The notes below the pieces were generated by a model. That model did not search any database and had not been told where the DNA came from. It saw only the letters and a list, made by a program, of their open reading frames with translations. Shown in pieces: positions 1 through 32,000 of a stretch of DNA of 32,000 nucleotides (positions are counted from its first letter, which is position 1; every line of letters begins with the position of its first letter). Origin of the DNA: Crocosphaera subtropica ATCC 51142 (GTDB lineage Bacteria > Cyanobacteriota > Cyanobacteriia > Cyanobacteriales > Microcystaceae); NCBI RefSeq assembly GCF_000017845.1, contig NC_010546.1:1140001-1172000 (forward strand), read 5' to 3'. The position numbers and the translations under genes were made by a program.

Positions 1-1
1 A

Positions 2-1522
2 AAATTGTTACTTTATGGAGGAGCGATCCATCAAGCCGGTGCCGTCAAAGCTAGACGAGATCAGCGTAAGGCAACTTCTGACTGGATGGAAATGGAAAAA
101 CAAAGGGGTATCTCTATCACCTCGACGGTACTTCAATTTGAGTATCGCGACTTCCAAATTAACCTATTAGATACCCCCGGACACCAAGACTTTAGTGAAG
201 ATACCTATCGCACCCTTGCAGCAGCCGATAATGCTGTCATGTTGATCGATGCAGCGAAAGGTTTAGAACCCCAAACTCGTAAACTATTTGAGGTGTGTCG
301 TCTCAGGGGACTTCCTATTTTTACCTTCGTCAATAAAATGGATCGTCCCGGACGAGAACCCTTAGAATTGTTAGATGAGATTGAGCAAGAGTTAGGACTG
401 AAAACCTATGCGGTTAACTGGCCCATTGGAATGGGCGATCGCTTTAAAGGGGTTTACAGTCGTCGTCAAAAGGCGATACACCTGTTTGAACGTCGCTCTC
501 ACGGCTCCCAACAGGCTCAAGAAGACATTATTAAGCTTGGTGACCCCAAAATTGAAGAATATCTCGAACAAGAGCTTTATTATCAATTTAAAGAGGACTT
601 AGAAATTCTCGAAGAGTTAGGGGATGATCTCGACTTAGCTGAAGTCCACGCCGGGAAAATGACCCCCATCTTTTTCGGTTCAGCCATGACCAACTTCGGG
701 GTGCAACTGTTCTTAGAAGCATTCCTAGAATATGCCCTGAAACCAGAAGGCCGTAACTCATCCGTTGGAGTGGTTGAACCAACTCACCCTGAGTTTAGTG
801 GCTTTGTCTTCAAATTACAAGCCAATATGGACCCGAAACACCGCGATCGGGTAGCTTTTGTCCGGGTATGTACGGGTAAGTTTGAGAAGGATATGACCGT
901 CAGTCACGCCAGAACCGGCAAAACCGTCCGTTTATCCCGTCCTCAAAAGCTTTTTGCTCAAGATCGCGCTTCCATTGAAGAAGCGTATGGGGGTGATGTT
1001 ATTGGGTTGAATAACCCTGGTGTATTTGCGATCGGTGACACCATTTACAACGGTAAAAAGTTGGAATATGAGGGAATTCCTTGTTTTTCTCCTGAAATGT
1101 TTTCTTACCTGAAAAACCCAAACCCCTCAAAATTTAAGCAGTTTCAAAAGGGAATAAAAGAGTTGAGAGAAGAAGGTGCAATACAAATTATGTATTCTAC
1201 CGATGACTTCAAACGGGACCCTATTTTAGCTGCGGTGGGCCAATTACAATTTGAAGTGGTACAGTTTCGGATGTTAAGCGAATATGGCGTAGAAACCAGC
1301 TTAGAACCCTTACCCTATAGTTTAGCTCGTTGGGTAAAAGGTGGCTGGAGTGCTTTAGAAAAAGCGGGGCGTATTTTTAACACCATTACCGTAAAAGATA
1401 ACTGGGGTCGTCCCGTTTTGCTATTTAAAAATGAATGGGGTTTACAACAGGTGAAAGTGGATCATCCAGAGTTGAACTTAGATGCGATCGCTCCAGTTGG
1501 TGTGGGTATGGAACCCGAATAA
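2..1522 (+). CDS. prfC: Peptide chain release factor 3 (translational GTPase), 5'-truncated by the window edge
   Basis: Reading frame is open from position 2 ([10 protein letters not shown]...). GTPase motifs DTPGHQDF and NKMDR are present, with RF3-like sequence throughout. Stop TAA at 1520-1522. Confidence 0.95.
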
Positions 1523-1548
1523 TTGTAGGGTGGGCATTGCCCACCTTA
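1523..1548. repeat. Palindromic REP-like element TTGTAGGGTGGGCATTGCCCACCTTA (copy A), directly after the prfC stop
   Basis: Stem GGTGGGCA/TGCCCACC. A near-identical copy lies at 3924-3949 and an expanded inverted copy at 22435-22508. It sits between convergent genes, so it may act as a bidirectional terminator. Confidence 0.7.
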
Positions 1549-1569
1549 TCATAAAAACTGGTGAATAAC

Positions 1570-2109
1570 TCAGTTTCCCCATAAAACTTTTATTAAAATA
1601 TTAAGTGTAATGCAAATTAAAGATAAAGCAATCAACCAGACAGCTATATTAAGCTTTCTTCCTTTTTCAAAGCCTAGTTTCTCATATTCTTCCTCAGCCT
1701 GAACCCAACCACTAATTATATAGTCTGAAATATCATTTTTATCAGCAAAATACCATCGATCTTTCATCAATGCTTTTGGAGAAATAACAGTACCGCTTAA
1801 TTTTGTTGTTAATCCAAGACATAATATTAAAGCTGAACTTCCTAAAGCTATATATGTTATTATTTGTAATAGTAGACAAGAGTAACAAGCAAAATCTTCA
1901 ATAGTTACTTTTTCTGATAAGTCACTAGCAAATCTGACTAAAACTCCAGTAAATGCCAAAAAAACACTCATTTTTGTATCTAATCTGTTTAAACTTTCTC
2001 GTTGTAATTTGAGAAATTCCTCTGTATAACTATAGATTAAATCAGTATTTGTTGATTTTTCTGCTGAAGTTGAATTATTATCGTTAGAGTCGTTAATTTT
2101 ATCAGTCAT
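1570..2109 (-). CDS. Hypothetical 3-TM membrane protein (179 aa), with a layout reminiscent of small TM effector proteins (DUF5706/Pycsar-effector-like); family assignment tentative
   Basis: Hydrophilic N-terminus, then ...LNRLDTKMSVFLAFTGVLV (TM1), CLLLQIITYIALGSSALILCLGL (TM2), a soluble stretch, and LNIAVWLIALSLICITLNILI (TM3). Very AT-rich. Confidence 0.6.
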   Translation of the reverse strand: MTDKINDSNDNNSTSAEKSTNTDLIYSYTEEFLKLQRESLNRLDTKMSVFLAFTGVLVRFASDLSEKVTIEDFACYSCLLLQIITYIALGSSALILCLGLTTKLSGTVISPKALMKDRWYFADKNDISDYIISGWVQAEEEYEKLGFEKGRKLNIAVWLIALSLICITLNILIKVLWGN

Positions 2110-2278
2110 GTCTAATAATAACCCTGAAAGTAACCCTAAGTCTGATGATCAAGTTTCGCTATCCTTAAAAAATTCTCAATTTGGTCAAATTAAGGAAAGT
2201 GGAAGTAGAATTAGAGTAGTAGATCCTAAAGATACCACATTTGAAAGGTATGATGGTGATCCACCTGCACAACGTTAA
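2108..2278 (+). CDS. Possible small ORF (56 aa, hydrophilic), below the ORF-track length cutoff
   Basis: ATG at 2108 overlaps the CAT start of the divergent 3-TM gene (CATG). Encodes MSNNNPESNPKSDDQVSLSLKNSQFGQIKESGSRIRVVDPKDTTFERYDGDPPAQR with stop TAA at 2276-2278. A hairpin with a T-run follows about 25 nt downstream. No obvious SD. Confidence 0.2.
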   Translation: MSNNNPESNPKSDDQVSLSLKNSQFGQIKESGSRIRVVDPKDTTFERYDGDPPAQR

Positions 2279-2303
2279 TTGTAAGCTAATGGTTATTGAT
2301 TTT

Positions 2304-2334
2304 AAAAGTTGGGTTTTCTTTTACCCCAACTTTT
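2304..2334. terminator. Hairpin AAAAGTTGGG-N11-CCCAACTTTT, possibly a bidirectional intrinsic terminator
   Basis: 10-bp inverted repeat whose GTTGGG/CCCAAC core is flanked by A-run and T-run, so it reads as stem plus U-tract on either strand. Confidence 0.35.
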
Positions 2335-2361
2335 AGTCAACTTTAATAATACGATAAAACA

Positions 2362-2390
2362 TTGCAAAATACTAATATGATTTTTAAAAT
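2362..2390 (+). promoter_or_regulatory. Candidate sigma70-type promoter TTGCAA-N17-TAAAAT for the DUF29-DUF29-Uma2 cluster
   Basis: -35 TTGCAA at 2362-2367, 17-nt spacer, -10 TAAAAT at 2385-2390. This would give a very short leader before ATG 2403. The AT-rich context makes chance matches likely. Confidence 0.25.
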
Positions 2391-2402
2391 TTAGGTTTCA
2401 AT

Positions 2403-2876
2403 ATGACAGTAGAAATCAATCAATCAATAGACACTTTATATGATCAAGATTATAATTTATGGTTAGAAAAAACCATTAAACAATTAAAATCAAGCAAGTT
2501 TTCTGAGATAGATATAGAGAACTTAATCGAGGAATTAGAAAGTATGGGAAGAAGTGATAAACGTGCGCTTAAAAGTCTTCTTACCCGACTGTTTGAACAT
2601 TTACTAAAAATAGCTTATTGGGAAACAGAAAGAGAATATAATTATCGAGGATGGAACGGAGAAATTCAAAATTTTCGCATTCAAATTAGAGAATTACTGA
2701 AAGATAGTCCTAGTCTTAAGGTTTATTTAGTGGAAATTTTTGAGGAATGTTATCAAGATGCTAGAAAAATAACTGTAAAAAAAACTGGTTTAGAATCTGA
2801 TACTTTTCCTGATGAACCTATCGCTAACTTAGAACAAGTTTTAGACGATGATTGGCTTCCTAATAAATCAAAATAA
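2403..2876 (+). CDS. DUF29 family protein (helical bundle; family expanded in cyanobacteria)
   Basis: N-terminal LYDQDYNLWLEKT, ...IDIENLIEELESMGRSDKRALKS..LL.HLLK, and C-terminal FPDEPIANLEQVLDDDWLP match the DUF29 consensus as I recall it. Confidence 0.85.
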   Translation: MTVEINQSIDTLYDQDYNLWLEKTIKQLKSSKFSEIDIENLIEELESMGRSDKRALKSLLTRLFEHLLKIAYWETEREYNYRGWNGEIQNFRIQIRELLKDSPSLKVYLVEIFEECYQDARKITVKKTGLESDTFPDEPIANLEQVLDDDWLPNKSK

Positions 2877-2888
2877 CTAACTTAATAA

Positions 2889-3368
2889 ATGCTTATGTCT
2901 ATTACATCCATTACTGAAAACCTAAAATCTTTATACGAAACTGACTATGATAAATGGGTTTTACAAACTGTTCAACGATTACAAGAAAAAAAATATGAAG
3001 CAATAGACTGGGAAAATTTAATAGATGAGGTAGCAGACTTGAGTAGAAGAGAAAGGGATAAATTAATGAGTTTGTTAACTCGTCTTTTTGAACACTTATT
3101 AAAGTTAGCTTATTGGGAATCTGAAAGAGACTATAATTATCGAGGATGGAACGGAGAAATCCAAAATTTTCGCATTCAAATAAAGAGATTACTTAGAAAA
3201 AGTCCTAGTCTTAAGGTTTATTTAGTGGAAATTTTTGAGGAATGTTATCAAGATGCTAAGAAAATTACTATCAAAAAAACTGGATTAGAATCTGATCTTT
3301 TTCCTGATAAACCTATTGCTAACTTAGAACAAGTTTTAGATGATGATTGGTTGCCAACGATTAAATAA
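2889..3368 (+). CDS. DUF29 family protein, tandem paralogue
   Basis: LYETDYDKWVLQT...IDWENLIDEVADLSRRERDKL. The 3' half is almost identical at nucleotide level to 2403-2876. Confidence 0.85.
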   Translation: MLMSITSITENLKSLYETDYDKWVLQTVQRLQEKKYEAIDWENLIDEVADLSRRERDKLMSLLTRLFEHLLKLAYWESERDYNYRGWNGEIQNFRIQIKRLLRKSPSLKVYLVEIFEECYQDAKKITIKKTGLESDLFPDKPIANLEQVLDDDWLPTIK

Positions 3369-3379
3369 TTAAGTTTATT

Positions 3380-3871
3380 ATGATTACAATTGCTAAATGG
3401 TCAGTAGAAGATTATCATAAAATCATTGAAACAGGTATTCTGAATGATCGGCCTGTTGAACTATTAGAAGGAACCATTATCGAAATGTCTCCAGAAAGTC
3501 CTTTACACCGTAAAAAATGTGATGCAGTTGCTGACTATTTACGGGACAAGTTAAAGGGTTATGCAAAGGTTTATGAAGCGCATCCTATTACCCTTTCAAC
3601 CTCGGAACCTGAACCGAATATTGCTATTGTTAGATTACCTGTTTCTTTGTATGATAATCATCATCCTTACCCCGAAGATATTTACTGGTTAATCGAAATT
3701 TCTGATAAAACTTTAACAAAAGATTTACAACAAAAACGGTTAATTTATGCTCAAGCAGGAATTAAAGAATATTGGGTGATTGATGTAGAAAAAAGAGAAT
3801 TAAAGGTTTTTAAAAACCTATTAAATAGGAATTATCAACAAGAGGAAACTTATACAAAATGGACAATATAA
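3380..3871 (+). CDS. Uma2 family (DUF820) PD-(D/E)xK putative endonuclease, probably decaying (catalytic D to N change, plus an in-frame stop before the conserved C-terminus)
   Basis: WSVEDYHKIIETGIL...VELLEGTIIEMSP, EPEPNIAIV (consensus EPEPD), and LIEISDKTL...K..YAQAGIKEYWVID. The frame continues after TAA 3869-3871 as SLAFPEIELSVEKMI* up to 3919. Confidence 0.85.
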   Translation: MITIAKWSVEDYHKIIETGILNDRPVELLEGTIIEMSPESPLHRKKCDAVADYLRDKLKGYAKVYEAHPITLSTSEPEPNIAIVRLPVSLYDNHHPYPEDIYWLIEISDKTLTKDLQQKRLIYAQAGIKEYWVIDVEKRELKVFKNLLNRNYQQEETYTKWTI

Positions 3872-3923
3872 AGTCTTGCTTTTCCTGAGATTGAATTATC
3901 TGTAGAAAAAATGATTTAATATA

Positions 3924-3949
3924 TTGTAGGGTGGGCAATACCCACCTTA
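3924..3949. repeat. Palindromic REP-like element TTGTAGGGTGGGCAATACCCACCTTA (copy B)
   Basis: Same element as 1523-1548. It lies just after the extended Uma2 frame ends at 3919. Confidence 0.7.
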
Positions 3950-3969
3950 CTACTCCAATCACTTAATTA

Positions 3970-5580
3970 ATGATAATGATTGACTTTATTACCGCGGCAT
4001 CTAAGATATTAAGTTTCATACAAGCGTTGCCTAAATTTACTAATAGTTTATATGAGCAAGGGCAAAAAAATCAAGAAATTAATAATATTTTACAGCAGTT
4101 GAATTTATCTCCTACGGAAATTCCTGATAATGTGGATACTGTTTATATTTATGCTTTGATAGATTATGGTGTATCTGAGTCTTACGCTATTTTAGAAATT
4201 CTCAGAAACAAGGAGATTAAGGATAGTTTTTGGACTGCTTATACTAATAATAATCATTTAGATTTTTTAAATAAAGTAGAAGAATTTTTAAAGCAAGAAC
4301 CCGGGTTAAAAGAAGAAATTATCAACAATAATATCGAGCTTGCAGTTGAATTAGAGAAATTTGCGGATATCTTTATTTCCTATGCAAAAAAAACGACTTC
4401 AGCTAAATTTAAAATTGATGGGGTTTATCCTGAATGGGATTTTAATGTTATTCCTAGTGAGTTTAGGGCTTTAATTGAGGAAAAAACGGGTTTATTTTGT
4501 GGTAGAAGTTTTGTTTTTCAGGAGTTTGATAAATTTATTAATAACCAATCTAAAGGATATTTTACAGTGATTGGTGATGCAGGAATGGGTAAAAGTTCTA
4601 TTGCTTCTAAGTATATTTTGGCGAAAAAGGTTCCTTGTTATTTTAATATTGCCACTGAAGGAAAAAATAAACCTGAACAGTTTCTAAATAATATTCGGCA
4701 ACAATTAATTATACGTTATAAATTACAAAATCAAGAGAATGCTGATTTACGGACTTTATTACAAAAAGCAAGTGAAAAGTTATCAGAAAAACAAAAGTTA
4801 ATTATTCTGGTTGATGCTTTGGATGAAGTGGAACAAGAAGGAAGTAGTAATCTCTTAGATTTACCTCAAAATCTGCCCAATAGGGTCTATTTTTTGCTGA
4901 CAAGACGACCTTATAATTCTCAAACTCAACGATTAACAACGTCTCCTGATACGACCTATGAAACGTTAGATTTAAAAGAGGAAAAATATCAGAAACTTAA
5001 TGAACAAGATGTTAAACAATATATTGGTTTATTTTTACAAAATGATCAACAGTATAAGGATAAATTGCAGAAATGGCTTAAAGATAGGAAGATTGATGAA
5101 TTGACTTTTATTGAAGAAGTAGCTAAGAAAAGTGAAAATAATTTTATGTATTTACGCTATGTTTTACCTTGGATAGCTGAGGATAAATATAGTGATTTAA
5201 CGTTACAAGGTTTACCTACAGGTTTACAAGAATATTATGAACAGCATTGGCAACAAATGAACATGGAGGAAGAAGCAAACGAAACTAAGGTTAAAATCTT
5301 CTATATGTTAGTTAAACGAGGTGATGAGATTTCCTCAGAGATGATTGCTAATATTTTAGATTTAGATGAATATGATGTGAGTTCGGTGTTGGAAAATAAG
5401 GATTGGTTTGAATATATAACCATAAGGAAAGATAAAACTGAGGATAAAATTTACTATCGTATTTATCATAAAAGTTTCTTAGAGTTTCTTCAAGATAAGC
5501 GTAAATTGAGTAAGGGACGGAGGTTATTTAAAGAAGTTAACGATAAAATGGCTGAGTATATGTTAAAGGAAATGAATTAA
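3970..5580 (+). CDS. NACHT-like STAND P-loop NTPase with a ~170-aa helical N-terminal domain of unknown function
   Basis: Walker A GDAGMGKS (4573-4596), Walker B LVDALDE (4810-4827), LLTRRP (NACHT TSRP-like motif), and a C-terminal winged-helix-like YYRIYHKSFLEFL. Confidence 0.8.
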   Translation: MIMIDFITAASKILSFIQALPKFTNSLYEQGQKNQEINNILQQLNLSPTEIPDNVDTVYIYALIDYGVSESYAILEILRNKEIKDSFWTAYTNNNHLDFLNKVEEFLKQEPGLKEEIINNNIELAVELEKFADIFISYAKKTTSAKFKIDGVYPEWDFNVIPSEFRALIEEKTGLFCGRSFVFQEFDKFINNQSKGYFTVIGDAGMGKSSIASKYILAKKVPCYFNIATEGKNKPEQFLNNIRQQLIIRYKLQNQENADLRTLLQKASEKLSEKQKLIILVDALDEVEQEGSSNLLDLPQNLPNRVYFLLTRRPYNSQTQRLTTSPDTTYETLDLKEEKYQKLNEQDVKQYIGLFLQNDQQYKDKLQKWLKDRKIDELTFIEEVAKKSENNFMYLRYVLPWIAEDKYSDLTLQGLPTGLQEYYEQHWQQMNMEEEANETKVKIFYMLVKRGDEISSEMIANILDLDEYDVSSVLENKDWFEYITIRKDKTEDKIYYRIYHKSFLEFLQDKRKLSKGRRLFKEVNDKMAEYMLKEMN

Positions 5581-5594
5581 ATTCTCCAAACCTC

Positions 5595-5619
5595 GTAGGG
5601 TTTTAATACTATTAAACCC
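5595..5619. repeat. Palindromic element GTAGGGTTTTAATACTATTAAACCC (type 2, copy 1)
   Basis: Stem GGGTTT(T)AAT/ATTAAACCC. A near-identical copy lies at 7994-8018. Confidence 0.65.
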
Positions 5620-5656
5620 ATTTAGTGAAGCCAAAAGTTATTTTATTTTAACTGTC

Positions 5657-5721
5657 ATTGCGAGGAGGCAAAACCTTGTTTGGGGATGAGTTTGAGCCTT
5701 AATTTCTGCCTCCGAAGCAAT
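5657..5721. repeat. Imperfect long hairpin ATTGCGAGGAGGCA...TGCCTCCGAAGCAAT (MITE/SDR-like)
   Basis: GGAGGCA/TGCCTCC and ATTGC/GCAAT arms flank about 36 nt. It resembles the ATTGCGAGG...CGAAGCAAT dispersed repeats common in cyanobacterial intergenic DNA. Confidence 0.45.
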
Positions 5722-5783
5722 CTCTAACAACACCAAACCCCCTGAATTAAATTGTATGTTAACCAAGGAGAAGACATGAAGTA

Positions 5784-7997
5784 ATGGGACAAATAGCGAC
5801 TCACTTAGCTGGAAAAAATGCAGAATTTCAACGCTTTTTTTTGGGTCAGTTTCCAGAAGTTCAACTGGAAGCTGGAAACCTGGAACAATATTATGAAAAA
5901 TTAACTAATTTTGATTTCATTTCCCTCAAAATCCATCATCCTAAGTTTGGCGTAGAAGCATTAATTAGGGATTATGATTTAATTGATGAAGTAACAGAAC
6001 AAACACTAAACTCCGAACAACTGAAAACCCTCAAATTTATTCAACGAACCTTACAATTATCCTCCCATATTTTAAATGAAGACCCCACCCAGTTAGTAGG
6101 ACAATTATGGGGAAGATTACAGGGGTTTGACTATCCAGACATTAAGACATTATTGAAAGAGGCAGAAGATAGCCACCGTAACAAACTTTGGTTACGTCCC
6201 CTAACTGCTAGTTTAACCACTCCTGATAGTCCTCTCATTCGTACCTTGACCGGTCATAACAACATGGTAAATGCAGTATCTGTCACCCCAGATGGGTTAA
6301 AAGCAGTTTCTGCTTCTGCTGACAAAACCCTGAAATTGTGGGATTTAACCACAGGCAAAGAACTGTTAACTTTAACCGGTCATAACGACTGGGTATATGA
6401 AGTGTGTGTCACCCCAGATGGTTTAAAAGCCATTTCTACTTCGTCTGACAAAACTCTAAAATTGTGGGATTTAACCACAGGCAAAGAACTGTTGACCTTC
6501 ACCGGTCATAACAACTGGGTAAATGCAGTATATGTCACCCCAGATGGCTTAAAAGCCGTTTCTACTTCATCTGACAAAACCCTAAAATTGTGGGATTTAA
6601 CCACAGGTAAAGAACTTTCTACTTTTAGGGGTCATAACGACATGGTATATGGTGTATCTATTACGCCAGATGGGTTAAAAGTGGTTTCTGCTTCTCGTGA
6701 CAAAACTCTAAAATTGTGGGATTTAGCCACAGGCAAAGAACTTTCTACTTTTAGGGGTCATAACGACATAGTATATGGTGTATCTATTACGCCAGATGGG
6801 TTAAAAGTGGTTTCTGCTTCTCGTGACAAAACTCTAAAATTGTGGGATTTAGCCACAGGCAAAGAACTTTCTACTTTTAGGGGTCATAACGACTGGATAT
6901 ATGCAGTGTCTGTCACCCCAGATGGCTTAAAAGCAGTGTCTGCTTCTCGTGACAAAACCCTGAAATTGTGGGATTTAACCACAGGCAAAGAACTTTCTAC
7001 TTTTAGGGGTCATAACGCCTGGATATATGCAGTGTCTGTCACCCCAGATGGCTTAAAAGCAGTGTCTGCTTCTCGTGATCACACCTTAAAGCTATGGGAT
7101 TTAGCCACAGGAAAAGAACTTTTTACCTTTAGAAGTCATAACGACCGAGTATATGCAGTGTCTGTCACCCCAGATGGCTTAAAAGCGGTTTCTGCTTCTC
7201 GTGATCACACCTTAAAGCTATGGGATTTGCCTACAGGAAAAAAACTTTCGAGTTTAAGGGGTCATAACGACCGAGTATATGCAGTGTGTGTCACCCCAGA
7301 TGGCTTAAAAGCAGTGTCTGCTTCCCGTGACCAAACCCTAAAATTGTGGGATTTAACCACAGGCAAAGAACTTTCTACCTTTAGAAGTCATAACCAATGG
7401 GAATATGCGGTTGTTATTACCCCTGATGGATTAAAAGCGGTTTCTGCTTCTCGTGATCACACCTTAAAGCTATGGGATTTGTCTACAGGAAAAAAACTTT
7501 CGAGTTTAAGGGGTCATAATGACCGAGTATGTGCGGTATCCATAACCTCAGATGGGTTAAAAGTGGTTTCTGCTTCTCGTGATCACACCTTGAAGTTATG
7601 GGATTTAGCTATAGGAAGAGAACTTTATACCTTCGAGGGTCATAACGATATGATATATGATGTATCCATAACCCCAGATGGCTTAAAAGCGGTGTCTGCT
7701 TCACTTGACGAAACCCTGAAACTGTGGGATTTAGGCACAGGGAGAGAATTATGGACTTTCACCGGTCATAACGCCTCGGTAAATGCAGTATCAGTGACCC
7801 CAGATGGGTTAAAAGCGGTGTCTGCTTCACTTGACGAAACCCTGAAAGTGTGGGATTTAGGCACAGGGGAAGAACTTGTTACCTTTAGTGGGGATAGTCC
7901 AATGATTTGCTGTAGCGTGTCTCCTGATGGTTTAACTGTTGTTGCTGGAGATAGTTCAGGAAAGGTTCATTTTTTGCGTCTAGAAGAAAGTTTGTAG
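5784..7997 (+). CDS. WD40-repeat protein: ~155-aa helical linker domain plus 14 WD40 repeats (two predicted 7-bladed propellers)
   Basis: 13 units of GHN.....V.(V/I)TPDGLK.VSAS.D.TLKLWDL.TGKEL plus one degenerate unit. The N-terminal part (..YYEKLTNFDFISLKI..GVEALIRDYDL..WLRPLTASLTTP) is the kind of linker seen in NACHT-WD40 fusions. SD AAGGAG at 5765-5770. Confidence 0.95.
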   Translation: MGQIATHLAGKNAEFQRFFLGQFPEVQLEAGNLEQYYEKLTNFDFISLKIHHPKFGVEALIRDYDLIDEVTEQTLNSEQLKTLKFIQRTLQLSSHILNEDPTQLVGQLWGRLQGFDYPDIKTLLKEAEDSHRNKLWLRPLTASLTTPDSPLIRTLTGHNNMVNAVSVTPDGLKAVSASADKTLKLWDLTTGKELLTLTGHNDWVYEVCVTPDGLKAISTSSDKTLKLWDLTTGKELLTFTGHNNWVNAVYVTPDGLKAVSTSSDKTLKLWDLTTGKELSTFRGHNDMVYGVSITPDGLKVVSASRDKTLKLWDLATGKELSTFRGHNDIVYGVSITPDGLKVVSASRDKTLKLWDLATGKELSTFRGHNDWIYAVSVTPDGLKAVSASRDKTLKLWDLTTGKELSTFRGHNAWIYAVSVTPDGLKAVSASRDHTLKLWDLATGKELFTFRSHNDRVYAVSVTPDGLKAVSASRDHTLKLWDLPTGKKLSSLRGHNDRVYAVCVTPDGLKAVSASRDQTLKLWDLTTGKELSTFRSHNQWEYAVVITPDGLKAVSASRDHTLKLWDLSTGKKLSSLRGHNDRVCAVSITSDGLKVVSASRDHTLKLWDLAIGRELYTFEGHNDMIYDVSITPDGLKAVSASLDETLKLWDLGTGRELWTFTGHNASVNAVSVTPDGLKAVSASLDETLKVWDLGTGEELVTFSGDSPMICCSVSPDGLTVVAGDSSGKVHFLRLEESL
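6252..7994 (+). repeat. Coding tandem repeat, 126-bp period x 14 (WD40 units)
   Basis: Unit starts fall at 6252+126k. Units 4 (6630-6755) and 5 (6756-6881) differ by one nucleotide (ATG vs ATA). Confidence 0.95.
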
Positions 7998-8018
7998 GGG
8001 TTTAATACTATTAAACCC
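7994..8018. repeat. Palindromic element GTAGGGGTTTAATACTATTAAACCC (type 2, copy 2); its TAG is the WD40 stop codon
   Basis: The stop TAG at 7995-7997 lies inside the repeat. Confidence 0.65.
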
Positions 8019-8053
8019 ACCACAACATAGATTAAACCGTTAGTTAACTTATT

Positions 8054-8347
8054 ATGAATATCAATCAATTAATTCAGGAAAAACGAGAAGAAATTATTAT
8101 GATTGCGGCTAAACACGGCGCGAGTAATCTGCGTATTTTTGGTTCCGTTGCCAGAGGTGAAGCAGACGAAAACAGCGACCTTGATTTATTAATTGATTAT
8201 GACAGTAAAAAAAGGAGTCCTTGGTTTCCCTTGAGATTAATCCGAGAGTTAGAAACATTGTTAGGTTGTAAAGTTGATATTGTTACCGAACAAGGATTAA
8301 AAGATAGAATTAAAGAGCGTGTGTTACAAGAAGCTATGAGGTTATAA
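8054..8347 (+). CDS. Minimal nucleotidyltransferase (MNT, COG1669-type, the antitoxin half of HepT/MNT modules), orphan
   Basis: FGSVARGEADENSDLDLLIDY (GS...D.D NTase motif), ...CKVDIVTEQGL. No DUF86/HepT ORF lies on either side. Confidence 0.85.
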   Translation: MNINQLIQEKREEIIMIAAKHGASNLRIFGSVARGEADENSDLDLLIDYDSKKRSPWFPLRLIRELETLLGCKVDIVTEQGLKDRIKERVLQEAMRL

Positions 8348-8372
8348 GATATGAACAAAAATTAAAGGTTTT

Positions 8373-8401
8373 GTTGGATTTCGTTCCTCAACCCAACCTA
8401 C
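8373..8401. repeat. Dispersed cyanobacterial repeat motif GTTGGATTTCGTTCCTCAACCCAACCTAC
   Basis: GTTGG...CCAAC hairpin. I recognise the ...CTCAACCCAACCTAC motif as a common intergenic repeat in cyanobacteria. It occupies the position where a HepT gene would be expected. Confidence 0.4.
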
Positions 8402-8435
8402 ATCTAAGAATGATAATTAATTAAACAAAAAAATT

Positions 8436-9518
8436 ATGTCTCAAATTAAAACTATCAAAAATACCAGAGGACACCCCGAATATTTACAAACTATTATTAC
8501 AGAAAAAAGCCGTGATTTTGTCGGGCGTGATTTTGTGTTTTCTACTATTAATAACTTTATCAATAATTACGATAAAGGTTATTTTACTCTTATTGGTGAA
8601 CCAGGAAGCGGAAAAAGTGCGATTCTTGCTCAATATTTCAACCAAAATAATAATGTTGTTTACTACAATTTTGATCCCCTCCAACCCCCTTTATTAAGGG
8701 GGGAGAATTGGGAAAACTCCTTAGAAAAGGAGAGAGATTATGAAACTTTCTTAAAAATTGTCAATCATCAATTAATCGATATCTTATCGAGTTTAGAAAC
8801 AAATCAACTTGAGAATGAAGTAGAAAATGATAATAACTTGTTCTCATTATTACTACAAAAAATTAGTGATAAATTACCCCAAAACCAACCCTTAATTATC
8901 ATTATTGATGGTTGTCATAAACTTGACTTAAACCAATATAAAAGAGGCGCAAACCTTCTTTATTTACCCCGTTATCTCCCCAAAAATGTCTATTTAATCC
9001 TTAGTCGTCGTCCTTTTCCTAACAATAAATCAAATTTATTAATAGAAACCCCATCACAAATCTTAAACTTATCCAACTATCCCGAAGAAAATAAAAAAGA
9101 CATCCAAACTTATCTAAAAACCTATGGAAAAAATCAAGAAATATTAAAAAAACTTGACAAAAACGAAACCAATTTTATGTATGTCAGTGAAATTATAAAA
9201 CAGCCTAATTTACCCCCTGAAACATTACCAGAAAGCTTAGAAAACTATTATCAAGAACATTGGAATGATATGAATAAAACAATTGAAAAAAAACCCGAAC
9301 TTAGCTTACAAATTTTACAATGTTTATTACAAGAATACTCATTAATTTCCCTAGAAACCATTGCCGAAAACTTAGACCAAGATGAATATGATATTGAGAT
9401 AATATTAGAAGACTGGCGAGAATTTTCACACCTAGAAACTAGAGAAAATATCCCATATTATCAATTTTATCATTCTAGTTTTCATAATTGGTTAAAAGCA
9501 AAAGTCAGTGAAATATAA
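8436..9518 (+). CDS. NACHT-like P-loop NTPase, a paralogue of 3970-5580 lacking the N-terminal domain, with a degenerate Walker B
   Basis: FVGRDFVFSTINNFINNYDKGYFTLIGEPGSGKS aligns with FCGRSFVFQEFDKFINNQSKGYFTVIGDAGMGKS. Walker A at 8595-8618. The Walker B region reads IIIIDGCHKLD. ILSRRP, NFMY, LENYYQEHW and YYQFYHSSFHNWL are all shared with the paralogue. Confidence 0.75.
   Translation: MSQIKTIKNTRGHPEYLQTIITEKSRDFVGRDFVFSTINNFINNYDKGYFTLIGEPGSGKSAILAQYFNQNNNVVYYNFDPLQPPLLRGENWENSLEKERDYETFLKIVNHQLIDILSSLETNQLENEVENDNNLFSLLLQKISDKLPQNQPLIIIIDGCHKLDLNQYKRGANLLYLPRYLPKNVYLILSRRPFPNNKSNLLIETPSQILNLSNYPEENKKDIQTYLKTYGKNQEILKKLDKNETNFMYVSEIIKQPNLPPETLPESLENYYQEHWNDMNKTIEKKPELSLQILQCLLQEYSLISLETIAENLDQDEYDIEIILEDWREFSHLETRENIPYYQFYHSSFHNWLKAKVSEI
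8676..8720. repeat. Palindromic repeat-like segment embedded in frame in the NTPase paralogue
   Basis: CCCCTCCAACCCCCTTTATTAAGGGGGGAGAATTGGGAAAACTCC with hairpin CCCCCTT-TATT-AAGGGGG (8685-8702). It is translated as PLQPPLLRGENWENS, a block absent from the paralogue at the aligned position. Confidence 0.5.
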
Positions 9519-10409
9519 TTAATAATTCAGAAACTCTCTAACATGACTTAAATATGTTTCTTTATCTTCCAACATGGGAAAATGTGCCGTTTTCGCTATT
9601 TCTACATATTCAATCTTATCATTTAATTTAGCGGCTTCTCGTCCCATTGCAGCAGGAATAATAATATCTTTTTCCCCAGAAACTAACAATGTTGGCACAG
9701 AAATCTCTGCAAACTTTTTGGGCATGGTTTCTACTGCTTTTTTACTCACCGATGTATAAATCGTTCCTAGTGCTGCTTCATAATCTGCTAAAATAAAATC
9801 CTCTAAAAAAGCAATTTTTTCTAATTTATCAATAGGACGATGTAAAAACCTAGACATAAATAAACGAGGAGCAAACGGTACTTTTAAAAACCAATTATAA
9901 CGAAACTTAACCACATATCCCCCAAACAGATGAAAGGTATCAAACGCCAACTTATTATATTCAAAAATACCATTACAAGTAAGAATAGAACGCTCTACTT
10001 TTTCAGGATACATAGTGCTAAATAAAGCCCCAACAGAAGCACCCATCGAGTGACTATTCATATAAACTTTGTCAAGTCCTAACCCATCTAATAATGCCTT
10101 TAAATCTTCTGCATATTCTTCTAAATCATAACTCAAATTTAACGGATTTTCTGGCAATTTTGAACGACCAAACCCCCGTAAATCATACAATAAACAATCA
10201 TAATTATCACTTAAAGCTTCTGCGGTACTGCGCCAATATCTTGCTGATCCACCCCATCCATGAACAAACACCATTACAGGCTTTTCTATGATTCCTGGCT
10301 GTCGTATCCATTCATAATAATGATCCACCCCACGCACCTTAATAATGCCTGTCTCTTGCTCAATTTCTTCGGGTTTCGTTTCAGTGGTAGATAGATTATT
10401 CTCCATCAT
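9519..10409 (-). CDS. Alpha/beta-fold hydrolase
   Basis: VFVHGWGGS (oxyanion region) and the nucleophile elbow SHSMGAS. Its stop is flush with the preceding convergent gene (TAATTA). Confidence 0.85.
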   Translation of the reverse strand: MMENNLSTTETKPEEIEQETGIIKVRGVDHYYEWIRQPGIIEKPVMVFVHGWGGSARYWRSTAEALSDNYDCLLYDLRGFGRSKLPENPLNLSYDLEEYAEDLKALLDGLGLDKVYMNSHSMGASVGALFSTMYPEKVERSILTCNGIFEYNKLAFDTFHLFGGYVVKFRYNWFLKVPFAPRLFMSRFLHRPIDKLEKIAFLEDFILADYEAALGTIYTSVSKKAVETMPKKFAEISVPTLLVSGEKDIIIPAAMGREAAKLNDKIEYVEIAKTAHFPMLEDKETYLSHVREFLNY

Positions 10410-10643
10410 CTTTAATAATTAGATCAATAAAATGTGTGTTGTTGTATATTAGCTGATTATCTTGAAGGATGGAGTAAATAAAAGATTAAGTATTCCCCTA
10501 AGTAGTCTAGATGGGGGGTTACGACGGATTTTGAGATACTCATTACTCCTCACATTATAGCCGTCTAATCCAACCTACTCTAATTCACTGATAACTGAAA
10601 AAGCTGATATAATAACTTATAATTACTTAATATTAATATTTTT

Positions 10644-11693
10644 ATGAACTCTACTTCCTATACACCGCCTTGGGGACTAAAAAATGGCTTATCTATGAGC
10701 GTTTATGCTGGTATATTTGCAGGGAAAAAGTGGAAAAAAAATATACAATTTCCTGAACCCAGTTATGAAGAAAAAATATTTATGGGGGCGCAAGAAACGC
10801 CAATTTTTGGTTTAGTCGCTATTCCTGAAAATCCACGGGGTACCATTGTCGGAACTTATGGTATTGTGGGGGATCTCGATAATCAATGGTATTTACGGGT
10901 ATTAGCAAGAAAAGCCTATGCTGCGGGTTATGCGGTGGTTATTTTTGATTGGCGGGCCCACGGAAAAACAGCGCAACTATCCCCTACTTTAACCTCTGAT
11001 GGTATCTATGAGGGGGAAGATTTTGTGCGTATTGCAGCAGAAGCAAAGACAATGGGGTGTCCTGCCCCCTTTTGGTTAACGGGGTTTTCTTTAGGGGGAC
11101 AGTTGGCGTTATGGGGGATAAAATCAGCGCAAACTGTCGCTAGTTGGGGTCAAAATCTTCCGATCGAAGCGTCAGATATTGCCGGCGGTGCAGTTATTTG
11201 TCCTAATTTAGATTCTAATCGATCGCTGTCTTATTTAGTTAGTAGTCCCTGGGGCAAATATATTGAAAAAAGAATCGCTAAACAGTTAAAAAAATTAGCT
11301 TGGAAAATACATGAATATCACCCAGAAGAACTTGATTCAGAGGCGATTCGACGGGCTAATAGTATTTGGGGATTTGATGAGGAATTGGTTATTAAAAGAT
11401 TGGGTTGTTCTTCTGTAGAAGAGTATTATCATGCCAGTAGTCCCTTACCTTTGTTACCTAATTTATCGAAACCGACTTTAATTTTTTATGCTGCTGATGA
11501 TCCCTTATTTGATCCTTCTATTATTCCTGATTTAAAGACTGCTTGCACCGATAATTCGTACATTGATCTGAGGGTTACTCAATACGGGGGTCATGTGGGT
11601 TATATTAGTAATAAAAATTGTCAACGGGAATCTGGAGATAGCGATCGCTGGTGGGCTTGGAATCGTATTTTAGATTGGTTTGAATCAAGATAA
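10644..11693 (+). CDS. Alpha/beta-fold hydrolase (YheT/ABHD-like)
   Basis: D.RAHG, nucleophile elbow GFSLGG, AADDPLFD, and a GGHVGY C-terminal His region. Confidence 0.8.
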   Translation: MNSTSYTPPWGLKNGLSMSVYAGIFAGKKWKKNIQFPEPSYEEKIFMGAQETPIFGLVAIPENPRGTIVGTYGIVGDLDNQWYLRVLARKAYAAGYAVVIFDWRAHGKTAQLSPTLTSDGIYEGEDFVRIAAEAKTMGCPAPFWLTGFSLGGQLALWGIKSAQTVASWGQNLPIEASDIAGGAVICPNLDSNRSLSYLVSSPWGKYIEKRIAKQLKKLAWKIHEYHPEELDSEAIRRANSIWGFDEELVIKRLGCSSVEEYYHASSPLPLLPNLSKPTLIFYAADDPLFDPSIIPDLKTACTDNSYIDLRVTQYGGHVGYISNKNCQRESGDSDRWWAWNRILDWFESR

Positions 11694-11710
11694 AAATATT
11701 AGGGTTTTAT

Positions 11711-11776
11711 TCATCGTAATATCGCCTGATTTTCTAACCATTGTTCATAATCAGTTTCGTAAAGATTATTAACCAT
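11711..11776 (-). pseudogene. 21-codon remnant of a DUF29 gene
   Basis: Minus strand reads AAGGAG-N8-ATG, then MVNNLYETDYEQWLENQAILR*. LYETDYEQWLE is the DUF29 N-terminal signature (compare LYETDYDKWV at 2889). Confidence 0.5.
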
Positions 11777-11873
11777 TTTGTAATCTCCTTGAATCAATTT
11801 TTTGACTCAATTCTATCTCTATCCTCTAGTTTAGTAGAGACGCTTTATAAAACATCTCTACTAAAAACTAGAT

Positions 11874-13811
11874 TTAGTTTTCTTCAGTTTCTTGGTTTAA
11901 TTCGCTGTCATCTTTTTTAGGGGTTTCTTCAATTTCTTCCCCGTTTTCTTTGGCTTCATGTTCTTCTAATAGTTGAACAACCTTTTTGCGAATTTCTTGA
12001 TGTCTTTCTACCCCTTCGTAGGCGAAACGGTTAAAATTATTTCTGACAATTTCTGTCTCAATATATTTAACCCGATCGCTGGTGTCAGGGTGAGTGGATA
12101 ACCAAGCCGGGGGACGGTTTTGGTGTTCATCTTCCATTACTGCCATCAGGTTGCGAAGCCCATCAGCAGCATACCCCGTCGCAGCCAGTAATCTTGTACC
12201 AAACAAATCAGCTTGTTCTTCCATACCACGACTGTAGCTTAAAATGGCTAAGTTACTGGCGATCCCTCCTATATAGGGAATATAGTCCACTACACTGCTA
12301 GTTAAAGCCCCTTGGGTCATTTGCTGGAAGCCGTGAGACAGGACGGAATGGGCTAATTCGTGGGCGAGTAACCCTGCAATTTCTGCTTCTGAGGAGGTTT
12401 TGGCGATCGCCCCTGCATTGATAAAGATTTTACCTCCGGGTAAGGCAAAGGCATTAAGATTTTCATCCATTACCACGAAAAATTCGTATTCAAATTCATC
12501 TCTTCCGGCAACTTTGGCTAATTTATGGCCAATTTCATTGATATATCCTGTTACTTCGGGATCTTCAATGAGGGTGAGACGATTTTTAAAGCCCTCAGCA
12601 TAACTTTCCCCAATAGCTGACTCTCCTTGTAGTAAAAGATAGCTGGTTTGTATAGTAGAAAGGGGAGCAAAAACATTGCCCATTAAGGCAGCCCCAACAC
12701 CACTCATAATGGCATTTCCTACTAAATTCCACGTCATTTGTTCTTGGAGATCCCCTTGATAACGGTCTAAATTTTTATCCGCTAATTCTTTAAATTCATC
12801 CCGTAGAAAATGCTCTTGATTAAACACAGCAAATTGACGGGCAGTTAAGGAAGCAGCTAACCAATTTTCTGCTTGTTCATCTGCTTCGATTTTAGCTTTA
12901 ACTAATGGGGCTTCATTAGGATATAAACTCACTGCATTTTCTAACACTTTTAAAGCGTCTTCAGGACGCTCATCTTTTCTCAAAATTTCTGCATATTTAA
13001 TATGACCAGGGATAAATTCTGGATAGTCTTGAGATAATAATTGTAAGGGGGCAATTCGCTTACTTTTATAAACTTCACTTTCGGTCAAACTTTCTTGATA
13101 TAGTCGCCAGTAAACCGCACCTCCTGGTAATAAGTATTCTGGTTCGTAAACTGCTTGGGCTAAGATTTCTCGGTTTAACTCTTCTTCACTTCCGAAGGGT
13201 TCTTTGACTTCTCGATAGAATCTTTCCGCTAATAAAGTTTCACCGCATTTGTAGAAATGATCGGCTTTGGCAAGGGTAGGATAATGGATGATTTCTGCTT
13301 GAGAAATGTTTAAAATTTTATCTTCTTTTTCTTCTTTATTTTGTGTTGTTTCTTCCTCAATTTCTGATGGTTTTTCTAAGGATAAGGCTGCTGCATTATT
13401 TTCTGGTTTTTCTGTTTCATTGTCAGCAACTTGTACAGGAGTTATTAGGGGATGTTCAACTTGAGGAGGTGAAGCGGTACAACTATCAGTGGTTGCGGTT
13501 GTTGTCTCTTCTGTTTCTTCTGAGGTTGAGGTTTCTGTTGTCTTTGGGATGCTTGTTTCTACTGGTTTGGGTTGGGGTTTTTCGTCTGTTGTATTGGAGA
13601 CAGTTGACTCAGAGACGGTGTTATTACTTTCTTCAGGGTTTTTATTAGATAAATCAGTAATTTCAAAAGATTTATCAGCTTTAGGCGTAGTTTCTAGGCT
13701 ACTATTTTCTTTAAGAAAGGATGTTTGATTTTGCTCTATTTCTTGGGATAATGCAAAGTTAGGACAAAGAATACCAACTAAAATGATGGATAAATACCAG
13801 TTAAGTTTCAT
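11874..13811 (-). CDS. Secreted M48-family Zn metallopeptidase with an acidic low-complexity region and TPR-like helical region
   Basis: Signal peptide MKLNWYLSIILVGILCPNFALSQ and an HELAHSVLSH (HExxH) motif in the C-terminal half. Confidence 0.85.
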   Translation of the reverse strand: MKLNWYLSIILVGILCPNFALSQEIEQNQTSFLKENSSLETTPKADKSFEITDLSNKNPEESNNTVSESTVSNTTDEKPQPKPVETSIPKTTETSTSEETEETTTATTDSCTASPPQVEHPLITPVQVADNETEKPENNAAALSLEKPSEIEEETTQNKEEKEDKILNISQAEIIHYPTLAKADHFYKCGETLLAERFYREVKEPFGSEEELNREILAQAVYEPEYLLPGGAVYWRLYQESLTESEVYKSKRIAPLQLLSQDYPEFIPGHIKYAEILRKDERPEDALKVLENAVSLYPNEAPLVKAKIEADEQAENWLAASLTARQFAVFNQEHFLRDEFKELADKNLDRYQGDLQEQMTWNLVGNAIMSGVGAALMGNVFAPLSTIQTSYLLLQGESAIGESYAEGFKNRLTLIEDPEVTGYINEIGHKLAKVAGRDEFEYEFFVVMDENLNAFALPGGKIFINAGAIAKTSSEAEIAGLLAHELAHSVLSHGFQQMTQGALTSSVVDYIPYIGGIASNLAILSYSRGMEEQADLFGTRLLAATGYAADGLRNLMAVMEDEHQNRPPAWLSTHPDTSDRVKYIETEIVRNNFNRFAYEGVERHQEIRKKVVQLLEEHEAKENGEEIEETPKKDDSELNQETEEN

Positions 13812-14145
13812 AGCTACCTAATTTTTAATAGATTGATTGACAACAGATATTGCTTCTATGTTATAAACTATTTCTTGGATGGTAACGACTTTTATGATAA
13901 TTTTAGGTTCTCAGAAGTCGATTTTATGGCAAATTCAAGAGATTCATGTCTGAATATTATACAAATCTTAATATTGTGAGAAAATTTCTCTTAGTAAAGG
14001 TTAAGCAATACTTTTCTATGGTATCAATTGAATCAATTTAAGATTTTATTTATTGACATCCTGCGAATATTTCTTTAGCAACTATAATAGATGCAGACAA
14101 TGGTGATTAGTCATCAGTTAACGCTGTGTGGTGTGAGTAGGTATT

Positions 14146-17100
14146 ATGACCAAAAACCGTTCTCCCAAGCAACGGGACAATAACTTACAATGTCTTCAAA
14201 ACCCTAAACCCCGAAGAAGACATGGTTCTATAATCGGTTGGAGTGTTAGTGTTGTTTTGTTAGGGTTAATAGGAGGAACCATTTCAGGGGGTTTCTTAGT
14301 GCAACGCAACTTAACTCCTGTGGTAGAGAAGCAGTTAAGCACTTTTCTCAATCGTCCCGTAGAATTAGGGGAATTAGAAGGATTTTCTTTTAATTATGTT
14401 CGTTTTGGACAAACGGACCTGTTAACTACACCAACAGATCCAGCTAATGTGTCTATGGCGGGGTTAAAAATTGCTTATAACCCTCTTAAATATATTATAG
14501 ATGGAACATTAGAAATCGAAGTAACGGCCATCGAACCCTCTGCTTATTTAGAACAAGGAAAAGAGGGTAATTGGTTACTGACTCAGTTTAATACATTAAA
14601 TCCTAATAGTCCTATTCGCTTCAAACAGTTAGGGATAGAACAAGGGAAAGCTATTATTATATCTCGTTCTAAGGATGGTATAAAAGATCCCTCTATCAAC
14701 TTAGAAAATATATCGGGAATTATTCAACCGATTAATAATAATAGTGAAATCAAGTTTCAAGTCAAGTCTCATATTGTTAATAGTGGAAATTTTCACATTT
14801 CTGGGATATTTAATGAAGAAAATAGGGCTACCAATTTATTAGTTAGAGGACATCAACTGAATGCTGAGATCATTAGTCAAGTTTTACCCCTTCCCATAGA
14901 GTTACAATCAGGAAAAATTGATGCTAATTTAGAAGTGGCACACGCTAACAACCAACTCAGTAATCTTCAAGGAGTTGCTAGGTTAAATCAAGTTGATACC
15001 AGGGTTAAGGGTTTACCCCAATTATTAAAAACTCATGGACAATTACAATTTAAAGGAAAGAAAATCAATTTTGATGAAGTGATAACTCAGTTCGGAGAAG
15101 TTACAGGAGTTGTTAAGGGAGATATTGATTTAGAAAAAGGGTTTAACTTAGGTGTCAAAACTCAAGTCACTTCAATTCAAGATATTTTCAAAACTATTAA
15201 ACAGCAACCCAAAAATTTATCGGTAATGGGAAAAGTTCAAGGGGATTTAAGGATTGTAGGACAGTTGAACAATCCTAATGTTTTAATTTCCTTGAATAAT
15301 AAAAATTCTATCAAAATTGATCGAGTTAATTTTAGTGATATTCAAGCAAGTTTATCTTTAAATAAGTCCCAACTAAAAATCAATAAATTTGAAGCAATTC
15401 CCACCGTAGGAGGAGAATTAATAGGCAACGGAGACATAAATATTAATCCATCTTCTCCCTTATATTCGATTAATATTGAAGGGAAAAATCTACCTACGGC
15501 TAGTTTAGCAAGTCTCTACGAAACCAGTCTTCCGAGTTATATCAAACAAGTTTCAACCCAAGTTAATCTATCAGGAAATCTTAGGAAACCTGAAACTTTT
15601 AAAGCTAGAGGAAAGGCTAATTTTCAAGCAGCAGGAGGTACAGTAAAAGCTGATCATGTTACTTACCTAAATGGAAATTGGCAAGGAAATCTTATTGCTT
15701 CTGGAATTAATATCAATAATTTTGATTTACCACTTAATCAAGGGGCGTTACAAGGAAATTTTCAAGTTTCTGGTAATATTAAACAACCGATTAAAAAGAG
15801 TCTCAAGGGGACAGGTGAACTCAAAATAAAAGTTGATGATGGATGGATTAACGTCGAAAATATTAAATTAAATCAAGGTCTATGGCAAGCAAATTTACAG
15901 GTAAATGATGCACAAATAAACAAAATATTACCGAACAAAGATTTAAAGGGTGATTTAGACGGAAGTTTTAAAATTGCAGGTGGTTTGAATCCTAATCTTA
16001 ATAACATTCAAGCCAACGGACAAGGGAGTTTAACTGTAGGTGGCGGTAAAATTATTGCAAGTCATCTATCTTTAGATCAAGGAAAATGGTCAAGCGATGT
16101 CACAACTCAGAATGTCAATATTAGTAGTTTAAGCAATAAACTTCCTAAACAATTATCGGGGAAATTAAACAGTAACTTAACCCTTGTGGGAAATGTTAAT
16201 CCAGACACTTTCTTAGAGAGTATTGAAGGAAAAGGAAACGCTAACTTAATGTTATCCCAAGGGGCGATCGCAGCGAAGGATCTTACCATTACCCAAGGGA
16301 ACTTTACCACCACCTTAACACCAACAGCCGTCCCCTTACAGGCGATCGCTTCTCCATTGACGGGAAATTTATCAGGAAACTTAGAAATTACTGGAAAATT
16401 AAATAAAATATCCCCAGAATATCTACAAGCTAAAGGAAACTTACAATTTAGTCAAGGATTACCCTATATCAATCGTTCTCTCAACACAGCTATTCAATGG
16501 GATGGACAACGCTTAACCCTAGATCAAGTCACTGCATCAGATTTAACAGCAACAGGGTGGTTAGATGTAGATTTAAGAAACAAGAAAAATAAATTAGAAG
16601 TAATTAAAGCATTTTCTTTGGATATTGACGGAAAAAACTTTGATTTAGCTGGTTTGCCCCTATCTTTGCCCATTCAAGACTTAGATTATATAGGAAAATT
16701 AGACTTTAAAGGGGCGATCTCAGGAACCCCTAAGACTCCTAATATAGAGGGAGAAATGGCATTAGTTAATTTAAAAGTAGGAGATATTAACTTTGAGCCT
16801 GTTATTAGCGGAAATATAGTCAAAAACCAAGAAAAAGGACTCAAATTAAACCTAAATGGTAGACAAGATCAACTCCATTTGCAACTTGATCCCCAACTCA
16901 ACCCCCTTACCGTAGTAGTTAAACAGGAAACTATAGATTTAGAAGCAAATAAAGAAAAAAATCAATGGGAAGTCGATATAAACGCCCTTTCATTACCGAT
17001 TATTCAAAAAATTGCTCAAAAACAGTACAAAGATAATGCTTTACTCTTCCAACCCATGACAGGGAAATTATCCGGTCAATTTAGCCTAGACTTAGACAGT

Positions 17101-19512
17101 GGGGCGATCGCCGGTCAAAACGTTGCTATTATTAACCCCATTGTAGGCACAATTCAAGCAAAACAGGTTGAAGGGAACTTTCACTACGCCAACAAAAGCT
17201 TAGCCATTGATGATGCCACAATTTTCACCCATAACGGTGAATATGACCTAAACGGACAATTTAGCCAAACTCCCCAAGGTCCAGAAATAGCGGCCAATGT
17301 GAACATTAATCAGGGTAAATTACAGGATATTCTAGAAACCTTACAAATCTTTGAACTAGAAGACCTAAAACGGGGATTAAAACCGCCAAAATATGCAAAA
17401 GCAGCCGACTTGTATGAAAATAACAACCATTCCCAGACTCCTCTCTTTAAAGTGGAAACCGCAAAACAGTCTCTCGGCGATCGCATGGAAACTTTAAATC
17501 AAATTACTGCATGGTTAGAAGAAAATCGAGAGGAAAAAGACGATAATAGGAATTTACCTGAGTTAGATCGGTTAAAAGGCGACTTTAATGGTCAAATTGC
17601 CTTAAATCTTACCCCAAAAAACGGATTAAAACTGAACTTTGATCTGATAGGAAAAAAATGGGAATGGGGACACTATCAACTCACCCAGTTTCAAGCCAAG
17701 GGTAACTGGAACAAAGGAACACTGACCTTAGAACCCTTTAACCTACAATTAGAAGACAGTATCATCCAATTTGCCGGTCACATAGGACAAACCACCCAAC
17801 AGGGACAGTTACAAGTCACTAATATCCCCTTAGCAACCCTCTCACAATGGGTTAACCTTCCCTCCGTCGTTACCCTTGGGGGACAGCTTAACGGACAAAT
17901 GAACCTAGGAGGAACCCGTCATAACCCTCAAGCATCAGGAAAATTAGCCATTAATCAACCTAGCATTAATCAAACCCTTCTAGATTCTACTCAAGGACAG
18001 TTTACCTATGAAGGGGGTCAATTTAACTTTGTTGCTAGTAGTATTCTTGATCGCCAAAGCGAACCCTTGACCATTGAAGGGACTTTTCCCTACGTTTTTC
18101 CCTTAACCCAAGTTCAACCGCAAAGCGATCGCTTATCCTTAAAATTCCAGGCCAAAAATGAAGGGTTAACCTTACTCAATATTCTCAGTCAAGGACAAGT
18201 TGCTTGGTTAGGAGGAACAGGAGAAGTCCAATTAAACTTATCCGGAAAAGTTGACCCAAAACGGGGGATTCCCTACGAACTACAAGCCAATGGTTTAGCC
18301 CAGGTTAAAAATGGCACCATTGCCACCAAAATGATGCCTGAGAACCCGTTTCAACAAGTTCAGGGCAAAATTTTCTTTGACTTAGATACTATTGCCTTTG
18401 ATGGTTTTACGGGGCAATTTAGTGGGGGTCAAGTTGCTGTTACAGGGTCTTTACCCCTATTAAAAATGACAGAAAATGACCCCTCTTTAACCATTCAATT
18501 GAATAATTTAGCCCTTAACCTTCCGCAAATTTATCAAGGCGGGGTTCAGGGAAATTTAAACATTGCAGGAAGTGTGTTAAGTCCTGAAATTGGGGGAGAA
18601 GTTAATCTATTTAACGGTCAAATTCTTTTAGGCGAAAAAGGAAAGAAACCGAAACAAAATAATCCTTTATTAGCTAGTACAAAATTAAACAATTTACAAT
18701 TAAATTTAGAGGAAAAAATTACCATCAATCGACTTCCTATTTTAACCTTTTCAACCACAGGAAATTTAGCCTTAAATGGAACCTTAACAAAACCAGAACC
18801 CGAAGGAATCATTACCTTAGAAAATGGCTTAGTCAACCTCTTTGCCAGTCAATTAAGATTAGCCGGGGGAAAAAATAATACAGCCCAATTTATTCCCGAA
18901 AAAGGGTTTGATCCTTATTTGAATATTCAACTCTTTGCTTCTGCTACCGAAACCACACAAAATACTATCAATATCAATCCCAATTCTCCAGAAGTTCCCG
19001 AAACCTTTAGTGCTAATAAAAATAGTTTAGAAACAGTCAGAATTAGAGCAAACGTTGAAGGATTTGCCAGTAACATTACTAAAAGTATTGACTTAAGTAG
19101 TCAACCAAAACGAAGCCAACAGCAAATTATTACCCTATTAGGAGGAACCTTTCTAAATACATTAGGTACAGGAGAAACGACCCTAGGATTAGCCAATTTA
19201 GCCGGAACCGCCGTGTTAGGGCCCGTTCAAGGGGCGATCGGAGAAGCCTTAGGACTCAGTGAATTTCGCATTTTTCCGACTCCTTTAATTAACCAAGATG
19301 ATGCCCTGGATACTTCTAATATTGGGGTGGCAGCCGAAGCCGGACTGGATTTAACCGAAGATTTTTCCCTATCCATTCAAACCATTGTTAACAGCGATCG
19401 CCCTCCCAGATTAGGGCTGCAATACCGTATTAATGATAGTACAACTCTACGAGGATCAAGCAACTTTTCTGACGATAATCGAGGTAGTATTCAGTTTGAA
19501 CAACGATTTTAA
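14146..19512 (+). CDS. tamB: TamB-like translocation and assembly module protein (DUF490 C-terminus; cyanobacterial counterpart of plastid Tic236)
   Basis: 1788 aa with an N-terminal TM anchor (IIGWSVSVVLLGLIGGTISGGFLV), a long beta-rich repetitive body, and a C-terminal ...LGLQYRINDSTTLRGSSNFSDDNRGSIQFEQRF. Confidence 0.8.
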   Translation: MTKNRSPKQRDNNLQCLQNPKPRRRHGSIIGWSVSVVLLGLIGGTISGGFLVQRNLTPVVEKQLSTFLNRPVELGELEGFSFNYVRFGQTDLLTTPTDPANVSMAGLKIAYNPLKYIIDGTLEIEVTAIEPSAYLEQGKEGNWLLTQFNTLNPNSPIRFKQLGIEQGKAIIISRSKDGIKDPSINLENISGIIQPINNNSEIKFQVKSHIVNSGNFHISGIFNEENRATNLLVRGHQLNAEIISQVLPLPIELQSGKIDANLEVAHANNQLSNLQGVARLNQVDTRVKGLPQLLKTHGQLQFKGKKINFDEVITQFGEVTGVVKGDIDLEKGFNLGVKTQVTSIQDIFKTIKQQPKNLSVMGKVQGDLRIVGQLNNPNVLISLNNKNSIKIDRVNFSDIQASLSLNKSQLKINKFEAIPTVGGELIGNGDININPSSPLYSINIEGKNLPTASLASLYETSLPSYIKQVSTQVNLSGNLRKPETFKARGKANFQAAGGTVKADHVTYLNGNWQGNLIASGININNFDLPLNQGALQGNFQVSGNIKQPIKKSLKGTGELKIKVDDGWINVENIKLNQGLWQANLQVNDAQINKILPNKDLKGDLDGSFKIAGGLNPNLNNIQANGQGSLTVGGGKIIASHLSLDQGKWSSDVTTQNVNISSLSNKLPKQLSGKLNSNLTLVGNVNPDTFLESIEGKGNANLMLSQGAIAAKDLTITQGNFTTTLTPTAVPLQAIASPLTGNLSGNLEITGKLNKISPEYLQAKGNLQFSQGLPYINRSLNTAIQWDGQRLTLDQVTASDLTATGWLDVDLRNKKNKLEVIKAFSLDIDGKNFDLAGLPLSLPIQDLDYIGKLDFKGAISGTPKTPNIEGEMALVNLKVGDINFEPVISGNIVKNQEKGLKLNLNGRQDQLHLQLDPQLNPLTVVVKQETIDLEANKEKNQWEVDINALSLPIIQKIAQKQYKDNALLFQPMTGKLSGQFSLDLDSGAIAGQNVAIINPIVGTIQAKQVEGNFHYANKSLAIDDATIFTHNGEYDLNGQFSQTPQGPEIAANVNINQGKLQDILETLQIFELEDLKRGLKPPKYAKAADLYENNNHSQTPLFKVETAKQSLGDRMETLNQITAWLEENREEKDDNRNLPELDRLKGDFNGQIALNLTPKNGLKLNFDLIGKKWEWGHYQLTQFQAKGNWNKGTLTLEPFNLQLEDSIIQFAGHIGQTTQQGQLQVTNIPLATLSQWVNLPSVVTLGGQLNGQMNLGGTRHNPQASGKLAINQPSINQTLLDSTQGQFTYEGGQFNFVASSILDRQSEPLTIEGTFPYVFPLTQVQPQSDRLSLKFQAKNEGLTLLNILSQGQVAWLGGTGEVQLNLSGKVDPKRGIPYELQANGLAQVKNGTIATKMMPENPFQQVQGKIFFDLDTIAFDGFTGQFSGGQVAVTGSLPLLKMTENDPSLTIQLNNLALNLPQIYQGGVQGNLNIAGSVLSPEIGGEVNLFNGQILLGEKGKKPKQNNPLLASTKLNNLQLNLEEKITINRLPILTFSTTGNLALNGTLTKPEPEGIITLENGLVNLFASQLRLAGGKNNTAQFIPEKGFDPYLNIQLFASATETTQNTININPNSPEVPETFSANKNSLETVRIRANVEGFASNITKSIDLSSQPKRSQQQIITLLGGTFLNTLGTGETTLGLANLAGTAVLGPVQGAIGEALGLSEFRIFPTPLINQDDALDTSNIGVAAEAGLDLTEDFSLSIQTIVNSDRPPRLGLQYRINDSTTLRGSSNFSDDNRGSIQFEQRF

Positions 19513-20538
19513 TTGGTAATTTCTTTTATGCTATCTTGGTTTAATCAAATTTCAGGCCGTTTCTACTTATTAGTGGGAGTAATGATCTTTGCAGTTGCTA
19601 ATTCTGTAACCCGCAAACTAACAGAAATAGGGGCGCAAAATCTCATCGATGGTCGAAATCCTATTTCTTTTTGTAACGTCTTATTTGTCGGTAATTTATG
19701 TGCTTTGGTCGCTTTATTAGGTGTCTATTATCCTCAACTGAAAAAAATAGTCTTGAGCAATCTATCATCACGAAATTGGTTGTATTTGCTGTTAGTCGCT
19801 TTATTATCTGGGGCTTTAGCACCAGCCTTATTTTTTACCTCCCTTGAGCGAACACCTGTGAATAACGTTATTTTAGTCAGTCGCATCGAACCCCCTCTAA
19901 TCTTGGGTTTATCGGTTATATTATTAGGGGCAAGGGTCAATGGTTGGGTTGTCAGTGGTGCAATCGTATCAACGTTAGGGGTTATTCTTACTGTGATTTT
20001 ACAACCCCCTCAAAGCGAAATAGTCCAAATGTCGGGTTTTCAGTTGGGAGTTGGAGAATTAATGGCAACAGGAGGGGCAATGTGTTCGGCCATTGCTAAC
20101 ATTATTAGTAAAATAAGCTTACAAAATATCCCTTTGGGCTTCTTTAATGTGGTCAAAACTGCCCTTGGTACGGTGATTTTTTTTATCATAGCCTTACTTC
20201 TTTATGGGAAAGAGCATTTTATGGACGTATCTTCCCCTCTACTTTGGAAATGGATGATAGTCTATGGAACTGTTATTGTAGTGGTCGGCCAATTGTGTTG
20301 GTTTGCCGGTTTAAAACGAACCAGTGCTTCTGAGGTGTCCTTAGCTAACTCTTTTAATCCTATTACTGGGGTGTTAGCTGCTTTTCTGATTTTAGGAGAA
20401 ATACCGACGACAGCCCAGTATATCGGGGGTTTAGTGATTGTACTCGGAATCATTTTTAATCAAATCGGAATTATTCAACAAAATAAGCCCTCTGAGGATA
20501 ATAATATTTCTTCATCTGTTGGCTTTAAAGGAGTCTGA
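19513..20538 (+). CDS. EamA/DMT-family transporter (10 TM); the true start is more likely ATG at 19528
   Basis: Polytopic hydrophobic protein with two EamA-like halves. The 19513 start is a TTG abutting the tamB stop. Confidence 0.75.
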   Translation: MVISFMLSWFNQISGRFYLLVGVMIFAVANSVTRKLTEIGAQNLIDGRNPISFCNVLFVGNLCALVALLGVYYPQLKKIVLSNLSSRNWLYLLLVALLSGALAPALFFTSLERTPVNNVILVSRIEPPLILGLSVILLGARVNGWVVSGAIVSTLGVILTVILQPPQSEIVQMSGFQLGVGELMATGGAMCSAIANIISKISLQNIPLGFFNVVKTALGTVIFFIIALLLYGKEHFMDVSSPLLWKWMIVYGTVIVVVGQLCWFAGLKRTSASEVSLANSFNPITGVLAAFLILGEIPTTAQYIGGLVIVLGIIFNQIGIIQQNKPSEDNNISSSVGFKGV

Positions 20539-20636
20539 ACAGCATTAAGAATGTAGAAGTCAAATTAAGGCTAAATTGTTAATTCCCTAACCACTTTAAA
20601 ATAGGAATATTACTGTTGAATGTTGCATCCTGATTT

Positions 20637-21494
20637 ATGAAAAGCTCTAAAACTAAGAACCGTCGCTGGATTTATGTCACTTTAGTATTGATGCTCTTAG
20701 CCCTAATTTCCTTTTCAGTTTTACCCGTTGTCAGTAGTATGGTTCAAGCCAAACAAGCTGATCAATCTGGGTTAGTGACCACTGAAAGCAAAAGATTAGA
20801 AAATGAAGCCTTAGGATATCAACTGGTCTTAGAACGGGAACCCGATAACGAAAATGCTCTTTTAGGACTTTTAGAAACTAGACTGAGACAAGGAAACTTA
20901 GAAGCTGCGATCGCTCCACTGAAACGCTTAGCCCAACTTAATCCTCAAGAACCCGATTACGCCATTTTACTGGCCCAATCTCAACAACAACTGAACAACT
21001 ATCAAGAGGCTTTCAATACCTATCAAGAAGTTATAGCAGCCAATCCTGGGGATATGCGGGCTTTAAAAGGAATGGTGGATCTGTACCTCACACAAAACCG
21101 TTCTCAAGATGCCATTAATTTAGTACAGAGTACCTTAGATAAGGCGATTGCAGAACAGTCAAAAGAGTCAACGTCTGAAAATGTCTTTAACTTAACCTCT
21201 TTACAACTACTCTTAGGGGAAATTTATAGCCAACAGGAACGATATGATGATGCTTTAGTTATTTACGATCAGGCTATCAAAGAAGATAAGGATGATTTTC
21301 GTCCCCTTTTGGCGAAAGGAATGTTACTCAGGGAACAAGGTAAAGAAAACGAAGCCCAAACCTTATTTAAAGAGGCTATCTTAAAAGCCCCTGTTCAGTA
21401 TAAAGAACAACTCAAAGACATTTCTTTACAACGTCCTCAACCAGAGAACAAAGAACAAACTGGTGATCCTCAAAAAGCTGAAAAAACCGATTGA
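20637..21494 (+). CDS. TPR-repeat protein with an N-terminal signal/anchor
   Basis: N-terminal TM (WIYVTLVLMLLALISFSVLPVV), then repeated A..Y..(A/V)....P motifs. Confidence 0.75.
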   Translation: MKSSKTKNRRWIYVTLVLMLLALISFSVLPVVSSMVQAKQADQSGLVTTESKRLENEALGYQLVLEREPDNENALLGLLETRLRQGNLEAAIAPLKRLAQLNPQEPDYAILLAQSQQQLNNYQEAFNTYQEVIAANPGDMRALKGMVDLYLTQNRSQDAINLVQSTLDKAIAEQSKESTSENVFNLTSLQLLLGEIYSQQERYDDALVIYDQAIKEDKDDFRPLLAKGMLLREQGKENEAQTLFKEAILKAPVQYKEQLKDISLQRPQPENKEQTGDPQKAEKTD

Positions 21495-21610
21495 ACTGGG
21501 GTTTAATAATGTAAGCATTCAGCGTTCAGTGTTATAAGCCCTACTTTATAGTAGGGTAAGCAGGGGGAGCAGAGGAAGCAGGGAAAGCGTACCTTAAGAA
21601 ATTTTCTGTA

Positions 21611-21641
21611 CTCCGAACTCCGAACTCCGACCTCCGAACTC
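21611..21641. repeat. Heptanucleotide tandem repeat (CTCCGAA)x4.4, STRR-like
   Basis: Reads CTCCGAA CTCCGAA CTCCGAC CTCCGAA CTC. It is preceded by AGCAGG-rich and TTCAG(C/T)G repeats and by a CCCTACT-TTAT-AGTAGGG hairpin (21539-21556). Confidence 0.8.
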
Positions 21642-21737
21642 AGGTTTATCGAAGGTGCAAGATATGAGTTTAACTTCTTTTAACCTTACTGTTAAATAAT
21701 AGTCTCTGTTTAAGAGAAAGAGTAAGTTTAAAGATTA

Positions 21738-22418
21738 ATGACTCATATTTACGATTTATTTTTGAAAGGAGGTCCAGTGATGTGGCCTCTCTTAGCTTTA
21801 TCGGTTTTCACTATCACCATTGCCTTAGAAAGAACTTGGTTTTGGATAAGACTTTTAAGCCAAGAAAATCGTATTGTCCATGACGTTTTAGAAACAGCAC
21901 GTTACGATCTCTTAGAAGCTCAAAAAATCGCTCAACACGCCCGTTTTTTACCCATTGGACGCTTTTTATTAGCCCCCCTGCAACTAAAAAAACCAAGCCC
22001 TGAAACCTTCCGTTTGGCAATGGAAGCTAGGGGAGACAGAGAATTTATTCAAATGAGAAAAGGGGATAAATTTCTCGAAACGGTGATTGCCGTTGCCCCC
22101 TTATTAGGCTTATTAGGAACGGTAACGGGATTGATTACAACTTTTAATAATTTAAAAATAGGAGAAGGGGCAAATCTTGCAGAAACGTCTCAAGCTGCTG
22201 CTGGTATTTCTGAAGCTTTAATTACCACAGCAGCCGGGATGATTGTGGCGATTATTGCTTTATTAGTTTATCGTGTTTCTGTTACTTTACAAAGTGGACA
22301 AGTTGAGTATTTTGCTGAAGTTGGTACAGATTTAGAACTGATTTATCGACAGTTTTGGTATGAGCCTGAATTAGAAGAAAAACAAAAATTTTCGACTGCT
22401 TTACCTCCTACTATATAG
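21738..22418 (+). CDS. exbB: MotA/TolQ/ExbB-family proton channel
   Basis: Three TM segments and the signature region LETVIAVAPLLGLLGTVTGLI..F...........AAGISEALITTAAGMIVAI. Confidence 0.9.
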   Translation: MTHIYDLFLKGGPVMWPLLALSVFTITIALERTWFWIRLLSQENRIVHDVLETARYDLLEAQKIAQHARFLPIGRFLLAPLQLKKPSPETFRLAMEARGDREFIQMRKGDKFLETVIAVAPLLGLLGTVTGLITTFNNLKIGEGANLAETSQAAAGISEALITTAAGMIVAIIALLVYRVSVTLQSGQVEYFAEVGTDLELIYRQFWYEPELEEKQKFSTALPPTI

Positions 22419-22434
22419 ATGATTCTCACTAAAC

Positions 22435-22508
22435 GTAAGGTGGGCAATCCTCAGAGAAAGCTTACAAACCTAATCCAGAAACTATTTGAGACATTGCCTA
22501 CCCTACAA
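22435..22508. mobile_element. MITE-like long form of the GGTGGGCAAT palindromic element (inverted orientation, ~42-nt internal segment)
   Basis: GTAAGGTGGGCAAT...(42 nt)...ATTGCCTACCCTACAA. The two arms correspond to the two halves of the 26-nt elements at 1523 and 3924. Confidence 0.5.
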
Positions 22509-22571
22509 GTTTTATCCATTTAATTATGCCTACCTATTTAATACAGTTAATCTAGATAATTATTAATAAAA

Positions 22572-22994
22572 ATGAGATTTAAACAACAACGATCTTCTTC
22601 GGTTCCTGAAGTTAATTTAGTACCAATGATTGATGTTTTAATGTCAGTGTTACTCTTTTTTATCATTACTTCTATGACATTGACTAGCCAAATCTTAGGT
22701 AATATTAATATTCCTGGGATAGAAAATAATAACAACACCGAGACACAAGATACTAATCAACCTACCTTAATTATTGGAATAGACAAAGATAAAAATTTGT
22801 TTATTGGTGAGGAAATAGTTACGGAAGAAGAGATGCTGCAAAATGTCTCTATTTTCTTAGATGAAAATTCGTCAGGAGAAGTCATTATAAAAGCAGATCA
22901 AGAATTATCCTATCAAGATATTTCAGGGTTGTTAAATAAACTGAGTGACGTTAGTGAAAAACAAGTTTTTCTAGCTATTGATAAAGACAGTTAA
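22572..22994 (+). CDS. exbD: ExbD/TolR-family protein
   Basis: N-terminal ...VPEVNLVPMIDVLMSVLLFFII plus a periplasmic domain ending ..QDISGLLNKL. Confidence 0.85.
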   Translation: MRFKQQRSSSVPEVNLVPMIDVLMSVLLFFIITSMTLTSQILGNINIPGIENNNNTETQDTNQPTLIIGIDKDKNLFIGEEIVTEEEMLQNVSIFLDENSSGEVIIKADQELSYQDISGLLNKLSDVSEKQVFLAIDKDS

Positions 22995-23003
22995 GGATAA
23001 ATT

Positions 23004-23444
23004 ATGCGGTTTAACAATCATAATAATCATCAATCTATCCCTAGTATTAATTTAATACCGATGCTTAATGTAATGATGTCGGTGTTAGCATTTTTTGTGT
23101 TGGTTTCGATGAACTTAACCACCAGTCCCCAAGGAGTCAAAGTTGAATTACCTAGTAATGAAGAAACAACAGAAACGCCAATGGATACAGAAACTGAGAA
23201 CTTAATCATTACTCTAAAATCGGATAATAGTTTTACTATTAATGAATATGAGCAAAGAATAGAAACACTAGAACAATTAAAAATAATAGTGCAAGACTAT
23301 TTGATAAAGCAAAAAACAGGGACAGTTTTATTAATGGCAGATAAAACTGTTGCTTATAAAAACGTTATAGACATTTTGATTCAATTAAAACAATTAGGAG
23401 AAGATAGAGTTTCTTTAGCAATTACAGCAGAAAATGAACAATAA
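23004..23444 (+). CDS. exbD: ExbD/TolR-family protein, second tandem paralogue
   Basis: ...IPSINLIPMLNVMMSVLAFFVL...VLLMADKTVAYKNVIDILIQLKQLG. SD AAGGA lies upstream. Confidence 0.85.
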   Translation: MRFNNHNNHQSIPSINLIPMLNVMMSVLAFFVLVSMNLTTSPQGVKVELPSNEETTETPMDTETENLIITLKSDNSFTINEYEQRIETLEQLKIIVQDYLIKQKTGTVLLMADKTVAYKNVIDILIQLKQLGEDRVSLAITAENEQ

Positions 23445-23448
23445 TGAT

Positions 23449-24387
23449 TTATTCAGAAGTTTGAGAAATTTGAGGGTTATCAATCCATAAAACCAATAAA
23501 GCACCACTTCCTTTTAATTTAACAATGCTCATATAAAATGTAATATCTGATGAGTTTTTGGCTTCGTATAATAAGGAATCACCATACTGTTCTTCTAATT
23601 GATTAATTTCAAACCCTAATTCATTTTTAACGACCGGTTCAATATAATCAAAATAAGCACCATAAGGACTGGTTTGAGGAATAGTTAGAAACCCTAACGT
23701 TCCTGATTTTAGTTGCTGTTCTTCTGTTAAAAAGTAAGAAGTATGTTCTTCTCGAATAAATTGTATAGGTAATGTATCAATATATTCTTCCATTGCGTCT
23801 AAATCATTACTACTTTCTTCTAAGCGTTTTAAAATTCTTGGTCTTAATTCTTCTAATAAACTAGAACCTGCTTCGGAAGCAATTTCATTTTGATTATCTG
23901 TATTATTGACATCATTTTCGATTAATTCTTGATTAGGGGTTGGGGTTGGTGTAGGAGTCGGTGTGGATGTTTGCTTGGGAGTGGGAGAAGGGGTAGGTTC
24001 GGGGTTTATTTCCAAAGGGGTTTTCTTAGGAGTTGGTGTACTTTGAGGAATGGGAGAAGGTGTCGTTATTCTGGGTATTTGTCGAGGTGGTTGTCTGGGT
24101 GGTTGTCTCACTTTTGGAGGACTTTGGATAGGTGTTGGTGTCGGAGTAGATTTAACTTTTGGTGATGTTTTAGGGGTTGCAGGAGACGGTTGAGGAGAGG
24201 GAGGAATTAAACGAGTAATTTCTACTTTTTCTTCAATTTCTTCTGTCTTGTTCTCTTTTAATTCAGGAGAAGAAGGAAGGGGTAAACGTAAAAAACCAAT
24301 GTGAAAGATTAGGGAAAGAAAAAACATCGGTCGAAACAAAAAACGAAATTTTAATAATAAATTGTAAATGGGTTTAAGTAATGTCAT
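23449..24387 (-). CDS. TonB-like protein: TM anchor with S-x3-H, a Pro-rich spacer, and a non-canonical C-terminal domain
   Basis: FFLSLIFHIGFL (Ser-x3-His as in the TonB anchor), about 110 aa of P/T/S/K/Q-rich spacer (PPRQPPRQ, TPTPTPTPTP), and a C-terminal ~150 aa that lacks the TonB_C pattern I know. Confidence 0.5.
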   Translation of the reverse strand: MTLLKPIYNLLLKFRFLFRPMFFLSLIFHIGFLRLPLPSSPELKENKTEEIEEKVEITRLIPPSPQPSPATPKTSPKVKSTPTPTPIQSPPKVRQPPRQPPRQIPRITTPSPIPQSTPTPKKTPLEINPEPTPSPTPKQTSTPTPTPTPTPNQELIENDVNNTDNQNEIASEAGSSLLEELRPRILKRLEESSNDLDAMEEYIDTLPIQFIREEHTSYFLTEEQQLKSGTLGFLTIPQTSPYGAYFDYIEPVVKNELGFEINQLEEQYGDSLLYEAKNSSDITFYMSIVKLKGSGALLVLWIDNPQISQTSE

Positions 24388-24498
24388 TTTTCCAAAAGCA
24401 ACAAAAATCCTTTTTAGATAATAAACATAAATACAACTTTAGCCAAAAAATAATCCCTAAACTAAAGTTAGGTTAAAAATAGAATAAATTTTAGTAAA

Positions 24499-24528
24499 CT
24501 TAATCTATTTTTTACTGGTTTTTAACCC
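24499..24528 (+). promoter_or_regulatory. Candidate Pho-box array (SphR/PhoB site) upstream of pstS
   Basis: CTTAATCT-att-TTTTACTG-gtt-TTTAACCC: three 8-mers at 11-bp phasing, approximating the cyanobacterial PyTTAAPyPy(T/A) consensus, about 80 nt upstream of the pstS ATG. Confidence 0.35.
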
Positions 24529-24607
24529 TAAGTCATACTTTTTTTGAAATAATAGATCGAGCTTACGCTTGAACAAAAAAAATTAAACCATTAGGAAATA
24601 ATCAGCT

Positions 24608-25546
24608 ATGAACGTTAAGGTAAATGGTTGGCTTTTTGCTGGTGCATTTGCATTAGGCTTACTCTTAGTTAACCTGAGTAATATTCCTGTTAACTCTCAA
24701 GGTCGTGCTGTCATCAAAATTGATGGTTCTAGTACGGTTTATCCCATTACTGAAGCTGTGGCCGAGGAGTTTCAGAATAAAAAACGAGGTGCGGTTCAAG
24801 TAACCGTTGGTATTTCTGGGACTGGTGGCGGTTTTAAAAAGTTCTGTTCTGATAATGAAGCAGTCAAAACAGACATTTCTAATGCTTCTCGACCCATTAA
24901 AGATAGCGAGAAGAAAATGTGTGCAGATGCAGGGGTTAAATATATGGAAATTCCTGTTGCTTACGATGCCATTACTGTTGTTGTTAGTAAAGATAATCCT
25001 TTAACGGATATTACAACAGCAGAACTTAAAAAGATGTGGGAACCAGCTGCTACTAATAAAATTACTAAATGGAATCAAGTCAATTCTAGCTGGCCTGATG
25101 TTCCCTTAAAGCTTTATGGCCCCGGTGCAGACTCAGGAACCTTCGATTATTTTACCGATGAAGTTATCGGTAACTCAGGGGATAGTCGCACCGATTATAC
25201 TCCCAGTGAAGATGATAATGTATTGGTTCAAGGGGTGGCTAATGATAAACAAGCATTAGCTTACTTTGGCTATACTTACTACGAAGAAAATAAAAATAAG
25301 CTCAAAGCTTTAAAAATTGATGGGGTTGCTCCTTCTTCGCAAACCGTAAGTGATGGAACTTACACACCTTTGTCCCGTCCTATCTTTATCTATGTCAATC
25401 TTGATGCAGTAAAAAGTAACTCGGCTGTTAAAGAATTTGTAGAATACTATTTAGATAGCGCACCTAAATTAGTCAAAGAAGTTCGTTCTATTCCTCGCAC
25501 CGATTATCAAGCACACAAGCAAAAATTAGCTCAAGCCATTCGCTAA
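24608..25546 (+). CDS. pstS: Phosphate ABC transporter substrate-binding protein (PstS/SphX type)
   Basis: Signal peptide, then [44 protein letters not shown]. Heads a pstCAB operon. Confidence 0.9.
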
Positions 25547-25549
25547 GTT

Positions 25550-26479
25550 ATGACACCAATTTTATCTAAAGATAATAGGAATGGGCAAATTTCTCATAGT
25601 GCTTTTCGGAATATTCGAGAAAGTATTATAGAGTTTGCCCTTTTTCTCGCTGCTTTATCTTCAGTAGGGACAACCTTTGGTATTTTGTACATTTTAGTAA
25701 CAGAATCCTGGCTTTTTTTTCAACAAGTCCCTATTCTTAATTTTTTAACGGACACGCAATGGACTCCCCTATTTAATGATAAACATTATGGCATTTTACC
25801 CCTGCTTTCAGGAACCTTAGTAACTTCAGCCGTGGCTTTATGGGTGGCGATTCCCTTAGGAACGATTGTAGCTATTTATTTGAGTGAATTTGCTCCAGCA
25901 AAATTGAGAGAATGGGTTAAACCTATTTTAGAATTATTAGCAGCTATTCCCACAGTTGTTTATGGTTATTTTGCTCTATTGGTGGTCACTCCTTTGCTAC
26001 AAAAAGTATTTACTAATTTACCAACCTTTAATATGTTAAGTGGTGGTTTAGTCATGGGTTTGATGATTTTACCTTTAGTAAGTTCAATCTGCGAAGATGC
26101 CATGAGAGCGGTTCCTGTGGTTTTAAAAGAGGGGTCTTATGCGATGGGAGCAACCCGTCTACAAACAGCCTTAAAAGTGGTCTTTCCTGCTGCCATTTCA
26201 GGAGTTGGTGCTGCTTATATTTTAGGGGCTTCTCGTGCAGTGGGTGAGACGATGATTGTAGCCATTGCATCGGGTTTATTACCTAATTTAACCTTAAATC
26301 CTTTAGAGCAAGGAGCAACCATTACCGCTTATATTGCACAGGTTAGTTTAGGAGATTTACCCCACGGAACAGTAGAATATCAAACGATTTTTGCTGCTGG
26401 TTTAACCTTAGTGATAATAACATTAATTCTCAACATTATTGGTTACTTTTTAGCGAAACGGTATCGAGAAATTTATTAA
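25550..26479 (+). CDS. pstC: Phosphate ABC transporter permease PstC
   Basis: Polytopic, with the EAA-like loop ED..RAVP..L.EGSYAMGATR.Q. Second position in the operon. Confidence 0.9.
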   Translation: MTPILSKDNRNGQISHSAFRNIRESIIEFALFLAALSSVGTTFGILYILVTESWLFFQQVPILNFLTDTQWTPLFNDKHYGILPLLSGTLVTSAVALWVAIPLGTIVAIYLSEFAPAKLREWVKPILELLAAIPTVVYGYFALLVVTPLLQKVFTNLPTFNMLSGGLVMGLMILPLVSSICEDAMRAVPVVLKEGSYAMGATRLQTALKVVFPAAISGVGAAYILGASRAVGETMIVAIASGLLPNLTLNPLEQGATITAYIAQVSLGDLPHGTVEYQTIFAAGLTLVIITLILNIIGYFLAKRYREIY

Positions 26480-26490
26480 TTATTGGGTCT

Positions 26491-27444
26491 ATGTCACAGA
26501 AAAATTTAGTTAATGATATTTCTAGACGGAAGCTGATAGATAGTTGCTTTGCTATTTTAGGATTATTGATTATTTTTGTAGCTATTTTCATTTTATTGGG
26601 ATTAGTTTTACAGATATTAATAGAGGGGTTGCCCCGTTTAACCCCACAATTTTTTGTCTCTTTTCCGAGTCGTAAAGCAGAGCAAGCAGGAATTCTTTCA
26701 GCTTGGGTTGGCACCAGTCTGGTTATGTTTGTAACCGCCTGTGTTGCTATTCCCCTTGGTATCGCTTCAGGGGTTTATTTAGAAGAGTATGCTCGTAAAA
26801 ATTGGCTATCAGCTATCATTGAAATCAATGTTACTAATTTAGCCGGTGTTCCTTCCATTGTTTATGGTTTATTAGCATTAGGATTATTCGTCTATCAATT
26901 CCAATTAGGACAAAGTGTTTTAACCGCAGGATTGACCTTAGCTTTGTTAATTTTACCTGTGGTTATTGTTACCACTCGTGAAGCAATTCGAGCGATTCCT
27001 ATTAGTTTAAGGGAAGCTTCCTATGCCGTTGGCGCAACGAAATGGCAAACGGTCTGGGATCATATTTTACCTTATTCTTCTGGCAGTATTCTAACGGGAA
27101 TTATTATCGGTTTAGCCCGTGCTATTGGTCAAACTGCCCCTTTAATTACCATTGGCGCATTAACTTTTATTGCCTTTTTACCCGAATCACCTCTTAATAA
27201 CGAGTTTCCTTTTTTACCCCTGGAAATGACTTTTCCCTTCTTCAATTTTCAGCAATTTTTTGCCTGGTTAAATGCCCCGTTTACCGTCCTACCCATTCAA
27301 ATGTTTACCTGGGTATCCCGTCCCGAACAAGAGTTTCAAGTGAATGCGGCAGCAGCAGGAACGGTGTTATTAATCATGACTTTAGGCATTAATGGAATTG
27401 CAATTTATTTACGCTATCGTTTACGTCAAGGAATCAAATGGTAG
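26491..27444 (+). CDS. pstA: Phosphate ABC transporter permease PstA
   Basis: Polytopic, with [26 protein letters not shown]. Third position in the operon; overlaps the pstB start. Confidence 0.9.
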
Positions 27445-28235
27445 ACCAATTTTCTAATAATTCTCATCATTTAGAAACCATAAACCCGAAAGTAGAAGTT
27501 AAAAACTTTAATTTCTACTATGGAGATTTTCATGCTATTAAAAATGTTAGTTTTAAGATTCCTCAGCAAAAAGTAACGGCTTTAATTGGTCCGTCTGGCT
27601 GTGGTAAAACGACATTATTACGGTGTTTTAATCGTTTGCATGATCTCTATCCAAATAACCGTTACGAAGGGGAAATACGCATTGATTCCTTAAATATTTT
27701 AAGTCCTAAAGTTGACCCTATTGAGGTCAGAATGCGAGTCAGTATGGTCTTTCAAAAACCGAATCCCTTTCCTAAGTCAATCTATGAAAATGTGGTCTAT
27801 GGGTTAAGGGTAAGAGGGGAAAAAAATAGAAGTGTGTTAGATGAAAAAGTCGAAAAAGCGTTACAAAATGCGGCCTTATGGAACGAAGTTAAAGATCGTT
27901 TACATAAATCAGCTTATGACTTATCAGGGGGTCAACAACAACGGTTATGTATTGCGAGGGCGTTAGTGACAGAACCCGAAGTTATCTTGTTAGATGAACC
28001 CACATCAGCCCTTGATCCCATTGCTACGAATAGTATAGAAGAACTAATTAGTCAATTACAAGAAAAAGTGACCATGATTATTGTCACCCACAGTATGCAC
28101 CAAGCCACTAGAGTGTCTGATTATATTGCTTTTATGTACTTAGGAGAAATGATCGAATTTGGAAAAACCGAAGCGATTTTTTCTGATCCAGAAGAACAGA
28201 AAACCAAAGATTATATTACGGGGAGAATTGGCTAA
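27438..28235 (+). CDS. pstB: Phosphate ABC transporter ATP-binding protein PstB
   Basis: Walker [10 protein letters not shown], signature [14 protein letters not shown], Walker [13 protein letters not shown] 7-nt overlap with pstA. Confidence 0.95.
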
Positions 28236-28286
28236 TTTCAGGGAATAGGGAATACTTACATTCTGATTCCTGACTCCTAAAACAAA

Positions 28287-28535
28287 CTAAACATCCGTAT
28301 GAGAGGATTCCTGGATAGTCGCAACAGCAAGGTATTGACTTTCCATCAAAAAGGTTCCTTTATCGAACTTTACCCCCCAATAACCCCCAGGACGACGATC
28401 CATAACAATGCCTTCGTCTCCAACATCTAGAATATCGGCCGGACGTAACATGGGCATAGGATCGGCGGTTTTGAGATAGGGAGGTTTAGTGATTAAAGAC
28501 ACTTTACTCCCCACAGCAATTTGTTGTTCATTCAT
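28287..28535 (-). CDS. Small conserved cyanobacterial/plastid-lineage protein (DUF3148-like)
   Basis: KPPYLKTADPMPMLRPADIL..GDEG.V......GYWGVKFDKGTFL matches my recollection of DUF3148. Its start overlaps the upstream stop (TAATG). Confidence 0.55.
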   Translation of the reverse strand: MNEQQIAVGSKVSLITKPPYLKTADPMPMLRPADILDVGDEGIVMDRRPGGYWGVKFDKGTFLMESQYLAVATIQESSHTDV

Positions 28536-29002
28536 TACTTTAAAAATTCCTCTAATAAGCCGTCACAAGCATCCAATAATAAATTAATCACATGATCAAA
28601 TCCGGCTTCTCCTCCGTAGTAGGGATCGGGTACTTCTCTGTCTCGATGTTGAGTGGCAAAGTCACACATTAACCGTACTTTCTCTTTATAAAGATTGTCT
28701 GGATCGAGTTGTAAAATGTCCCGATAATTGGAACGATCCATGGCCAAAATCAAGTCAAACGTTTCAAAATCCGATAGATCAAACTGCCTTGCTTGTCCCA
28801 CCAATTTGATGCCCCGACGACCTGCGGCCGCTTGCATTCGTCGATCAGGAGATGCCCCAATATGATAACTGGATGTTCCGGCAGAATCACAGATAATTTT
28901 GCCTTCTAGTCCTCTTTCTTGGATTAAATAGTTCATAATGTTTTCTGCAGAGGGAGAACGGCAAATGTTACCCAGACAGACAAATAGTAATTTATACGCC
29001 AT
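28535..29002 (-). CDS. Low-molecular-weight protein-tyrosine phosphatase
   Basis: P-loop LFVCLGNICRSPSAE (C-x5-R-S) and the D-loop VPDPYYG. Confidence 0.9.
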   Translation of the reverse strand: MAYKLLFVCLGNICRSPSAENIMNYLIQERGLEGKIICDSAGTSSYHIGASPDRRMQAAAGRRGIKLVGQARQFDLSDFETFDLILAMDRSNYRDILQLDPDNLYKEKVRLMCDFATQHRDREVPDPYYGGEAGFDHVINLLLDACDGLLEEFLK

Positions 29003-29149
29003 AAATTTTACAAATGATGGTTAAACTAGAGAATCAGTAAACTTACAGGGAAAACTGCCCTTGAACATCTCTGGTGGATTCTTGACCCAATTCAATGCTA
29101 AGGTTTGACCAATAATTTTGTAAACCTATTTTTACAGAGGAACGATTTA

Positions 29150-30559
29150 ATGCTGAAATTACCGAAAAAAACTCGCTCTTACGGTTCTTATTACAATAAT
29201 TCTTACTACAATAAGGGAAAAACTCGGCCTAAGATATCATTACTAGGGATTATCATCGCTTTACCTGTCTTGATTATTCTCTCAGAATTTCTTGCCCAAA
29301 CTTATCTAGGGATCACGGGAAAAGGAGACACCACGAAAGGGACTTCTCCCTTGATAGAAGCCTATAAGTTACAGTTTCGTACGGCTACCGATAAACCCAT
29401 CGAAGGACTGAAAAATCAGGGTAATTTGGTGATGCAACGGAGTTCAACCACTGGTTACGAATTGGTCGATGGGCAAAAAAGTGAATTTTTCTATATCAAT
29501 GAACAGGGGTTACGGGATAATGACCCGGTTCCTGTGGCTAAACCGAAAAATGAGATTCGTATCTTTGTCTTAGGGGGTTCGACGGCGTTTGGCCAGTTAA
29601 ACCCTAATAATGACAGTACCATTAGTCATCAATTAGAAGCCCGTCTCAAACAACGGGTCAATCAGCAAAAAAGTTCTCCTTCCACCTATCGCCCGGATGT
29701 TTTTCCCTTTTTCGTTCCTTCACGACAAAAATTGATGACGTTACCCCCTAAAATTCGGGAAGGGAATTATCGGGTGATTAATGCTGCGGTTCCGGGCTAT
29801 ACTTCGGGTAATGAATTGTCTCAATTAGCCTTAAAAATTCTCCCCTATCAACCCGATTTAATTGTGGTTTTAGATGGGTACGAAGACATTATGTTACCCA
29901 GTAGTCAGTCACAAACGGATGTTCCTCATATTGATGAATTTTTGGCCGATGCTAAGGGGCATTTTAAGAATTCTTTGAATTTTTCGGCCGATGAATGGAT
30001 TAAAAACACAGGGTTAGTGAGAACCTATAATTCGTTTACGAATCCTAACAATAATAGTCGTCCGGCCGCTAATACTAGCTTACCTATTAATACCGATGGC
30101 AAGCCTTTAAAATACTATTTACCTGAGAATCAAGATGAATTAAAGCGTCGGGTGGATCGTTACAAAGAAAACCATACACGGTTAATTTCAATGTCTGCTA
30201 GATTGGGTATTCCTGTGGTTCTTGCTATTCAACCAGAGATTACCTCCCGTCCCCTTGAAAAGCTTTCTTCTGATGAAAAAGCTATCCGCGATCGCTTAGG
30301 AAAAGAATACCTCGAAGAATTTCCTAAAGCTTATAAGGAATTTGTCAAAGCGACTCAACAGCTAGGAAATACTTATCCAAAAAATGTTAAAGTGTTGAAT
30401 TTCTATCAAAGCAATTCTAATTTTCCCACTCCCATGTTTACCGACACCGTTCATTTAACTGAAAAGTCTAATACTGTCTTGGCAGAAACCCTCTATCACG
30501 CCATTACCGCTTGGGAAAAAATACAAATTATTCCCCAAAATTACTATTTGAAAAATTAA
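29150..30559 (+). CDS. SGNH/GDSL-like hydrolase-fold protein with an N-terminal TM anchor
   Basis: The ATG at 29150 (MLKLPKK...) is preferred over the TTG at 29105. TM LLGIIIALPVLIILSEFLA, block I-like IFVLGGSTAFG, block V-like FTDTVHLT. Confidence 0.55.
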   Translation: MLKLPKKTRSYGSYYNNSYYNKGKTRPKISLLGIIIALPVLIILSEFLAQTYLGITGKGDTTKGTSPLIEAYKLQFRTATDKPIEGLKNQGNLVMQRSSTTGYELVDGQKSEFFYINEQGLRDNDPVPVAKPKNEIRIFVLGGSTAFGQLNPNNDSTISHQLEARLKQRVNQQKSSPSTYRPDVFPFFVPSRQKLMTLPPKIREGNYRVINAAVPGYTSGNELSQLALKILPYQPDLIVVLDGYEDIMLPSSQSQTDVPHIDEFLADAKGHFKNSLNFSADEWIKNTGLVRTYNSFTNPNNNSRPAANTSLPINTDGKPLKYYLPENQDELKRRVDRYKENHTRLISMSARLGIPVVLAIQPEITSRPLEKLSSDEKAIRDRLGKEYLEEFPKAYKEFVKATQQLGNTYPKNVKVLNFYQSNSNFPTPMFTDTVHLTEKSNTVLAETLYHAITAWEKIQIIPQNYYLKN

Positions 30560-30568
30560 TTGATAGTA

Positions 30569-30610
30569 GGGAAAAGTATGATTGATTATTAATCTTTTCC
30601 CTTTTTCCTT
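30569..30610. terminator. Intrinsic terminator hairpin between convergent genes
   Basis: GGGAAAAG-N17-CTTTTCCC (30569-30601) followed by TTTTTCCTTTC. Confidence 0.5.
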
Positions 30611-30622
30611 TCTCGAAACTTA

Positions 30623-31558
30623 TTAATTTTTAACCATATCTCGATAAGCAGAATAAACACCTTGAACGTTATACCAATTGAGAAAAATTCGAGCAATTTC
30701 TAGGGCAAGTTGGGGCTTTCCTTGGTTAATTAACCACTGTAAAATAGGGGCAAGGGTACGCTCATTTAATATACCGCCTAAGGATAAAATTCCCCACAAA
30801 ATGCGATGTAATAAAGTCATTTGGATCATCAAACGAACTTCAAAAGTAGGATGTTTTTCATAAAATAAAACCCCCATTCTCCCCCGTTGAATTTCTTTAT
30901 CGATTAAGTTAGGAATTTGGCCTAAATTGAAGGGAGGATGCCAATGATACCCTACTGCTTCGGGACATTTAATTAATTTTAAATCTAACTGTTTTAATCT
31001 GACTCCTAGTTCTAAATCTTCCCATCCATACAGTTGAAATCTTGTGTCAAATAACCCGGCTTTTTCTAACCATTTACGGGCGATCGCTACATTTCCTGTA
31101 GCAAAATAAGCAGCGGAAAAATCGGTTATTTTATAGGGTTCAGACGTGGGATCATCAAAGTTACAAGTATTAATGACTGCCCCATAGGTAAACAGGCGAT
31201 CGCTACCTAGTTTTTTCTCTCCTTTGATCAAAGCATCGGCGTGGCATTGTAAAAAGGTTTCTGTTACCACTAAATCACTATCGATAAAGATAATTATATC
31301 ACCGTTTGCTTTAGTTACGCCTAAATTTCTAGCTGCTGCTGGACCCAAATGATTTTGAGAAAAACAACTAACATGAGTAAATTTTTCTTTATTCTTCTCT
31401 AACCATTCTAGGGTTCCATCGGTTGATCCGTCATCTACTAAAACAACCTCATAATTCCTAATGATATCATCATTAAATTCTTGTTTTTCTAAAGCCTTGA
31501 GGCATTTTTCTAAAATCGGTTTACGATTGTAAGTAGGAATGACAACACTTATAAACAC
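30623..31558 (-). CDS. Family 2 glycosyltransferase
   Basis: VVIPTYNR, VDDGSTDGT, IFIDSDLVV (DxD), and WEDLELG. Confidence 0.9.
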   Translation of the reverse strand: MFISVVIPTYNRKPILEKCLKALEKQEFNDDIIRNYEVVLVDDGSTDGTLEWLEKNKEKFTHVSCFSQNHLGPAAARNLGVTKANGDIIIFIDSDLVVTETFLQCHADALIKGEKKLGSDRLFTYGAVINTCNFDDPTSEPYKITDFSAAYFATGNVAIARKWLEKAGLFDTRFQLYGWEDLELGVRLKQLDLKLIKCPEAVGYHWHPPFNLGQIPNLIDKEIQRGRMGVLFYEKHPTFEVRLMIQMTLLHRILWGILSLGGILNERTLAPILQWLINQGKPQLALEIARIFLNWYNVQGVYSAYRDMVKN

Positions 31559-31596
31559 AGCTTTTATAATGAAAAGATAGGATAATTTGTTTTAGT

Positions 31597-31998
31597 TTAG
31601 CGCATTTGTTGCAAAAGTTGGCGAATGGTTGGGGCATCTGCTGCGGTGGGTAAAATAGATAAATACAATTGTAGATCGGCTGTGGCTTTTTCCCATTGTC
31701 GTAATTGATAATAGAGTAAACCACGATCCCGTAATTCTATGGGATGATTAGGAAATAATTGCAACAGTAATTCTATAATTCTCAACATTTTAGGGTAGTC
31801 TTGACGATTAAGATAGATATATTTTAAGTTTGTCAACATTCTCCCTAGAATTTGTTGATTACTCACAGGGGTTAAAAAATGAGGTTCTAAACTAACCGGT
31901 TTTTGATAAATTTCTTGTAATTTTATCTCACAATCTTCTTCAAATAAAATTTCTCCTTGATTAAAAACATCGACAAAAATTCCTACATTTTCAAACTG
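31597..31998 (-). CDS. SirB1-like protein (transglutaminase-like N-terminal part plus TPR-like C-terminus), 5'-truncated by the window edge
   Basis: The frame stays open upstream of the GTG used by the ORF track (QFENVGIFVDVFNQGEILFEEDCEIKLQEIYQKPVSLEPHFLTPVSNQQ...). C-terminal ...YPKMLRIIELLLQLFPNHPIELRDRGLLYYQL. Confidence 0.6.
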   Translation of the reverse strand, partial: QFENVGIFVDVFNQGEILFEEDCEIKLQEIYQKPVSLEPHFLTPVSNQQILGRMLTNLKYIYLNRQDYPKMLRIIELLLQLFPNHPIELRDRGLLYYQLRQWEKATADLQLYLSILPTAADAPTIRQLLQQMR

Positions 31999-32000
31999 AG

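Follow-up and report, generated by a model that had tools for sequence, protein, structure and literature searches.

Among the described systems closest to the locus analysed here are the NACHT proteins of bacteria, for which the NNH5 domain has been described (NACHT clade 11 in Kibby et al.). In fused proteins of this clade the N-terminal slot is filled by TIR, caspase, SIR2, PNPase or trypsin domains, and the bacterial NACHT proteins that were tested give protection against phage (Kibby et al.). The sensors characterised so far in Avs proteins are mostly TPR-like. A description of the three-gene operon presented below was not found in the literature searched.

The window, a 32,000-nt stretch of the genome of Crocosphaera subtropica ATCC 51142, carries an NTPase gene (gene 1, a 100% match to C. 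subtropica WP_009543979/ACB50498), a WD40 gene (gene 2) and a second NTPase gene (gene 3) between flanks of housekeeping genes (prfC, TamB, ExbBD). The ORFs, the motifs, the 203-nt gap and the 14 WD40 repeats listed by a sequence-only reading of the window were all recovered (Table 1). Promoter and terminator scans of the window remained at chance level, and co-transcription in this strain would have to cross the 203-nt spacer and an MNT gene, which interrupt the operon there. We consider it somewhat better than an even bet that genes 1-3 constitute an ancient, vertically co-inherited operon for a three-polypeptide NLR-like (NACHT-clade STAND) receptor, the assembly of which is proposed below.

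Table 1. Position of the features of the module in the window
Feature	Position	Strand	Description and basis
Gene 1, NNH5 + NACHT-type STAND NTPase (NBD-HD1-WHD)	3970..5580	+	ORF, 536 aa
NNH5 domain	4006..4401	+	aa 13-144, all-alpha, about 8 helices; Pfam PF22736, E 8e-33
Gene 1 Walker A, GDAGMGKS	4573..4596	+	aa 202-209
Gene 1 Walker B, LIILVDALDEVEQE	4798..4839	+	NACHT-type hhhhD[GAS]hDE
Gene 1 FLLTRRP, sensor-1 arginine region	4891..4911	+	sequence motif
Gene 1 winged-helix motif YYRIYHKSFLEFL, with conserved His	5452..5490	+	sequence and AF2 model
Gene 1/gene 2 junction, expanded	5581..5783		203 nt, flanking ORFs in different frames
Gene 2, HD2-like segment + WD40 array	5784..7997	+	ORF, 737 aa
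Gene 2 N-terminal helical domain, HD2 / APAF1_C-like linker	5784..6245	+	about 154 aa; Pfam, homology
Gene 2 WD40 array	6246..7997	+	13 x 42 aa and one degenerate terminal repeat, 14 blades
Gene 3 (cce_1152), second STAND NTPase, NBD-HD1-WHD only	8436..9518	+	ORF, 360 aa
Gene 3 Walker A, GEPGSGKS	8595..8618	+	sequence motif
Gene 3 Walker B region, LIIIIDGCHKLD	8892..8927	+	Mg-binding Asp kept, 'DE' pair degenerate

A genome-collection scan returned 536 related stretches, and gene content was counted in the 80 best together with one further locus. Genes 1 and 2, whose co-occurrence elsewhere the sequence-only reading had set as a check, are found together in nearly all loci with enough downstream DNA, an HD2-WD40 gene lying directly after gene 1 in 73 of these 75. 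The second NTPase is present in 50 of 54 informative loci, the order gene 1-gene 2-gene 3 being kept without exception, and the junctions between genes 2 and 3 are often of 1-6 nt or overlapping. The module occurs in the majority of the major cyanobacterial lineages, is passed on vertically and does not show a patchy distribution. The three proteins have correlated distance matrices (r 0.84-0.89, Mantel p 0.001), as would also be expected if all three genes merely tracked the species tree. Of the binary system initially proposed, the separation of sensor and switch into distinct polypeptides is upheld, the split recurring across many genera (more than 70 loci), but the count of two components has to be revised with gene 3, taken in that proposal only as a control for the ORF boundary, as a conserved third member. 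The neighbours put forward as possible partners (3-TM protein, Uma2, MNT) are not conserved with the module: the MNT gene, which lies between genes 2 and 3, is an insertion specific to the strain, the 3-TM (PycTM-like) gene keeps its synteny with prfC also where the module is absent, and Uma2, represented by two unrelated lineages, adjoins the module or is nested in it in just about 18 of 82 loci. Related split pairs are adjoined by E2-CBASS/ThiF genes at one locus (L090) and by a TPR-CHAT gene at another (L091).

The gap between genes 1 and 2 does not exceed 30 nt in 56 of 73 loci and is typically of 0-1 nt, with a Shine-Dalgarno sequence within the last codons of gene 1; in other genera the typical junction reads ..AAGGAGATGGAATAA(A)ATGGGG. 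The junction of the window keeps a relic of this ancestral coupled arrangement (AAGGAGAAGACATGAAGTAATG, 5765-5786), whose AAGGAG (5765-5770) is placed 13 nt ahead of the gene-2 ATG and only 5 nt ahead of a two-codon mini-ORF (ATG AAG TAA, 5776-5784) with a stop overlapping that ATG. It also contains an 11-nt direct repeat, TGAATTAAATT (copies at 5573-5583 and 5743-5753), and a hairpin (arms 5664-5673 and 5704-5713). The 203-nt spacer is an expansion, in the Crocosphaera lineage, of a junction otherwise normally of 0-1 nt.

A fused STAND-WD40 protein of 1226 aa is collinear with the concatenated genes 1 and 2 (34% identity, E 9e-89). The alignment crosses the junction with a gap of about 12-16 aa, and relative to this protein the split falls between the winged-helix domain and HD2. 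Such fused forms among more distant relatives, together with the direct repeat and the hairpin, which are consistent with a small insertion, would fit a fused NACHT-WD40 gene that recently broke into a pseudogene, the gap being then an insertion or frameshift scar. However, more than 70 loci of many genera share the ORF boundary, the start of gene 2 and intact reading frames, and the pseudogene reading is effectively refuted. Moreover, tblastn matches to gene 2 begin at query residue 1, the deletion of one repeat unit (170 nt) leaves gene 1 ending at the same TAA, inside the repeat, and the fused relative mentioned above is the closest one found. The continuous ORFs in close relatives that the sequence-only reading had named as the mark of a pseudogene were not encountered, the best 120 gene-1 homologues being all short (462-595 aa), and its view of the NTPase ORF boundary as native agrees with these lengths and with the HD2-WD40 gene that follows. 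These comparisons show the split between genes 1 and 2 to be native and ancient.

Programmed recoding where the two ORFs meet so closely, through stop-codon readthrough or a frameshift, would yield a single fused protein and leave effectively no binary system, and the distance of 0-1 nt between stop codon and ATG in many loci, with both ORFs sharing a frame in some of them (e.g. Crinalium, L002), could accommodate it. Yet the frame relation varies with the locus (0, +1, overlaps of 8 or 14 nt, or 4-6 nt) and the gap reaches 50-280 nt in several lineages. Re-initiation is favoured because the ATG-GGx start is conserved and preceded by a Shine-Dalgarno sequence, and we hold recoding to be very improbable.

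The NTPase encoded by gene 1, which itself lacks a repeat sensor, exceeds the Pfam cut-offs for NNH5, AAA_22 and NPHP3_N and lies just below that for NACHT. Its AF2 model (pLDDT 82) is matched by Foldseek to Apaf-1, plant NLRs, MalT and ORC/Cdc6, the best PDB match being Apaf-1 (1z6t, E 2.5e-7). In a 24-sequence alignment the G, G, GK and S of Walker A are invariant and the D and A nearly so; the D-A-L-D-E of Walker B is present in 72 of 72 orthologues, directly followed by V-E in 70 of them. Y..YH.SF is conserved at the winged-helix motif, where the model displays a beta-hairpin and a helix. PADLOC gave a weak partial match of an Avs1b profile to the NTPase core (E 7.5e-14) and no system-level defence match for the module.

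The N-terminal region of about 170 aa, at first considered unassignable, contains a catalogued Pfam domain, NNH5, at residues 13-144. No structure in PDB or BFVD matches its AF2 model (pLDDT 86, pTM 0.81). NNH5 holds the slot of the output domain and would act as effector or adaptor. A second NNH5-bearing gene within 8 kb was found in none of 79 loci, and the adaptor partner of NNH5, if any, is encoded elsewhere. Related split pairs carry EAD4, which has no detectable homology with NNH5, or another unrelated domain in its place, and the N-terminal slot of split-pair NTPases is modular.

Gene 2 was correctly read as opening with the helical linker that connects NTPase and propellers in fused relatives. 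Residues 1-155 show a weak match to Pfam APAF1_C (HD2), just below the cut-off (E 2.9e-4) and also found in 7 of 10 gene-2 orthologues. All of the 55 best clusters have this segment at the N-terminus; among the 150 clusters listed, 12, all lower-ranked, have it internally, from residue 283 onwards. In distant relatives, proteins of 522-1780 aa, it is internal at about residue 280-870, and a gene-1-like NTPase module precedes it in the six relatives checked (6/6). The WD40 array, in which Tandem Repeats Finder detected 13 copies of a 126-nt unit with 83% matches and whose best PDB match is a Nostoc WD40 protein (2ymu, E 2e-154), probably forms two 7-bladed propellers, judging from homology. The array is hypervariable, variation being concentrated at 9 of the 42 repeat positions (nonsynonymous:synonymous 562:76, versus 718:680 elsewhere), and intact-looking gene-2 ORFs range from 238 to 983 aa. 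Eight loci carry two tandem HD2-WD40 genes.

Gene 3 shares about 32-33% identity with the NTPase module of gene 1, lacks an N-terminal domain and stops soon after the YH motif of the winged helix, so that its end lies some 20 aa short of that of gene 1. It retains Walker A, the RRP region and the His of the WHD, and its Walker B follows the pattern hhhhD[GAS/D]x[D/N/H]x in 53 orthologues, the Glu position of 'DE' being never acidic; a conserved Asp two residues past the degenerate position might preserve hydrolysis. The degenerate Walker B and the missing output domain are also features of a functionless, decaying duplicate, or genes 1 and 3 could be independent receptors sharing one sensor gene. 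Consistent with such a looser association, genes 2 and 3 are parted by the inserted MNT gene in the window and by a Uma2 gene in 16 Nostocales loci, gene 3 is absent from 4 of the 54 loci, and no equivalent is found near the fused relative or the EAD4 variant. Nevertheless, wherever present it is intact (330-430 aa) with its three motifs conserved, it frequently overlaps or abuts gene 2, and it has diverged about as much (mean 0.41) as gene 1 (0.36), from which we deduce that it is under purifying selection. Both of these alternatives are on balance improbable.

According to the three-polypeptide proposal, gene 1 would combine in one chain the NNH5 output domain and an NTP-dependent switch (NBD-HD1-WHD), gene 2 would provide in trans the HD2 and a 14-blade WD40 ligand sensor, and gene 3 would add a second switch module devoid of output domain and of the Walker B Glu kept by gene 1. 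Non-covalent docking of the gene-2 HD2 onto the WHD of gene 1, of gene 3 or of both would restore the closed, ADP-bound STAND core, as in fused relatives. Autoinhibition would be released once the hypervariable propeller face has bound a ligand, most likely a protein of foreign (e.g. phage) origin, and nucleotide exchange would lead to oligomerisation, probably into a hetero-oligomer of both NTPases. The clustered NNH5 domains would then produce the output, through partner recruitment or by their own action, gene 3 possibly being a non-signalling, slowly hydrolysing co-protomer that acts as nucleator, helper or threshold-setter.

The module is probably a trans-assembled NLR-like sensor for conflict or immunity. 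The same architecture could, with a lesser but appreciable likelihood, have an endogenous rather than antiviral role, in the control of stress or programmed cell death, in kin recognition or allorecognition, or in regulation. Models for such a role are the fungal HET-E/NWD NACHT-WD40 proteins for allorecognition, of which hypervariable WD40 repeats are also a hallmark, and MalT and AfsR for regulation. The presence of MalT among the structural matches of gene 1, the housekeeping flanks, the vertical and non-patchy inheritance and the PADLOC result would fit this role. Conversely, the module has no DNA-binding domain, and related split pairs adjoin CBASS-type E1/E2 and CHAT protease genes. The TIR, caspase and SIR2 effectors of the fused clade and the phage protection by NACHT proteins (Kibby et al.) also argue for conflict.

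The module shares with Apaf-1 and Dark the domain logic NBD-HD1-WHD-HD2-WD40-WD40, residues 534-1168 of human Apaf-1 aligning with residues 76-698 of gene 2 (E about 1e-56) and the mouse protein over a shorter stretch (about 1e-62). In these AP-ATPases, however, Walker B is of the hhhhDD type whereas that of gene 1 is of the NACHT type, a CARD occupies the N-terminus of Apaf-1 in place of NNH5, and the sensor belongs to the same chain, while here it is a separate protein with an APAF1_C match below the Pfam cut-off. Paired and helper NLRs (NAIP-NLRC4, plant sensor/helper pairs) likewise comprise two side-by-side paralogous NLR-type NTPases, one with the output domain and the other with a degenerate catalytic motif, but this is an analogy only, as homology is limited to the STAND core, the hetero-oligomer proposed here is hypothetical and neither NTPase of the module has its own sensor. 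Fungal HET-E/NWD proteins resemble gene 2 by their closely similar tandem WD40 repeats with few variable positions and variable repeat number, but are fused and carry HET or other N-terminal domains, in contrast to the split module with its NNH5.

With bNACHT and Avs proteins the module has in common the three-part scheme in which an effector and a repeat sensor flank the NTPase; its sensor is of the WD40 type, unlike most of those of Avs, and its defence role is predicted. The fused NACHT-WD40 proteins of clade 11 (Kibby et al., e.g. NNH5+NA-iREase1+NACHT+beta-propeller) present NNH5, NTPase, helical linker and propellers in the same order, but as a single polypeptide, which is split here between WHD and HD2; the NA-iREase1 insert of that example is absent, and the fused relative examined stands alone, whereas the operon keeps a second NTPase without effector domain. 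The related split pair with EAD4 in the NNH5 slot links the module to the STAND conflict systems with EADs (Kaur et al. 2020, 2021) and suggests an adaptor or effector-recruitment role for NNH5, although the module is without the MoxR-vWA core and without a nearby second NNH5 gene, and NNH5 shares no detectable homology with EAD4. Set beside all these systems, the module would represent an NLR-like receptor in which the ATPase switch and the WD40 sensor are naturally separate and accompanied by a stripped-down second ATPase.

Gene 1, which encodes an N-terminal helical domain followed by a NACHT-type STAND NTPase, gene 2, which encodes a helical linker (HD2) and WD40 repeats, and gene 3, which encodes a second STAND NTPase, were all recovered in the window. 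The ORFs and motifs quoted in an earlier sequence-only reading lie where it had placed them, including the 203-nt gap between genes 1 and 2, which are in different frames. At the protein level, gene 1 matches an “AAA family ATPase” of Crocosphaera subtropica ATCC 51142 (WP_009543979/ACB50498) with 100% identity.

Positions and strands of the three module genes and of their neighbors in the window
Feature	Position	Strand	Remarks
3-TM protein cce_1144, PycTM-like	1570-2109	minus	next to prfC
DUF29 gene (PF01724)	2403-2876		tandem pair, first gene
DUF29 gene (PF01724)	2889-3368		tandem pair, second gene
Uma2 gene (PF05685)	3380-3871		upstream of gene 1
Gene 1	3970-5580	+	536 aa ORF
Gene 2	5784-7997	+	737 aa ORF
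MntA-like nucleotidyltransferase (type VII antitoxin family; PADLOC PDC-S09)	8054-8347		inserted between gene 2 and gene 3
Gene 3, cce_1152	8436-9518	+	360 aa ORF

The separation of the NTPase from its WD40 repeats is not particular to this genome. The 120 best gene 1 homologues are all 462-595 aa long and none carries repeats, as expected if the end of the NTPase ORF is native, which the sequence-only reading had proposed. A scan of one genome per prokaryotic species retrieved 536 stretches encoding gene 1 relatives, and the best 80 of these together with one Crinalium locus were examined, covering among others Nostoc, Anabaena, Scytonema, Tolypothrix, Calothrix, Okeania, Trichodesmium, Coleofasciculus, Chroococcidiopsis and Crocosphaera. 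Of the 75 loci with at least 700 nt downstream of gene 1, 73 have as their next gene one that opens with a segment homologous to gene 2 residues 1-155 and continues with WD40 repeats; tblastn matches to this segment mostly start at query residue 1. The sensor is therefore not covalently C-terminal to the NTPase, as in a canonical NLR-like chain, but a separate ORF, and the two genes co-occur as a split pair well beyond the window. Since both the boundary and the downstream HD2-WD40 gene recur across homologues and loci, a pseudogene or a fresh break is rejected, and on the evidence of these comparisons the split is native and ancient. A few modules have apparently decayed: in L046 (8007-10152), gene 1 seems to have been brought by a deletion against the last WD40 repeats and a gene 3 fragment, gene 3 is reduced to a C-terminal fragment in L040 (12352-12531), and L004 lacks genes 2 and 3 downstream and has a 1567-aa WD40-containing ORF upstream.

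Gene 2 starts no more than 30 nt past the end of gene 1 in 56 of the 73 loci, and the spacing is typically 0-1 nt. The typical junction, ..AAGGAGATGGAATAA(A)ATGGGG, places the Shine-Dalgarno sequence of gene 2 in the last codons of gene 1. A fused product could in principle arise from such a junction through a conserved recoding signal, but the frame relation of the two genes changes from locus to locus (the same frame, +1, an 8- or 14-nt overlap, or 4-6 nt), making this explanation unlikely. In the Crocosphaera lineage the junction has grown to 51-210 nt through different small inserts. Immediately ahead of gene 2, the window retains AAGGAGAAGACATGAAGTAATGGGA, a recognisable relic of the ancestral coupled junction; an AAGGAG at 5765-5770 is separated by 13 nt from the gene 2 ATG and by just 5 nt from a mini-ORF of two codons (ATG AAG TAA), the stop of which overlaps the gene 2 start codon. 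The spacer region (5573-5787) carries an internal hairpin and two copies of the 11-nt direct repeat TGAATTAAATT (5573-5583 and 5743-5753), 170 nt apart; when one 170-nt repeat unit is taken out, gene 1 still stops at the same TAA. Different small hairpin inserts are found at the same junction in four other Crocosphaera loci (L003, L027, L030 and L032). A MITE was considered for the spacer and rejected, as no second copy was found in the window or in PLSDB plasmids and as the inserts differ among Crocosphaera loci. We leave the spacer as a small insertion bearing an 11-nt direct repeat and a hairpin. A promoter and terminator scan of positions 3300-9700 returned matches at chance level.

The opening of gene 2 had been read as the helical segment that connects NTPase and propellers in fused proteins, and comparison with fused relatives bears this out. 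With gene 2 residues 1-155 as query, phmmer retrieved 1393 clusters in an exhaustive search; the segment is N-terminal in the 55 best, and among the 150 listed clusters, from rank 56 down, it is internal in 12 (start at 283-851, in proteins of 522-1780 aa). Six of the eight such proteins compared have a gene 1-like NTPase module N-terminal to it. Concatenated, gene 1 and gene 2 (residues 1-200) align with residues 161-700 of the fused 1226-aa STAND-WD40 relative P0291 in a single collinear HSP (34% identity, E 9e-89), interrupted at the junction by a gap of about 12-16 aa and no more. The APAF1_C (HD2) profile matches the gene 2 segment with 21.2 bits (E 2.9e-4), below the cut-off of 22.8, and recurs in 7 of 10 orthologues. 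With phmmer, full-length gene 2 aligns to residues 534-1168 of human Apaf-1 (E ~1e-56), covering both propellers but of HD2 only the C-terminal part, and over a shorter stretch to mouse Apaf-1 (E ~1e-62). The collinear HSP and these Apaf-1 alignments place the break between the winged-helix domain and HD2; residues 519-535 of gene 1 form one conserved C-terminal helix that the fused protein also has. Against the PDB, the HD2 profile gave no HD2 match and only the first WD40 strand was matched; the closest solved relative of gene 2 is 2ymu, a repetitive WD40 protein of Nostoc punctiforme (E 2e-154). As judged by sequence alignment, gene 1 and gene 2 together are the equivalent of one fused STAND-WD40 protein.

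The fourteen WD40 repeats announced for gene 2 are present as 13 regular 42-aa repeats and one degenerate terminal repeat, and Tandem Repeats Finder gives a period of 126 nt with 13 copies and 83% matches. Most variation among the repeats is concentrated at 9 of the 42 positions (those immediately following GHN, those flanking the Asp of SxDxT and those between blades), with 562 nonsynonymous to 76 synonymous differences versus 718 to 680 at the other 33. Intact-looking gene 2 ORFs encode 238 to 983 aa across loci. The repeats have sensor-like properties in these respects. The same repeat pattern is known from fungal NACHT-WD40 allorecognition proteins, which resemble gene 2 in how their repeats vary.

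Gene 1 is a STAND NTPase ending at the winged helix. Both NTPases have a Walker A motif GxxxxGK[ST] (GDAGMGKS in gene 1, GEPGSGKS in gene 3) conserved among the orthologues of each. The NACHT-type Walker B, reportedly described by Koonin and Aravind in 2000, is said to read hhhhD[GAS]hDE, in which the Asp is followed by a small residue and, two residues on, by an acidic pair. VDALDE of gene 1 is of this type and is kept in 72 of 72 orthologues. Pfam NACHT (PF05729) falls below its gathering score of 26.7 bits for both gene 1 (24.1 bits) and gene 3 (16.5 bits); gene 1 exceeds the Pfam cut-offs for NPHP3_N (31.9 versus 24.8 bits) and AAA_22, and also matches AAA_lid_TANC1 (HD1). The full-length AF2 model of gene 1 (pLDDT 82) has an NBD-HD1-WHD fold, for which Foldseek retrieved Apaf-1 (1z6t, E 2.5e-7), three plant NLRs (NRC3, ZAR1 and Sr35), MalT, Dark and ORC/Cdc6, and the winged helix carries a Y..YH.SF motif with its His conserved. 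The gene 1 profile had no match among PDB sequences.

The sequence-only reading had described a binary system of switch and sensor, a description that has to be enlarged, gene 3 being the third member. Of the 54 loci with 6.5 kb or more downstream, 50 have a gene 3 homologue (37-72% identity) after the WD40 gene. The order is invariably gene 1, gene 2, gene 3, and gene 3 often overlaps gene 2 or starts 1-6 nt past its end. Pairwise distance matrices of gene 1, the gene 2 N-terminus and gene 3 are correlated (r 0.84-0.89, Mantel p 0.001), consistent with the three genes having been inherited as a unit. The HD2-WD40 gene is present as a tandem pair at eight loci, and some genomes hold two paralogous modules (L013 with L067; L070 with L075). 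The one fused relative with a readable locus stands alone, with no gene 3 equivalent. The conserved three-gene architecture shows an asymmetry of motifs between its two NTPases. Gene 3 consists of NBD-HD1-WHD only, with about 32-33% identity to the NTPase module of gene 1; its Walker A, its sensor-1 region (RRP) and its WHD His are preserved. Its Walker B (IIIIDGCHKLD in the window) follows hhhhD-G/A-x-[D/N/H]-x, and the Glu position of “DE” is acidic in 0 of 53 orthologues. Gene 3 thus shares the NACHT Walker B feature only in part, since D-G/A is kept and the Glu never is. From what is generally known of NACHT and AAA+ catalysis, the loss of this Glu leads us to predict that gene 3 binds NTP with impaired hydrolysis. 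In the window, the Walker B region has a His where most orthologues have Asp or Asn, and residues 81-95 form a 15-aa insertion, PLQPPLLRGENWENS, that most orthologues lack.

The N-terminal domain of gene 1, previously left unassigned, turned out to be catalogued: residues 13-144 match Pfam PF22736, “NACHT N-terminal Helical domain 5” (NNH5), with an E-value of 8e-33 and 113.7 bits against a gathering cut-off of 27, over profile positions 2-133 of 134. The name of the NNH domains comes from Kibby et al., “Bacterial NLR-related proteins protect against phage” (bioRxiv 10.1101/2022.07.19.500537), whose Table S1 places NNH5-bearing proteins in NACHT clade 11 in fused architectures, e.g. NNH5+NA-iREase1+NACHT+Pentapeptide+BetaPropeller, does not contain the short “NNH5+NACHT” architecture, and shows TIR, caspase, SIR2, PNPase, trypsin, EAD4 or HTH in the same N-terminal slot of that clade. 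Beyond Kibby et al., we found no literature on NNH5 in the searchable, incompletely covered literature. The AlphaFold2 model of NNH5 is confident (pLDDT 86, pTM 0.81, about 8 helices), and Foldseek found nothing significant for it in the PDB (best E 1.3, TM <0.3) or BFVD (best E 0.39). The ~20 residues at the very N-terminus of NNH5 make up an amphipathic, mildly hydrophobic helix, conserved in character and not in sequence, which we take as no more than a lead. A second NNH5-bearing ORF, which an EAD-type pairing would call for, was not found within 8 kb of any of 79 modules.

Comparison of loci indicates that the N-terminal slot is modular among split relatives as well, short NTPases standing upstream of more distant free-standing HD2-WD40 genes too. 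In L091 (pair in region 353-12065), the genes for a 523-aa EAD4-NTPase (gene 1 HMM E 5e-112) and a 748-aa HD2-WD40 protein overlap by 11 nt, and the former adjoins a further HD2-WD40 gene, a TPR-CHAT protease and another EAD4-STAND. In L090 (2536-9334), the NTPase (509 aa) has an N-terminus other than NNH5 and is followed after 15 nt by a 1452-aa HD2-WD40 gene, with E2-CBASS/ThiF genes alongside. No profile similarity was detected between NNH5 and either EAD4 or the N-terminal domain found in L090. Two Crocosphaera MAGs (L030, 7791-9182; L032, 6221-7609) have a gene 1 orthologue without NNH5, in the place of which stands a polar, Q/N/S-rich, low-complexity N-terminus of ~95 aa.

None of the neighboring genes suggested as partners of the N-terminal domain held up as a core component. 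The 3-TM gene cce_1144 is one of a small family in cyanobacteria whose matches to PycTM (PF18967) are faint or weak. It lies directly beside gene 1, divergently oriented, in L030 and L032; elsewhere in cyanobacteria, PycTM-like genes are found beside prfC without the module or in unrelated contexts, and a homologue in L086 stands beside two large ATPase genes. As a partner it was rejected, being missing from all module loci other than three Crocosphaera genomes. Its synteny with prfC, with or without the module, means that the linkage most simply reflects the insertion site of the island. The MntA-like gene is not at the junction of genes 2 and 3 in other Crocosphaera loci, and no HEPN/HepT partner ORF follows it in the window. 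Uma2 recurs next to or inside the module in ~18 of 82 loci, yet as two unrelated lineages at two positions: one on the opposite strand between genes 2 and 3 in 16 loci, almost all Nostocales (e.g. L045, 10942-11517), the other, 31-38% identical to that lineage, ahead of gene 1 both in the window and in L027. This recurrence is noteworthy, and Uma2 is not a core component. The Uma2 copies of the window and L027 (7331-7885) are 89% identical, the adjacent gene 1 proteins just 55%. The two DUF29 genes of the window stand directly upstream of Uma2, and Crocosphaera sp. XPORK-15E (L001) has a DUF29 gene near its module as well. No other gene family was found conserved around the module. The G+C content reaches 42% in the WD40 array (6246-7997) versus ~29-32% in DUF29, Uma2, gene 1 and gene 3; the whole island (2110-9518) averages 34% versus 37% in the remaining window.

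The comparisons establish the architecture, its conservation and the asymmetry of motifs. The best-supported reading is that the module would form a trans-assembled NLR-like receptor, with assembly, ligand, output and immune role proposed by analogy with Apaf-1, bNACHT/Avs and paired NLRs. HD2 of gene 2 would dock onto the WHD of the NTPases and close them, a ligand on the propellers would release them, and NTP-dependent oligomerisation would then cluster NNH5, with gene 3 as a putative co-protomer devoid of an effector domain. PADLOC made no system-level assignment, returning a weak match to STAND_TPR and, for Avs1b, one that covers just profile positions 206-548 of 1924; NCBIfam did not recognise the system either, and we found no paper on cce_1148-1152 or on a split NACHT/WD40 operon in the searchable literature, most subscription journals being outside its scope. 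The novelty lies in the split, three-component form of a NACHT NLR-like module, NNH5 being already catalogued in Pfam. With such an architecture, single-gene searches for NLRs or defence systems would score an orphan “AAA ATPase” and a “WD40 protein”.

The NLR and STAND receptors of animals, plants, fungi and bacteria have almost always been studied as single chains, in which autoinhibition by the sensor and activation by the ligand are hard to tell apart. The natural split form is widespread, with 536 related stretches in species-representative genomes, and having the sensor, the switch and a second auxiliary switch as separate, translationally coupled proteins would make it tractable both genetically and biochemically. 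It could show how HD2 and the repeats keep an NTPase closed and whether bacteria have hetero-oligomeric (sensor/helper-type) NLR assemblies, and could reveal the role of NNH5. More speculatively, and with rather low expectation, the module could be a prokaryotic “paired NLR” of three polypeptides, in which the HD2-WD40 sensor would license a two-NTPase hetero-oligomer, gene 3 would nucleate, cap or set its threshold, and NNH5 would be a new executioner or adaptor fold whose conserved amphipathic N-terminal helix might act on membranes. NAIP-NLRC4 and the sensor/helper pairs of plants provide the analogy for such roles of gene 3, and the likeness of the module to paired sensor/helper NLRs, as read from the genes alone, consists in adjacency, co-inheritance and asymmetric motifs.

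Follow-up and report, generated by a model that had tools for sequence, protein, structure and literature searches.

WRAP of Nostoc punctiforme (Npun_R6612), whose propeller was solved as PDB 2YMU (Dunin-Horkawicz et al. 2014), is a cyanobacterial array of 14 blades arranged in two 7-bladed propellers. It is fused to a STAND ATPase, and its partner is a further STAND ATPase gene with a TIR domain (TIR or caspase in the WRAP branch). Its blades of 41 amino acids are almost identical, with zero synonymous differences (PMC9218822), and its branch shows rapid turnover with many disrupted copies (Pereira & Lupas 2022, PMC9218822). The fungal NWD/HNWD proteins (HET-E, HET-D and HET-R of Podospora anserina) combine a NACHT-type ATPase with internally conserved WD40 repeats and with HET or another N-terminal death domain on a single polypeptide. 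Their repeats are shuffled and change in number (PMC2873952), swaps occur among paralogous loci, and RIP may mutate them; positive selection has been statistically demonstrated in them. Apaf-1 carries a CARD and an AP-ATPase (NB-ARC) on one chain with a helical domain and two propellers of 7 and 8 diverged blades. Among bacteria, the antiviral Avs/bNACHT STANDs have a NACHT module preceded by an N-terminal domain of NNH type. Genes of the bNACHT type abound in cyanobacteria (Kibby et al., bioRxiv 10.1101/2022.07.19.500537), and WD40 Apaf-1-like sensors have been reported among bacterial STANDs (PMC13581612). At catalogue level, the passages on HR WD40 proteins in Hu et al. 2017 (PMC5587647) describe prokaryotic repeats that are enriched in cyanobacteria and highly conserved save for predicted top-face interaction hotspots; the locus treated below, its cassette and its split architecture lie outside those passages. 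The variable-loop pattern that we report here is already known from NLR-like receptors of bacteria and fungi, and the split architecture is the sole mildly new point.

We compared these systems with a locus of Crocosphaera subtropica ATCC 51142, a model unicellular nitrogen-fixing cyanobacterium. The window, that is, the whole stretch of DNA analysed, measures 32,000 nt, and three of its forward-strand genes form a cassette. ORF1 (3970–5580, 536 amino acids, exactly identical to ACB50498.1) combines an NNH5 N-terminal helical domain (Pfam, 7.8e-33) with a NACHT-type STAND NTPase and a winged-helix region. Weaker Pfam matches were obtained to AAA_22, NPHP3_N, AAA_16 and NACHT, the latter with a score of 24.1, slightly under the cut-off of 26.7. 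The Walker B motif of ORF1, LVDALDEV (DALDE), satisfies the NACHT-clade signature D[GAS]hDE (Kibby et al., bioRxiv 10.1101/2022.07.19.500537). NNH naming appears in the same preprint, and the name NNH5 is absent from PMC8195603. PADLOC matched the NTPase region of ORF1 to Avs1b (7.5e-14); apart from this and repeat-level matches, it returned no full-length match to its curated defence models. To our knowledge, no activity has been assigned to NNH5.

ORF4 (8436–9518, forward strand, 360 amino acids) is a NACHT-type NTPase and an ORF1 paralogue without NNH5. It aligns with residues 162–510 of ORF1 at 32% identity (E 4e-46) and matches Pfam AAA_16. The acidic pair of its Walker B motif is replaced (DGCHK), and this degenerate motif recurs in related loci (DGCHR in L001, DDFHK in L003). 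NCBIfam gave zero matches for ORF1, ORF4 and the N-terminal domain of ORF2, and neither a TIR nor a caspase domain was found in the neighbouring proteins by Pfam and PADLOC. The locus thus differs from WRAP, where the partner carries TIR, and from the fungal proteins with their death domains, as its partner ATPase carries NNH5. It also differs from Avs/bNACHT, since the candidate sensor is a separate gene and an enzymatic effector was not recognised.

That candidate sensor is ORF2 (5784–7997, forward strand, 737 amino acids), an HD2-like helical domain followed by a WD40 array. It contains no ATPase, unlike WRAP, in which propeller and STAND ATPase are fused. ORF2 lies behind the stop codon of ORF1 and a 203-bp spacer and has a ribosome-binding site and start of its own. 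A Shine-Dalgarno-like AAGGAG (5765–5770, forward strand) precedes the start codon, and the block AAGGAGAAGACATGAA..AATGGG, which spans Shine-Dalgarno and ORF2 start, is kept in the window and in two related loci (L002 and L003). In the Anabaena locus L009, AAAGGAGA precedes ATGGG. This conserved Shine-Dalgarno sequence indicates that ORF2 is translated independently. The protein begins with MGxIA, and this start is kept across cyanobacteria. Since start and ribosome-binding site are conserved, we rejected the idea that a pseudogenic event had split one ancestral gene.

Three further Crocosphaera genomes and that of Anabaena UHCC 0253 also contain the cassette of NNH5-NACHT ATPase, helical domain plus WD40, and NACHT paralogue; it is conserved across cyanobacteria. 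Instead of the single-chain NLR architecture (effector - NOD - repeats), its modules lie on separate genes. We detected 1356 homologues of ORF1, the best 120 of which were all 462–595 amino acids long, with WD40 repeats in none of these 120. The HD2-like domain was matched by 1428 representative proteins and stood N-terminally in about 90% of the best 150. In a local survey of 240 proteins with this domain, it was N-terminal in 137, 97 were classical STAND-HD2-WD40 fusions, and in 6 an ORF4-like NTPase was fused to the C-terminus of the HD2-WD40 part. The classical fusions occur in more distant relatives, and the split form, common to Chroococcales and Nostocales, is the majority state.

To obtain a structural view of ORF2, we used AlphaFold2. 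A single-sequence model (pLDDT 53.6) was dropped for mapping. Built on an alignment of 40 sequences, the model reached a pLDDT of 93.7 and a pTM of 0.89 and displayed 8 helices and 14 four-stranded blades, divided 7 + 7. The boundary between the propellers is marked by a dip in confidence at residues 441–455, where strand D is absent. Within the gene, the N-terminal helical domain (5784–6251, 156 amino acids, Apaf-1 HD2-like by Pfam, structure alignments and model) is followed on the same strand by propeller 1 with units 1–7 (6252–7133) and by propeller 2 with units 8–13 (7134–7889) and its closing blade, both delimited by repeat search and model. The closing blade is a degenerate 14th blade (GDSPMICCSVSPDGLTVVAGDSSGKVHFLRLEESL, 7890–7994) that runs in frame to the stop codon at the end of the gene (7890–7997 in total); residues 662–731 match Pfam Beta-prop_TEP1_C, and ORF2 orthologues keep this blade.

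Foldseek ranked 2YMU first for the model (E 2.6e-70), and the same entry was the best sequence match among solved structures (2.3e-154). The Apaf-1 apoptosome entries 3J2T and 5JUY aligned with a query-normalised TM of 0.76 over about 790 columns that cover HD2 and both propellers. Apaf-1 chains align with ORF2 from query residue 76–80 onward, i.e. they begin in HD2, and Pfam APAF1_C matched the N-terminal domain at 3e-4, under the curated cut-off. Foldseek and sequence alignment thus agree on an HD2-like domain followed by two propellers, the Apaf-1 arrangement. In contrast to Apaf-1, however, the ATPase has the NACHT signature and is a protein of its own, and the blades share 75% identity with each other.

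We therefore read ORF2, with a probability of roughly 0.6, as a sensor subunit that stands alone within a split STAND system of the NLR/Apaf-1 kind. A physical association of ORF1, ORF2 and ORF4 is suggested by synteny and gene fusions. In such a system, the HD2 domain of ORF2 would dock onto the winged-helix end of its NACHT partner, and the propellers would bind a ligand, for which a phage protein or another foreign protein is a plausible candidate. Binding might then release nucleotide-dependent oligomerisation, by which the NNH5 domain would be activated.

The array that would bind this ligand consists of 13 in-frame WD40 units of 126 bp (42 amino acids) at 6252–7889. Tandem Repeats Finder reported 6252–7888 with a period of 126, 13.0 copies, 83% matches and a score of 1755. 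PF00400 matched 13 stretches of ORF2 above the Pfam cut-off (E 4.3e-129), and the units read GH...D...WD. While a sequence-only reading made before our analysis was right about 13 units of 126 bp, it had called them near-identical at the nucleotide level, which they are not: unit pairs differ at 1–41 of 126 positions (mean 25.4, corresponding to 80% identity), 61 of the 126 columns vary among the 13 units, pooled dS is 0.59, and blade-to-blade amino-acid identity averages 75% (median 76%, range 60–98%). ORF2 nevertheless exceeds the blade identity of 60% above which Pereira & Lupas regard propellers as highly repetitive, a threshold that we took from PMC9218822. Two details of the reading hold exactly, namely the single base that separates units 4 and 5, an ATG-to-ATA change that turns M into I in codon 5 of the unit, and the block DHTLKLWDL(P/S)TGKKLSSLR common to units 8 and 10.

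It had also been noticed that amino-acid differences pile up at a few positions of the unit, and we can confirm this. Entropy exceeded 1 bit exclusively at 11 of the 42 positions (4, 5, 6, 7, 8, 10, 23, 25, 33, 39 and 42), and 19 of the 42 were invariant. Over the 11 variable positions the units shared 37% identity, versus 89% over the other 31. These positions had been assigned to the top face of the propeller. In WD40 topology, the loop between strands D and A and the turn between strands B and C lie on the top face. We placed the variable sites by strand and loop identity together with this standard topology; in the confident model, positions 4, 5 and 7 belong to the D-A loop and positions 23 and 25 to the B-C turn, which bears out this part of the assignment. 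It fails for three of the seven positions with the highest variability, none of which is a top-face site: position 33, ranked 2nd, sits in the C-D loop on the bottom face, position 39, ranked 3rd, in the outer strand D, and the last of them is position 42, ranked 7th.

Comparison with the fungal receptors was based on codons 7, 9, 25 and 27, which are positively selected in Podospora NWD repeats (PMC1805685, PMC2873952). Judged from sequence, these probably correspond to unit positions 5, 7, 23 and 25, with an offset of 2, since both site pairs flank a conserved V and D. At these four a priori positions variability was enriched (entropy sum 6.50 bits, exact P=0.0015). In 39 further members of the family the same positions varied the most, with family-wide entropy peaks at 23, 5, 4, 25 and 7, and they appear as undetermined columns in a 40-protein consensus. 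For this purpose we applied an HMM built from the 13 units to position-wise entropy and not to blade counts, because it undercounts the blades of distant relatives. Each of the 13 units has a different top-face signature (positions 4, 5, 7, 23 and 25). Thus, the proposed likeness to fungal NWD proteins extends to the equivalent variable codons. It probably does not extend to homogenisation as the chief reason why the repeats are alike: in ORF2, in contrast to the fungal proteins, the blades have diverged strongly at synonymous sites.

We then asked how selection acts on the array. Omega was 0.26 overall and 0.085–0.12 at scaffold positions; strong purifying selection preserves a common scaffold in all blades. 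Positions 4, 5, 7, 23, 25 and a small number of further ones evolve at close to the neutral rate, which leaves each blade with a distinct top-face signature. At the hotspot codons omega was about 1.06–1.4 by event counts; relative to the synonymous rate of the whole array it was about 0.9. For the equivalents of the four fungal codons, 13 nonsynonymous and 2 synonymous events yield a ratio of 1.38 (binomial p=0.50; 13 units, low power), and the pairwise omega of 1.98 at positions 4, 5, 7, 23 and 25 rests on few synonymous sites. Diversifying selection, which the sequence-only reading had proposed, is therefore not demonstrated by these 13 units, as it was for the fungal NWD receptors: hotspot codons change at approximately the synonymous rate, and omega did not rise significantly above 1 (p=0.5, low power).

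In any WD40 blade the loops are where constraint is weakest, so that the pattern alone is no proof of a receptor. ORF2 might instead be an ordinary WD40 scaffold amplified by duplication of blades, an assembly platform for the neighbouring ATPases in which differences accrued at the least constrained loop and surface positions, with neither selection for diversity nor a receptor role. The hotspot omega (1.06–1.38 by events, about 0.9 against array-wide dS, not significantly above 1) and the variability of a bottom loop (33) and an outer strand (39) agree with such a scaffold. So does the family member P0151, whose fully diverged blades fit a cycle of amplification and subsequent differentiation (PMC9218822). 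However, an omega of about 0.1 and an identity of 89% at a dS of 0.6 are far tighter than maintenance of the fold needs, and the hotspots coincide with the specificity-determining sites of fungal NWD receptors (P=0.0015). The array is moreover set in a conserved STAND cassette, and the overall architecture matches that of the ligand-sensing part of Apaf-1. We consider the scaffold explanation unlikely, although it is the most serious competitor of a sensor.

How did the blades become so similar? Among units, dS amounted to 0.59–0.62, which is higher than in the orthologous flanks (0.35–0.45) and equals the dS of units between species. The blades are therefore not young; purifying selection maintains their scaffold identity, and duplication or conversion acts only locally. 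WRAP differs here, as its blades lack synonymous differences; the recent en-bloc amplification by which WRAP is characterised does not apply to ORF2 with its among-unit dS of 0.59–0.62. Mosaic blocks, significant for two to three pairs, were nevertheless detected between units 6–7 and 10–11 (permutation p<0.0005) and 12–13 (p=0.0015), and the nearest neighbours of units mostly lie inside the same genome, yet dS within the array equals that between species. Homogenisation by conversion, as previously suggested, may thus account for some blocks but is probably not what chiefly makes the units alike (unit dS 0.62, above the flanks). Blades appear to be lost, gained and partially exchanged through unequal recombination or conversion, and their number and order vary between relatives; the fungal arrays likewise change in repeat number.

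Targeted mutagenesis, for example by a diversity-generating retroelement, could in principle write hotspot variation in place of ordinary mutation and recombination; according to PMC10907252, such elements diversify putative conflict-system sensors in multicellular cyanobacteria. However, we found no reverse transcriptase among the 16 of 26 window ORFs scanned and no template repeat. Changes at the hotspots affected all four bases of the consensus (37 at G, 24 at C, 21 at T and 20 at A) without adenine bias, and variants were shared between blades as blocks with linked synonymous changes, the signature of duplication or conversion. Because of the absent bias and the shared blocks we rejected this origin, to which we attach practically no credence.

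Among relatives, we counted 14, about 10, 7, 3 and 2 blades; these differences were found between species and genera, not between strains as the sequence-only reading had expected. C. watsonii WH 8501 retains only 3 blades and its C-terminus is altered, and in Anabaena PCC 7108 a 92-amino-acid NNH5 fragment, a 2-blade WD protein and a 91-amino-acid ATPase fragment are left. Both cases would suit a decaying remnant, in which an ancestral single NACHT-HD2-WD40 gene was broken up and the unused array drifts in copy number. Fused STAND-HD2-WD40 proteins of distant relatives and the frequent disruption of propellers in the WRAP branch (PMC9218822) are in line with this too. But in the window ORF1, ORF2 and ORF4 are all intact, ORF2 has exactly 14 blades, sufficient for two complete propellers, and purifying selection is strong (omega 0.26 overall, 0.09–0.12 in the scaffold). 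Furthermore, the split form, with its own ribosome-binding site and MGxIA start, is shared by Chroococcales and Nostocales and is the majority state. Decay thus appears very improbable as an explanation of ORF2.

The caution that short-read assemblies may collapse this region proved justified, as such assemblies break inside the array. Apart from its own genome, the ORF1 sequence turned up in just two short Logan contigs, both ending in the array, and an exact look-up of the 737-amino-acid ORF2 in the protein collection gave no match. The result is a warning that short-read assemblies and protein databases systematically truncate such genes. ORF2 of C. subtropica provides a well-resolved and complete example of a probable highly repetitive WD40 sensor of cyanobacterial NLR-like systems, in which the evolution of the array could be quantified: the scaffold is under strong purifying selection, the loop hotspots change at an approximately neutral rate, conversion is local and blade counts differ.

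Returning to the sensor reading, one may go a step further and ask why the array occupies a gene of its own. Tentatively, the cassette could be a conserved three-part split NLR, whose free sensor serves both the NNH5-NACHT ATPase and the NACHT paralogue that lost the acidic pair of its Walker B motif, and the sensor-ATPase fusions of some lineages could be a permuted NLR. A separate array gene would then spare the ATPase frame, so that recombination could alter blade number and top-face residues without endangering it. We regard this extension as possible but doubtful. In any case, the conserved gene split between ATPase and sensor and the existence of sensor-ATPase fusions suggest testable partners for biochemistry.

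Scans of the locus for promoters and terminators remained at chance level. The intergenic regions did contain a palindrome, GGTTTTAATACTATTAAACCC (5599–5619, no strand assigned), directly past the stop codon of ORF1, with a near-identical counterpart at the equivalent place in the related loci L002 and L003. A second copy, GGGTTTAATACTATTAAACCC (7998–8018, no strand assigned), begins right after the stop codon of ORF2. In total, the palindrome gave four strand-matches in the 32,000-nt window, versus zero expected by chance.

ORF2, which encodes the helical domain and WD40 propellers (5784..7997, + strand, 737 aa), contains the whole repeat array. Tandem Repeats Finder reported a single array at 6252-7888 (period 126, 13.0 copies, 83% matches, score 1755). 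Cut from 6252, it gives 13 units of 42 codons, all in frame, and a degenerate 14th unit (7890-7994) forms the C-terminal end of the protein. The sequence-only reading had described thirteen 126-bp units, near-identical at the nucleotide level. Number and length were correct, but near identity was too strong a term, as unit pairs differ by 1-41 per 126 nt (mean 25.4, or 80% identity) and 61 of the 126 columns in the 13-unit alignment are variable. Units 4 and 5 are indeed one base apart, and units 8 and 10 do share the block DHTLKLWDL(P/S)TGKKLSSLR. At the amino-acid level blades are on average 75% identical (range 60-98%). The differences pile up at few positions, as had been noticed: with each unit numbered from the G of GH, only 11 of 42 positions (4, 5, 6, 7, 8, 10, 23, 25, 33, 39 and 42) have an entropy above 1 bit, and 19 of 42 are invariant. 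Identity between blades is 37% at the 11 variable positions versus 89% at the remaining 31.

A structure model of ORF2 built on 40 homologues (pLDDT 93.7, pTM 0.89) comprises eight helices (residues 1-130) followed by 14 four-stranded blades, with blades 1-7 set apart from blades 8-14 by a dip in model confidence at residues 441-455. Established WD40 topology places the D-A loop (unit positions 1-5) and the B-C turn (23-25) on the top face, and the A-B loop (12-16) and the C-D loop (32-36) on the bottom face; strands A, B, C and D span positions 6-11, 17-22, 26-31 and 37-42. Variable sites were assigned to faces by loop identity rather than measured exposure. Because of the modelled loop layout and this topology, positions 4, 5, 7, 23 and 25 are predicted to be top-face, in line with the proposed recognition surface. 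The proposal does not extend to position 33 in a bottom loop, 39 in the outer strand and 42 at the end of strand D, which rank 2nd, 3rd and 7th in entropy.

In Podospora NWD genes, strong positive selection acts on codons 7, 9, 25 and 27, which flank the conserved codons 8 and 26 and sit at the propeller top (PMC1805685; PMC2873952). Since the selected pairs flank a conserved V and D, these codons would correspond, with an offset of 2, to ORF2 unit positions 5, 7, 23 and 25. This a-priori set has a summed entropy of 6.50 bits, a value reached by 168 of 111,930 random four-position sets (P=0.0015). When entropy was computed within each of 39 further family members, all of which have five or more full units, the maxima were found at positions 23, 5, 4, 25 and 7, and the profile correlated with that of the window's array (Spearman 0.61). 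The consensus unit from 40 proteins reads GHxxxVxAVAVTPDGxRAVSASxDxTLKVWDLxTGxELxTLx.

The fungal comparison had also suggested diversifying selection at the hotspots, of which we found no significant excess over neutrality. Pairwise omega was 0.26 for all 42 codons (dN 0.15, dS 0.59; 52:46 nonsynonymous to synonymous events, event ratio 0.35), 0.085 for the 31 scaffold codons (13:35, 0.12) and 1.13 for the 11 variable codons (39:11, 1.06). The four a-priori codons (13:2, event ratio 1.38) differed from the remaining unit codons (Fisher p=0.005) but were not above neutral (binomial p=0.50), a test to which thirteen units lend little power; their rate was about 0.9 relative to the array-wide synonymous rate. 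Thus, the hotspots evolve at approximately the neutral rate, which is five to ten times that of the scaffold.

Homogenisation of the repeats by conversion was likewise expected, and it applies locally, not array-wide. Between units of the window's array, dS at scaffold codons was 0.62; between these units and those of a Crocosphaera MAG (L003) dS was likewise 0.62, versus 0.35-0.45 for the orthologous N-terminal domain between the window and its relatives; inside L003, it was 0.23 from unit to unit. The array overall is neither young nor kept uniform by conversion, and it is purifying selection that keeps its blades alike at the amino-acid level. Individual local events can still be recognised clearly: besides the pair 4/5, units 6 and 9 differ by only 9 nt, one block of linked synonymous changes over codons 24-29 is common to units 7, 8, 10 and 11, and mosaic tracts are significant for the pairs 6-7 and 10-11 (p<0.0005) and 12-13 (p=0.0015). 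No adenine bias was seen among the changes, and the 16 of 26 window ORFs that were scanned included no reverse transcriptase.

Compared with 14 blades in the window, relatives carry about 18 (Crinalium P0296), about 10 with one unit disrupted (L003), 7 (the family member P0321), 3 (the complete genome of C. watsonii WH 8501, L001) or 2 (Anabaena PCC 7108). In the WH 8501 protein, the C-terminus has given way to a stretch specified by tandem copies of a 7-bp repeat (ATCAGTT, 8.9 copies; L001 12514-12575). The anticipated assembly failures were evident: the assembly of another Crocosphaera (L002) stops inside the array, two Logan contigs with identical ORF1 end 188 aa into ORF2, and the array of Anabaena UHCC 0253 is interrupted by about 800 Ns. 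All 28 database matches to the ORF2 N-terminal domain are just 141-273 aa long, at least 11 of them annotated 'partial'. Some arrays, not including the window's, contain a recurrent interblade insertion of 16-21 residues with the core LPxxLTRI(L/F), seen in L003 (7820-9595, protein residues about 436-471) and in P0296 (residues about 450-475, 520-545, 705-730 and 775-800). It may serve as a linker or stem from faulty assembly.

ORF1 (3970..5580, + strand; identical to ACB50498.1) encodes NNH5 and a NACHT-type NTPase with the Walker B motif DALDE. ORF2 follows after 203 bp, has its own AAGGAG upstream, and its start MGxIA is kept across Crocosphaera, Nostoc, Anabaena, Coleofasciculus and Hydrocoleum. 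The NTPase encoded by ORF4 (8436..9518) is paralogous to that of ORF1 (32% identity, E 4e-46) and has lost the acidic pair from the Walker B motif of NACHT proteins (DGCHK in the window, DGCHR in L001 at 12651-13751, DDFHK in L003 at 9724-10806). Judged from this motif, ORF4 may bind nucleotide yet not hydrolyse it. The gene order ORF1-ORF2-ORF4 was seen again in three Crocosphaera genomes and Anabaena UHCC 0253. The cassette adjoins rbcL-rbcX-rbcS in both Anabaena strains, intact in UHCC 0253 and reduced to fragments in PCC 7108. Of 1356 ORF1 homologues, the 120 best are 462-595 aa long, and none of these 120 has WD40 repeats. Among 240 proteins with the ORF2-type helical domain, it is N-terminal in 137 and internal in 97, the latter being classical fused STAND-HD2-WD40 proteins. 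The other six (P0326, P0366, P0413, P0335, P0305 and P0241) carry an ORF4-like NTPase at the C-terminus of HD2-WD40 and therefore place sensor before ATPase, opposite to the usual NLR order.

By sequence and by fold, the top match to ORF2 is the highly repetitive Nostoc propeller 2YMU. HD2 and both propellers of the Apaf-1 apoptosome superpose on the entire ORF2 (TM 0.76, normalised to query). The most likely role of ORF2 is that of a stand-alone sensor subunit in a split NLR/Apaf-1-like system: its HD2 would dock on a NACHT partner, its propellers would bind a ligand, and oligomerisation would then activate NNH5. That prokaryotic WD40 proteins combine strong conservation between repeats with variable hotspots on the top face is already published (PMC5587647), as are the likeness to fungal NLR repeats (bioRxiv 10.1101/2020.01.06.895854) and the fast turnover of STAND-linked propellers in cyanobacteria (PMC9218822); the locus therefore adds to a known kind of system. 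A non-exhaustive search of the searchable literature returned no description of the three-gene split or the sensor-ATPase fusions.

ORF1 and ORF2 each have a 21-nt palindrome, GGKTTTAATAsTATTAAACCC, after their stop codon (5599-5619 and 7998-8018), and it occupies the same place after ORF1 in L002 and L003. Lacking a T-run, the palindrome does not qualify as a classical terminator and may be a hairpin in the RNA or a processing site. Another palindromic repeat, ATTGTAGGGTGGGCAwTrCCCACCTTA, occurs in two intergenic copies, after an RF3-like gene (1522-1548) and just upstream of ORF1 (3923-3949). A two-codon upstream ORF (ATG AAG TAA, 5776-5786) overlaps the ORF2 start as TAATG, an arrangement not kept in exact form in L002 or L003. 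Between ORF2 and ORF4 lies an MntA-like nucleotidyltransferase gene (8054-8347, 97 aa), missing from this gap in L001 and L003; with just 89 nt after it, there is no room for a HEPN partner. In the region that directly precedes the cassette (2403-3871), a tandem pair of DUF29 genes, which have a 287-nt stretch in common at 87% identity, is followed by a gene for a putative Uma2-family endonuclease.
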